Positions 1-64,000 of a stretch of 64,000 bases of DNA are shown piece after piece. A model generated the notes under the pieces. That model was not told the DNA's origin, searched no databases, and saw only the letters and a list, made by a program, of their open reading frames with translations. The DNA is from Podarcis liolepis (taxonomy: Eukaryota), in the NCBI GenBank assembly GCA_965112155.1, contig OZ218098.1; one strand, given 5' to 3'. The number at the start of each line of letters is the position of its first letter. Positions within the stretch are counted from its first letter, which is position 1. Both the position numbers and the translations under genes were made by a program.

Positions 1-108
1 AGCAGGGACCGAGCAACGGGAATCCCCGTCGCGGGGATTCAAACCGCCGACCTTCTGATCGGCAAGTCCTAAGCTCTGTGGTTTAACCCGCAGCGCCACC
101 CGTGTCCC
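1..108 (+). mobile_element. Sauria SINE, 3' part (cut by window edge)
   Basis: Matches the 3' end of the full copy at 123-479. Confidence 0.85.
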
Positions 109-122
109 ATTTTAACAGGATA

Positions 123-479
123 AAGGTAAAGGGACCCCTGACCATTAGGTCCAGTCGTGACCGACTCTGGGGTTGCGGCGCTCATCTCGCTTTATTGGCC
201 GAGGGAGCAGGCGTTTGTCCGCAGACAGCTTCCGGGTCATGTGGCCAGCATGACTAAGCTGCTTCTGGCGAACCAGAGCAGCACACGGAAATGCCGTTTA
301 CGTTCCCGCTGGAGCGGTACCAATTTATCTAGTTGCACTTTGTGCTTTCGAACTGCTAGATTGGCAGGAGCTGGGACTGAGCAACGGGAGCTCATCCCGT
401 CACAGGGATTCGAACTACCAACCTTCTGATCGGCAAGTCCTAGGCTCTGTGGTTTAACCCACAGCGCCACCTGTGTCCC
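123..479 (+). mobile_element. Sauria SINE, full length
   Basis: aaggtaaagggacccctgaccattaggtccagtc head; TSD taacaggata at 113-122 and 480-489. Confidence 0.9.
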
Positions 480-901
480 TAACAGGATACCCAGTTGTAA
501 AAAGCTCCAGACCCGATTCCTTAAACTTAACCTTAACTCATGATCTGATTTGGTATGATGATACTTCTTTGAACACTGTGGGATTTACTCCTAAGTAAAC
601 ATGAATAGGATTGATGTGTATTGTTTAGTTATCACAAGCAAAGGCCCACATACTGTTTCGCGAATTGTTTTTGAAACTCCGCGAAATTTCAAATGTAGTG
701 TGTGATATGGCATGGCTGCTGTTCCGAGAGGAATAGTCACAAATTCTGTTACGCAAGCCCTAAAGCAGATTCATGGATTGTGGCCTATGCTGTGACCTGT
801 GTTTGTGCTCCCCGCCCTGCCCCAACCCCAACGTGAGCTATGTTTCTCTTTCCGAAGTGGATTAAAAACAAAATTCTTAATCCGAAAATATGTGTTTAAA
901 G

Positions 902-985
902 TCCCAGAAGTGCCAAAGAAAGTCGTCCCAGAAAAGAGAGTCCCTGCAGCTGTTCCCAAAAAAGTGGAACCTCCTCCAGCAAAAG
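902..985 (+). CDS. TTN: PEVK exon VPEVPKKVVPEKRVPAAVPKKVEPPPAK
   Basis: 84 nt, AAG acceptor/GT donor, phase 1-1. Confidence 0.95.
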
Positions 986-3900
986 GTACACTGAGTAACA
1001 AAGAACTAGTGTATGTTTTCTTCGGTTGTACTAACAAGCTGACCTTCCAGAAGAGAAAAGAAACTTCTTGTTTGCCAGTGAATTCAGGGGGATTTAAACT
1101 GTGTGCAGGAAATATTTCAAAATGTATATAGTACAACATGTTTGTCCTGTGTCACTTTTGTCTGTTTGCAACGTATGGAAAATGGCTTCCTGGCAGAATA
1201 TTGTCTGTTGGGTTCTTGAATTGCTGAATTGTTTGTTCTGCGAATTTCTTGCTTTTTGTACACATCTTCCTGTTCTTGGTGCTTCTTGGTGTTGTGTTAG
1301 CACTGAGGATTTTTTTTAAAAAGCAAAACATATTCTCAAAACACTATCGTGCTTTTTTTTTTAAAAGTGGCTGAGGTTCCTAAACCCGTCCCTGAAGAGA
1401 AAGTGCCCGTTCCCAAAAAGGTGCCGTCTCCTCCAGCAAAAGGTATAGCCATATATCAAAACCAGAACGCTTTTGACACTTACTTTAAGTCTAGAAATTA
1501 TCATTATGTCTCAGAGCATTGAAACACATAGCTAACAATGCTGTGAAGTCTTACATGTTTGTGTGTGCGGTGGCTTTAAATTAAGTCTATGTTGTCTTTA
1601 AAGTGCCTGAGGTTCCTAAGCCTGTTCCGGAGGAGAAAGTTCCTGTTGCCAAAAAGGTCCCAGCTCCTCCCAAAAAAGGTATATCCAATCTTTAAAACGG
1701 TGTGCAAATTTTATTTTTATTTTTGTCCATAACTGATAACCATTTGTATTAATTCATTAGCTATTAAAGTAGGGTTGCCGTACGTCATACCTGGTGTTCA
1801 CTTTTGGGAATATGGGAAAGTTGTCTGAATAGATAGCTCTTAAACGTTGCAATGTCATATGTGTTTGTCCGCGCTGGCTCGAGACCAAATTCTTAAAACA
1901 ACTCAATATTCTTTAAAGTGCCTGAAGTTCCCAAACCTGTCCCAGAAGAGAAAGTCCCTGTTCCTAAAAAGGTGGCAGCTCCTCCAGAGAAAGGTATATC
2001 CATAAATCTATACCTATAGATACATAAGATGATAACATTTATCATGGCATTAACCAGTCATTTTTGTTGTTGTTGTCCCATTATGTTTGAACTTGAACCA
2101 ACTAAACAATGCCATCCTATACACTTCGACCCAGAAGTAAGTCCCATTGGGATCAATAGGACTTACACCCAGGAAAATGATGGGTATAGGATTGCATCCT
2201 AAATCAGCATAGTGATTTGTGTCATCTTGTATGTCTGTGTGTTGCTTGTGATCTTGTAGTTTGACTGACATTGTGCAATATATATAAAAAAGCTAAAGTA
2301 GTGGTGTCATGTCTTTAAAGTGCCTGAGGTACCCAAGAAAGTTGTCCCTGAAAAGAAGGTACCAACTGCTCCTCCTAAAAAAGTAGAGGCTCCACCTGCC
2401 AAAGGTACAACTCTTCTTATCTGTGTTATAATGTTCTTCTTTCATATTACTAATTATATGTGTGTTTCATCACAGTCAAATATACGTTAGTAACTTCTTG
2501 CATTTGTTTTTATTCATGCTTTATGAATTGTGTGGTTTTCTTATACTTGGTAAACAATTTAAAAATGCCTACCTAAAACAGCACTGTATCTTTTAACATC
2601 TCTGAGGAAAAAATATCTGCTGTTAAATCAAAGAAAATTCTTCCATCTAAGTTTGTTTTTGTGCATCTCTAAATATCTTATAAAGACAATTTATTATTGA
2701 TCTTTTCTAACATCTTCTAGTCTATTACTATAGGCTACTAGCATTACAGGTATCCCATTTTTATTTTTAAAAACCCTTCTTGTAATTATAATAACTTTGG
2801 GTGGTTTTCTTTCTATGTTTGCTTTGTATGCTTATGCACCAGCAAGTCTTTGAAATAATGAAAAATTAATGCTATCTTTAAAGTGCCTGTGGTACGTAAG
2901 AAACCCATCCCTGAAGAACAGGTCACTGTTGAAAAATACTTCTATGAAGAATATGAGAAATATGAGACCTATGAGAAGACTGAGGAGTTTCTTCAGGTAG
3001 AAGAGGGTGAAGAACCTGAAGAATATGAGGAAGCCCCAGAACCTGAAAGATATGAAGAAGCTCCAGAAGAACCTGAAGTCGAGCAATACGAGGAAGCTCC
3101 AGAAGAATTTGAACAGTATGAAGAAGCTCCAGAACCGGAGGAACTTGAGTACTATGAAGAGGTTCGGGAGACCAAGGAGATTGAAGAATATGAGGAAGTG
3201 TATGAGGTTCCACCAGCAATAGGTATATTAATCATTTACCTGTTGTTTGTTGCTGCCCTGAGATTGAACCTTCTTTTGAATGCCCAAATTTCCCCTCCCC
3301 CCAAAAACCCACCCCAGAGTTCCCTGCTTTTGTGCTTACAAGACTCCATTTGAGGGGCAGGTTTCCCAGAGTGGGTCAAACCAACTATGCTGTTGTTACT
3401 GAAGAGTTCAAAAGCTAAAGATGGGTGTATCCTCCTTTAATGATTAGAGACTTCTTCTGTAATTGTGATTACAGTCTTCTGAATTTGGCAATTTGGTTTC
3501 TTTGTAAATAACTAAAAGCTCCTTCGTAAAATGTTTTTCAAGTGCCTGAGGTGCCTAAAAGAGCCATTGCTGAAGAAAAAGTAAAAGTTGCTGTACCTAA
3601 AAAAGAGGAAGCTCCACCAGCTAAAGGTAGATAAAGCTGCTGAATCTGTTCCTTTGTGTACCCTGAAAAATCACGTGCCCTAATGGGTGATTGTTGTCCT
3701 TACATTTCAGTTTTCACTAGCAGATAGGACATTAATTTTAATATGTCACTATGGGTTGTATCCATTGTTAGTCATAGTCATAACAGACCCAATGGAATTA
3801 AAGGTCATGACTAACATAGGCCCATTAATTTCACTGTGTCTGCTCTAAGTTGGATACAAACCTGTTAGTTGAAGTGTCTAAGGGCATGAGCTTGAGCCTC

Positions 3901-6900
3901 TGATTGGTCAATGTGAACCTGGCTTCACTGGGCAGAAAGTTGTACCCATGGCCATGACAACTGGGGGACAACCATGTGTGTTCAGCTGCCAGGTGAGGAG
4001 ACCTTCCAGAGTGGCTTTTCAGAGGAAGAATGGGGCTTGAGAGAGGGTATGGTTGGATTGTGGTTCCAAACCACCTAAGTTTCATTACGTTTAGTGGAAC
4101 AGTTTCCCATATATGTAAGCAACTAGATAAGAGAAGGAAGATCAGTATAGCTAACAAACTGGGATAGATAAATTTTTTCCTTCTCTGTTGAACTTGACAT
4201 TTAATCAATATTGCCCCTATGCGTCTGTGTCATTTTTTAAACCCCTTTCTGTCATTTTGTGTGGCATTTTAAGTCTGTTTTGTTTATTCTTGCACTTGAT
4301 TCGTAATTCAAAGAATGGCAAACTCTTAAAAGAAATGCATGTTTTTAAAGTGCCCGCAGCAAAAAAGAAACCAGAAGAAAAAGTACCTCTAGCTGTTCCT
4401 AAGAAAGAAGTGACTCCACCACCTAAAGGTACATTCACTCTTCGCTATCTTGTGTATCTTTCATCTTCTCTCTGTGTATTTTGTATAAATGTGTTGTGCA
4501 CCTTCAATGGTATGTTGTGTTTGTTCTGTATGTGTACATATTCATGGTGTGTCCTTGTGTTTTGCGTTCCCTTCTTTTGTAATTATGTATATAGCATTCA
4601 TGTAAGATTCATAAATAACTAAACAAAAGTATTGTATCTTTAAAGTGCCTGAGATACCTAAGAAAGCTGTTCCTGAAGAAAAAGTGCCTAAGACTGTTCC
4701 CAAAAGGAAAGAGCCTTCACCAACTAAAGGTAGATTCAGTAGTAAGACAGAAAGAATATTGACATTCCTGTGTTCTCGTCTATGGTGTTATCACTAACGC
4801 CTCAGAAGAGAACTTTCAGCAATGTGCACATTATTTTAGAAGTGTGTATTTCTCCAAATAAGCTTGAGTTCATGCTCTATCTTTAAAGTGCCTGACATTC
4901 CCAAGAGAGCCGTCCCTGAAGAAAAAGTATCCATCACTACCTATGAAGCAGAAGAACCTCCCACAGTAAAAGGTAGATGAAATGTTGAATAGACAAGAAC
5001 AAAAAAAAGTATATCTCCGTCAGTGTAGTTGCGTGATCAGTGTGCTTAGATCACAGCAGTAGGGCCCTTAGATGTTCCTGGCACAAGTGTATCATAAATC
5101 CTATGAAATCTGGAGAAAACATTTTCATTTGGCTTACAAAAATCTGTTGACGATGTTGACAACAGCTGTGATTGGAAGATGTCCTAAATAAAGTGATGGC
5201 ATTTACTGTATAAAGGAAAAGAGGTATAGCTGACATTAGAAAATGTATTTTATCGGCCAAGCCACTTTATTAAATTTAAATTGCTCATTATCCCCTTCTT
5301 TCCTGCGTAGGAAACCATTAAAATGATATTCTGCCCCTGAAGTATTTAAAATGGAAAAAGAATTTGTTTAGTTATTCTTTTCTCTGTGTTATTGTTGTCT
5401 TGCGTTTAAAGATGTTATAACTATTTTTTTTTAAAAAAAACCAACTAAGAGAAAACTAATATCTTTAAAGCTCCCGCAGTTCATGAGAAAACATTACGGG
5501 AAGAAAAAGTTACTTATATTATCTCCAGAGAAAAGGAAGGTGCTACAGTTGAAGGTACATCAGAGTTTTATTCAATTTGCAAAATAACTAAGCTTGAAAA
5601 GCCGGTCAGTCAGTTTAGCAATTTAATTGGCACTGAGAATAGTAAGAGGTGTCTGATTTTGTAGACTTTATAATATCAAACACCTTATCATGCTGTGTTT
5701 TGCTTAATCAAAATGTCATGATTTAAAATATTATTGTCCACATGTTTTGGCGTGAGGACATATTGCAGTGAGGTAGCAGGTCTTATGGTCCAATGGTAGG
5801 ATTCTGGCTCCAGTGCTGAATTTCCTTTGCAAAGCTTCCTATCAATCATTTGACCTCCACAGTCTAAAACAAATGCACTTGGCCAAACATAGACATAAGG
5901 GAAGGAATCTGAGTTGTTAGTATGCAGAGCAGAGCCTGTTGTCACTGTGTCAAGAAGTGCATAGTAATTCAGCTGCTGTGGCAAAAATCACTGTTTCTCC
6001 TGTTAGCCATTTCACTTTTAAAAGCCAAAGGAAACAACATAGATGTCAGAGAGCAAATTGTAAATGAGTTGTGCTTCTTTAGTTCTAGGATTATTCTTTT
6101 TTTTAACTTCATTTGTTTTCTTGATCGGCTGGTCTTCACTGTGTGCTATTTATTCCCCCCCCCCCAACCTGTCCTTTGCGTGTCCTTTTGAAACGTCTCA
6201 AATATACTAATATCTTTAAAGTGCTTGAACTGGAAGAGGAAGCTGTCCCAGAAGAAACGGCTCCCATTGGTGTTCCTATAAAACAGAAAGCTCCGCCCAT
6301 TAAAGGTACATACACCACCTCTTCCGCTAACTTCACAAAGCAAGCAGCTACCATTGTATTATCCAGGCCCTTTGTTGGTCTGCTCCTTTTTGTCTTATGT
6401 GTGACGTAATTGTATACATACTCAAAAATAAACTAATATCTTTAAAGTGCCTCCGGCGGCAAAGAAAGCTGTGCCAGAGAAGAAGAAACCTACTCCTGTA
6501 CCTAAAGAAGAAGCCCCGCCCATTAAAGGTAACACACCTCTAGCTACAACTGCAGTGAAATGAGACATTTCACCATTTTATTTCCCCGCCTGCTATTCTC
6601 TTATATAATTCAGTGTTTTGTGCAATGTAGGAGAATTTCTTGCCAAATTAATGACAAATTATCCCATGCAATTTTAGGGGGAATAATTAAATGGGATAAA
6701 ATTCAGATCACCTGTACTAGAAATCTGAATAGGAATAGGAATATTGCTTTTCATCTAGAATCGCCACTCTTGCAAAGCAGAGACAAATGCAGAAGGCAAT
6801 GTTTTGTCACTGTAATTCTACCATGGAAGATACGTGTCAAATTTCTTCCAAGATCTTTGAAATATGTATGTGTGTGTGTCCTGTTGTTTTGTCTGTGGTC

Positions 6901-9900
6901 TGCAATAACCTCTTATTTTAAAATGCCCACATTTCTAAAAAAAGACTAATATCTTTAAAGCACCTGAGATTCGAGAAAAGGCTGTTTCACAAGAAATAAT
7001 TCCTCCTCCATCGGTCTCAAAAGAATTGGAACCTCCGGCAGCTAAAGGTACACCAGCAATTCAGTGAAAGTGATAATGAATTAGCAAATGTCAAGGCATT
7101 TAAATGTGCCATAATAGCTCATTGTCATAAATTTTGGGGTGTTGTGTGCCAACGTCAATAACTGTTTATTTAGTTTGTCTGTTTCTATGTGTTTCACAAT
7201 TTTTTTAATTTCCTGCCACAAACTAATATCTTTAAAGTGCCTGTGATACGAAAGAAAGCCATTTCGGAAGAACAAGTAACAGTTCAAGTATCTAGGAAAG
7301 AAGCTACACGCTATGAAGGTACATAATCCTTTAATTAGAATGTTTCATCTAAAAGTCTTCTAACTTGTCAATGCTTTATGTTACAGAGCCCAAGCCCAGG
7401 TTGTCATGTATACTAAAGGTGTTTATGGCCATTTGATCGGCCATTCACACTCCATTCACATTACTAATTGGATAGGCTTTAAGTAAATTCATTTTCAAAT
7501 GCAGCAATAGACACACATGGGGGATTGTTTCAAGGTTTAGATATTATTTAGGCTGCCTTTCACATGTCTCAGATGTAGCCCAATAAAAACCATTCTCATA
7601 AAGCATTAAGGGAGAAAAATGAAAACTTGAGTGAAAAAGAAAATAGCATAAGATCCAGTTAATGATAGTTCAGTAGCAATGTAAAAAACTTTTTTCAGAA
7701 CTTAACTGAAAAACTTTTTTCAGAACTTAACTGAAGATTGGAATAGCAAGAAACCAGAAAGGTGGAACACTTAGATTTTAATTAGATTAGACCAACTGGT
7801 TTCAGTGGGACCAAACTTTATAACTAGTGAGGCTAACCATAAAAGCATGACTAGTGCTCAGTTGAGGGGTGAGGCTTAACTTGCCTTGGTAGACATGACC
7901 CATGAGGGCAGAAAAATAATCAGAGCCCAGGTGGGGTAAAAAGGAGTTCCAGCAAAAAATGTTTAGGGACTTATGGAGCGCAGAAGGGGCATATTTCAGA
8001 ACCTTTCGCTCCTCCACCCCCTTTGCTCTTAACAACAGGCACTCTACTTTATATGTGATTGTAGCAAACCTAGATTTAAGCAAATAATTGTGCTGTACTC
8101 CTATCTGGTTTCAGCCTGCGCTCTAATTAGCAGAGCAAAAGGTTTGAATTAGTTAACCTTGAAGAGGGCCTGCTTCTGTGACTAAATGAGAAGTATAAGT
8201 TTATTCCACAATAAATACGGCTGGGCTCTCTGTTTGTTGGTCATAGTCTTTGGTTATGTCTTTTTTGTCCTATGCTTTTTACAAGTATGATTTTGCATGT
8301 CTCAAAGAAAACTAATATCTTTAAGATACAGAAACATTTGAGGAAATGCTTCTAGAAGAAATGGAAGAACGGTATCCTGCCGCCATTCCTAGGAAACGTG
8401 AGGTTGCACCTCCCAAAGGTATATTCTCTCTTCGAGGAAAACGTAAAGCTACCAAAGTCACAAAAGTGACATATTTTCATTATTTCGCTCTTGTTCAGTT
8501 TGATGCTACTGTTTGCATTTTGTGGTTTAAAAATTCTTACAAGGGAATTGATTTTATTTAAAGTGTCTGAGGTGCCCAGAAAAGGAGTGGCGGAAGAGAA
8601 GATATCCATTGCAAAGCATGAAAAAAGAGAATTAGTTTCTGTACATGAAAAAGCAGAACTTACTGAAGTATCTCAGATAACGCAGCCTCAAGCACCAGAA
8701 AGGAAGACAGCTGCTCGTAGACCCACAAAACCAGAATCTATTGCTGTATCAAAGCCAGCAGAGCCTGAGCTGCCAAAACAGAAGCCCCTTGTTGCCAAAC
8801 CCAGAAAACCGCAACCCGTTGTAGAGCCTGAAGTGCAAGAAGAGGAGATAGATATTGCTGAACCTGAGGAACCCATACCTGTTGCAGTTTATGAGGTAGT
8901 CGAACCTCGTGTGCCAGAAAAGAAGAAAGTCGTTGCTAAACCTAAAAAACCAGAGCCTGTTGTGATGCTTAAAACAGTAGAGTCAAAACAGGAGATAGCT
9001 GTTGCCAAACCCAGAAAACCAGAACCTCTTGTGGAGCTTGAAACAGAAGAGCCTGGGGTGCCAGAAAAGAAACTATTCATTGCTAAACCTAAAGAAGCAA
9101 AACCTGGTGTGGTTCCTAAAACAACAGAGCCTCCAGTGCAAGAAGACCAGATGGCTGTCTCCAAACCTAGGAAATCAGAACCTGTTGGGTTTCCTCAAAC
9201 AGTAGAGCCTGAAATGGAAGAAGAGGAGACAGATATTGCTGAACGTGAGGAACCAAAACCTGTTGTAGTTCTTGAGACGGTAGAACCTCATGTATCAAAA
9301 AAGAAGGCAGCTGTTGCTAAACCTAAAAAACCAGAACCTATTATGGTGTCTAAAATAGTGGAGCCTCCAGTACCAAAACAGAAGATAGCTGTCACTGAAC
9401 CCAGAAAACCAGGACCTGTTGTGGAGCCTGAAACAGCAGAGCCTGAAGTGCTAGAGGAGCAGATAGTTGTCTCCAAACCCAGAAAACCAGAATCCATTGT
9501 CATGGCTCAGATGGTACAGCCTGAAGTGGAAGAAGAGGAGATAGATATTGTTGAACTCAAGAAACCAAAACCCACTTCAGTTCTTGAGGCAGTTGAACTT
9601 CATGTGCCAGAAAAGAAAGCAGCTGTTGCTAAACCTAAAAAAACAGAGCCGCTGGTGTCTGAGCCTCCTGCACCAAAACAGAAGATAGCTGTCACCAAAC
9701 CCAGAAAACCACAACCTGCTTTGGTGCCTGACATAGAAGGGCCCGAAGAGGAAGAAAAGAAGGCAACCATTGCTAAACCTAAAAAAACAGAGCCTTACAT
9801 GCCAGAAGACAAGACGGCTGTTGCCAAACCCAGAAAACAGGAATTCATTGTCATGCCTCAGATGGCAGAGCCTGAGCTGGAAGAAGAGACAGATATTGTG

Positions 9901-12900
9901 GAACCTGAGAAACCGAAACCTATTGCTGTTCTTGAGTCAGCAGAACCTCGTGTGCCAGAAATGGAGGTAGCCGCTGCTAAACCTAAAAAACCAGAACTTA
10001 TTGCAGTGCCTAAAACAGTAAAGCTTCCAGCGGCAAAACAGAAGATGGCTGTCACCAAAGCCAGAGAACCAGAAGTTGCCATGGTGCTTGAAACAGCAAA
10101 GCCTGAGGTGGAAGGAGAAAAGAGAGCAAAATCCAGGGAGCCAGAACCTACAGTGGTGCCTGAAACAGTTTGGTGGCAAGAGCCAGAGGAAAAGGCAGCT
10201 GTTTCCAAACCCAGAAAACCAGAGCCTGCTGTTGTGCTTGAAGCAGCGGAGGCTCAAATACCAGAAGAGACTGTGATGGTTGCTAAGCCTAAAAAACAAG
10301 ACCCTTATGCTGTGCCTGCAACAGAGCCTCCACCATTAAAAGGTAGACGTCATTCCCAAAGGGAAAAGACACTCTTGGCTATAGAAATGTTTGTCTTGTT
10401 TGTGGGGGAAAAAATCTTCTTTGTTTCATGTTAGTTTATAAATTTTGTGCTGGCAACTTTTCTTGTCATACGTAAATGTGAATGTTCCAAATTAATGTCA
10501 ATGTTTGGTGTCAAGTCTTTACGGTCTTGCTGTTATTTATCTTTATTGTGGCTTCTTCAGTTCGTACAATTAACACAATCTAATATCTTTATTGAAGTAT
10601 CTGGTTTATCCAAGAAACCTGTTCTAGACAAGTGCTGACAAAAAGCAAAAAAACAGAAGCTCTGCTGGGTAAGAAAGAAAGTAAAAAAAGAACTTATCTC
10701 TTCTTGTTTCCTGATAATCTTGTGTCCCAAAAAGTTCCCATGCTGATTTTTGCAGAAATAGGAATATCATTTGCAGCTGTATTCTTACCTTGATGCATAG
10801 GCATCCTTCCCTTTATAAACAAATATGACACAATACATCATAAAACATGAGGTCAGATGCCAGGATGAAAGGGGAAATGCTAATTATGATAACAATTAAT
10901 AGTAATAAACATACCCAAACCACTGTCAGGAAGGTAACAGCAGTGGAAGTAATCTTACAAAACAGATGTATCAGCAGGTGTTTTGAAATCTTTCAAATGT
11001 TCAGTTGAGTTCAACCATTTCCATCAGCCCATAAAAGATAAGTACTTATATATATGAATGAAGGACCTGTATAGAGGGGAATTTTTATCGCAGTGCCTTC
11101 TTTTCAGTCACTTGAATGATTTGTTCAGATTTGCCACCTGGACAGCTAATATTCAGCAACAATTGACGTTGTGGTGCTTGTTCATATGTCAACTATAGAT
11201 GTTTTGAGAAAAGGTCTATGTCTATACAATGTAAAGGGGAGCCTCTTGCTTTCAATTGAATACCCACCCGTGTGATTTTAATGTCAATATTGTCCATGTC
11301 ATTCCATGTCCATGTGTCATGTTCTGTCTGTTGGGACTAAATCTGTTTCACTTCTTCATGCCGTGTTATAAACCATTTTCAGTTCTTCAAAGTAAAATGT
11401 ACTAATATCTTTAAAGTTCCCGAGATGCCCAAGAAGGCTGTGCCAGAAGAGAAAATACCTGTTGCAGTGCCTAAAAAACCAGCGCCTCCACCTGCTAAAG
11501 GTATATACCTCAGTCTTGGTGCCATTCATTCTCACCAAAAGAAAAAAGAAATGGGTTATGGGTTCACTTCCCCCCACCCCCATTTATAATTCTGCATTCT
11601 TTTCTTCTTCCTCGTCTTCTAAAAACCGACTTCATTTCTTAATTGGAAACGTTCAAATAGGTTTTGGTTACAATTCAGAGAGTTATGGATACAAAACCTC
11701 ATCGATTTCAATGGAACTTGCTTGCCCCCTGAACTGTGACTGCTTAATATTGACCACTAACCTTCCTGATATTCCTCTAAAGGCGCCTCTTTATTCCTGA
11801 CACTTTTGCCTACATTTTAACAAACTGAAACGTAACAGAAAATGATGCTATTTCTTTTCAAGTGCCTGAGGTACCCACAAAAGTTGTCCCGGAAAAGAAG
11901 GTGCCAGCTGCTGTTCCAGAAGCACCTCCAGCTAAAGGTAACATCCCCTTTGACAGAAAACAGCAGTGGGTTGGGGCTGGTCCAGGAGGATAGGCATTGG
12001 CCTGGTTTGCATGACATGGTAAGAAGAAACCTCAGCTGCAGCTCATGGTTAGTGAGTAGACCACTTAACAGTGAGTCTGGGCTCCAGCAATATACTAAAC
12101 CAGGCCTCCTCAACCTCGGCCCTCCATATGTTTTGAGACTACAATTCCCATCATCCCTGACCACTGGTCCTGCTAGCTAGGGATCATGGGAGTTGTAGGC
12201 CAAAACATCTGGAGGGCTGAGGTTGAGGAAGCCTGCACTAAACGAAACTTTGATTGAGCTCAGCGCAGTGTATTACTAAAAAAGACTATGGAGGAGCAAA
12301 ATGGTTGCAAGCTGGTTGAAAATGGTTGAAAGCCTGCACTTTTGCACAATTCTGGTAAGCCATAGCTTAGCTTACTGTGTCACATGAACCAGGCCAGTGT
12401 ATATCTTATTATTTTAAATTCATATTACTTTTTTATACTACACATTATCATCTCTAAATGCCATGTGCTCTTCACTTTAGGAGACCATATCAAGTGTGGT
12501 ATTTGGATACCAAAGGTGGCAGAAATGTTCTCCTTTAAGCTAATATTATTTATTTGTTTGTTTGCTTGTTTGTAAATTCACAGTCAGCCGTTACTATCAA
12601 AATTTCTAGAACAGGTCCCATAAAAATAAGAAAACAATTTTAAAAGATCAAACAGCAGATAAGACTAGCATCACTAAGACAGTCTCCTCAACAGTGAACA
12701 GGCAGGTGAAATAAATAGGGTGGCATCAAAAGATCTTATGAGAATATATAATTATGGTTTCCGTCAAATTTCAAATTATAAATTATACATTAAAGGATAT
12801 AAATTGAATACTATTATTTAAATATCCCCATCTACTATAACTTTATTTCATATTATTATATTTCCTTTTTAAATTATTATTGAAACTAATTTATTGTAGT

Positions 12901-15900
12901 GTTGGTTGTTAAATTGCTAACTGCTTAATTATTTACTGTTCTGTTACTGGTTTGTCAATGCTGTGCTTTCTTTCTTCCTTACTATTACTTTCTATTTAAA
13001 TTATGTATAATTTTTTAAAAAAATGTTAATGGTGGTGTTAATAACAATGATGGCAAAAAAGACTGCATGCTAGGTGAGCCTCCCTTGGGAAATAGTTCCA
13101 CAAAAAGGCCACTACCCCAGTCACCACCCACCTTGCCTCAGAGAGATGGCACATTTCAGATGAGAGCCTTCAAAGACAAAGCCTTGTGTGTTAGATGATG
13201 GCCAGTGCAGTCAAATCTCAGAAGCGGCTGCTGCTGCATTCGATGGGATTCAAACGTAACTGGACCTAAGATTACAGAATTAAGCTGGGCAATGTTGTAA
13301 CTTGTTAATATTCAGTGGGACTTACTTCCTAGTGTGCATTGAGTTTAGACTGCAGCCTCAGTTAGCATTTGTGTCTCAGAAGTTATGTGTATCGTCCTGC
13401 AAAAAGAGTAAGCAAAATCCATACCCTTCCTTTAACAGTGCCTGAAGTACCAAAGAAACCTGTTCCAGAAGAGAAAGTTGTGCCTAAAAAGCCAGAGGTG
13501 CCAGCAGCTAAAGGTGTGTGCATTTCATGAATTCAACAAATAAGATACTCCTATCCCATCAGTTCCTTACTGTTCCTTTAGTGTCTACACTTCATTTCTT
13601 TCATACTTCCTTGTCATTATTCTTCACATAGAATACATGGCAGCAACGATAGCACTTCTTAGTCATGTTGTATATATGGTATACAGTAGTACCTTGGTTC
13701 TCAAACTTAATCAATTCCAGGAGTCCATTTGACTCCCAAAACCGTTCAAAAACCAAAACGCAGCTTCCAGTTGGCTGCAGGAGCTTCCTGCATGCAAGCG
13801 GAAGCCGCGTTGGATGTTTGCAGCATTCGGGAGCCGATTTGTTCGACAACTAAGCTATTCGAAAACCAAGGTACCACTGCACGTGTTTAAGTTCACATTA
13901 TTGAAGCTCTTATGTGTCCACCTGCTACCATTCTGTGACAGGATTAACATATGCTACCTTTGGAATAAATGGCATTAACATAAGCTAATCTTATTCAGTG
14001 CCTGAGGTACCAAAGAAACCTGTCCCAGAAGAAAAAGCTCCAGTGGCTGTGCCAAAGAAGCCAGAACCTCCACCTGCCAAAGGTAGGCCTCATTTTTAAA
14101 GAAAGAATGACAAGTTAGTACTACCAGCTGGAACTTGCTGGAACTCAGTTCTGGCACCTCTCAGGTGGGCGCCATTGCCATTCTAAGGAAACAAAGTCCG
14201 GCACCTCTTTTTCTAGAAAAATAGCACTGAGAAGTACACATTTTTCAAACTGAAGTCTGTTGGTGTTAGTATACTGTATATCTGCAATACCTAAATGTGT
14301 TTGGGTGAGCATAAGAAGAGACCAAAAACCCATCTAATCTAGCACATGGCTGTCACAGTGCCCAACTAAATAGATGCTAATGGGAAGTCTACAAGCAGAA
14401 CATGGGCACTACAGCACTCTTCTCACTTGCGATTTCCCAGAAGCTGGTTTTGAGGAGCATACTGCCTCTACTCTGGAAGTAATACACAACCATAATGACT
14501 GGTAGCCACTGGTAGCCTTATTCCCCTATGAACCCCTTTTGAAGGCCAACCAATTTGGTGGTCATCACTGCATTAAGAACAACATGTCAGAATCATGAAC
14601 TCAAATGATGGATCTGTGCTGCAGTTTAATGTTGTGGTTGTGTGTGTGTGTTTGCAACTGTGTATGTTTCTTAAATGACTTGTTGTAAAAAAAATAATAT
14701 TAATGTTTTCAAGTGCCTGAGGTGCCAAAGAAAGTTGTTCCGGAAAAGAAAGTACCAGCTGAAGTGCCTAAGAAACCGGAAGCTCCACCTGCTAAAGGTG
14801 TGTATTACTCGTAACGCATGAAACAGCTTTGTTTGCTCTTGGGAGGAATATTTAACCTTTATCAAGGGGAGAGACAGGAAAATATCGATTTCCGTCTGTG
14901 TGTTTTCTACTGTGTGATCCATAAAGAAAGACAGGAGGCTTACTACTGTACTGCTTAATTGTGTCATACCAGTTCTCTACAGTTTTGTCCTTATTTTTGA
15001 AGTTCTGTGTTCTACGACTTTCATGTGTCCTTAGTATATTCTGCACATTCTTTGATATTCGCATTCTTAATTGAAATTATTTTCCCTTCAAGTTCCGGAA
15101 GTACCCAAGAAAGTGGTCCCTGAGGAAAAAGCAAAGGTTCCTGAGCCTAAAAAACCAGAGCCTCCTGCTGTTAAAGGTACATGTCATAACCAGAAACGCC
15201 ACAAAGAACTTCAGATTTGCTTTGTAGATGTAACATTAGTTTCACATAACTGAATATTTATGAAAGTATGTTTAATAGTCTTATTTTCCCTCTGAGATGA
15301 CTCCTCATAATGCAGTCATATGTAATATGTGTCCCACATGTATTTTAGAAAAAAGATAGCCCTTTATGTTGGTTTCCCTTCCCCTTGTTTGCTCTTGTTA
15401 ATTACTGGCATACATCACTGAAGCCCAAGACTTAAAACAATTTACTATCTTTGAAGTTCCTGAGGTGCCAAAGAAAATCCCAGAAGAAAAAGTACCCGTG
15501 AAAAAGCCTGAACCTCCAGCACCCAAAGGTATATCTTAGCATCTTGGGAATATTTGTATTCTTATTGTTTTGCACGTTTAGTTCTTTCAAATTCGCCACC
15601 TCCTCGGATTTCTTTCTACTGTTTTGGTGGCAAACTCAAATCTGTTCACTCGATTCTGTGAACAGATCTAAGGAGTGCTGCTTGAGTTTCTTGTATAATC
15701 TGTTTTTCCCTTGCGTTTTGCTCATCTCTTCTACATTTAGAAAGCTGGCGCATGTTTTAATCTGTTTATTGTTATTTTAGCCTTCTCAAAAGTCTTAAAT
15801 TACTGTTGTTAATTCTTCTTATCAATAATTGTATTATCTTTCTTTGTAAACCCCTTTGAGGATTTGTTTTTTATTTTACTTTATTTTTACAATCAAGCAG

Positions 15901-18900
15901 TATATAAAATTTCTCGTGAAAGTAAATAAATAAATCGGACATTAAAACTGACCAATGTCTTTTAAAGTGCCAGAAGTTCCCAAGAAAGTCATTCCAGAAA
16001 AGAAACCGCCTGAACCAGAAGCTCCACCAGCTAAAGGTACATGTCAACATTATTGTGGTCACATGGAAGCATCTTCTTATTCTGATGTGTTTGTTGTACT
16101 TTGTGTTCCTTGTTTTCTCTTATGATGTACAAGATGTCTTCTTCATGTGAGATATTCAGAAGGCTTTCAGCCTATTTATAAAATAATTTCTTTATTAGCT
16201 TACTCTTAGCTCCTGGTGAGTGATCTGCCATCCAGGCTGTTAACCTATTTACTTTCAGCAACCCTGGCAGCAGAAATTTACTGGAAAATAAACTGTGTAG
16301 TTCATATACTTAAGGAAAATTCAAATGAGAATGTACCAGGAAGCATCTCCATCCCTTACTAATGCTATGCTCATCTTCCATTGATTATGATAATTTAACA
16401 GAAGGACAAAGAAATAGGATGGCAATTAAACTGCCACACTTTATAGAGATCTGCATAACTTCTCAGGAAAGGGAAGGAGGACTCATTTAACAAAACAAAA
16501 ACAAACTAGGGATATAGCATGAAAATAAAGAAAATATACTGTCTGCATTTGTGGAGAGGAGGAGAAAATTGTATTTGAATATCGTTTTTGTCACTGTTTT
16601 CAAGTTTTGTGTTCATTGTTTTCAAATCTTTTATATCTTTGACAATCACACATTCAAAACTAATATCTTTTAAGTGCCTGAAGTGCCCAAGAAAATTGTC
16701 CCAGAAGAAAAAGTACCAAAGAAACCAGAACCTCCCCCTGCTAAAGGTATTTGTCAATTCTGAAATAATCATAGTGAAAATATTTGGGTACAATGCTGCT
16801 TATATAGAATCAGTGGTAAAACTCCCATGGGTTTTAAATGGAGCAGGATTCCAGCTTTTGCCTTGCTCCCATGCCTTCAGTTCCTTCATTTATTACTTCC
16901 CATTGAAATGTGGCATTTATTAGGCACAATCCGGGTGAAGCTAAGCACTTTTAAGGCTAAAGTTCTATGCACACATCTGAGAGAATGTACACCATGGGAC
17001 TTCCTTCTGACTAAACATGAGCAGGAAGTTTATGCATGTCCCATTAATTTCAGTGGAAGGATTAAGCACAAAGTGCTTAACTTTAACTGGATTATGCCCA
17101 AAGTAACATGTAATCCAAATGCATATCAGATACATTTTTATAGTCTTTTTGATCATATTGAGTAAGAAAAGCCAGAAGTTTATGAGCTGCCAGTGACATT
17201 TAGGTTGCATTGAGCTTGGTGGGTCACAAAGAAGTTGGTGGTACGCCTAGGCAATGAATGTCGATAATAAATCAAAATACAAAATATCAACAGGCCAAAG
17301 AAGACATGTAAACTTCCTGTTGTGTTGTGTCATCTTCCTATAAGGTGGCAAAATTCTTGTCAAAGGCATAAACTTATTTATTATCCATTCAAGTCATTGG
17401 ATGTTAATGTGAACATCCTATTACTATGTACTTGGATTTTACCATCATTTTGAGTATATCATTGGGTTTGGAGAATTAAGGAGAACACCTTAGGAATATA
17501 TGATGGCCCAGAAGAAAATATTTATCAAATATTTATCAGTTCATATATAGTCATCAGTAATAGAGTAAATATAACCAAGGCTAAAACCACTCCAATCTTT
17601 TTACAGATTTACTGTTTATGAGGAGTGGGGGTGTAATGCTATCTTGTCACAGTGGGATTGTAAATGCATTTTCTTTGTTTGTGTTTGATACCCTTGTTTT
17701 CCATCTGCATTGTCTGAATTAGTGATTGTTTTAATGAAAGAGAAAAGCGAGAGGCTGAGATAGATCTTCAATGTTATGTAGTAGATAATGTTGTATATCG
17801 TCATGTTTTGTGTCTCACGGTTTCTTGATCTCATAATCTTGCACATTGCATTTCGAATTAATAATAGTAAAACAAACAAATATCTTTAAAGTGCCAGAGG
17901 TGCCCAAGAAACCTGTGCCTGAAGAGAAGGTCCCTACTCTCAAAAAGAAAGAACCACCAACACCTAAAGGTATATGTTATATCTGATCAAATCTTGAAGC
18001 GAAAAACATCATTTTCTTATACTCTTGATCATTGATCATCTTTTGGATATCCTTATGAGTCTATGTCATGCATTCTTTTCAGTAGCTTTCTGTGGCTAGC
18101 ATCTCCATCCTTATAGTTCTACTGCTGGTACAAGTGGAGTTGTACTTCATGGTAGTTTGTTGTTACAAGATTCTGGGGACAAAAGCATGCATGCCCCCTC
18201 ACCTTACATCTTGAGCTTTGACATTTTCCCATCTTTTACATTTCATTGTGCTTTCAAAATTCAATAGTAAGCATTAACTAATATCTTTAAAGTGCCGGAA
18301 GTGCCCAAGAAGGCTGTCGTCGAAGAGAAAGAACCAACTCCTGTGCTTAAAAAGCCTGTACTTAAGGAACCAGAACCTCCTCCTGTTAAAGGTACATTTC
18401 AGCATTAATGCAGTTATAAAGAATGTGGTTTTGATGCAGGTGTTTAAAGCAGATGTCTGGGAGATTCTTGTTCTGTCTGTGCTCCGTTGCTTAAAATTTC
18501 TTTTGTAAACAATACTGTTGGTTCAGTCCAGTGTGTGAGAGAAAAAGTGCTTAGCTGTGCTGAACTTCATCACGACTGCTTTCTCTGTGTCCTAGTATGC
18601 AAACACAATTGCTGATTTTGTTATAATTGTGCATTATGTTTCAATCTTCTTCTTCATATTAGCTACATATCTCTTGCCCCTTCTTAAAAGTAAAACTAAT
18701 CTCTTTTAAGCACCCAAAGTACTTCGGAAAACTGTGCCAGTTTAAAAAGTAACTCTTGTTTTACCTAAAGAACCAGAACGCTTTGCTGTGTCTGAAGAAC
18801 CAGAGACCATTAGTGTTTATGAAGAAGAAAAAGTCACTGTTGAGTATGAAGAAGAAGTCGTCACTGTTGTTGCCGAAGAACGTCAACCTGCTATTGTGCC

Positions 18901-21900
18901 TAAGAAACCCAAGCCTACCATTGTCCCTAAGAAACCAGAAGCTGCAGCCGTGCCGAAACCACCAAAGGCTGTACTTAAGAAACCAGAACGCCCACCTGCT
19001 AAAGAGACCTTGGAATATGAAGAAGAACGAGAGGTGCAAACGATTGTTGGGTACAGAGAGCGAATACATGTTTCTGTCCACCAGGACATAGAGGCTATAG
19101 TTGCACTTGAAGAACCCGAGAGTGCTTCAGCTTTTGAGATCACAGAGCCTGAGCAATACTTTATTGAGGGATCAGAGGAGATTATTTCACTTGAAGGACC
19201 CGAAGCTGTCCCAGAAGAACCAGAAGCCGTTGCTGCTCCGGAAGAAATGAAACCTGCTATTGTGCCAAAAAAGCCGAAGCCTACTGCTGTAGCTAAAAAG
19301 CCAGAACCTGCAGCTGCACCCAAGAAACCAGAACCTATTGCAGTGCCTAAAAAGCCGAAACTTGCTCCTGTACCTAAAAAACCGGAGCCTCAGAAGCCAG
19401 AACCCTTGTTTAAAAAACCAGAACGCCCACCAGCTACAGAGATCGAAGAGCACGAAGAGGAACGAGAGGTGCAGACTTTTATTGGAAAGAGAGAGCGACA
19501 ACATGTTTCCGTCCACCTAGACATAGAGGCCATAACTCCTTTTGAGGAACCTGAGAGCGCTGCAGCTTATGAGATGGAAGAAGAAGAACAATACGTCATT
19601 GAGGGGTCCGAGGACATCGTTTCCCTTACAGGACCTGAGCCTGTTGCTGTCCCTGAGGAACCCCAAGTCGTTGCTGCTCCTGAGGAACCTAAACCTGCTC
19701 TTGTGCCCAAGAAACCCAAGCCTGTTGCTGCGCCTAAGAAACCTGAACCCGAAGCTGCTCCCAAGAAACTAGAACACGTCGTGGTGACGAAAAAGCCGAA
19801 ACCTGCCGCTGTGCCTAAAAAACCAGAGCTTGCGGCACCGCCCAAGAAGCCCGAACCCTTGTTCAAAAAACCAGAACGCCCACCAGCTAAAGAGATTGAA
19901 GAGCACGAAGAGGAACGAGAGGTGCAGACTTTTATTGGAAAGAGAGAGCGGCAACATGTTTCCGTCCACCAAGACATAGAGGCCATAACTGCTTTTGGGG
20001 AACCTGAGAGCGCTGCAGCTTATGAGTTGGAAGAGGCAGAACAATACGTCATTGAGGGGTCTGAGGACATTCTTGCACTTGAAGCACCTAGAGCTGCTCC
20101 TGAGGAACCAGAAGTCATTGCTGCTCCTGGCGAGCCTACGGAAGTACCTAAGAAACCAGCAAAAGGTATATGGCATAATCTTTTCCCGTACAAAGAGTAT
20201 GTCTTCCTTAAAGCAGAATGTTGACAAGCGTTGCTTTGCCAACTTTCTGCTGAGCAATTCGAAAAACTGCTCTTGGAAACAAAGTTGTTGTGTGTATACA
20301 TTGGTGTGTGGGTGTGTGAAAGAGAGAAAGGTTCTTTCTGATTCTGCAAAGCAATTTGCTTAGGCCTGCAAGAATTTGAAATTTCCATTATTAATTGACA
20401 TGAAAGTAAAAAAAAACTTAAATGTATGAATGGAAACAGATTCAGGAAGAATTATTCATTTGAAGCTGGATGAAGGTGATGTCTGATGTGCCTGTGGGTT
20501 GATGGGTCTATTTTTCCCCTGTCTTTTAACAAACCAACTAATATCTTTAAAGTGCCTGAGGTACCCAAGAAAGCTGTTCCAGAAAAGAAAGTACCAGTTC
20601 CTGTGGCTAAAAAAGTCAAACCGCCACCAGCTAAAGGTATATGTCCACACCTAAAGAAGAAAATTTCTTTGTTCTTCTTAAAATACTCTCTTCTTCTGTA
20701 CTGTCTCTCCTATAGTTTTTGCTTGACTGAAATAACCTAGTGTTCATTTTATAATACGAACTCTGTATGTATAATACAAAGTCTGTATGTCTCTAGATAC
20801 GATGTACGTCTATGTATCTGTCTGTAGCATTAATCTTGCTTTTGATACGTCCTTAATTCTTCGTTCCTCTTCTTAACATCTTGGTACCTCTTACTTCAAT
20901 ATTTCTCAAAGTAAAAATAGAAATATTATCTTTAAAGTGCCTGAAGAGCCCAAGAAAGTTGTTCCCGAAAAGAAAAAACCAGCTGCTGCACTTAAAAAAC
21001 CAGAAGCTCCTCCCGCAAAAGGTACTTTTATCATTCACAGAGAAAATCATTATCTTGCTTGCTGCGTTTGGTTCAGCTGTTGGATTTGTAAATCGTACTA
21101 ATGTGTATAAATGACAGGCTGAGCCTAACTTGGGAGGGGATGGGGGTGAGGGAGTGTTTGTGTCCAAACATAATAGGTAACTTCAGCAGCTCCGCTTTTG
21201 CTTTTAATGCCTTGTTTGTTTTACCTACATGAAAGTAAAACTAATTAACATTTCTTGAAGTCCCTGAAGTCCCTAAGAAACCTGTGCCAGAAGAAGAGGC
21301 CCCTCTTGCTGTTCCTAAAGAGCCGGAACCTCTGCCTGCAGAAGGTAGCTCTCCCTATTAATCACGACGTCATTCTTATCCAGACTGCTATGTCCGCTTT
21401 GTTTGGTCTTACGTTTTATGTGGTCCTGTATGTATATGTAAGGTGGGGTGGTGGTGGTAGAGGACTGTCTGTTCTTTATGATGTCCTTCTGTTTAAAGTC
21501 TGCCATTCTACCTTATTACAGATTTCAGGCCACAGTCTTCAATGACTGCGAGCAATTCTAACCGTGGAAAACCCACGCTTAGAATCTTGATTTGCCATTA
21601 AAGACTGAAGCTAATACTTCAATTATCTCATTTTGCACAAATTGGCTTTGGCCTTTTTGTCATCTTTCTGCTGTGTGGTGTTGCACTCCTTTTGGTTGCA
21701 ATTATAGTACTGGCCTCATTTATAGGGGCCTTAGGGAGAAATCAGAAGCAGGGCTTTTTCTTTCCTTTTTTGTCCAGCAGCAGCAAGTCTACCTGGGNNN
21801 NNNNNNNNNNNNNNNNNNNNNNNNNNNNNNNNNNNNNNNNNNNNNNNNNNNNNNNNNNNNNNNNNNNNNNNNNNNNNNNNNNNNNNNNNNNNNNNNNNNN

Positions 21901-24900
21901 NNNNNNNNNNNNNNNNNNNNNNNNNNNNNNNNNNNNNGCTATTGCCTTTATGTTGAGGGATCTGAATTGTGAACATTTGAATGAAACACAGCTGCATCAA
22001 ATAGTTGCTTCATACAAAGTTGGACCTTATCAGGCAATCAAAGCTGCCCCAACTTCTTTGAAGGGGAAAAACACATGTATATATATATAAAATCTGTGAA
22101 TCTGATGGCAACAATCCTTCTTTAAAATATGTGTGAATATAATCTGGACATACACTTTTCTAAAGCCCCATCAAATGCAGACTATATAGGCCTTTGTGCA
22201 GAGGGCTGCAGAGGGTTCCTAGAGGCCTGATGCAATTTCTGTTTACGAAAGCATCCATTTAAGGGCCTTCCATCCATTTATGTAAAAAAATACACTGTGA
22301 CACTGGTGTGTTTGTCTGTGAGTGTGTATGTTGTAATAATGTCCCCGCTATTTTGTGCAATGTGTCTCCAATTCTTCTTGCCATTTGATCTTTTAAATGG
22401 CAATCTTATCTTCATTGTCGATATTCTTTAAAGAGCCAGAAGTTACAGAGGAAATTGAACCGGAAGAACCAGTACCTGTTCCTATTCCAGAAACAGAGGA
22501 GATAATTCCAGATGAAGGTATATACTAAAGTGTGAATGAAATATACCACTTTCTTTTGTACCATCTCCATCTTGCTGAGTAAGACTTAGGTGCGTTTGTT
22601 CCGTGATGTGTATACTCCAGTATGTTTTGTTTTGTTATTTTTTGTGTGTGTGTTTGTATGCGTGTATTTCCTACGTTGTATTGCTTTCTGTAACTGTGTT
22701 GGTGATTCCCATTATCTTTGACCATGTAAACACCTCTCCCTCTTAATTGACTTGGAAGTTTACTAATGACTTTTTCAAAAACTTTCTTGAACCTATGGGC
22801 CATCAGATATTTTGAGCTGAGTTGTTTATTTTGGCACTTGCATTACTGGGAGTTTTACGAATGGAGTCTATAAAAGTAGTTTATTTCCTTTGTTACATTA
22901 GATGGTTTACATCTGAGGTTTATATAGTATAATTACATTAGCACTGAATCTACCGCAATATCATTTAAAGAACCAGAACCGGAGAAGAAGATACCTGAAA
23001 AACCCAAACCCCGTGTACCTTTCCCACCAAAAGAGGAGGTTAAGGAGGAAAAGGTTCAGCTTAAAGGTATCAGCAGCAACCCCAACAGTATTTAACAACT
23101 TTTACTAAGCCCCAGTTTTATAACTAATGCCTATTGACACATAATAATGTTCTTTGAAAGTGTGGACTTTAGGCTGCCATCCTATTCCCACTCACCTGGG
23201 AGTAAGCCTGATTAAACTTACTTTTGAGTAGGTGTGTATAGGATTGCGCTGTTAATATATTAATGTAAGTCTAACTTAATGTTGTCTGAATGGTTTTCAG
23301 TCTAATGTCCCTACTCACTGATGGTTTTCATTTTTTTTATTGTTTCTAAATTTGTAATTAGGGTTTGCAATCCAGGTAGTTAATTTTACCTGTGCTCTAA
23401 GGCCTTATGCATGGTGTAGAAAACCTCCCATTACATTCAATCAGTCACTGTGCTTTGCAGATAGAGAGCCTCCTTCAGATACCATCTTACCAAGAGCTTT
23501 GTTCCACATAATGTAGGAATCAGGCCTTAAGTGTCTTGGCACCTACCCATTGGAATTCTGTCCTATTAAACATTAGACAAGTGATGTCTCTGTTGCCTTT
23601 TTGGTACCTACTGAAGATCTTCCTCTTTCAACAAGCCTTTTAAATAGAGATCTTTCCCAGTCTGCATCTGTATTGGAATTGTATTGGGTGTTTTTAGATG
23701 AATTAATTGTTTTGTCTTTTGTGTGTTTGCTGCCCTGGGCTCCTTCAGAAGGAAGGAAAGGTTATAAATTTAACAAATGATGACGACGATGTCACCTCAC
23801 AAACTGCTTTTGAAACTCTCCTGAGTTTCAAACACCAGTCAACGTGTGGCATGTTTGTTTGCTGTCTGAGATTCAGAAGTCCAGAGTCCTACTGAGTGTG
23901 TGAAACTTGTTTTATAGTTCTTTGGATTGTATTTAGTTATTTGAAAGTGCATGTGCCAAGCATGGATGTAATATAGCTAGCATTCAGAATTAAGGATAGA
24001 GAAAATGGAACTCAAAGCATTATAGACAGGGAGGAAGATTTATTACTTCCTAATGAAAATCAGTAGTGGATTATCAAAATAAACAACTATATGTAGCCTT
24101 TTTAAAGGTTCCATAAAAAAATTACTCCACATCCCACATTTTGCAATATTCTGGTCTTATACAGCATCATGAAAAGAATCAAACATAATTTAATATTTCA
24201 AAGTGTATCACCTAAGTAATATTTGGTCCTACAAGAATTGCATTTACTTTTGAAAAATCTGTTCTTTTCCCACCATCTCAAATCAGAGGGAAATAGATCC
24301 TCTTCCCAAAACAAGATTCCACCCCACCACTGCACACACTTTTGCAATAATAGTTTCACGCAAAATTCACAGCGAAAAACTTGGTTATAGGGTCTTTATA
24401 GCTCATGTGAAGAAGGAACATTGTGGCTACACAATCTATTAAAGTTTCAACCGAAGTGGATGTCCTCTCTGCTAAGTATATATAGATCCAGTGAAAACAA
24501 ATTCTTGTATGATCAGATATGCTAGAACCAAAGTAAGCAATGTAAAGTCTTCAGGCTGCATGTATCCTAAGAAGGCCCTTCCCCAGCCCAAGCAGCCACT
24601 ATGTGGTAAGTTGTCCACAGACCCTTGTGTCTTGTTCTCATCTTAAAGAGCACTAGACTGTAGTTTTTAGTATATTTCACAAAGTAGTATATTTTTCATT
24701 CCATTTCCATGTGTGACTTCCAGTGGTTGTTTTGTGTTCAACTCGATTCACTTTTTTCCTATTTTCTTTTTACTGAAGCATACTTTCATTTCGGATGGAG
24801 TATTCTGTGGCTTCTTCATCATGGCCTTGTTATCATGACTAACAATATTATACAGTGGCACCTCAGTTTTCGATCTTCTCAGAAGCCAAACATTTCGGTT

Positions 24901-27900
24901 TTCAACCGCCGAAAACCTTGAAGTAAATGCTTCTGTTTTTTAATGTGCCTCAGAAGTCAAATGTATTCCACTGAGGGCCCCCCCCCCAAAGTTTCTCCAT
25001 TGATTTTTCAGGCTGCCCTTTGTGCCTCAGTTTCCGAATGTTTCAGAAGTCGAACAGTCTTCTGGAACGGATTATGATCGAAAACTGAGGTACCACTGTA
25101 TATACTAAAGTTAAAGTCAAAAATTAAAGTTTAGCAACAAAAATGGTGGTGGTTGTTTTAGTTTTTTAAAGAACTCCTTCTGAAATAAAGTATACCAAAC
25201 TTAACAAAGAGAAAAGTAAAGTAAAGTAGCGAATTTCTCCATGTTTTGTGATCATTCAAATGGAACTGAAAGGTATAGCTCTCTTATAATAGGAGGTTTT
25301 TCAGTTTTAAATGCCAATGGAGATGATTGCATATGCGCTTATTCTGAAATTAATATCATTTTAAGCACCTGGACTGAAGCCACGGAGACCCACACCTGAG
25401 CCTCCCGCTCCACCACCTAAAGAAGAAGTTGTTTTGAAAAAAGGTAATTTAGCCGTGTTGCTTTTTTCAAAAACTGGAGGACCCCACTGCTGTGATATTC
25501 CAGTCCTAACGCCACATTGTGAGGTCTGACTGCAACAGCTAAAACACTTCAGCTTCTTCTTGCATCCAACTATAGGATCTCGAGAAGCCCATAAACTCAA
25601 GCAGGTTAACTCCTTTGCTGGTTCAAAGAAAATGCTAGTTCTAGACATGCCGATTCTAGGCAGAAAGCTCTACTAGCAACCATAGCTGATGCTGGAAGCT
25701 CCCAGACAGTTGGAAGTTCTAAGGTGTCTACATTATTTGCAACATAAAGAAAGCTGTTGTTGCTTTTGCTTTTGAATATACAGTAATTAGTGCTTTGATT
25801 TCACCTGCAATTCTAAAAAGGACTTTGGAGACTTGGTTGTAGATTATCACACCATGCAGATTTTAAGTGGTGATCAGTTTATCAGCCTTGAGAAATAAGA
25901 GGTCACTATTCTCCAGATGTAAAACCAAGCCTATTTGTTAGCCTATGTCATTTATTAATAAAGTTCCTCATCACTTCATCACAGAAAATTGTTTTTTTTT
26001 TAAAGTCACAAGAGCAGTTAAGAAACCAGAGGAAGAACCTAAGCCAGAGAAGGAACCAAAAGCTCCACCCAAGCCTCTTGAAAAGATTAAGAAGCCTGAA
26101 GGTACAACGAAAATCAGATTGCCATGAGGTTAAGCAGTAGGAGACCCTTCTTAGACCCCATATTCACAAATACTTTCTGAATCTGAAACAGTAAGCCATC
26201 TGAATTTGGAATAGTTCTTCAGCATGGAAAGAAAAATCCCAACCATTTGGAATATTCAGAAATTTGGGGACACAATCTGCAATGTAACAACTTTCCCTCT
26301 CCCATCCCCTTGACACACTCTGTCTTTTCAGTCTTCACTTTGTAAGAACTCTTGTAGAAAGCTACATCTGACATATTCTATAATTGATAGTTTTGATCTG
26401 TCTTCCTCATTATCGCTATTGTGTCCCAGCTGTTCATCTTCGCCACATACAGTGTTTTGACAGGCTTTGAACTTATTTCTTATTTGTTTTAAATAAATCA
26501 CACCAGCTACATGGCTCAGGATAAACTCGATTAATGCATCAGGGAAGTCAAAATATATGAATTCAGCTTCCGCATAAAACAAATATTTTTTTTAAGTGCC
26601 GGAGGTTGAAAAGAAGAAAACTGAGATCCCAGCTTTCAAGAAAAGGGAAGAAAAAGAAAAACCTGTGCCTGAACCAGCAAAAGGTACAAACATGCAGTGC
26701 TCTTATAATCGCTTATACAACTAAAAGCGCATTTGATCTTGAATATTGGTCTGTGAGCTGCACTAATCTTTAAAACAAGCCAGCTATAAATGCTCCCATC
26801 TTTGTGCTCTTCCAGCTGCTCCCTAATTCTTCATGCAGTACCTCGTCGTTTCTTCTTCTTCTTCTTCATTAAATGTTCTCTTATTTGTCTTTATATGGTT
26901 CAAGCCTGTTCTGTTCCCCTGAAGTAGTATAGGAATGTCTTTAAGGCTTCTGTTAACTGTGCTGTTTGTCTCTCCAACTATTTTTATGCATTTTTTTGGT
27001 TTTGCAATGTTCTGTTAAAAAAAACCCTGATTGACCCACTTGTTATTATTTTTGTTCAAAGTTCCAGAGCCTAAACCAGCCACAATTCCTGAACCAAAGC
27101 CTGCTACAGGTAGGACATTTTGAAACCACTGATTATAGACCATTTTCCTCCAATCTAGCTAACTCTGGCGTTAGCATAAAATCAATGGAGCACCAATATA
27201 ACATGAATAATTTTTAATCCCACCCTATGCCCTTATGTGCTGGTGCAACTCCTTGTTTTTTCAGACTGCGGGCTTACATTTTTGCATTTGTAAATTATGC
27301 AATCACATTTGAGAATTCTGTAGTGTTCTGCTTATGTTTTGCTTGTTAAAGATTATTCCAACAAGTTTGCTTGTTAAAGATTCATCCCAGCTAATACCAC
27401 TGTCTGTTTCTGTGACAAACTAAGGCTAGTGAAAATCTATTTCATGGTTCTAAGAAGTACTAGCAGTGCAAGCCTATGTATGTCTATTCAGAAGTAAGCC
27501 CCATTGCCTTCAATAGGACTTACTCCCAGGTAAATATGTGTAGGATTGCAGACTAAAAGGATTTTTAAAAATGTGCATTGTCTAATGTTAATCATTGTTG
27601 TGCAGAAGTAGGTCCACTTAACTCAGTGTGGCTTTCCTAGTATGTGTGTTGAGGATTGCAACCTCAGTAAATATATATAACTTTTTCTACAGCCCTAAAA
27701 TCTCCTAAGCCTCCCGCAGAACCCAAACCTGAAGCAGCTCCTTTAACAACGCCAGTGGTTGGAAAGAAAGCAGGTATGACTATTACGTCAGTAATATATT
27801 CAAGGGCGGGACTGTATTACTATTCTGTAATATATTCAAGAGCAGGGTTGTGTCACAATTCTATGAACTTTTGTATGAGTAGTCATGAGCACAACAATCA

Positions 27901-28377
27901 TGAGAGAGTTTAAATGTTCTTACTAACAAAAATATTTACAATACACAACTCACTAAAGAAGCTTTAAGGATCACATCTTGTTGTGCTATCAGTGTTCTTC
28001 AACGTCGAGTCTTCAGATGTGGTTGGACTACAACTCCCATCACTCCCAGCCTCCTTAATCAATGGTGAAGGGAGTTGTAGTGCAACAGCATCTGGGGCCC
28101 AAACCTTGAATGGACACTGTCCTAAATAACATGCACATGTATAACCCCAATACAGTCTCTGCCACACAGGCAAGACTTTTACCCAGGACTCAATGATAGC
28201 AGATGGGGAAATGGGTACACTTAGCAGGAGGGCTTGAGGGTCCAAGAGGATGAAACGACCATTACCATGAGGGAGGGAAATGAGGCTGAATTAAACCATT
28301 CATTCATTTCAATATGCACAACTTCTCAGAAGTAATATGAATGCAAGAAGAAGCAACACTTTGAGGAAATAATAGCT

Positions 28378-28425
<48 letters not shown>

Positions 28426-31400
28426 TTTAAACTGGACTTCATTATCTAATACTGCTGTTGCTGTTTTATGTCAGAGCCTAAAACTACACCAAAGGAGGAA
28501 GCTGGCAAGGCTAAACTTCCTATTAAAGGTAAGAGAGATTATAAAATGGAAAACTGCCCCCCAGCCTCTTTAAATATATAGTCTGTGATCAACAGTCCCA
28601 GTATTTATGCTATGAACTACCAAAAAACTGACTATCTAGAATAAACCTGTGAGTCATTTGATAAATGAATGTCAAAGACACTCACACACCCTTTGTAGTC
28701 AACATTTTTACAATGAGTAGTGTCTCTTCTTTCAGAGAACCTAGGCAGTAGTAAGCTAAATTTTACTCAAAGTAGAGACCTATTGAAATTAATACAGTCA
28801 AACCTCGGTTGTCGAACGTAATCCGTTCCAGAAGACCATTTGACTTGCGAAACGTTCGGCAACTGAAAACTGAAATTGGAAGCCTAAATACAATACGAAA
28901 ACTCAAAATGGAAGCCGCATACCATGTTCGGATTCCGAAAATCGTTCAAAAACCAGAACAGTTACTTCCGGGTTTTCGGCATTCGGGAGCCGAGACATTC
29001 CAAAATGGAGGCTTTCAGGAACCGAGGTTTGACTGTAGACCTAACTTACTCATGTGCATTAATTTTACTGGATCTATGCAGAGAAAAAGGTAGCTAAACG
29101 CCACCCCGTGTTTTCATGTAACCATTTTCCCAAAGTGCAAATGGTACTTAAAACAAGAGATTGGCTTTAGCATGCCTAAATTAACAGGATCACATAAAAA
29201 ACTAGAATAATTGTATCTGGTTTTTATGTAATATTCCTGGACTTCAATAAGTAGACAATAAGAGTGGGGGTGGGGTGGATGAATATTGCAATCAAATTAA
29301 AGAAAGGAAGTATGAAGTGTTTTGCTCTTTGGGCAGAACAATACTTTGTCTGTAGGAACCACAAAGGACCAAGATCGGCTTCTACATGCCACAGCCATGC
29401 CTTGCATTTTGTGTCTTGGTCATGCTAGAATGGGATTGGAATGTCAAAAGGACAGAACTGACTGGCTTGTATATAGAATAGATTTAAATGTTCTAGGGAT
29501 AAACAAATTGCCACTTGAACAGAAATAACTGCATGCTTTTCCTGCTGTGTTTAAGACTTGTCATCTTTCATCACACCTCTGCTGACTTTAACTGTGAGAT
29601 TCATACAAATATCCCTTTTAAATATATTACTTGTAGCCAAAAAGACACCTTCACCAGCAGATGCCGAGAGGAGGAAATTAAGACCAGGAAGTGGTGGCGA
29701 GAAACCTCCAGATGAGCCTCCTTTCACATACCAGCTGAAAGCTGTGCCCCTCAAGTTTGTTACAGAAATTAAAGACATAGTGCTGACAGAAGCAGAGTCG
29801 GTAGGCTCTTCCGCCATCTTTGAGTGCCTCATCTCTCCCTCCACTGCCATTACCTCTTGGATGAAAGATGGCAGCAACATCCGCGAGAGTCCTAAGCACA
29901 GGTTCCTCTCTGATGGGAAAGACAGAAAGCTCCACATTATTGACGTCCAGCTTTCAGACGCTGGGGAATACACTTGTGTACTGAAACTGGGAAATAAAGA
30001 AAAGACCTCTACAGCGAAACTAATTGTTGAAGGTATTTTACGGCATTTCCAGTTGGGCTTGAGTTGCTTATATAGATGTTATTTATGCCCCAAAGTTACA
30101 TTTTATTTGCATTAGATGTAATTAATGCCATCCACAGCACAATATTTTACAAAACACAATGGAACTGGACCCTGGTCCCAAGTGTGTTACAATCAATATA
30201 TTAACACAGGGGAGACAACAGAAGTAGCTAAGGAGTGTGTGTTTACTTCATTACATGACCTTAGTTTTAGTGATAGCAAGGCACGGGGTCTTCCTACATA
30301 AATTAAATTATATATACTTGCCCCTAATTTGACAATTTATTCTGGGCATAGGTACTCTGATGCGTGCACAGAATTTCCTGGCCGAGAAGAATATTGCTTT
30401 ATGCATGCATGTCACACCCCTATAATGAATGGGATCCACCTCAAATCCAAGAGATAAGCAAGTCTATATGAGCACATGTTGATCTCTGAAGTTAGGGTGA
30501 TCATTCTAATGCGACAGCTTAAATTTCTATACTGTAGTTTATGGCAATGGTTCCCATTTAGCTAAGTCCTGTGGACTTCCTGTACTTCAAAAACCAAGCC
30601 ACAAACCCCCTGCTTTTTGGGGGGGGGAGGGAATCTCTCTATGGTAGTTTTTGTTACGTGAATGGTACCATGGACCCCCTGTGCAGGTTACGCCAAGTGT
30701 AGATTGCTCAGAGCATAAGAGCATGAGACTCTTAATCTCAGGGTTGTGGGTTTGAGTCCTTGCATAGCACGGAGTTGGATTAGAAGACCTTTGTGGTCCC
30801 TTCCAATGCTATAATTCTATGATTCTGTGACCCCCTTGGAGTCTGTGGACAACCAATTGGGAACCACTGGTTTGTGGGAGTGGGGAAAAGATGCAAATAA
30901 CACTTCTCCTGTTCCCTAGAATTACCAGTGCGCTTCGTGAAGACTCTGGAGGAGGAGCTTACTGTCATCAAAGGGCAACCCTTTTATCTAAGTTGTGAGC
31001 TGAACAAAGAGAGAGATGTGGTCTGGAGAAAAGATGGGAAAATCATTAAAGACAAATCTGGAAAATTTGCTCTGGGTATTATTGGTTTGCAGCGCGCCGT
31101 TACAATCATGGATGCCGATGACACTGATGGAGGTGTATACACTGTGACTGTGGATAATACTGACCTCATCTGTCAGTCAACTGTGAAAGTGGTTGGTAAG
31201 TTAAATTGCAAAACTGTGTAGTGTGTGCTTGGGATAAAATTGGGATATGAAGAAATTCTATTGAGTAATATTAAGCCTTGTGCATTATTTTTGCTCTTAT
31301 ATGCTAGTCCTTTTACCTTACTCTATCTTCACTGACCTATTTAAGATGATTGGTTTTTACTTAAGTTGATTGTGTAATTAGTACTGAAATCATCTGAAGG

Positions 31401-34400
31401 TCTTTAGTGAAGAGCTGGTTTGACTAGAACTGGAACTCAGTATTTAATTGCCAGTTAGAAAATGATTCAGTCACAATATCTCACATTGCTGTACTCCCAA
31501 AAGCTTCAGGTGGAAATATATCAACCTGTGCAAAGTTTATAAAATTGCCTCTGTAGAAGTACTAACAACTATACCAATTCAGTTCACAAGACTGAAGATC
31601 TGTGGTCATCCATGACTCACTTTGGGTAATCTTATTTGAGGGTGGGGGGAGGAATATTTAGCAATAACATCAGATTCCAGCAGTTCTGAGCAAAATGAGG
31701 CCATCAANNNNNNNNNNNNNNNNNNNNNNNNNNNNNNNNNNNNNNNNNNNNNNNNNNNNNNNNNNNNNNNNNNNNNNNNNNNNNNNNNNNNNNNNNNNNN
31801 NNNNNNNNNNNNNNNNNNNNNNNNNNNNNNNNNNNNNNNNATATATTCAAAGCAGAAACACCCCAACACTTTTGTTGTATATTTTTAATTAATAACATAT
31901 GTGGCAATGCCCAGACATTTTATTCTGTGTTATCCAGGTTTTCATGGCACTTTGGCTATGTGGTAGCCCTTTAATACAATTAGAAAGAAGAGATGGGCAA
32001 CCTTTCTCTCTCTCTCATAGCGCAAAGGACCCTTGCCATTCATCTCTACATGTATTATGCTAATTCTAATGGTTATTAATTTTTTGTCATTTGTTATACA
32101 GAAGTGATAAAAGACTGGCTAGTGAAGCCTATTAGAGACCAGCATGTGAAACCAAAGGGTACTGCTACCTTTGCTTGTGATGTCGTGAAGGACACACCAA
32201 ATATTAAATGGTACAAAGGTGATGAGGAGATTCCTCTTGAACCCAATGACAAAACAGAAATTGTAAAAGATGGACCTCATCTCTTCCTCAAAATTAAGAA
32301 CTGCATGCCAGAAGATCTCGGAGAATATGCCGTGGAAGTTGAAGGGAAGAGATACCCAGCTAAACTGACCCTGGGTGGTAAGTGTCTTTTGATCTTTATG
32401 CAATACATTTGCCGGGGAGTAAGAAAAAAGATGAAAGCCCGCAAGACTGTTGAAGTACTGTCTTGATTGCATAGATGTTATTAATTTGTTCATTTCTAAA
32501 TGCCAGAACGTGAAGTTGATCTGCTTAAGCCCATTGAAGATGTCACTATTTATGAAAAAGAAACAGCCAACTTTGACTGTGAGATTTCTGAAGACGATGT
32601 CCCCGGTGAATGGAAACTGAAAGGAGAAACACTCAGGCCCTCACCTGTAAGAATCTGTATTTAAGACCTCGTGAATTTGAATGTAGTATAATTATGTTGA
32701 TCAATTGTGGCCCTGCAGAATACCTTAAAGAAGGATTTAGAACCGTTTGGGCTTATAGTTAACGTTAGTGTGGTTTTCAAAGAGGCACATTTTAATTATG
32801 AAGCTTAAAATCTCAAGAGCAGGGTATCTCCACACAACATAAACAACTGATCCTAGCTCACTGTATAGCTCACCGTCAGAATTTTACTTGCGACCCTAAG
32901 AAGACTTTTGTTACCACATATGCAAGGAATTTAAGGGCGATTGTTATTGAGTACTATGGACAGCCCCAAGTTTTGTTTACCTCAGAGGCACTTGTGGAGG
33001 AAGAGGAGTGGGGGGGCACTGCCCCCGGCAGCGTGATCCTGGTGGGGTGCCATTGTGGCTGCTCCCCCCGCCCGTGCTGGGTGCCACACCCCCAGGACAC
33101 GCGCCACACTGCTGCAGGCAGCGTGCCCCACCCCCAGGATGTGTGCCCCGCCCCAGGACGCGTGCCAGCCCTGCCCCCGCCTGCTCTCCGCCCCCCACCT
33201 GGTGCCGGAGCATGAAGCTCCGCCACTGCTCAGAGGAGGATGGAAGACCATGGAAATATCTTGGCCCTGGATCACTTCAATTACATAGAGGACTTCACCA
33301 TCACATTTTGAGGACTTTACGAGCTATTGCTTTAAAATCAACAAAACATGCTTTGATTAGAATTTTCTTTTGTTACCATGAACTTTTTCATCTTTTCCCT
33401 CCAGACTTGTGAGATCAGAGCCGAAGGAGGAAAACGCTTCTTAACCTTACACAAAGTCAAACTAGACCAGGCTGGAGAGGTTCTCTACCAGGCATTGAAT
33501 GCAGTGACTTCAGCTATTTTGACAGTGAAAGGTAAAGTGTTTCACTAAGAATGTGTCTCCAATTAGCCTGTCGTTTCTGCCATTGTAGTATCTGGGGGGA
33601 AATATTCAATATTCTCTTTATTTGCAGAAATCGAGCTGGACTTTGCTGTGCCTTTGAAAGATGTGACTGTACCAGAGAAACGGCAGGCGAGGTTTGAATG
33701 TGTGCTCACCAGGGAAGCCAATGTGATATGGACTAAAGGCACTGACATAATCAAAGTTGGAGATAAATTTGACATAATTGCAGATGGAACAAAACACATT
33801 CTGGTCATCAATGATTCTCAGTTTGATGATGAAGGAGAGTACACTGCTGTAGTCGAAGGGAAGGAAAGCACTGCAAAATTGTTTGTGGAAGGCAAGTTCA
33901 TTACTGTCAAGAATTACACTGTAAAAGTCACAACAGGAATCAGTCACTGCTTATGACCGGATGGCATTAATTGTCTTTCCCTCTATTTCAGGTGTCCGGC
34001 TGAAATTTATCTCCCCACTCAAAGATCAGACAGTGAAGGAAGGAGAAACAGCCCACTTTGATTTTGAGCTTTCTCATGAAGATATGCCAGTAACCTGGTA
34101 CAAAAATGATAAGAAAATCCACAATAGCAGAACGGTTCTCATTTCTGTAGAAGGGAAGAAACACAAATTAGAAATTAGAGAAGTGACACTTGATGACATC
34201 TCCGAAATCAAGGCTGAAGTGAAGGCATTGCACACTAAGGCAAACCTGAAGGTTTTAGGTAATTTATGTTGTCACATTTTGTTACTGGTTGGATCTGTAT
34301 CTATTATATGTATGTATAAAATACATATCTTTATGTATTTTAGTATTTATGTTTTTCATGTACTAATTCACTCTGATTACTAACCTCTTCAAAAAAATAC

Positions 34401-37400
34401 AACAACACTTCTTACCTGACCCATATCTTGTAGAGGCCGACCCATATTTCGTTGTGAAATTGCAAGATTATACCGCTGTTGAGAAAGATGATATCATTCT
34501 GGAGTGTGAACTTAGCAAAGATGTGCCAGTGAAATGGTATAAAGATGGTGAGGAGCTTGTAGCTTCCAAGAGAATCTCCATCAAGACTGATGGCAAGCGC
34601 CGCATATTAAAAATTAAAAAAGCAACCGATGCTGATAAGGGAAATTATGAATGTAACTGTGGAACTGACAAGACAAATTCTGAAGTTAAGATTGAGGGTA
34701 AGTGATTGTCCTCCTTCAGTAGAACCTCTTCGAAACATTGTACACCTTACTGGTCAAGGCAGGAAATCTGAGATATATACATATTTGCTTTCAGCTCGTA
34801 TGATAAAAATAGAGCGTCCTCTTTATGGAGTGGAAGTATTTGTTGGCGAAACAGCACGATTTGAGGTTGAAATCTCTGAGCCTGATGTTCATGCCATTTG
34901 GAAGTTAAAGGGAGAAACTTTAACAGCTTCACCTGTAAGTCTGTTTCAAAAAAACAAGCAAACCACAGCACAAGTGTTGTTGTTTTTAAGAGAAACACAC
35001 AAAAACAATTCTTAGAAAGTTTTAGAGAACACATGAGTGATTAGGACAAATCTGTTATTTTTTTCCCCACCCTCATAAAAAATAAAAATCAGGATTGTGA
35101 AATGATTGAAGATGGCAAGAAACATGTCTTGATTCTTTACAACTGCAAACTGGATATGACAGGAGAAGTGTCCTTCCAAGCTGCAAATGCGAAAAGCGCT
35201 GCAAATCTGAAAGTGAAAGGTAGGCTTCAGAAGGCATCAACTCCCAACCCATCTTGCAGGGTTTTCTTAATGCCCAGCAACATCAATAAAATCCATTGCT
35301 GGAGCAGTTTATAAAAAAACAAACAAACACGTGTCTAACACTCTTAATAACCCGGTTTGATTTCAGAGCTGCCTCTCATCTTCATAACTCCTCTCAGTGA
35401 CATTAAAGTCTTTGAGAAGGATCCTGCGAAGTTTGAATGTGAGGTATCAAGGGAACCGAAGACTTTCCGTTGGTTGAAAGGAACCCAAGAGCTTGAAGGG
35501 GATGAGAAATTTGAAATTATAACAGAAGGCACAAAGCACGCACTTGCCATTAAGAGTGTGGCTTTTGAGGATGAGGCTAAATATATGTTTGAGGCTGAAG
35601 ACAAACGGACAAGTGCAAAGCTGATCATTGAAGGTTTGTTTGTAGCTCTGGTTCTCCTGACGGTGTGTTTGGCTTTCATATTTATGTCATTTGATTCGTC
35701 ACAGTTTAACTTTAACGAGATGCTTTTGTGGTTTAGGCATTCGCCTTCAATTCATTACCCCTCTCAAGGATGTAACTGCAAAGGAGCGCGAGACTGCAGA
35801 ATTTACTGTTGAGCTTTCCCATGACAATATCCCTGTTATCTGGTATAAGAATGACCAACGGCTCCATACCACCAAGGTTGTTTCAATGAAGGACGATGGC
35901 AAATTCCATACGCTCACATTCAAAGATCTCAATATTGATGACACCTCTCAGATAAAAGTGGAAGCTATGGGCAAATCGTGTGAAGCTAAACTTACTGTCC
36001 TTGGTATGTGTGGTCTGAGTTTGATTTACATTATGGCTCTTCTTTGATAGAACATCAACTAGAAGCATAACCGTGTGCTTAGAAGCTTTATTCACATGGG
36101 CTTCCCCTTCCTCAGAGCAGTTCTTTAAATCTTATGGGGAGATCCCATTCCAGATTCTTATGGTACAGCTAGATTTGCCTCCATATTAGGGCTTTCTTGG
36201 CAGCAGACCTCATACTTTTGAACATGCTTTCAAGAAGAGGTTCATATGAGCTCCTCTTTTGGGGGCCATCTGTCCTCTTTCAGAAAGCTTCTGACAATTG
36301 ACTGCCACTAGTTGATGTGTTCTGTTATACTGCCATGCTACCCTATTAGCAATCCTTTTGTTATTTATTTGTCCTTTGGTTCATTGTTTCATTGTGGTTG
36401 TTGCTTTGAATTTGCACCCTTTTCTAAAACATTGCATCCATTGGCTGCCTGTTTCTTTCCGGTAACACAATACAAAGTACTAGTCCTGACCTATAAAGGC
36501 CTAAGTGGTCTGGGACCAGCATATCTAAAAGAACATCCTTTTCACTTACAAGTCTAATCATCAGTTAAGAATATTTCGGTGGCAAAGCACATGCCTTGCA
36601 CACAAAAACTCCCAGGTTAAATCCCTTCCTTCTCCAGGTAGTATTGGAAAAGACTCCTGTCTGAAACCCTGCATAGCTACAACCAACCACTGTAGACAGT
36701 AGTTAGATGAGCCTATGGTCTGACTGAGTGAAAGGCAGTTTTCTATGTTTTTATCTGTTGGGACCTTTTTCCAAACTCCCATGCTTGTTATTGTCATTCA
36801 GGCTTTACTTTGAAATGGTCCTATTTTCCTGTGTTTTTTTTATTATCAGTAATAGCTTTCAGTGTCTTTATATGGCTCTGCTGTAAGTTTTTGTGCTGCC
36901 ATTTTATTTTTGTTTTAGTCTTGTTTTTGGGAAAACGTCATCCCTCCTACAAATTTTTGGATGTCGTATTGTCTAAGTTTGTTTTGAATTTGTTGCAAGC
37001 CGCCTTGTGGATCCAAATCTCTGGAAGGCGGGGTATAAATCTCTTTTAAATAACCAAAATAATAAATAAATAAGAAACCACTTTGTGGTGTACCACAGAA
37101 ACACGTTTCTTTCGGGTCCGTATAAAAGAAACAAAATGAAAAGCAGAATCAGCTACTTTTACCTAATAACAATAATTTGCTCTATTAAAGTTGCTTAAAA
37201 ACTTGCTTTTAGAAAACTTTATCCTACATAGAAAATCTAAAAAAAAGCACTCTTACCTGAAAGGAGAACTGTCTTGCATAAGTTGGTACAATTTTGAATG
37301 TATGAGTAATCTTAGAATGTCACATATTCACCTTGACTTGCAGAGGGGGACCCTTATTTTACTGGGAAGCTTCAAGATTACACGGCTGTGGAGAAAGATG

Positions 37401-40400
37401 AAGTGATTTTGCAATGTGAAATTAGCAAAGCAAATGCTCCCGTAAAATGGTTTAAAGACGGACAAGAACTAACTCCGTCTAAGAATGTTATTATCAAGGC
37501 CGATGGCAAAAAGAGAATACTCATCCTCAAAAAAGCCTTGAAGAAAGACATTGGTCAATATACCTGTGATTGCGGCACTGATCAGACTTCTGCTAAGCTG
37601 AACATTGAAGGCAAGTTCACCCTTACTGGTGTATTATTATATTCTATTTTAAACCGCCCTGAGGATCATTCATTCGAAAGACAAGATACTGTATAAATCT
37701 TCTTAATAAACACATAAATAAAATCTTCCTGATCCTTCTGTCGTAGAACCCTGCTCATCAACATTGTCATGAAAGCTAATAATATTGGTGCGTGTTTTTT
37801 TCCCCTTCACAGATCGTGATATTAAGATTGTACGTCCCTTATATAGCGTGGAAATATTTGAGACAGAGACTGCACGTTTTGATACAGAAATCTCTGAGGA
37901 AGATATTCATGCTAACTGGAAACTGAAAGGGGAGCCCTTGACACAGACACCTGTAAGCAATGCTTTGAAATATTTCCCCACTTCTAAATGAGACTTAGAT
38001 TGCCTAAAATATGCAGAGGGAAGAACATAAACTTTTGGAAGATCTGAGAAAGTACTGTAGGGGTGCTGAGAAAATAATTTCTATATCAACACAATTTAAA
38101 TGGCTTGAATTGTAAATCGTGCAGTTAAGCAAAATATATAGAATGTAGTCATCCATGTTTCATATTTACACAACAGAAAATATATAATTCAAGGGGAGCA
38201 GTTTTAACGTTAGAAATCTGAAGATTGCTTTTGTAATGAAAAGCAATTGTAAGTAATATGTAAATAATATTTGATAAAAATATGTTGGTTGCAATTGTTA
38301 AAGCAATGTACCAGGTGCCTCTGGAAGTTAATAACTGCAATCAATTGGTTCATTGTAGCCATATATGGGGAGGGTTATTAATGTTCCCATGTAAACAATT
38401 CAGAAAATCAATGTGCATGTTTAGCACATTAACATCTCATTGATCGGGACAATGTGTGGTTCAAGGCCTGAGGTAAAAGTTTTGCAAAAGTTCAGTAGGT
38501 CGTAGCCATTGGTTGTGTGAGCAGATGGAAGGGTTGCGCACAGTGCCCTGACCAACTTTAACTCTTTAGCAGCTGGCTGCAACACGGCCAACGCTGTTCA
38601 GGAGGACCTCTGACCCTCCAAAGAGGCTTTTCATGAGGCTGAGTGGGCATCAGTGGGGAGGGGAAAGATTGGTTGCACAAGCTCCCTTCCTCTCACACAG
38701 TCATTAGATACAGAACAATGGGGTCCAAGTACAGTGGTACCTCGGGTTACACACACTTCAGGTTACATATGCTACAGGTTACAGACTCTGCTAACCCAGA
38801 AATATTACCTCGGGTTAAGAACTTTGCTTCAGGATGAGAACAGAAATCGTGCAGCGGTGGCGCAGCGGCAGTGGGAGGCCCCATTAGCTAAAGTGGTGCT
38901 TCAGGTTAAGAACAGTTTCAGGTTAAGAACAGACCTCCAGAATGAATTAAGTTCTTAACCCGAAGTACCACTGTATTGTCAATGTACGTGCCAGAGAATG
39001 TGTTGTTCTGGTATTTGTACTCTGAGGCAGGATGTTGAGAATCATGGTTGCAAAACAGCTGCAGCCAGTACACTGTTTTGTCCCCAAAGGGGAATGAAAG
39101 GTTGCTACCATTCTGAATATCCAAATACCAGAAATATGGACCTGATAAAAGGAAGTGAAAGCTATTAAAAACAAGCATTGTACAAACCTTTGCATTTGTT
39201 TGCTCTTGGAAGGACTGTGAAATTAAGGAGGAAGGCAAAAGGCACTGTCTTACCCTCTACAACGTGCGCTTGGACCAGGCCGGTAGCGTAGACTTCCAAG
39301 CAGCCAATGCCAAATCAACTGCCAATCTTCGAGTAAAACGTAAGTGTCTTGCAAGTGTATCTGTAAGATCACTTGTCTTTTACATCAGTAACTGAGCTAA
39401 ACTGAAACAAGTTGAGAGTCAGAGTGGGGCATGTGATCTGTTGTTAATGGAACAGTAAATGAGAAGGAGAGACAGTCGGGTGAGCTGAGGTTAAGGAGTA
39501 GTTATTTGATATAGTTGTGTGCCTTATTCTTTCTTTATAAAAGCTTTTTATAAGTTAATTCTGATACTTTTAATTTAGTTTGTTTGTTTTTAGATCGTGG
39601 GATAGGTATTATATAAAGATTTTCAATTAGTTAATAAGAACAGGTTGTTAGACCACTGGAATTGCCCCTCCTTATTCCAGGATGATTGGCAAGGTAGCAT
39701 AATGAGTTGTTACGAAATCTAAAATATTACAAACGGACTCTCTGCTGTGCTTGGCATTTGGGGTATAAGATCTGAGAGATAACACCATGCTGACATTTGT
39801 GGAAAGTGCCAGTAGCTTGATGGACAGGAACACCCTACACAGTTGGTGGCCACTTGTCTCTCTATCCAATTGTAGACCTTGCTATTTTGGAAGGCGCATG
39901 CCTTATCTAGCAAGAGGCATGCAGGGCTTGGCAAAGGAGACAGATGCAACGTAGCTTTCTTGCTGATCTTTTCATTTAAAAGGAACAGGCTCCGCAAATA
40001 GGGAATCTCCAGTGACCAGCCCTCCCCCTGAAAACCCCAAGGGCCCAGATCTAGCCAGGGAATTTAAATAGCCACTGTACATCATACTCCCTCTCTCTTG
40101 GGGAAAGGCACTATGGCCATTAGTAAAAGGTGCAGGTGGCTAATCTGAAGATGTTTTCTTCGTTCCGTCAAGCACGTGTAATTGGCCTGCTGAGGCCTCT
40201 GAAGGATGTAACTGTAACAGCTGGTGAAACGGCAAACTTTGAATGCGAACTCTCCTATGAGGGAATTGTAGTGGACTGGTTCTTGAAAGGACAGAAATTG
40301 GAGCCCAGTGACAAGGTACAGAAGACATTCTTTCTCTTCTCCCCTTCTTCCATGTCAAACCCTATTTCTTTCCCTCTTTCTCTCCTACCCCTCCCTTTTG

Positions 40401-43400
40401 TGAGACTGGCAGTGCAATCCTATACATACTTACCTGGAAGTAAGCCCCACTGAGCTCAATGGGGCTTGCTTCCAAGTAGAGATCCATAGGATTGCACTGT
40501 AAGGCGCTATTCTAAAATATCATTCAGAAAAATCAGTTCCTTCCACATGGTGGAAGATAAAAGTTTCAAAGGGAGAGGTGAAAGGGGTTGGGGAGGTTTT
40601 GTATCAGTGCTAACATAAAGGGATATGTAATATTTTGATATTAGTGGGGAAGTTTATGAATGTTTGCATCTCCTGATTCTTTCTCTGAATGTAGAGCTGG
40701 CATTCAGTTCTGCATATAAGGGGATTAAGGAGATTGAAATTCCATTTCAGGCATTTGAGCAGGCTTCCAGATAACTTTCTCGGTAGATCTGCTCGCAGAG
40801 CATTTCTCACCAGCTATTTTTAACCCTTCATCAAGTGTGCTGTTAGCGCTGAGATGTGAACAGCCTGGAATGCAGTTCATTCAATATTTAAAATGTTTTA
40901 GCAGCAAGCCATATAGTAGTATAAGTAATCACATGAAGAAGTTGCATTCAGTGAAATATTATTTGGTGCATGCTTTTTTAGATCCTCTGTTTAAGTCGTT
41001 AGAGTGTCTGTTAATGATAGGCTTACGCAGAGAATATTTGCAAAGGAAAACAGAAATATGCCTAGTTAGTGCAAGTTTGAAATTACCATAGCCAATTCAG
41101 CCTAATCAAAACATTAAATTTAAACTAGCATAGCGAGATTTAACTAAATGAATAGATTAATACTTACTGTTCCCATGAAAAGTATTTTAATGGTGAAGCA
41201 TTATTAGATGCATCATAAATATTTCAACTTTTATTTAAATAAATATTTCAACTTTTATTTCATATTAATAGTTAGCAAGATTTTATGTTTTGCTTCTGAT
41301 TAACCCATCTACATCAGTTTAAATGGGCCTATGATAGCACAAACAATGGTGTTTAGGGCACTCCTACCCCAGTCCAGTAAGGGACTATAATCCATGCAGA
41401 ACCAGGTCTCTCCTGACTTCTTCCCAGCTGGACAGGGGAGCTATGATGAAAAGCTTCTTATACAAGTACTGTAGTTCCCCGTTTTGATTGATTTGGATTA
41501 TATCAACCCTTTGAAGAAGTTTACAGTTCCAGCAATCAGCTGGTGGATTCAGTCTGCCGACTCCCACAAAACTCTAGAGGCCTTTGGGGCTTGGCGGCTG
41601 ATGCAGTACGAAGAACTGAAATTGCAACAAGAAATCAGAGAAGCCCCAATGCATGCCCAGAGGCGCATGGGTGTATAACTGGGAGTCTTTGTTTACCAGC
41701 CTATTTAGACAGACATGTGCTAACACAAATGTTTGATATAAGGTTGCAACATGTTTCCTTACCAAATCTATTCTCCTGAACGTTGCTTCTTCTTTTTTTA
41801 AGATCGTGCCCCGTGCTGAAGGCAGAGTTCACACCCTTGTTCTAAGAGATGTGAAACTAACAGATGCTGGAGAAGTCAAACTGACTGCAAAGGATTTCAG
41901 AACTCAAGCAAATCTTTTTGTAAAAGGTAGGCTTCCTAAAGTAACAATTTATTCCATTAGCGGTATGCTAGAGACTACTGATCTGTGTTAGGCAAAGTGC
42001 ATGATTGGGCTGATCCTTTTCTGCAGTACTTTTTACACATAAAATGCTGAAAAGATTTCTGGCCATAACTCAGTCTTTTAAAAAGATCAGAATGATAGCT
42101 AGCTTTTAAATCTCTTGGGAGGAAAAAATGATGCATGTAGCACCAACATGATTTGTGGGGGTTTTTCCCTCCCTGTCCTCAGAACCACCTGTTGAGTTTA
42201 CTAAGCCTCTTGAGGACCAGACTGTAGAGGAGGAAGCTACTGCAGTTCTGGAGTGTGAAGTATCCAGAGAAAACGCACCAGTGAAATGGTTCAAGAATGG
42301 CCAAGAAATCCACAAGACAAAGAAATATGATATAATTGCTGATGGCAGAGTCAGAAAACTTATCATTCACGGCTGCACACTGGACGATGCTAAAACGTAC
42401 ACATGTGATTCTAAAGATTTCAAGACATCTTGTTTCTTGAACGTTGAACGTAAGTTTTTCTCATAATTTCCTTATAAAGACATAGATACTTGTTTGCATG
42501 ATTCCAAAGGTAGGCATGTTGCAGATATATGGGTGGGTCAAACTGATGGTGCTGTAAAACAAGCAGACCTTTGACTTAAGTGGGTTGGGCTTTTTCTTTC
42601 ATCCACAAAAGTGGGAACCTCTACTTTATCATAACTCTATTAGAATAAATTATTATAACTAAGGCCATTGCTACGAATTGAGATTCACGGATAAGAAAAA
42701 AAGAGATTGTTTTCAAACTGGAAATTTTTTCTTCCTTATAGCACCTCATGTTGAGTTCACAAAGCCCCTTACGGATATTGAAGTTAAAGAAAAAGAAGTT
42801 GCTCGGTTTGAATGTGAAATTTCCCGACCAAATGTTCAGGTCTGTAATGTTTGTGTCTCTTCATATTTGCCCTTGTCAATAGCTTTTGCACAGAATCTCA
42901 CAGCATTTATTGCAGCCACCGGGAAACATTTTCTATTTTTCTAGTCACTAGGGCAGCCCAAAGCATTTAGAAGGTGGAAATTGTGTCTACTAATAGCTCA
43001 AACCAAAAGATGATCTAGGTTGTCTGCATCATTCAGTCCCACCTTCACTAGCTCCTTACTATAGATCTCCAGTTGCCAACGTGATGCCTGAGCAGCTTCA
43101 TCTTTTTCACCTCCAAAGATTTCCTTAGGTGCCCTCAAAGCCTCTGAGCACCCTTCCCACCCATCTGCTTTTCAAGGATCAGATTGGCACCTGAGCAGCT
43201 TTCTTAGGGCTGCCACGACATGGAAATATGGATCTGAGGCATGGGTCCTTAAGGATTCTCATAGCCTGATTGTTCCCTCATGCCCACCCCCAGGGAGCCC
43301 AACCCTCCATACCATCCTGCCATTGGCCAATTCAGCAGGCTGACGTGGAACAGGATTTCAAGTTGTGAGTGTGAGCCGAAGCTCTCGCTCCGGCTGGGAT

Positions 43401-46400
43401 AAGCCCACCACACCCTGCCCTGCATCGTTGGCAGGTAGTGGGGGGGGAGTGCTGGTCGTCCCACAAAGCTGCTGCCCTCCTAAAAGGGGGTAAGCAGACT
43501 TCCAGAACCTTAATAACAAAAACCAGTACTGCCAATGAAAATAAAACACACCTATCTGAATGTAGATTCTGTCTACATATTTTACTTTGGTTCTAGAGCC
43601 AAATCCTATGCCCTTTCCAATAGGTGATTGGCACCATCGTCAATTTTCTAATTCATCTCCACATGTGCAACTTCCAAATGGCCAAATTGGAACGAACAAT
43701 GGACCCAGTACTCTCATGCTTACAACTGATTTCTGGGTTTAGATGAAAAATAATTGCAGTAAAATGTGCACCATTTGACATGTTCATAGGGAATGCATCT
43801 ATATTCACTGTGGGATATTGGTTTATGGTTTAGCTTAAAATGTCATCCAGGCATGCTTTACTCTAATACAGTCAGTAATTATATATTTCAATTTCTCAGT
43901 TACTGCTTCAGTTGATATTGCAGTATCTCTTCTTTGCATTCTGTTCAACTTGATTTTTATCACTATTTTAAATATAGGCACGGTGGTTTAGGGATGGTGT
44001 TGAAATCAGAAAAGGCAAGAAGTTTGACATCATTGCTAAAGGTGCCCAGAGAATACTTGTTATCAACAAATGTCTGCTTGATGATGAGGCAGAATACGCA
44101 TGTGAAGCAAAAGGAGCCAGAACCTCTGGCATGCTGACAGTGATAGGTAAAGCTAAAATCAATTTTGTTGCATTTACATGAAAGAGCAATGGCTTGATCG
44201 CTGTTGTGATCAAATACAACCATTGTTCTTTTTCTTTTTACAGAAGAGGAAGCTGTCTTTACCAAAAAACTTCCCAATGTGGAAGCAAGTGAAACAGACA
44301 CTGTCAAATTGATTTGTGAAGTTTCCAAGCCTGATGCAGAAGTAACTTGGTTCAAAGGCGATGAGGAGTTGCCTGAAGGTGGTAGATATGAACAGATTGC
44401 TGATGGCCGGAAGAGAATTTTGGTCATCCACAATGCTAGTCTTGACGATGCAGCAGCATACACCTGCAAACTTCCTAGCAGTCAGACAACTGGCAAGCTG
44501 AAAGTTCATGGTAAGAAAACTACTTTGGAATTTTTCACAAGTGTTGCCAGGTGACATGTAGGGCTGGGCGCTATATTGATATATCACCCCAAACCGGTTT
44601 CTAGACATCGTGATAACCATTTCAAAATAAATGACCCAGCAATGTATCACAACTTGTGTGTGTGTGCTATGCAAAAATTCACAATACAGTCATACCTTGG
44701 AAGTTGAACGGAATCCATTCTGGAAGTCCGTTTGACTTCCAAAATGTTTGGAAACCAAAGTGTGGCTTCTAATTGGCTGCGGAAGCCCCGGCGGACGTTC
44801 AACTTCCAAAAATAGTTTGCAAACTGGAACACTCACTTCTGGGTTTGCGGCGTTCGGAAGCCAAAACGTTTTAGAACTAAGCTGTTCAAAAACCAAGGTA
44901 CAACTATATTTGAAAAACCAGAAAGTCAGCCGGTGCTTCTGTGTCTCCTTGAGGTGAATGAACAGGCGCTCCTTCCTTCCTTCCTTCCTTCCTTCCTTCC
45001 TTCCTTCCTTCCTTCTGTGTGTTTGTGTGTGCATGTGCCCCTCAGCTGAGCAGTTTAAGGAAGCTCACTCCACATCCACCCCTCCAGCTTGAGCTGGAGC
45101 AGAATGGGAGCTTGCTCAGTTGTAGGGCTGGACGATACATCTCAGCTGCTTCTTCATCTTATTTACTCCCCCCTCCTTATTTCAGATATTGTGATATATC
45201 AGCATATTGTGGTATTTAGCTGGTGATACATCACAATGTTGAAAACCACATATCACCCAGCCCTAGTGACATGTGTGCCACTGAGTAGGGTTTTTGACCC
45301 ATTTATTATTGACCGAATATGCACGGTTGTGTCCTCTATGCTAGGACACGGCCATGTTAAGTCGGTCTGAGACGTCTTTTGCTGACTGAAAATATTTTCG
45401 GTTATCAATTAGATGGTGGGGGCGATCTACTTATCCCCATATCAAAAACTAAAAAACAATATGCCCAACGTCTTTTTCAGAACTTGCAGCAGAATTTATA
45501 ACCAGGCCACAGAACGTTGAAGTAATTGAAGGAGAAAAAGCAGAATTTGTCTGCTCAGTATCCAAAGAAGCCTTTGACGTACAGTGGATAAGGGATGATA
45601 CTGTTCTTGAAGCCAATGATAAGTATGACATAATTTCCGACGGCAAAAAGAGAGTCCTGGTCATTAAAGAGTCTGTTCTGGATGACGATGGAACTTATTC
45701 TGTCATGGTCGGTGCAGCCAAAGCAACAGCCCGCTTGACAGTGATTGGTAAGCTTTATGGGGCTTTCTCATACATTTGTGGGCATGCTTTTATTTCCTTT
45801 GTGAGGATTTAATTCAAATAATAATAATAATAATAATATGCAAATTCAAATTGCAGAAAAACTCAGGATTGTCATCCCACTGAAGGACCAACAAGTAAGA
45901 GAGGGAGAAGAACTTGTATTTAACTGTGAGGTTAATACAGAAGGTGCCAAGGCGAAGTGGTACAAAGATGAAGAAGCAATATTCGACAGCGCAAAATACA
46001 TCATGGTCCATAAGGATTTAATTTACACTCTAAGAATTAGAGACGCCCATTTGAATGACCAAGCAACCTACAACATAGTCCTGGCAAACAAGAGAGGAGA
46101 ACAAGTAAAGAGCTCTGCTACTTTGACTGTGCTTGGTAAGTGTTTTCCCAGGGCTATTATTCTATAAAAAGAGTTTCCATGAATGCCTCCCTTGTTCTCT
46201 TATAATGGCAATGGTGCCCACTTGAGAGGTTTGCCATTCCAGAGAGGAATGGCAGACTAAGATGTTGGACAATGCCAAAATGGCAAAACTGACCGGAAAG
46301 CTCAGGAACCAAGAAGACCAAAAATTTCAATAAACAATGGGGGAAATTTATAATTTATTTGGGAGACCCAAATAAAACATTAGCAGGACTGCAATAACAC

Positions 46401-49400
46401 TTGTAAGGTAGCAAATATTATGGATAAAATGGAGAGACATAAAATATGGACTATGAGATAATATGCAGTTGAAAAGGATAACAATGGGACCCATGGAAGG
46501 GATGGTGGGAGAGGGAGAGAGAGGTGCTGGAACTGATTTCTGGCTGGAAAAAAAGTCCTGGTGTTTTCTTATTCTAAGTGCCACAGGCTTTTACTCTTGC
46601 CAAATTACTGTTTGGATGAGGATGTAAATTAACAACACTTTTCAAACCACTTCTCTCTTAAACAGAGGAAGACCTCAGAATTATTGAGCCTCTTCAAGAC
46701 ATCGAAACCATGGAGAAGAAGTCTGTCACGTTCTGGTGTAAGGTTAACCGCCTCAACGTAACCCTCCAGTGGACAAAGAATGGTGAAGAAGTCACCTTCG
46801 ACCGCCGCATTTTGTACAAAGTGGATAAATACAAGCATTCGCTTATCATTAAAAACTGTGGATTTATAGATGAAGGGGAGTACGTTGTTACTGCTGGCCA
46901 AGACAAGTCGGCTGCAGAGCTTATTATCACGGAGGCACCTGCTGATTTCATTGAGCACTTGCAGGACCAGACAGTCACTGAATTTGATGATGCAGTCTTC
47001 AGTTGCCAGCTTTCCAAAGAGAAAGCAATGGTGAAGTGGTACAGAAACGGACGAGAAATTAAAGAGGGCAAAAAGTAGGTGCAGTTGCTTTTAATTGGTT
47101 GGTGGTATACTATGGTTGCTGTCTGGATTCTTGCCTCTGAATTTAACACATAATCCTTTTTTTCCCTGTCTGCAATAAAGGTATCAGTTTGAAAAGGATG
47201 GAAATTTACACAGGTTAATCATAAAAGACTGCAGGCCAGAGGATGAATGCGAGTATTCCTGTGGTGTGGATGACAGGAGATCCAGAGCAAGACTTTTTGT
47301 GGAGGGTATGTTTACAATTTCTATTTATCTTTCACCTTTCAATATTTTTTGTAAGAAAAAAAAAGTATGTCAACGCAATCTAAATTTTATTCTTATTTTG
47401 ACCAGAAATTCCTGTGGAGATTATCCGACCACCACAAGATATTTACGAAGCCCCTGGCTCTGATGTCCTTTTCTTTGCTGAACTGAATAAAGATAAGGTG
47501 GAAGTCAAATGGTTGAGAAATAACATGATTATAGTCCAGGGAGATAAACACCAAATGATGAGTGAAGGAAAAGTCCATAGGCTGCAAGTCTGTGAGATTA
47601 GGCCTCGCGATCAAGGAGAATATAGATTTATTGCCAAAGATAAAGAAGCTCGAGCTAAGCTAGAACTGGCAGGTAAGCCTCTGAAATTTTTTAACAATAA
47701 AATAATATTTATATGAGTAATGCGACATTTTATATACTTTTTCTGGGTGTTAATTTCAGTGATTAACACACTTCTAGTGGTAATTAAAAAGCTCTGTAAC
47801 TGAGATCCTACAAGCAATGTGTTTCTGTAGCCTTTATTATGCAGCTTTGTAATGTAGCTTCTGTGCATTTAGAAGTCAGAACGATCTTTACCCAGCACAG
47901 ATTAATTATCTGTGTGTGTTGGAGGCACCAATAGTGCCCCCATTGACCAGAATGGGACAAGATGGTGTCTATACAACATTAGGTAAAGGTAAAAGGACCC
48001 CTGACCATTAGGTCCAGTCATGGCCGACTCTGGGGTTGCGGCGCTCATCTCGCTTTATTGGCCAAGGGAGCCGGCGTACAGCTTCCGGGTCATGTGGCCA
48101 GCATGACTAAGCCACTTCTGGAGAACCAGAGCAGCGCATGGAAACGCTGTTTACCTTCCCGCCGGAGCGGTACCTATTTATCTACTTGCACTTTGACGTG
48201 CTTTCGAACTGCTAGGTTGGCAGGAGCAGGGACTGAGCAATGGGAGCTCACCCCGTCATGGGGATTCGAACCGCCGACCTTCTGATCAGCAAGTCCTAAG
48301 CTCTGTGCCACCCACGTCCCATCTATACAACATTACTAATGGTTATAATTTTGGTTCTCCCTTCACACAAAAGTTGCTTAAAAATCACAAAACAGCTCAC
48401 TGCGCTGTTGTTTTCTGTTTCAGATTTTCTGTAACGTATTTCATTGTTTGTTTGTTTTACTAGCTGCTCCAAGAATAAAGATAGCTGATCAGAACCTTGT
48501 GGTAGATGTTGGACAGCCATTGACTATGGTGGTTCCATATGATGCCTACCCACGAGCAGAAGCTGAGTGGCTTAAGGGAGAAGAAGCCTTGCCCACTCTT
48601 ACTGTGGATACAACACCTGAAAGTACCACCTTCAGAATTCACGAAGCAAAGACGACTGACAGAGGGAGTTACAAAATCATCCTTAAAAATAAGCATGGCC
48701 AAGCTGAAGCACACATCAATGTTCAAGTTATTGGTAAGCTCATCATTTCCTATGGCCAAGGGTTGTTGCTTTTCTGATGTAGAAGATGAAAGCATTGGTA
48801 TATAATGATGAGAGAAATAAGAAACTGCATCCACGAACCTCACTAAGTTGTTATTGTTTTATGAAACTCAAAGCAAATCCCAAATTCTTTTAAGTAAGCA
48901 TACTTTCGCTTTATTCCCAGATGTCCCTGGCCCAGTTAGAAACCTGGAAGTAACTGAGACGTTTGATGGTGAAGTTAGCCTTGCCTGGGAGGAACCAGAA
49001 AGCGATGGTGGTAGTAAAATCACTGGGTATGTTGTTGAAAGGCGTGATGTCAAACGAAAGACCTGGATTTTGGCAACGGATCGTGCCGACAGTTGTGAAT
49101 ACACAGTGACTGGCCTTCAAAAGGGAGGTGTGGAGTATCTCTTCCGCGTGAGTGCAAAAAACAGAGTGGGCACTGGTGAGCCAGTCGAAACAGACAGACC
49201 TGTGGAAGCCAAGAGTAGATTTGGTAAGAAAATTGTTATTTGGAGACTATAATTTGTTGAAGTTCTATTGAATAGAAAAATAACGTTTTTTAAAAAAAAA
49301 ATCTCTTATGACCTTGCAGATGTCCCAGGACCTCCTCTCAATGTACAAGTTGTTGAAGTGAACAGATTTGGTGCGTCTCTTACTTGGGAACCCCCAGATT

Positions 49401-52400
49401 ATGATGGAGGCTCTCCGATTACGGGCTATATCATTGAATTACGTGACAGAGCTTCGATCAAGTGGGAACCAGCCATGACCACAGGAGCACATGACTTAGC
49501 TGGAACCTTAACTGATGTGGTGGAAAACAAAGAATACTTTTTCAGAGTCAGAGCTCAAAACCAGGTTGGAATTGGCAAACCTAGTGCCTCTACACATGCG
49601 GTGAAGATAATGGATCCAATTGGTTAGTATGCAGGCGATAAGAAAATATTTCTAGATAGTTATAATATCATTTGCTTATAAAATATGAAAACAGGAAAGA
49701 CTTGAGGTGAATCAGTTGATATATCTCAAACAAAAGTCCAGTGTTTATTATTCACTTTCATAGAAACCATTATATATGTTGTTTTGGGAAATTAGCAGTG
49801 TCAGAAAATGAAAATAATAGAAGCTCCACATAAGCTCTAAAGCAAGGACCACTGTTGATGTTCAATGAGGAAGGATTTATGGAAATAATACTGTAATCTA
49901 TTTAGTAGAAGACTGTGACAAGAATCTAGCAAGCTACTTTTGGCATACTCTAAGGCTTGTATATATGCACGAATGCATGGGTAGGCAAACTAAGGCCCAG
50001 GGGCCGGATCTGGCCCAATCATCTTCTAAATCTGGCCCGCGGATGGTCCGGGAATCAGAGTGTTTTTACATGAGTAGAATGTGCCCTTTTATTTAAAATG
50101 CATCTCTGGGTTATTTGCGGGGCATAGGAATTCATTCATTTTTTTTCTTCAAACTATAGTCCGTCCCCCCACAAGGTCTGAGGGACAGTGGACCAGCCCC
50201 CAGCTGAAAAAGTTTGCTGACCACTGCGCTAATGCCTATTGTTTCTATACACAACATGCCCCTATGTCACATCACATGTACTTTGGACATTCCTGCTAGT
50301 TTCAAAACAGCAGTTTGGCATGGGCTTTAAGATACTGTTGTATGAGGAACTCAAGAGTAGCCCTTCTAGACTTGTGGGACTAGTTGCATAGTTCTTCTGA
50401 TTCTGGCCATCTGTTATATTGTGCAAATCATTGTGTTTTGCAGAAAAACCAAGTCCTCCCATTAACCTCGACCATTCTGACCAAACTATGTCATCTGTGA
50501 AACTTACATGGGAACCTCCTTTGAAAGATGGAGGCAGCCCAGTACTGGGCTACATTATTGAAAGGCGCGAAGAGGACACAGACAACTGGATCCGTTGCAA
50601 CGCAAAGCTTGTGCCTAGTCTTAATTATAAGGTAGCATATTGTTTTCCGAAGTAAAATGCCTATTAAGGTTTTTTAAAAAAATAATAAATAGTGATTATT
50701 AATTATGACATTTTCCTCTGTCTTCATAGGTAACTGGGTTGAAACCTCTAGCCAGGTATTATTACAGAGTATCTGCAGAAAATGCTGCTGGTGTGTCAGA
50801 TCCTGCTGAAGCTATTGGACCACTGACTGCTGATGATCCTCACAGTAAGTTGAATTCTCGTTTCTTGCCATAGTCAACAGCTTGAAAGGAAAGATTGTGT
50901 TCATCTGAGACTATTCATGCTTGTTCATAAAAACAATACTTTAATATTGCTCTCATACGTTGGATACCAAAACCAGCCCCCATCTCAGCAGTAAAAGTCT
51001 AAAACAGGAGTGGGGAGACCATGTGGCCCTCTTGATGTTGTTGGACCCCAGTTCCAGCCAGTATGGCCAAAGGCCAGGGATTATTAGAGTTGAAGTCAAA
51101 CAACTTCTAGAGGGCCACAGGGTCTCTAGGCCTTCTAAGCTATACTAAAATGGAGGGAAACCCTTAACATTCACTAGGTAGCACTGTTTTACATTTACAA
51201 TTTGTCCTCTAAGGCTGCATTGCTAAACAAGTCAGAATTTTTTAATTTTTAAAAATTGTATTAAATTGAACATTTAGGTGTCTTTAAATTGGAGCAAGCT
51301 TATATATCGCCTTTCTATATTGCTAATTTCATCAGATTATGAAACAGTTTTATGATGTGTTCTCAATAGATAGAACACCACGTGAAGGCATCTATAATAA
51401 TGCTTTCCATTCAAACAGATTCCAAAGGCAATTGCCCTTTAATGGTGTTGTGGAGAAAAAAAGAAAGTTTATAACTTTAATCGGCATAATTTGTGTTTGT
51501 ATTTCAGCTGGACCAACAATGGACTTAAGCGGATTTAAAGATGGACTGGAGGTTATTGTTCCAGATCCCGTCAAAATACGTGTTCCTATTACTGGCTATC
51601 CAGTCCCAACTGCCACATGGTCTGTCGGCGACAAAGTTTTAGAACAGGGTGACCGGGTGAAAATTGACACGTCTGCAGCCTTTGCAGAGCTTGTTATTAC
51701 CCCAAGTGAACGGCCAGACAAAGGCATCTATACCTTGAAATTAGAAAACCCTGTGTCATCTGTATCAGGAGAAATCAATGTTAATGTCATTGGTGAGCAA
51801 TCCAATATATATTCTGAAGAATTGTATATAACCTGTTTTGTAAATAACCATGTGTGTAAAATCCAAAAGTTTCAACAAGCCAAATTTGTTATTAATAGCA
51901 CCATAGGAGCCAACTCCTAGGGCCCAAGGTCTCTTCACCCCCCCCAAAAAAAAATCTGAGGGGGATGGTCCTTCCCAAAGTTGATGGACGTGTGTTCGAT
52001 TGTGTGGGGCAGGGCTTATCTGGGCCTCCCCAATATTTTATTCAAGTTGGCACCCCTGAATAGTACTAAACAACAGCAGCATGTTTATTTATTAAATTTA
52101 TGTGCTGCTTTTCCTCCCAAGAGAGCCTAGGTTGGCAACTTCTATTGTACCATTTTGTTATGAAACCCTATAATACAACGGAGATCATAAACTTAGCTAT
52201 TAACAGTTAACAGTCTGTCCTAAGAATGCTTACTCAGAAGTAAGAATCCTTCTTTCTTTTTTAAAAAAAATGAAGCATGAATTAAAATCTAGTAGGTGTA
52301 ACCAAACAGCCAAAGTCTTCCATCAAAGAAAGAATAAGTAATATATATATATAATAATCGGTTTATAATATGATGGGTATTTATTTTTAGCTCGCCCAAG

Positions 52401-55400
52401 CACACCAAGAGAACTACAAATTGGAGAGATAACTAGGAACTCAGTCCAATTAAATTGGGAAGCGCCTGAAGATGATGGAGGAAGCCCATTGACTGGCTAT
52501 CTTATTGAAAAGCGTGAAGTGAGCCGCAAAACATGGGTCAAGGTACGCAGTTTCTTTAAAAAACCAAAACACCTATATTTCTAATATGTATTGCTGAAGA
52601 TGGTATGAAATATTCTGGTGCTTGCTATGGGGAAAAAAGTTCTGTAATTACTTGGAACCTCTCTTGTTTTTAGGTGATCGACAACGTCCTTGACCAAGAG
52701 TTCACTGTACCAGATCTGGTTCAAGGAAAAGAATATTTGTTCAGGGTCTCAGCATGTAACAAATGTGGACCAGGAGAGCCTGCTTACATTGATGAGCCTG
52801 TCAACATGTCAGCACCTGCTAGTGAGTTTTCTTAATTAACTATTCCTATTGATTTTGTATATCTGCATTTTACATAGTAACTTGTGCTATGCAACATAAG
52901 TATTGAAAGAAAGCAAGGAGCAGAGTTTGAATCAATAAGGGTTTGGTATGACTTACCTGTTGTATTAGAAAAACTGAGGCTTGGATCCAAAGATGCATAA
53001 TTGGAACTATGTGCAAAAAAAATCCACACACACACCCTTCTGCACTGCAGCCCTGAGTACCCACTGAAGAGCTGCTACTTAGTATTAAAATAAAAGGTAA
53101 AGGGACCCCTGGCCATTAGGTCCAGTCGTGACTGACTCTGGGGTTGTGGCGCTCATCTTGCTTTATTGGCCGAGGGAGCCGTCGTACAGCTTCTGGGTCA
53201 TGTGGCCAGCATGACTAAGCCGCTTCTGGCGAACCAGAACAGCACACGGAAATGCCGTTTACCTTCCTGTTGGAGCGGTACCTATTTATCTACTTGCACT
53301 TTGACATGCTTTCGAACTGCTAGGTTGGCAGGAGCAGGGACCTCACCCCGTCAATGGGAGCTCACCCCGTCGCGGGGATTCGAACCACCAACCTTCTGAA
53401 CAGCAAGTCCTAGGCTCTGTGGTTTAACCCACAATGCCACCTGCGTCCCTTGCTTAGTATTAGTGGACCCTCAATTGACAGAAAGCAGGGAGCTACCTTG
53501 CACAAATGGGTCTTTCCTGTTGTGCAGGGTACTTTTTGGATACCAACCAATGTGAGAAGAGCACCCCAGAGACAGTAAAGAATTAAAAAAACTAAGACAC
53601 ACTATAAGGCACACACTATATGCAAGACAATTATACATGTTCTTTCCTCCCCACCTTGCAGCGGTGCCTGATCCACCAGAGAATGTGAAATGGAGGGATC
53701 CAACATCTAAGTCCATTTTCCTCACATGGGATCCACCTAAGTATGATGGCGGTTCTCGTATCAAAGGCTACCTGGTTGAAAAATGCCAGCGTGGCACTGA
53801 CAAATGGGAGCCCTGTGGTGAGCCAGTCATTGAGACAAAGTAAGAGCTTGCAGTATGTAGAAAAATGTCTTACAAAATTGGATGGTTACATTTAAACACG
53901 CAGTACGCTGAACTTGTTTTCTGATTAACAGAATGGAAGTAACAAAACTTAAGGAAGGAGAATGGTATGCTTATCGCGTGAAGGCTCTGAACAGGCAAGG
54001 GGCAAGTAAACCAAGCAAGCCAACAGATGAAATCCAGGCTGTGGATGCAATGGGTAATTTTTGATTTCCCACTCATACTTAATCTATACTCTTGAAAACA
54101 CTGTGAATGTGTTTCTGCTGTTAACGCTTCTGTGCACAGTTGCGTGTTCTTTTTTAACAATATGTCGATTCTTCTCTCAAATCAGAGGCCCCTGAGATTT
54201 TCCTAGATGTGAAACTGCTTGCTGGAATCACTGTCAAAGCTGGAACTAAGATAGAGCTGCCGGCAAGGGTAAATGGAAAGCCCGAGCCACGGATTAGCTG
54301 GACAAAAGCTGAACAGACCCTGAAACCCGATAAAAGAATAACCATTGAATCCAAACCTAACCATTCCACAGTCATAATAACAGAGAGCAAGAGAAGTGAT
54401 AGCGGCACCTATATTATTGAAGCCGTAAATGCCAGCGGTCGGGCAACAGCTACAGTTGAAGTTAATGTCCTAGGTATGTTTTGTTTCCATAGAAATAACT
54501 TTCAATGTTTTCCTGACAAAATATTTGAATAGAAGAGGTTCAAACTACTGTTATGCTTCCACAGATAAGCCTGGCCCACCAGCTGCATTTGATATCTCCG
54601 ACATTACAAACGTATCTTGTGCTTTGACTTGGAATCCTCCTAGAGACGACGGCGGCTCCAGAATCACGAACTACGTTCTGGAACAAAGAGCTGCAGACAG
54701 CGAAGTGTGGCACAAACTATCATCCACTATCAAAGAAACAAAATTCAAAGTAACAAACCTAACACCACTTAAGGAGTACATCTTCAGAGTCAGCGCAGAA
54801 AACATGTACGGAGTTGGAGAACCAGCTCAGTCCGTTCCTGTCGTTGCTAAATATCCATTTGGTAAGTCTATTCGCTTGACAGAAAGGGCTGCTTGTCACA
54901 AGATGGCTGCCAAGGGAGCCTGCTAGAAACTATAATGTGGTAGCCACTCCACATGGCATGGCATTGATAGGTACCACTTCTCCATGTGGGTCAGTCCCCA
55001 TCATAATGTTTGTCTCCACACTATCATTGGTGACATGGAGATAAGCCTGTGGGTAAGGGTCAGTATTTATGGCAAGCTGGTACACATAAACTGCTTGTCA
55101 TGTGGAACCGGCAGCAGCCACAAAGAGACAGTTTCAAGCAGCCTCTACATGGCAACTGTACGTTTCCGAGCACAATTCAAAGTGTTGGTGCTGACCTTTA
55201 AAGCCTTAAACGGCCTCGGTCCAGTATATCTGAAGGAGCATCTCCACCCCCATCATTCTACCCGGACACTGAGGTCCAGCACCAAGGGCCTTCTGGCGGT
55301 TCCCTCACCGCGAGAAGCCAAGTTACAGGGAACCAGGCAGAGGGCCTTCTCGGTAGTGGCGCCCACCCTGTGGAACGCCCTCCCACCAGATGTCAAAGAG

Positions 55401-57824
55401 AACAACAACTACCAGACTTTTAGAAGACATCTGAAGGCAGCCCTGTTTAGGGAAGCTTTTAGTGTTTGATGTATTGCAGTATTTTAATATTTTTTTGGAA
55501 GCCGCCCAGAGTGGCTAGGGAAGCCCAGCCAGATGGGCGGGGTATAAATAATAAATTATTATTATTAATTTGATGAAATGGCATTTATTGCTACAGGTGC
55601 TTCCTATTACATTTGCACACAAGGAATTGCAAGTATGTCAATGTTCCCCTTTCTACTTCTTTGTACAGATCCGCCAGGTCCTCCGACACGAGTTCAGCCT
55701 GTTGAGATCACTAAAGATTCTGTAACCTTGACTTGGGTAGAACCAGATGAAGATGGTGGCAGCCCTATCACTGGTTATTGGGTTGAACGGTTGGACCCTG
55801 ATCAAGATAAATGGGTCCGTTGCAATAAAATCCCAGTTAAAGATACGACATTCAAGTAAGATCATTATATGTTTCGTTTTAAAAAATATATAGCTAGGTA
55901 ACAGAAGATTGCTATTTGTTTTTAGGTAAACAGCTGACTTTTATATACTCTTGAACTTGACTCCTTGTCATGCATTAGAATAAAATATTAACTGGTGCTC
56001 TGTAATAGCATTGAATAATTGTATTGCTATCTATACTTTGGGTCTACAATAACCATTGAAAATATCCTTACCTAAATCATGTTCATAACCATCCACCAGT
56101 GCCACTGAATAGGACAACTGTACTATGGGTGTTATCAGTAGCACCAATTTCTGCTATGGAAACAGTAGTGGGATTGTGACTTCTGATGTGATTCTACATC
56201 ACTGCAGCTGCTCATAAGATTAGTGCTGATATCAGAACTTCTTAGAGATGAATATAGTTTTCTGCTTTTTGAACTCCCAGTACAGTCGTACCTCGGAAGT
56301 CAAACGGAATCCATTCCGGAAGTCTGTTCAACTTCCCAAACTTTCGGAAACCAACGTGCAGCTTCTGATTGGCTTCAGGAAGCTCCTGCAGCCAATTGGA
56401 AGCCACGGAAGCCCTGTCAGACGTTCGGGTTCCAAAAAATGTCCGCAAACCGGAACACTCACTTCCGGGTTTGCGGCGTTTGGGACCCAAAACATCCGAG
56501 TACCAAGGCATTCAAGATCCAAGGTACAACTGTAATATGAATTTCTAATACAAGCTAGGGATATTTATTACACCCAAGCATTATTCATCCTTAGAGTTTT
56601 AAGTAGTACCAATATATATCATCTACTAATGAATAGTACAGAAATGCAGATTATATTACATCTGACCAGTGTCTGAGACTTTCTAGTGATACAGTAATAG
56701 GAAGGTCCTTCCTCCATGTACACAGGGAGTCTCTGGTTTAGGGTGATAGTATATATTTGCTCTGAACAGTTCAAAGGTATTGATTTTTTTAATGGATGAG
56801 GTACACTTGTGATGATGCAGAGTATTCAATTATAGTGTTAACTAGTAATAAGTATTACAAATTTTACATTTGGAGCATTATCATCATTACTATTAGGGTT
56901 AAAGGTCTCACGTTCCATAAGAAGTACAAGTTCCGTGTCGTGGCAGAGAATCTTGCTGGGCCAGGAAAGCCAAGCAGAGCAACAGAGCCAGTCTTAGTGA
57001 AGGATCCTATTGGTATGAAAGCATTTTTCTTAGATGAATTTTATAACTTACTCCAAGTCATAATGCTGGGTTTTCTAAACCAAGTTATCAATTCATGTCT
57101 AGATCCCCCATGGCCACCCGGCAAGCCAATTGTCAAAGACGTTGCCAAGACCTCGTGTTTCTTGAACTGGACGAAGCCAGAACACGACGGCGGTGCCAAG
57201 ATTGAATCGTATGTCATTGAATTGTTAAAGACTGGCACAGACGAGTGGGTGAGAGTGGCTGAAGGCATCCCCACACCAGAACACTTCCTCAAAGGGCTTA
57301 TGGAGAAACAAGAATATTCCTTCCGAGTCAGAGCTGTGAACAAAGCTGGAGAGAGTGAGCCTAGCGAGCCCAGCGATCCCGTGCTATGCAAGGAGAGACT
57401 GAGTAAGTTGGCCATTGCATTCTGCAGGAGAGCTTCTCCTGAGAGCCAATGTGGTGTAGTGGTTAAGAGCGGTAGACTCGTAATCTGGTGAACCGGGTTC
57501 GCGTCTCCGCTCCTCCACATGCAGCTGCTGGGTGACCTTGGGCTAGTCACACTTCTCTGAAGTTTCTCAGCCCCACTCACCTCACAGAGTGTTTGTTGTG
57601 GGGGAGGAAGGGAAAGGAGAATGTTAGCCGCTTTGAGACTCCTTCGGGTAGTGATAAAGCGGAATATCAAATCCAAACTCTTCTTCTTCTTCAAGTCCCA
57701 AAAGTATCAGAAGCCTGCTCCACAGTAACTTGGAGTGGGGCTTTCAGCGGGGCTGCCACTGTCTGTACTTGCAAAAGACAATTGAATATATTTTCGTTTC
57801 ATCCTCAGTTATTCTTTGTATTGT

Positions 57825-57884
<60 letters not shown>

Positions 57885-60800
57885 GTATTATACCCCGCCC
57901 ATCTGGCCGGGCCTCCCCAGCCACTCTGGGTGGCTCCCAACAGAATATTAAAAACATGATAAAACATCAAATATTAAAAACCTCCCTAAAAGGGCTGCCT
58001 TCAGATGTCTTCTAAAAGTCAGATAGTTGTTTATTTCCTTGACATCTGAAGGGAGGGTGTTCCACAGGGCAGGCGCCGCTACCAAGAATGGCATCTGCCT
58101 GGTTCCCTGTAACCTCACTTCTTGCAATGAGGGAACTGCCAGAAGGCCCTCAGCGCTGGACCTCAGTGTCCAGGCTGAATGATGAGGGTGGAGATGCTCC
58201 TTCAGGTATACTGTTTTTAGCTGCTTTTGTGATGTGATTGTAAATTGATATGTGACACATGTAAAGGATGATACATCAATTAATACACCATCACTAATTC
58301 ATTAGAACTATGGTTTGTGTTAAGGGTGCAATGGAAACATTAAAACATATTCAAATGAATAATATTTTGCTTTAATATTGTTACAGATCCTCCTTCACCG
58401 CCTCGATGGCTTGAGGTCATTAATATCACTAAAAACACTGCAGACCTTAAATGGACAGTACCAGAACGCGACGGAGGTTCTCCTATTACAAATTACATCG
58501 TTGAAAAGAGAGACGTACGACGGAAAGGCTGGCAGACGGTTGATACTACAGTTAAGGACACCAAATATACAGTGACTCCACTAACAGAAGGCTCTCTGTA
58601 TGTGTTCCGTGTGGCTGCAGAAAATGCAGTGGGGCAGAGTGACTACTGTGAAATTGAGGACTCTGTTCTTGCAAAGGACACCTTCAGTAAGTTTTCAAGT
58701 GCACACACTCAGAATTCAGCTTCAACAAACTATGTCATCATTTTTAAATTTCTGTTTTCCTAACTATCAATATTATTTAATTTAGCTACCCCCGGAGCAC
58801 CATATGCACTTACACCAGTCGAAGTGACAAAGAGACATGTCGACCTAAAATGGGAACCGCCTAAGAATGATGGTGGCAGACCAATTCTACGGTAAAAGAG
58901 AATTGTTTTTATATTTATTTTTTTGTAAACCACTTAGAGGTTCTGTTTACAATCAAGCAGCATATAGATTTTTAGATAGATAGAAAGAAAGATAGAAAGA
59001 TAGATAGATACAGACAGAATATATTGGGAAAGAGTATAAAATCTGGGGCAGGGAGAGATGATTAATAGAGAAAATTTATTTTTAAAGGTTCCAAAGTTTA
59101 TTGTGTTCATTATACACATTTATTATCTATTAGATGAGCAATGTTTCAAATCTAAATGAACGATTCGTTCTTGATTAAATCTTTCTACTTGGCCTGATCT
59201 TTTATTCCCCTTCCTTCCCTCTCCCTCCCCGTTTTATGAAGATTACCCGCTCTGGATCCTGCAGCTAATTCTCCCCTTTTCTCCACACTGGCCCAAATAA
59301 TTTACCCAGCTAGCCCTGGTGATCATCTAATGTTTATTGGATGGATTTCCCCCCTAAATTGATTTTTGAATTCTGAATTTATTGTTATTCATGTTTTATA
59401 CTGTTTTTTATGCTGTTTTTTGTTGCATCAATGAAGTGTTTTAGATTTGTTGTTAGCCACCCTGAGCCCAGTTTTCTGAACTGGGAAGGGCAGGGTATAA
59501 ATAAAAAATTATTGTTGTTGTTGTTTGAATTGTACGGATTCATGCACCTTATAAACATCTGTTCTTCACACAGATACGTTATTGAAAAGAAAGAGAAGCT
59601 TGGCACGCGCTGGGTGAAAGCTGGCAGAACATCAGGCCCTGACTGCAATTTCAGAGTGACGGATGTGATAGAAGGTACAGAGGTGCAGTTCCAGGTCCGT
59701 GCTGAAAATGAAGCCGGCTGTGGTCACCCTAGCGAACCGACTGACATCTTGGCAATTGAAGATCCAACAAGTGAGTTACGAACATTGGAAATTATAATCA
59801 ATGAAATATGTCTTGTGCCAAATAGAACGGCAGAAAATAACATTACTTATGTATTCCTGCAGGCCCTCCTTCACCTCCTCTGGACTTACACGTGACAGAC
59901 GCAGGAAGAAAACACATTTCGATTGCGTGGAAACCCCCAGAGAAAAATGGCGGCAGTCCTATAATCGGATACAATATAGAACTCTGTGAAGCAGGAACTG
60001 AAAAATGGATGAGAATAAATTCTCGACCAGTCAAAGATTTGAAATACAAAGCAGAAGAAGGTGTTGTCCCTGACAAGGAATATATTCTCAGGGTCAGAGC
60101 TGTCAACGCTATAGGGGCTAGTGAGCCATCAGACATATCAGAAAACGTTTTCGCCAAAGATCCAGATTGTAAGTATAGTTGTTTTCGAAACAGTCATGAA
60201 ATAAATTATAAATTGTGAAATTGCTTTGGTACACTAATTGAAATTATTTTTCTGTGTTTGCTTTTTTTTAAAAAAACAACAACAGGTAATCCAACTGTTG
60301 ATATAAAGACTACAGACCTCGTTGTGGTTGAAGGTGAAAAGTTAAGTATCCCTGTGCCCTTCAGAGCTGTTCCAACTCCAACTATTGCTTGGCATAAGAG
60401 TGGGAAGGAATTGAAAGCCGGTGACCGAACAACAATGAAGAGCGACCACATCTCTGCCTTGCTGGAAGTAACAAATGCAGTCCATGCTGATGCTGGCGTT
60501 TACACTATTACCTTGGAGAATAAATTGGGTTCAACAACTGGTACAATCAATGTCAAAGTAATAGGTAATTTATTTTTCTTATACCGGCAATTATGTGAAT
60601 TAGACTCATAATGGTGAATGGGTGACAAGATGCTCAGCTCTTAGTGTCAAGGACTGTGCTGAGGAGGGCTGCACTGAGGAGAAAGGTTGGGAGCCTCCCC
60701 CTCAGCCTCCCCATCCCCCTCCTCTGCATCCGGATCCTGAATCTTCCCAGGAGCAGGAGGAAAGTATAGATTTGGAACAGTGGTTTGCAGAGGGGCACAG

Positions 60801-63046
60801 TTCAGAAGGCAGAAACTGGGAAATACTGGATAGGGAACAGCTAGGAGAAGAAACACTGGAAGAGAGAGAGTTAACAGATTCACAGTCGTTGGACAGCATT
60901 CCCCCACTGCCCTCCCCAAGGTTGAGAAGAGCAGAAAGCTGCAGAACAGAAAGCACACAAAGCACAGGGAGTACAAACTCAGATTACAAGACGTAGAAGT
61001 GACGTAGATTAATAGGGACATAAGGGGGTGGGATCCTTAATTGGGAGCACTGCCATTCCTAGGAGATGGGTTCTTTGTTCTATCACTGTGATTATTAGTT
61101 TCTAACTGGTAAGACAGTTTTCCACTGTTTTGCTTAGCTACTGCCAGGGGGGAAGAAGCTGATTCCCTGAAGCCTGCTTTATTGATACATGTTGATACAA
61201 TATTTTATTGATACATTATTGATACAATAAAGCCTGCTTTAGTGATACATATTGATACTTAGCTGCTTTATTGATACATGTAATGTGAGCCAACGCTGAT
61301 ATCTCCATGTGTCTAAATAGGGAGATAGGTCAACCTGAGGAATTGTAAATTATATATAAAAATGTTTATCATCCATATGATTAGTGCGCACGAGTATATA
61401 TATTCTTTTAATACAGTTTTCAAACCAATTTACTTTATTAAATGCTACATGTGTACCTATTGTTCTTCAATTAGGTGTGCCTGGACCATGCAATAGTATT
61501 AAGGCAAGTGAAGTAACTAAAAATTCATGTAAAGTGACCTGGGAACCTCCAGAATTTGATGGCAACACTCCAATTTTACATTATGTGCTGGAGCGAAGAG
61601 AAGCTGGTAGGAGAACATACATACCAGTGATGTCTGGTGAAAACAAATTGGCATGGAATGTGAAGGATCTCATACAAAATGGTGAATACTACTTCCGCGT
61701 TAAAGCTGTTAATAAAATCGGAGGAGGTGAATACATTGAACTGAGGAATCCAGTGATTGCAGAAGATCCAAAGCGTAAGTTTTTTTAATGATCATCAAGA
61801 CTGAAAAAGGCAAATGGTTTCTTTGTGCCTTCTATTCATCCATTTTCTTTTAAATTTTCAATATGCAGAGCGTCCAGATCCACCTATTGACCTTGAGGTT
61901 CACAATCCAACATCGAAGTCAGTAACACTCACGTGGAAACCACCATTGTATGATGGAGGAACCAAGATTATGGGCTACATTTTGGAAAAGTTAGTTAAAG
62001 GAGGAGAGAAGTGGGAAAGATGCAATGACTTTTTGGTTCCTCTTTTGACTTCTCCTGTGAAAGGTCTTGAGGAAGGCAAAGAATATCAGTTCCGTGTCCG
62101 TGCAGAGAATGCTGCCGGTGTCAGTGGACCTTCTAATGTCACTCCTCTGGTGAAAGCAATGGATCCCATTGGTATGTTTTGCAAACTACCTATTCATTTT
62201 TAGCAAGTGTTCAAATTCTGCTGTATGCTACAGTATCAAATATGAACAAAACAATATTTTTATGGTTACAGAGGCTCCAAAAGTTTTCCTCGGTGCTAAT
62301 CTGCAGGCTGGCCTGGAGGTGAAGCAAGGTTCTGAGATTGCACTTGAAGCACACATTTCAGGGTCACCTTACCCAACTATTGATTGGTTATGGAATGATG
62401 AAGTTGTTAAGCCAACAGAAATTAAGAAGAGAGTTACCAAGGTTACTAGGAAGAAGAAAGGTGAAGTTGAAGAAGATGAGCCTTTCCACTTGTCCCTGCC
62501 CGAGCGTTTGAGCATTGACAACCACAGACAAGGAGATTCTGTACTGGTCGTTCGGGATTCAATCAGACCAGACCATGGCACATATACTATTCGCGTTGAA
62601 AACGATCACGGGGTTGCAAAAGCTTCATGTGAAGTCAATGTGTTAGGTATGCCCTTATACATAATGGTGTGTGATACATTTTCTTCAAAAAGTTTGAAGT
62701 GATATATGCAAAGTGGTGCTCATTATTTTTGTTTTCAAAACAGATACACCTGGACCACCGGTCAACTTTGTTTTTGAGGAGGTTCGTAAAAATAGCATCA
62801 CTTGCAAGTGGGAGCCTCCTCTTGATGATGGCGGAAGTGAAATATTGAACTACGTCCTTGAAAAGAAAGACAACACAAAATCCGACATTGGCTGGGTTAC
62901 CGTTACTTCAACGCTTAGGCATTGCAAATATAATGTGCCTAAACTTATTGAAGGAAAGGAATACATATTCCGTGTGAAAGCTGAGAACAGAGTAGGAGCT
63001 GGACCTCCATGTCTTTCAAAACCTGTTGTAGCTCAAGATCCATTCA
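902..63046 (+). CDS. TTN: Titin gene, internal portion (PEVK, distal I-band Ig, I/A junction, start of A-band); about 90 exons; gene extends beyond both window ends
   Basis: PPAK-type PEVK exons, the RRKLRPGSGGEKPPDEPPFTYQLKAVPLKF junction, the I91/I27 sequence and the Ig/Fn3 pattern; exon phases join into one frame. Confidence 0.99.
1368..1442 (+). CDS. TTN: PEVK exon VAEVPKPVPEEKVPVPKKVPSPPAK
   Basis: 75 nt, AG/GT, phase 1-1. Confidence 0.93.
1604..1678 (+). CDS. TTN: PEVK exon VPEVPKPVPEEKVPVAKKVPAPPKK
   Basis: 75 nt, AG/GT, phase 1-1. Confidence 0.93.
1919..1993 (+). CDS. TTN: PEVK exon VPEVPKPVPEEKVPVPKKVAAPPEK
   Basis: 75 nt, AG/GT, phase 1-1. Confidence 0.93.
2321..2404 (+). CDS. 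TTN: PEVK exon VPEVPKKVVPEKKVPTAPPKKVEAPPAK
   Basis: 84 nt, AG/GT, phase 1-1. Confidence 0.95.
2598..2651 (+). pseudogene. Decayed PEVK exon relic (ISEEKISAVKSKKILPSK)
   Basis: Acceptor-like tatcttttaac (AG lost), PEVK-like translation, degenerate donor ctaa/gtttg. Confidence 0.5.
2884..3222 (+). CDS. TTN: PEVK polyE (Glu/Tyr-rich) exon, 113 aa
   Basis: 339 nt, AG/GT, phase 1-1; YEEAPE repeats. Confidence 0.93.
3543..3626 (+). CDS. TTN: PEVK exon VPEVPKRAIAEEKVKVAVPKKEEAPPAK
   Basis: 84 nt, AG/GT. Confidence 0.93.
4351..4428 (+). CDS. TTN: PEVK exon VPAAKKKPEEKVPLAVPKKEVTPPPK
   Basis: 78 nt, AG/GT. Confidence 0.93.
4646..4729 (+). CDS. TTN: PEVK exon VPEIPKKAVPEEKVPKTVPKRKEPSPTK
   Basis: 84 nt, AG/GT. 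Confidence 0.93.
4889..4972 (+). CDS. TTN: PEVK exon VPDIPKRAVPEEKVSITTYEAEEPPTVK
   Basis: 84 nt, AG/GT. Confidence 0.92.
5471..5554 (+). CDS. TTN: PEVK exon APAVHEKTLREEKVTYIISREKEGATVE
   Basis: 84 nt, actaatatctttaaag acceptor, GT donor. Confidence 0.9.
6222..6305 (+). CDS. TTN: PEVK exon VLELEEEAVPEETAPIGVPIKQKAPPIK
   Basis: 84 nt, AG/GT. Confidence 0.92.
6448..6528 (+). CDS. TTN: PEVK exon VPPAAKKAVPEKKKPTPVPKEEAPPIK
   Basis: 81 nt, AG/GT. Confidence 0.92.
6961..7047 (+). CDS. TTN: PEVK exon APEIREKAVSQEIIPPPSVSKELEPPAAK
   Basis: 87 nt, AG/GT. Confidence 0.92.
7238..7318 (+). CDS. TTN: PEVK exon VPVIRKKAISEEQVTVQVSRKEATRYE
   Basis: 81 nt, AG/GT. Confidence 0.9.
8326..8418 (+). CDS. 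TTN: PEVK exon DTETFEEMLLEEMEERYPAAIPRKREVAPPK
   Basis: 93 nt, AG/GT. Confidence 0.9.
8564..10342 (+). CDS. TTN: Giant PEVK exon, 593 aa, internal ~26-aa repeats
   Basis: 1779 nt open frame, tttaaag acceptor, aaaag/gtagac donor, phase 1-1. Confidence 0.9.
10598..10668 (+). pseudogene. Frameshifted PEVK pseudo-exon or poison exon
   Basis: ctaatatctttattgaag acceptor and G/gtaaga donor intact; 71 nt; VSGLSKKPVLDKC then TGA at 10636-10638. Confidence 0.65.
11417..11500 (+). CDS. TTN: PEVK exon VPEMPKKAVPEEKIPVAVPKKPAPPPAK
   Basis: 84 nt, AG/GT. Confidence 0.95.
11863..11937 (+). CDS. TTN: PEVK exon VPEVPTKVVPEKKVPAAVPEAPPAK
   Basis: 75 nt, AG/GT. Confidence 0.93.
12101..12235. mobile_element. 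hAT-type hairpin MITE
   Basis: Long inverted arms caggcctcctcaacct...aggttgaggaagcctg; 8-bp TSD tactaaac/cactaaac. Confidence 0.85.
13439..13513 (+). CDS. TTN: PEVK exon VPEVPKKPVPEEKVVPKKPEVPAAK
   Basis: 75 nt, CAG/GT. Confidence 0.93.
13684..13879. mobile_element. Tc1-mariner/Tigger-type MITE
   Basis: TIRs cagtagtaccttggtt...aaccaaggtaccactg; TA on the left flank. Confidence 0.8.
13999..14082 (+). CDS. TTN: PEVK exon VPEVPKKPVPEEKAPVAVPKKPEPPPAK
   Basis: 84 nt, CAG/GT. Confidence 0.95.
14714..14797 (+). CDS. TTN: PEVK exon VPEVPKKVVPEKKVPAEVPKKPEAPPAK
   Basis: 84 nt, AG/GT. Confidence 0.95.
15093..15176 (+). CDS. TTN: PEVK exon VPEVPKKVVPEEKAKVPEPKKPEPPAVK
   Basis: 84 nt, AG/GT. Confidence 0.95.
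15457..15528 (+). CDS. TTN: PEVK exon VPEVPKKIPEEKVPVKKPEPPAPK
   Basis: 72 nt, AG/GT. Confidence 0.93.
15968..16036 (+). CDS. TTN: PEVK exon VPEVPKKVIPEKKPPEPEAPPAK
   Basis: 69 nt, AG/GT. Confidence 0.93.
16675..16746 (+). CDS. TTN: PEVK exon VPEVPKKIVPEEKVPKKPEPPPAK
   Basis: 72 nt, AG/GT. Confidence 0.93.
17892..17969 (+). CDS. TTN: PEVK exon VPEVPKKPVPEEKVPTLKKKEPPTPK
   Basis: 78 nt, AG/GT. Confidence 0.93.
18293..18391 (+). CDS. TTN: PEVK exon VPEVPKKAVVEEKEPTPVLKKPVLKEPEPPPVK
   Basis: 99 nt, AG/GT. Confidence 0.93.
18711..20165 (+). CDS. TTN: Giant PEVK exon with three ~145-150-aa repeats; in-frame TAA at 18743-18745 from the canonical acceptor; alternative same-phase start at 18771
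   Basis: actaatctcttttaag acceptor at 18710; open frame 18746-20165; aaaag/gtatat donor. Confidence 0.8.
20553..20636 (+). CDS. TTN: PEVK exon VPEVPKKAVPEKKVPVPVAKKVKPPPAK
   Basis: 84 nt, AG/GT. Confidence 0.95.
20938..21021 (+). CDS. TTN: PEVK exon VPEEPKKVVPEKKKPAAALKKPEAPPAK
   Basis: 84 nt, AG/GT. Confidence 0.95.
21261..21344 (+). CDS. TTN: PEVK exon VPEVPKKPVPEEEAPLAVPKEPEPLPAE
   Basis: 84 nt, AG/GT. Confidence 0.93.
21798..21937. other. Assembly gap (N run)
   Basis: 140 N. Confidence 1.
22434..22517 (+). CDS. TTN: PEVK exon EPEVTEEIEPEEPVPVPIPETEEIIPDE
   Basis: 84 nt, AG/GT. Confidence 0.9.
22971..23066 (+). CDS. TTN: PEVK exon EPEPEKKIPEKPKPRVPFPPKEEVKEEKVQLK
   Basis: 96 nt, AG/GT; resembles a mammalian distal PEVK exon (EPEPEK...FQLK). 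Confidence 0.92.
24853..25098. mobile_element. Tigger-type MITE
   Basis: TA-cagtggcacctcagttttcga...tcgaaaactgaggtaccactg-TA. Confidence 0.85.
25366..25443 (+). CDS. TTN: PEVK exon APGLKPRRPTPEPPAPPPKEEVVLKK
   Basis: 78 nt, AG/GT. Confidence 0.92.
26006..26101 (+). CDS. TTN: PEVK exon VTRAVKKPEEEPKPEKEPKAPPKPLEKIKKPE
   Basis: 96 nt, AG/GT. Confidence 0.92.
26597..26683 (+). CDS. TTN: PEVK exon VPEVEKKKTEIPAFKKREEKEKPVPEPAK
   Basis: 87 nt, AG/GT. Confidence 0.92.
27062..27109 (+). CDS. TTN: PEVK exon VPEPKPATIPEPKPAT
   Basis: 48 nt, AG/GT. Confidence 0.88.
27693..27773 (+). CDS. TTN: PEVK exon ALKSPKPPAEPKPEAAPLTTPVVGKKA
   Basis: 81 nt, CAG/GT; PVVGKKA as in mammalian titin. Confidence 0.93.
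27990..28119. mobile_element. Degenerate hAT-type hairpin MITE (related to 12101-12235)
   Basis: cagatg...actacaactccc / gggagttgtagt...catctg arms; cagtg...cactg ends. Confidence 0.65.
28378..28420. repeat. (GATA)n microsatellite
   Basis: Direct reading. Confidence 0.98.
28475..28528 (+). CDS. TTN: PEVK exon EPKTTPKEEAGKAKLPIK
   Basis: 54 nt, CAG/GT. Confidence 0.92.
28795..29035. mobile_element. Tigger-type MITE
   Basis: TA-cagtcaaacctcggtt...aaccgaggtttgactg-TA. Confidence 0.85.
29637..30032 (+). CDS. TTN: End of PEVK plus Ig I84
   Basis: 396 nt; AKKTPSPADAERRKLRPGSGGEKPP...TSTAKLIVE. Confidence 0.97.
30701..30829 (+). mobile_element. tRNA-Lys-derived SINE with CR1-like 3' tail
   Basis: agagcatgagactcttaatctcagggttgtgggtttgag (tRNA-Lys CTT arm), then ggtcccttccaa...attctatgattct. 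Confidence 0.75.
30920..31195 (+). CDS. TTN: Ig I85
   Basis: 276 nt, AG/GT. Confidence 0.96.
31708..31840. other. Assembly gap (N run)
   Basis: 133 N. Confidence 1.
32102..32377 (+). CDS. TTN: Ig I86
   Basis: 276 nt, AG/GT. Confidence 0.96.
32507..32646 (+). CDS. TTN: Ig I87, N-terminal half
   Basis: 140 nt, phase 1-0. Confidence 0.95.
32989..33228. mobile_element. GC-rich non-autonomous hAT element
   Basis: Perfect 8-bp TSD ctcagagg at 32981-32988 and 33229-33236; imperfect TIRs cacttgtggag/ctccgccactg. Confidence 0.8.
33405..33531 (+). CDS. TTN: Ig I87, C-terminal half
   Basis: 127 nt, phase 0-1. Confidence 0.95.
33628..33891 (+). CDS. TTN: Ig I88 (GC-AG donor)
   Basis: 264 nt; donor G/gcaagt. 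Confidence 0.94.
33992..34258 (+). CDS. TTN: Ig I89
   Basis: 267 nt. Confidence 0.96.
34434..34697 (+). CDS. TTN: Ig I90
   Basis: 264 nt. Confidence 0.96.
34795..34934 (+). CDS. TTN: Ig I91 (I27), N-terminal half
   Basis: 140 nt; PLYGVEVFVGETARFEVEISEPDVH. Confidence 0.97.
35093..35219 (+). CDS. TTN: Ig I91 (I27), C-terminal half
   Basis: 127 nt; DCEMIEDGKKH...GEVSFQAANAKSAANLKVK. Confidence 0.97.
35367..35633 (+). CDS. TTN: Ig I92
   Basis: 267 nt. Confidence 0.96.
35737..36003 (+). CDS. TTN: Ig I93
   Basis: 267 nt. Confidence 0.96.
36430..36540 (+). mobile_element. Old L2 LINE ORF2 3' fragment
   Basis: Reads QYKVLVLTYKGLSGLGPAYLKEH, like the copy at 55158. Confidence 0.65.
37344..37610 (+). 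CDS. TTN: Ig I94 (GC-AG donor)
   Basis: 267 nt; donor G/gcaagt. Confidence 0.94.
37813..37952 (+). CDS. TTN: Ig I95, N-terminal half
   Basis: 140 nt. Confidence 0.95.
38732..38973. mobile_element. Tigger-type MITE
   Basis: TA-cagtggtacctcgggtta...taacccgaagtaccactg-TA. Confidence 0.85.
39213..39339 (+). CDS. TTN: Ig I95, C-terminal half
   Basis: 127 nt. Confidence 0.95.
39750..40172 (+). promoter_or_regulatory. Candidate internal (Cronos-type) titin promoter with in-frame ATG at 40151
   Basis: By exon count this is the intron where Cronos initiates in mammals and fish; E-boxes, GATA, MEF2-like and TTTAAATA motifs; ATG in frame with the I96 exon. Confidence 0.6.
40173..40315 (+). CDS. TTN: Ig I96, N-terminal half
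   Basis: 143 nt; RVIGLLRPLKDVTVTAGE. Confidence 0.96.
40410..40499. repeat. ~90-bp palindromic MITE-like repeat
   Basis: Arms cagtgcaatcctat/ataggattgcactg; related copies elsewhere in the window. Confidence 0.75.
40765..40920. promoter_or_regulatory. Candidate muscle enhancer (MEF2, MCAT, GATA)
   Basis: CTATTTTTAA at 40814-40823, GGAATG at 40867-40872, AGATAA near 40769. Confidence 0.4.
41803..41926 (+). CDS. TTN: Ig I96, C-terminal half
   Basis: 124 nt. Confidence 0.95.
42183..42449 (+). CDS. TTN: Ig I97
   Basis: 267 nt. Confidence 0.96.
42742..42839 (+). CDS. TTN: Ig I98, N-terminal part
   Basis: 98 nt. Confidence 0.93.
43978..44146 (+). CDS. TTN: Ig I98, C-terminal part
   Basis: 169 nt (98+169=267). 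Confidence 0.94.
44244..44510 (+). CDS. TTN: Ig I99
   Basis: 267 nt. Confidence 0.96.
44687..44906. mobile_element. Tigger-type MITE nested in the hAT element
   Basis: TA-cagtcataccttgg...ccaaggtacaacta-TA; similar to 56283-56532. Confidence 0.8.
44969..45015. repeat. (CCTT)n microsatellite
   Basis: Direct reading. Confidence 0.97.
45481..45747 (+). CDS. TTN: Ig I100
   Basis: 267 nt. Confidence 0.96.
45857..46135 (+). CDS. TTN: Ig I101
   Basis: 279 nt. Confidence 0.95.
46666..47074 (+). CDS. TTN: Ig I102 plus N-terminal half of I103
   Basis: 409 nt, phase 1-2. Confidence 0.95.
47181..47305 (+). CDS. TTN: Ig I103, C-terminal half
   Basis: 125 nt, phase 2-1. Confidence 0.95.
47406..47672 (+). 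CDS. TTN: Ig I104
   Basis: 267 nt. Confidence 0.96.
47982..48321 (+). mobile_element. Sauria SINE
   Basis: Same family as 123-479; 14-bp TSD tctatacaacatta. Confidence 0.9.
48464..48733 (+). CDS. TTN: Ig I105
   Basis: 270 nt. Confidence 0.96.
48921..49223 (+). CDS. TTN: Fn3 I106 (first Fn3, I/A junction)
   Basis: 303 nt; WEEPESDGGSKITGY. Confidence 0.96.
49320..49622 (+). CDS. TTN: Fn3 I107
   Basis: 303 nt. Confidence 0.96.
49976..50226. mobile_element. hAT-Charlie-like non-autonomous element
   Basis: catgggtaggcaaact...agtttgctgaccactg ends; degenerate 8-bp TSD cacgaatg/cgctaatg. Confidence 0.75.
50444..50631 (+). CDS. TTN: Fn3 I108, N-terminal part
   Basis: 188 nt. Confidence 0.95.
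50730..50844 (+). CDS. TTN: Fn3 I108, C-terminal part
   Basis: 115 nt. Confidence 0.95.
51508..51792 (+). CDS. TTN: Ig I109
   Basis: 285 nt. Confidence 0.96.
52391..52542 (+). CDS. TTN: Fn3 I110, N-terminal part
   Basis: 152 nt. Confidence 0.95.
52674..52821 (+). CDS. TTN: Fn3 I110, C-terminal part
   Basis: 148 nt. Confidence 0.95.
53088..53452 (+). mobile_element. Sauria SINE
   Basis: Same family; TSD cttagtatta. Confidence 0.9.
53662..53839 (+). CDS. TTN: Fn3 I111, N-terminal part
   Basis: 178 nt. Confidence 0.95.
53932..54053 (+). CDS. TTN: Fn3 I111, C-terminal part
   Basis: 122 nt. Confidence 0.95.
54186..54473 (+). CDS. TTN: Ig I112
   Basis: 288 nt. Confidence 0.96.
54565..54861 (+). 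CDS. TTN: Fn3 I113
   Basis: 297 nt. Confidence 0.96.
55158..55567 (+). mobile_element. L2-clade LINE, 5'-truncated 3' end
   Basis: ORF2 C-terminus RFRAQFKVLVLTFKALNGLGP...AFSVVAPTLWNALP...LKAALF; (TTA)n tail. Confidence 0.85.
55669..55855 (+). CDS. TTN: Fn3 I114, N-terminal part
   Basis: 187 nt. Confidence 0.95.
56283..56532. mobile_element. Tigger-type MITE
   Basis: TA-cagtcgtacctcgga...tccaaggtacaactg-TA. Confidence 0.85.
56897..57012 (+). CDS. TTN: Fn3 I114, C-terminal part
   Basis: 116 nt. Confidence 0.95.
57103..57402 (+). CDS. TTN: Fn3 I115
   Basis: 300 nt. Confidence 0.96.
57441..57692 (+). mobile_element. tRNA-derived SINE (Squam3-like) with (CTT)n tail
   Basis: Pol III A box tggtgtagtgg and B-box-like gggttcgcgtc; gggtgaccttgggctagtcac core. 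Confidence 0.8.
57828..57882. repeat. (AAT)n microsatellite (tail of antisense L2)
   Basis: Direct reading. Confidence 0.97.
57883..58213 (-). mobile_element. L2-clade LINE 3' end, antisense
   Basis: Reverse complement aligns to 55220-55560. Confidence 0.85.
58387..58686 (+). CDS. TTN: Fn3 I116
   Basis: 300 nt. Confidence 0.96.
58786..58891 (+). CDS. TTN: Fn3 I117, N-terminal part
   Basis: 106 nt. Confidence 0.95.
59574..59770 (+). CDS. TTN: Fn3 I117, C-terminal part
   Basis: 197 nt. Confidence 0.95.
59863..60168 (+). CDS. TTN: Fn3 I118
   Basis: 306 nt. Confidence 0.96.
60286..60564 (+). CDS. TTN: Ig A1 (start of the A-band D-zone)
   Basis: 279 nt. Confidence 0.95.
60645..61257 (+). mobile_element. 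Probable solo LTR
   Basis: Starts TGTCA, ends TGATA; flanking 5-bp direct repeat cttag; internal AATAAA. Confidence 0.5.
61475..61774 (+). CDS. TTN: Fn3 A2
   Basis: 300 nt. Confidence 0.96.
61869..62171 (+). CDS. TTN: Fn3 A3
   Basis: 303 nt. Confidence 0.96.
62272..62646 (+). CDS. TTN: Ig A4 with long charged loop insertion
   Basis: 375 nt. Confidence 0.95.
62744..63046 (+). CDS. TTN: Fn3 A5
   Basis: 303 nt. Confidence 0.96.
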
Positions 63047-64000
63047 GTAAGTCTTGTACTCTATCTAAATATGTGCTTCATTCATTTTTCCCAAAAGGCA
63101 CTGCCATCATCATCATCATTATTACCTTACACTCATATTGTACTTTAACATTAAAACTTTAATTCTATAATAACCCAGCAGAAAAACCTTGCAGAAAGAA
63201 ATGGCTAAATTACATTTGCTGATTGTTGCATCTGAGTGCAACATCCTAAAAAGAAAAAGAAAAAGCTAAGACAATCCATGCTAGTTGACTGTAAAACTTG
63301 CCATATCAGACTTTTCTATTCTGTTCTCTCCTTGTGTCTTAAAGTGTGTGAAGTGGGTGGTAATTACAAATAATAAATCCTTGAGATATATGGGTACACT
63401 GAGCTGGTAAGATCATCATTGACAAAAGCAAATGCTTAAATAATCCACCAGTAAAATAAATTGCAGATGAATTCGTACATAAAAAGCGGAAAAAGAACTG
63501 TGAAAAACACACATTTTCTTTAAGTCTTTCCATATACACAAAACCCACCCGCACTCTCTACAAGTTTCAAGCATGCGCATCTACACATTTAGGGTATAAC
63601 ACAGAGATAATATTTACATATCATGAAGGCAGTTTCGTTTTATTGGGATGTGGCTTTCCAGGAACCAAGCTAAACTTTACTACTCACAAGGGGTTCTGAA
63701 TTCACTTAAAGGCATGCTGGGAGAACCAAACTAACTGCCCCTGCCCCCATTTTTCATCCCAGTTTGCCCCCTTTGTGTAGTAAAGAAAAATACATGTAAC
63801 AGCTAATTTAGTAGCTCTCAAGCTGCAATCCTAGTCACATTTACCTGGGAGTAAGTACAGCTGAAATCATGGGACTTCATTTCAAGTAACTGTGAACAAG
63901 ATCAGGCTGCATATTGCAACTGAAGCCTCCGAGTAAAGATATGGTGGAGGAGAAAATTAGAGGCATTAAACAAATTAAATTTCTGTATGATTTGGTAAGC

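Follow-up and report, generated by a model that had tools for sequence, protein, structure and literature searches.

The locus analysed here raises the question of what an in-frame stop codon signifies when it stands near the beginning of a giant exon that is otherwise open throughout. The exon lies in a window of 64,000 nucleotides of Podarcis liolepis DNA (assembly GCA_965112155.1, contig OZ218098.1), which is the whole stretch that was analysed, and all features discussed below are on its + strand. The initial annotation proposed either that the first 60 nt of the exon had been intronised by a same-phase acceptor downstream of the stop, or that the two acceptors form a switch between an NMD-directed and a productive titin, with a heterozygous truncating allele or a base error as further possibilities. 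The answer that we tentatively prefer, with confidence somewhat short of even, is a real and young nonsense change in a conserved, symmetric and skippable giant PEVK exon, tolerated by skipping, NMD or heterozygosity.

The gene itself can be recognised from its domain content. A PEVK array of approximately 39 short exons, of phase 1-1 with AAG acceptors and AAAG/gt donors, runs along the + strand; the short exons encode VPEVPKKPVPEEKVPV..PPAK, and those at 13999 and 20553 match Pfam PPAK (PF02818) with 27 and 25.9 bits, respectively, against a cut-off of 21. In ORFs located 3′ of this array on the same strand, Pfam matches to I-set (at 30925 and 34445) and to fn3 (at 48920 and 59865) were found. 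Since PPAK exons are followed by I-set and fn3 domains on one strand, the gene is identified, from these predicted domains, as titin (TTN), in agreement with the identity first proposed. The PPAK-encoding short exons and the 3′ I-set and fn3 matches likewise place the locus, on the same predictions, at the end of the titin PEVK region, where it passes into the distal Ig and A-band parts. The canonical PEVK exon immediately upstream of the giant exon (18293-18391, 99 nt, phase 1-1) has the acceptor ctaatatctttaaag before TGCC and the donor TTAAAG/gtacat, and is separated from the giant exon by an intron of 319 nt (18392-18710), while the downstream canonical PPAK exon (20553-20636, 84 nt; Pfam PPAK E-value 1.2e-5) follows after an intron of 387 nt. 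A second giant exon of 1779 nt is found at 8564-10342, open and with typical splice sites at both ends, so giant exons are not unique to 18711-20165. Runs of N occupy positions 21798-21937 and 31708-31840 of the window.

In its ancestral form, the giant exon extends over 18711-20165 (1455 nt). Its acceptor (18695-18710), actaatctcttttaag, is of the type usual at this locus and is undamaged, the intron ending in ...aaaactaatctcttttaag, and its donor, gtatatgg at 20166-20173, gives AAAG/gtatatgg at 20165/20166, an intron start that is conserved in the contig of the homologue described below. The exon is thus bounded by a locus-typical AAG acceptor and AAAG/gt donor and is symmetric (phase 1-1). 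The form beginning at 18771 (18771-20165) measures 1395 nt, or 465 codons; both lengths are multiples of 3 and the neighbouring exons are also of phase 1-1, so that skipping of the giant exon preserves the reading frame. The stop-free body from 18771 to 20165 is of PEVK type and E-rich, with E 21%, P 16%, A 12%, K 11% and V 10%, and P, E, V and K together make up 57% of the giant exon.

Much of this body is built from tandem repeats, for which TRF reports 2.6 copies of a 453-nt unit (about 150 aa) at 18980-20127 with 79% matches. Each unit contains PKKPKP/PKKPEP repeats, a KKPERPPAKE motif and a non-PEVK stretch of about 75 aa, EEREVQTFIGKRERQHVSVHQDIEAI..EPESAAAYE..EQYVIEGSEDI. The three units align in frame at the protein level, and all indels between them are in frame. 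By the Nei-Gojobori method, dN/dS between units is 0.23-0.26 and dS is 0.41 for B-C and about 1.0 for A-B and A-C. These values point to long-term coding constraint on the exon, and by this measure the units are old and have diverged under purifying selection, in an exon that has long been coding. A Pfam scan of the giant exon (18773-20164) matched no family, PPAK included, and its assignment to the titin PEVK exons is therefore a probable one based on composition, KKPERPPAK strings, phase and position. It resembles the PPAK and E-rich PEVK exons of titin in PEVK-rich composition, phase 1-1, AAAG/gt donors, KKPERPPAK-type motifs and location within the PPAK-exon array upstream of the distal Ig domains, and differs from them in having no Pfam match of its own and in carrying the motif of about 75 non-PEVK residues 2.6 times. 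A literature search for reptile PEVK exons found nothing specific to them.

From the ancestral acceptor, the exon opens with (G)CA CCC AAA GTA CTT CGG AAA ACT GTG CCA GTT (APKVLRKTVPV) and then meets TAA at 18743-18745, which is codon 12 of the giant exon. The acceptor end at 18710, the peptide and the coordinates of the stop were all given correctly in the initial annotation, as was the open frame beyond the stop, which runs from 18746 to 20221, past the donor at 20165/20166. The first 60 nt (18711-18770) constitute a degenerate PPAK-type repeat, APKVLRKTVPV, stop, KVTLVLPK, with the stop inside it. Such a stop is exceptional at this locus: the 38 other PEVK-type exons of the window all have an uninterrupted frame between acceptor and donor, with no in-frame stop. 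Readthrough was rejected because the stop, UAA with A as the next base, is in a strongly terminating context. As had been noted, the canonical sibling exons of the window, which read VPEVPKKPVPEEKVPV, have E or K opposite the stop position, and the homologue has K.

Only one homologue of the exon was found, P0001 (together with the near-identical P0008), by a word search, a full HMMER scan of 1.84 billion representatives and a further search with P0001. Exons were searched individually, and the parts before and after the stop were treated separately. Both are ORFs of 401 aa on Logan contigs of 1330 nt from another species, and the cluster members of the homologue are two Logan ORFs. P0001 matches the exon body with an E-value of 3e-53, and the other six HMMER matches to the giant exon were discarded as low-complexity noise. 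Used as a query, P0001 matched itself alone; the first 155 codons after the stop, searched as a protein, gave no match, and neither did the ESM Atlas search nor the metagenome scan. In the BLASTP alignment, K at 18746 of the window aligns with residue 5 of P0001 without gaps, so that residues 1-4 (MPVK) lie opposite VPV and the stop (MPVKKVPVAAPHEPERF versus VPV, stop, KVTLVLPKEPERF). The homologue is thus colinear without gaps from three residues before the stop and has K at the stop position, within KK. The M at its head possibly reflects a GTG that the gene caller took as the start, the window having GTG at 18734. At the other end, the tail of P0001 (..LPVKGSWHNVF..) matches the read-through of the donor in the window, ..KKPAKGIWHNLF.. 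(KGIWHNLF), which indicates that the contig is unspliced DNA with the same donor.

Because the homologue reads K opposite the stop and runs colinear through the segment, the 60 nt were ancestrally coding and the stop is derived, as the initial annotation had implied for 18711-18770; P0001 is open throughout this stretch. On this comparison, a single change is sufficient, either AAA (lysine, as the homologue has) or GAA (glutamate, as the siblings have) to TAA. The 60 nt between the two acceptors are as similar to the homologue as the remainder of the exon, and within this segment the stop is not conserved in the sole homologue, which has K instead.

The position of the stop first calls for a consideration of assembly or consensus error, in which a true GTT AAA AAA (T2A6) would have been miscalled as GTT TAA AAA (T3A5) and there would be no stop. 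The TAA lies exactly at the boundary of a T3 and an A5 homopolymer (gTTTAAAAAg), KK in the homologue suggests an ancestral T2/A6 state, and a shift of this boundary keeps the length unchanged and hence leaves no revealing frameshift. Against this, the other 38 PEVK-type exons (6.4 kb) include 125 homopolymer runs of at least 4 bases and 64 adjacent run pairs with 0 frame-breaking errors, and no broken Ig or Fn3 exon is evident across 30 kb. Since homopolymer runs elsewhere in the PEVK exons show no frame error, such an error is regarded as improbable.

If the stop is real, it might mark an exon that has long been dead and is never included. The exon does carry a stop, and one ORF is the sole protein database entry that contains it, both of which would be in keeping with a pseudoexon. 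Its single lesion in 1455 nt, however, together with dN/dS of 0.23-0.26 and the in-frame state of all inter-unit indels, gives no sign of relaxed constraint, and the exon retains both splice sites and is flanked by short introns (319 and 387 nt). Nor is there a second disabling lesion in 1392 nt. Of the substitutions in the exon body, 3.4% would create a stop; with indels counted, one unit of neutral divergence of the body should bring 140-190 disabling events, and 0 are present. Had the body evolved neutrally from the time of the stop onwards, that time would correspond to no more than about 1.6-2.1% divergence (95%), with less than 0.5% most likely. An exon that is dead would thus appear to have died recently. 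Additionally, six small runs, presumed to be RNA and of 9-104 million letters each, from four organisms and four studies, contain 15-27% of the sampled words of 18200-20300, shares that shotgun DNA runs of 9-104 million letters could not reach. Relatives therefore probably include the exon in abundant RNA, and the presence of part of it in these small RNA-like runs further opposes a pseudoexon. An old dead exon is the least probable of the readings considered here, and is disfavoured.

The remaining question is whether the stop is bypassed within the exon. The candidate second acceptor, gtaactcttgttttacctaaag (18749-18770), consists of gtaAc, with a candidate branch A at 18752, 18 nt from the AG, followed by the tract ctcttgttttacct and by AAAG ending at 18770; in the ancestral exon the same bases encode VTLVLPK. 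gtaactcttgttttaccta precedes the AG at 18769-18770, and an exon spliced at 18771 would begin with (G)AA CCA GAA CGC in phase 1. In this respect the earlier description holds, since 18771 has the same phase 1 as 18711 and opens a stop-free exon of 1395 nt (18771-20165, 465 codons). A further in-phase AG at 18796-18797 would start the exon at 18798 (ctttgctgtgtctgaag before AACCAGAG).

To rank these sites, a local PWM was derived from the 31 real PEVK acceptors of the window, which were scored leave-one-out (median 16.1, range 3.0-26.3); the exon starting at 16675 was left out of these calculations. The ancestral site at 18711 scores 13.4, which places it at the 35th percentile of the 31 real sites and, relative to 1914 decoy AGs, in the top 0.2%; the paralogous ctaatatctttaaag motif inflates the matrix in favour of 18711-type sites. 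The site at 18771 scores 2.5, below all 31 real local acceptors; it ranks in the top 2.6% of the decoy AGs and, among the 254 in-phase AGs internal to PEVK coding sequence, in the top 2%. That at 18798 scores 2.0-2.9, about equal to 18771. Shorter matrices leave the order of the sites unchanged. Pyrimidines at -5 to -18, on the other hand, amount to 86% for 18771, which equals the best real sites, versus 64% for 18711, and on generic grounds the two look similar, both with A at -3. Of the description of 18749-18770 as branch point, tract and acceptor, the tract is supported; the PWM score is low, and the acceptor look is only moderately unusual.

Composition alone supplies part of this resemblance. 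The codons of PEVK sequence (AAA GTA for K-V, CCT AAA GAA for P-K-E) yield donor-like and acceptor-like strings throughout, and the first 135 nt after the stop contain 12 in-phase AGs, with a chance of about 20% that one of them scores this well. Two intervals were rejected as introns on related grounds, namely the 22-nt stretch 18749-18770 and the in-frame GT..AG interval of 51 nt at 18720-18770, both too short and both by-products of K-V and P-K-E codons. The candidate at 18771 is therefore plausible but weak; from its sequence it would be usable in principle and is not clearly selected, with an undamaged strong competitor 60 nt upstream.

These properties bear directly on the reading in which the acceptor has shifted, such that exon-including transcripts are spliced mainly at the AG ending at 18770 (or 18797) and the stop is now intronic. 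The product would be the 465-aa insert without its first 20 residues, and RNAs spliced at 18711 would be a decaying by-product. Several features speak for such a shift, including the phase of 18771, its tract, which is 86% pyrimidine and contains a T4 run, a candidate branch site of UnAy type lying 18 nt upstream and its rank in the top 2% of internal in-phase AGs, to which can be added the similar starts of two real exons of the window (aag before AACCAGAAC at 22971 and aag before AGCCAGAAG at 22434). The exon body is also intact and was formerly under selection, and relatives seem to express it, as judged from the word shares of the runs. Of all nonsense changes possible in the ancestral exon, just 2.8% fall upstream of 18771, and the stop lies within this bypassable portion. 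Yet 18771 scores below every real local acceptor, the upstream acceptor with its ctaat motif is undamaged and would normally win, an equal in-phase AG exists at 18798, and composition alone gives a chance of about 20% of such a site. The 60 nt are still colinear with the homologue and equally similar to it, so that any intronisation must be recent. For the proposal that the first 60 nt were intronised, this means that 18711 is ancestral and the 60 nt were once exonic, as it requires, while the weak 18771 and the intact 18711 argue against a completed shift. We consider this shift unlikely overall, yet a serious contender.

The same two acceptors could also constitute a regulated, species-specific switch, with 18711 (stop, NMD) and 18771 (productive) tuning the amount of titin with the 465-aa insert; in that event one would expect a fixed stop and an 18711/18771 ratio that varies among muscles or with developmental stage. 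Regulation through NMD-coupled alternative splicing is well established, and the geometry fits: the two acceptors have the same phase and are separated by 60 nt, and many junctions lie more than 50 nt downstream of the stop. The homologue has no stop, and a device of this kind would thus not be conserved, nor does the segment contain a conserved element; furthermore, skipping of a symmetric exon would regulate equally well without wasting a transcript of about 100 kb. The NMD switch suggested initially accordingly finds no counterpart in the homologue and is rated as quite improbable.

The preferred reading of a young, tolerated nonsense change builds on a stop that is derived, in an exon that is symmetric, has an intact body with a record of purifying selection and retains an intact upstream acceptor. 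A single recent nucleotide change (AAA or GAA to TAA) would have struck codon 12 of a long-conserved, intact exon of 1455 nt. Because the ancestral acceptor is undamaged, transcripts that include the exon via 18711 would carry the premature stop, far upstream of hundreds of exon junctions, and would presumably be subject to NMD. The change may be tolerated through the symmetry of the exon, which as a phase 1-1 unit could be skipped in frame like other titin I-band exons, and it is also possible that the allele is rare or heterozygous. Splicing at the in-phase AG at 18770 could contribute some rescue, and the explanation would stand without it. Two considerations weigh on the other side. The location of the stop within the 2.8% bypassable stretch is what rescue predicts and is otherwise a modest coincidence, and if relatives include the exon in abundant RNA, an unrescued homozygous stop would be costly.

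The nearest known parallel to this preferred reading is found in human TTN, where most truncating variants of the general population fall in exons of low inclusion, PEVK exons among them, and symmetric exons are skippable (PMC11999099). The lizard change is likewise a nonsense change in a multiple-of-3 PEVK exon, comparable to truncating variants in low-inclusion symmetric I-band/PEVK exons, and human variants of that kind occur in healthy individuals and are considered tolerated or recessive (PMC11999099). The exons themselves differ, the lizard exon being 1.4 kb long against about 84 nt in human, with a super-repeat structure that has no identifiable human counterpart. Nonsense variants removed by alternative splicing (PMC5131816) offer a second comparison, in that the stop is avoidable via in-frame skipping or a downstream acceptor; here, however, the alternative acceptor is weaker by PWM than every real local one. 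AS-NMD "poison" segments share with this locus the arrangement of two same-phase acceptors, the proximal one including a premature stop, but known regulatory segments are usually conserved, whereas the lizard stop is a lysine codon in the homologue.

For the present, the lesion looks like an ordinary single nonsense change. A real stop would amount to a natural experiment on how a giant elastic protein tolerates truncation within its spring region, and would be a reptile equivalent of the human TTN variants whose clinical interpretation hinges on exon inclusion. Were the stop avoided via the downstream acceptor, the locus would exemplify an exon boundary that shifted either as a response to a nonsense mutation or before it arose. 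The exon itself, 1.4 kb long, built of super-repeats, under selection and with one homologue among approximately 15 billion predicted proteins, may hold the more lasting interest for titin evolution.

Super-repeats, each about 150 aa long, make up the giant titin PEVK exon (18711-20165); they occupy 18980-20127 in the window and recur in P0001, the exon's homologue encoded by a 401-aa open reading frame on an unspliced Logan contig. Each super-repeat contains a non-PEVK motif of about 75 aa, EEREVQTFIGKRERQHVSVHQDIEAI..EQYVIEGSEDI. The giant exon matched no Pfam family and gave no Atlas match, and among approximately 15 billion predicted proteins P0001, with two units, was its only homologue. 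Purifying selection acts on the super-repeat units of this exon.

Directly 3′ of the giant exon, the first ~20 nt of the intron (20166-20185) are kept between the window and the P0001 contig, despite a protein-level identity of only 37-47% between the two exons. The intron start in the window, gtatatggcataatct, translates as GIWHNLF, and the corresponding tail of the P0001 contig as GSWHNVF. These conserved nucleotides may represent a donor-proximal splicing element.

Near the 5′ end of the giant exon, a 51-nt in-frame interval (18720-18770) begins at CCCAAAG/gtactt and ends at cctaaag/AA, where the slash marks its borders. Its removal, if it occurred, would also take out the in-frame TAA stop (18743-18745), leaving APK-EPERF. 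As a normal vertebrate intron, the interval was rejected as too short, and it is probably a by-product of the K-V and P-K-E codons.

The window also holds a second giant PEVK exon of 1779 nt (8564-10342), which has an open frame, a typical acceptor and donor, and higher-order repeats, with no Pfam match. At 2884-3222, the usual PEVK acceptor precedes a 339-nt E-rich exon (..YEEAPEPERYEEAPEEPEVEQYEEAPEEFEQYEEAPEPEE..), an element of the poly-E type that carries short internal repeats of its own. An ordinary PEVK exon of 72 nt encloses 16680-16716. Two runs of N, at 21798-21937 (140 bases) and 31708-31840 (133 bases), lie in titin introns.

Ahead of many PEVK exons in the window, including those at 6448, 6961, 7238, 11417, 18293, and 20553, the intron ends in nearly the same sequence, (a)aagtaaaa..ctaatatctttaaag, in which a branch-like ctaAt is located only 11-12 nt from the AG, an unusually close position. 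Duplication of exons together with their introns may have left this shared intronic tail behind, the tail may serve as a functional motif, or both may apply.

Follow-up and report, generated by a model that had tools for sequence, protein, structure and literature searches.

A titin intron of Podarcis liolepis as the probable reptile counterpart of the Cronos site

The window, a 64,000-nt stretch from the lizard Podarcis liolepis, carries on its + strand titin exons that begin in PEVK, cover the Ig domains of the distal I-band and reach the first Fn3 domains, and it is single-copy in the 1.57-Gb genome. One of its introns, at 39340..40172 (GT..AG, 833 nt), is with high probability the reptile orthologue of the titin Cronos site, with a promoter and a first-exon extension inside it, and the likely source of a shorter titin mRNA starting near 39935. 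The orthology of the flanking exons, an in-frame ATG, the open frame behind it, and a conserved block and leader are the observed parts of this reading. According to the accessible text of PMC4720518, zebrafish Cronos arises in the e115-e116 intron, with transcription starting 110 nt before the exon and Met 7 codons before it; the mouse and human introns are e222-e223 and e239-e240, with starts 257 and 256 nt before the exon, respectively, and Met at -12 codons. All features described below lie on the + strand unless stated otherwise.

The intron was identified by (i) zebrafish and mouse guide and primer sequences with matches in each of the two flanking exons as well as within the intron (39937-39960), each with 0 of 100 shuffles as good, and (ii) a domain count from I27. 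The upstream exon, 39213..39339, encodes the second half of I95 and is the orthologue of zebrafish e115, mouse e222 and human e239, as supported by spliced joints and by the zebrafish e115 guide sequence, which is found at 39213-39232 with 1 mismatch. The downstream exon, 40173..40315, follows the acceptor AG at 40171-40172, encodes the first half of I96 and corresponds to zebrafish e116, mouse e223 and human e240; the mouse e222/e223 junction primer falls at 40170-40189 with 3 mismatches. The joint 39339>40173 (GT..AG) was seen in spliced contigs of seven of the eight runs examined. Spliced joints also define the next exon, 41803..41927, which encodes the second half of I96 and carries the reading frame on. 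The zebrafish e116 guide has no match at three or fewer mismatches (four by eye), which counts against the assignment.

For the domain count, the exon at 34797-34931 is I27 (PDB 1TIT, E 5.7e-19), and bird titin aligned to the window makes the exon at 40173 the fifth domain after it; no close structure for I96 was found in the PDB. The 40173 exon is distinct from the named bird, frog, chimaera and teleost entries, and P0002 and P0003 are the closest of 17 compared. We take I27 to be equivalent to I91, which makes this exon I96, in agreement with the exon count by which the initial annotation had placed the site between I95 and I96. That annotation had allowed for a Cronos intron at a different exon pair or an ATG that is not conserved; the exon pair proved to be the same, and the ATG is conserved across jawed vertebrates.

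Other parts of the window were noted in passing. A high-copy repeat in the preceding intron (38726-38979), with very high depth in four runs (X7, X9, X10 and X13), resembles a short DNA transposon, and a short repeat at 40409-40503, also high-copy and located downstream of the first I96 exon in the following intron, is probably a SINE fragment. Amid small PEVK exons, two very long open frames with PEVK-like internal repeats, at 8470-10431 (~650 codons) and 18746-20221 (~490 codons), are possibly giant PEVK exons expanded in the lineage.

The proposed start codon, ATG 40151, reads in frame into I96 and is preceded by in-frame stops (TAG and TAA at 40121-40126), just as first described. It lies at -7 codons, the zebrafish position, with A at -3 and T at +4, and its frame is free of stops up to the exon. 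The start codon and its 7-codon leader (40151..40172) occupy the 22 nt before the exon and overlap the polypyrimidine tract and the acceptor. A Met between -5 and -13 is present in 104 of 115 homologues, with peaks at -7 and -12 (Met at -7 in 53, at -12 in 35 and at -6 in 15), a tally that covers this one titin acceptor only and overstates independence, since gene prediction opens its models at start codons and renders GTG as Met, and related sequences have their positions in common. The two peaks are the two published Cronos start positions (PMC4720518). Some of these Met are internal residues (7 at -7, 9 at -6 and 2 at -12); the sixteen at -6 and -7 thus represent true ATG codons rather than relabelled GTG. 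The named chimaera entry, P0094, begins at -7 and runs on into the next exon. Eleven homologues without Met at -5 to -13 speak against the Cronos reading: two are spliced full-length, two begin inside the exon, and seven have Met further upstream.

By similarity of the matches, Met occurs at -7 in fish-, frog- and reptile-like sequences, at -6 or -7 in bird-like ones and at -12 in mammal-like ones; P0006 carries Met at both -12 and -7 and is a possible intermediate. At the mammalian Cronos start position (-12 codons, from the available text of PMC4720518), the lizard has GTG (40136..40138). The mouse Cronos qPCR primer reads, by eye, as part of the P0034 leader. The sequence CTAAT at 40140..40144, 29 nt before the acceptor, resembles the branch-point consensus and presumably serves as a branch point. 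The Ser, Phe and Pro content of the leader, and some of its conservation, are explained by its overlap with CTAAT and the pyrimidine tract; these two splice signals by themselves constrain the leader, a further objection to the Cronos reading.

Both the leader and the promoter are homologous to bird-like sequences. The translation of the proximal promoter region, 39787..39936, aligns to P0129 with a score of 124, against a maximum of 42 in 1000 shuffles, which we read as DNA conservation of promoter and leader in a bird-like genome and not as protein. A 51-nt block (39883..39933) is common to the lizard and teleost Cronos introns: local alignment with L001, one of two fish-like loci from a metagenome scan, scored 48, which none of 1000 shuffles reached (maximum 32), and the next best among 316 window tiles was 31. 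This block, judged from its conservation to be the likely promoter core, holds an AT run, a 14-nt identical core and a TTGGCA end, and stops 3 nt before the homologue of the mouse primer. The ATG of L001 is matched by the zebrafish Cronos primer with 2 mismatches and is also 22 nt upstream of the exon, like lizard 40151. The second locus, L002, has 92 nt before its ATG and was left out of the leader comparison; it is probably the other teleost paralogue and likewise has an in-frame ATG before the same exon (L002:93-257), as have several similar homologue matches. Scans of prokaryote and viral contigs returned three short matches, all irrelevant, and a search of representative proteins gave no usable further sauropsid leader among 20 proteins.

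The AT run of the block (GCTATTTTGG, 39881..39890) is MADS-box-like, with one mismatch to CArG and two to MEF2, and may be bound by such a factor; its TATTTT is common to the lizard and L001. The 14-nt core identical in lizard and fish (39897..39910) consists of CATGCC followed by a GATA site (39903-39908, minus strand) and sits ~30 nt before the predicted start. At the human Cronos promoter, ATAC and GATA4 ChIP signal is reported in the accessible part of bioRxiv 2025.10.07.680441. The mouse start-proximal primer finds its homologue at 39937..39960 (3 mismatches in 24; 0 of 100 shuffles). The primer 5' end is 236 nt away from the lizard exon, compared with 254 nt for bird-like leaders. Both distances are close to that of the mammalian start, 256-257 nt (PMC4720518, available text); on this basis we infer that the lizard start is near 39935, which puts GATA at about -30.

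The motifs listed in the initial annotation are all in place: CAGTTG at 39840, GCTATTTTGG at 39881, CTTATCT at 39902, CAGATG at 39941, a C-rich box at 40020-40029 and TTTAAATAG at 40063-40071. Motif numbers were compared with 1000 dinucleotide shuffles of 39750-40172. There are seven E-boxes where the shuffles average 2.4 (0.6% of them reach this number; 12 patterns were tried) and two GATA sites against 0.9 (24%). The ten-base MEF2 consensus has no exact match and none at one mismatch in this region, and 10 matches at two mismatches against 5.1 in shuffles (3.6%), including those at 39882 and 40062. The TATA consensus has no exact match there and four at one mismatch against 1.7 (11%), including 40063. 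The value of 3.8% obtained for the C-box is meaningless, as the pattern was copied from the sequence itself. Taken singly, the motifs are mostly at chance level, and the excess over chance lies in conservation.

Some of the roles first assigned to these motifs were not supported. GCTATTTTGG does not match the MEF2 consensus even with one mismatch allowed, and the lack of a MEF2 consensus also weighs against the Cronos reading. The C-box and TTTAAATAG lie ~85-130 nt downstream of the start predicted from mammals (40063 is ~128 nt after it), which argues against the C-box as a promoter part and against TTTAAATAG as a TATA/MEF2 element; the latter, moreover, has neither an exact TATA nor the MEF2 consensus. 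Being downstream of 39937, the segment with the C-rich box and the AT-rich TTTAAATAG (40020..40071) is probably 5' leader and not promoter.

In the mechanism that we propose, cardiac or muscle factors would open the site, with a GATA factor at ~-30, a MADS-box factor at ~-50 and bHLH proteins at the E-boxes. Capped RNA would begin at ~39935, and its ~235-nt leader would form a 5' extension of the I96 exon and be spliced like full-length titin. Scanning ribosomes would pass ATG 39944, some would be diverted by the strong upstream ATG at 40113, and the rest would initiate at 40151, because the mammalian -12 start is GTG in the lizard. For full-length titin, the last 35 nt would at the same time supply the branch point, the polypyrimidine tract and the acceptor. 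The predicted product is a titin that lacks its Z-disc anchor and the greater part of its I-band spring; in humans, Cronos is 2.2 MDa (PMC11033294, accessible part). Transcription of Cronos in the lizard is inferred.

RNA contigs provide a weak hint of such transcription. Sixteen runs were guessed to be RNA and eight of them were examined, the contigs being those of related organisms; X17-X22, of uncertain kind, were left out. Four of the eight runs (X1, X2, X3 and X4) have contigs that fall within the 500 nt at the 3' end of the intron; these four had ranked highest in shared words, and they derive from two studies. The X1 contig (39868-40202, depth 2.7) keeps both the upstream ATG and the main ATG and extends 30 letters into the exon, one below the overlap bar, while the X3 and X2 contigs cover 39827-39993 and 39673-39877, respectively. 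The X4 contig starts at 40125, contains the ATG within 48 letters of leader, shows a joint to the next exon and lacks an upstream junction; it is the leader-bearing spliced contig in one of eight runs and also retains part of the following intron. Positions 40582-41721 are without cover in X1-X4. Zero cover of 39448-40075 in X7, X9, X10 and X13 (titin depth 3.9-9.9) says nothing about absence. Control introns are covered in X13 (intron end) and X10. Since X4 retains a later intron and X13 covers a control intron, unspliced precursor can explain the contigs, and contigs cannot reveal a transcription start.

Two ATGs, 39944 and 40113, lie between 39937 and the main ATG. The latter opens an out-of-frame upstream ORF (uORF) of 11 codons (40113..40148), whose length, strong start context (A at -3, G at +4) and end 2 nt before ATG 40151 (TGA at 40146-40148) are as first described. 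It is possible, though doubtful, that this uORF gates Cronos translation, as first proposed, with the 2-nt gap blocking re-initiation and the output produced by leaky scanning; such gating is compatible with the Cronos reading. Its start context is strong, but among 2000 shuffles an upstream ATG in strong context arises by chance in 31% for a length of 100 nt and in 44% for 214 nt. The ATG is kept in X1, the sole contig covering it, from a close relative. If one DNA is to encode three bird-like leaders and, in a different frame, P0129, a single one of 13 registers fits, with 5-6 mismatches versus at least 13. In this register, a Kozak-consensus ATG is forced in birds at the place aligned to 40113, and the upstream ATG thus seems to be shared with birds, although this bird ATG is deduced from two reading frames across different species, which lessens its weight for gating. 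By the same computation, the uORF of the P0021 type would have to end after 5 codons; the abutting geometry is therefore not shared, a further point against gating; TGA 40146, directly behind the branch-point-like motif, may be incidental. Gating is also disfavored by fish L001, which has no ATG at the site aligned to 40113, and by the main TTN 5' UTR, where uORF loss raised the reporter but not endogenous titin (PMC13586513, accessible text). A different upstream ATG in fish, which opens 5 codons and lies 104 nt before the exon, does not align and was therefore rejected as a homologue of the uORF. No Cronos uORF was found in the literature searched, which lay largely outside subscription journals.

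A second short uORF (39944..39979), absent from the initial annotation, has 11 codons in the titin frame and is then stopped. Its ATG is 7 nt after the primer 5' end, and at ~7-9 nt from the predicted cap it is probably skipped. In the bird-like P0027 and P0121, 2 of 128 matches only, the homologue of ATG 39944 opens an unbroken 82-codon frame into titin; the exon of P0121 is 47/47 identical to the named starling titin. This frame is a possible longer Cronos N-terminus, whereas its lizard counterpart stops after 11 codons.

These elements can be combined into a wider conjecture, speculative and rather unlikely as a whole: the Cronos promoter would be a 51-nt MADS-like/CATGCC/GATA core retained in fish and lizards alike, its GATA site taking the TATA position, reptiles and birds would add a Kozak-perfect uORF as a throttle on Cronos translation, and some birds would read an 82-codon N-terminal extension that opens at a cap-near ATG. 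If true, the core and throttle would name the bases to edit for a Cronos-only switch-off, as well as a translational dial.

A start further downstream, at ~40090-40110, with TTTAAATAG as the TATA box and a short zebrafish-like leader, could coexist with the upstream start, but we consider it improbable. It is consistent with the zebrafish start 110 nt before the exon (PMC4720518, available text), with the one-mismatch TATA match at 40063 and with the X4 contig beginning at 40125; however, the mouse start primer and the fish-conserved block are situated upstream of it by another 130-180 nt, X1 spans 39868-40202 in one piece, four one-mismatch TATA matches are near chance (11%), and a contig end does not reveal a start. 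It is very improbable that the site is silent in the reptile, with I96 splice signals and an intronic enhancer of full-length titin as its conserved parts and the ATG as a relic: CTAAT and the pyrimidine tract do overlap the leader and intron-end contigs do occur at other introns, yet conservation extends well past the splice signals, over the entire leader and into 150 nt of promoter, Met is found at both published positions across clades, and deletion of the intron-1 enhancer leaves Cronos unaffected in human cardiomyocytes (PMC11827849, accessible part).

The Cronos reading places the lizard beside zebrafish, mouse and human, in which Cronos has been described (PMC4720518 and PMC12854356, accessible parts). 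No report of reptile Cronos was found in the literature searched, outside which most subscription papers fall; a reptile copy is expected, being what descent predicts, and fills a gap rather than surprises. Cronos is invoked to account for worse muscle and heart disease from titin truncations beyond the Cronos intron. The short block conserved in fish marks the likely promoter core, which may allow Cronos alone to be knocked out and non-coding variants to be examined in a targeted way; this core and the sauropsid upstream ATG are the parts that merit a bench test.

Comparison with known systems revealed likenesses and differences. The uORFs of the main TTN 5' UTR (PMC13586513) are likewise short upstream frames ahead of a titin start codon; however, they belong to another promoter, and the word Cronos is absent from the accessible text of that paper. 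Zebrafish ttna (ttn.2) Cronos uses the same intron and an ATG 7 codons, or 22 nt, before the exon, whereas its transcription starts 110 nt before the exon, compared with a predicted ~236 nt in the lizard (PMC4720518, available text). Its function, including support of sarcomere assembly in skeletal muscle (PMC4720518 and PMC12854356, accessible parts), has been shown in zebrafish, whereas the lizard site is known here from sequence. The teleost-like contig L001, which is not zebrafish, has the 51-nt block in common with the lizard and differs in having no aligned upstream ATG. Mouse and human TTN Cronos share with the lizard the same intron, the start-proximal primer (21/24) and a similar leader length (PMC4720518, available text). 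Mammals start at -12, where the lizard carries GTG; the lizard ATG is at -7, and the lizard leader is ~20 nt shorter. The leader shows a start codon that shifts between -7 and -12 codons among clades.
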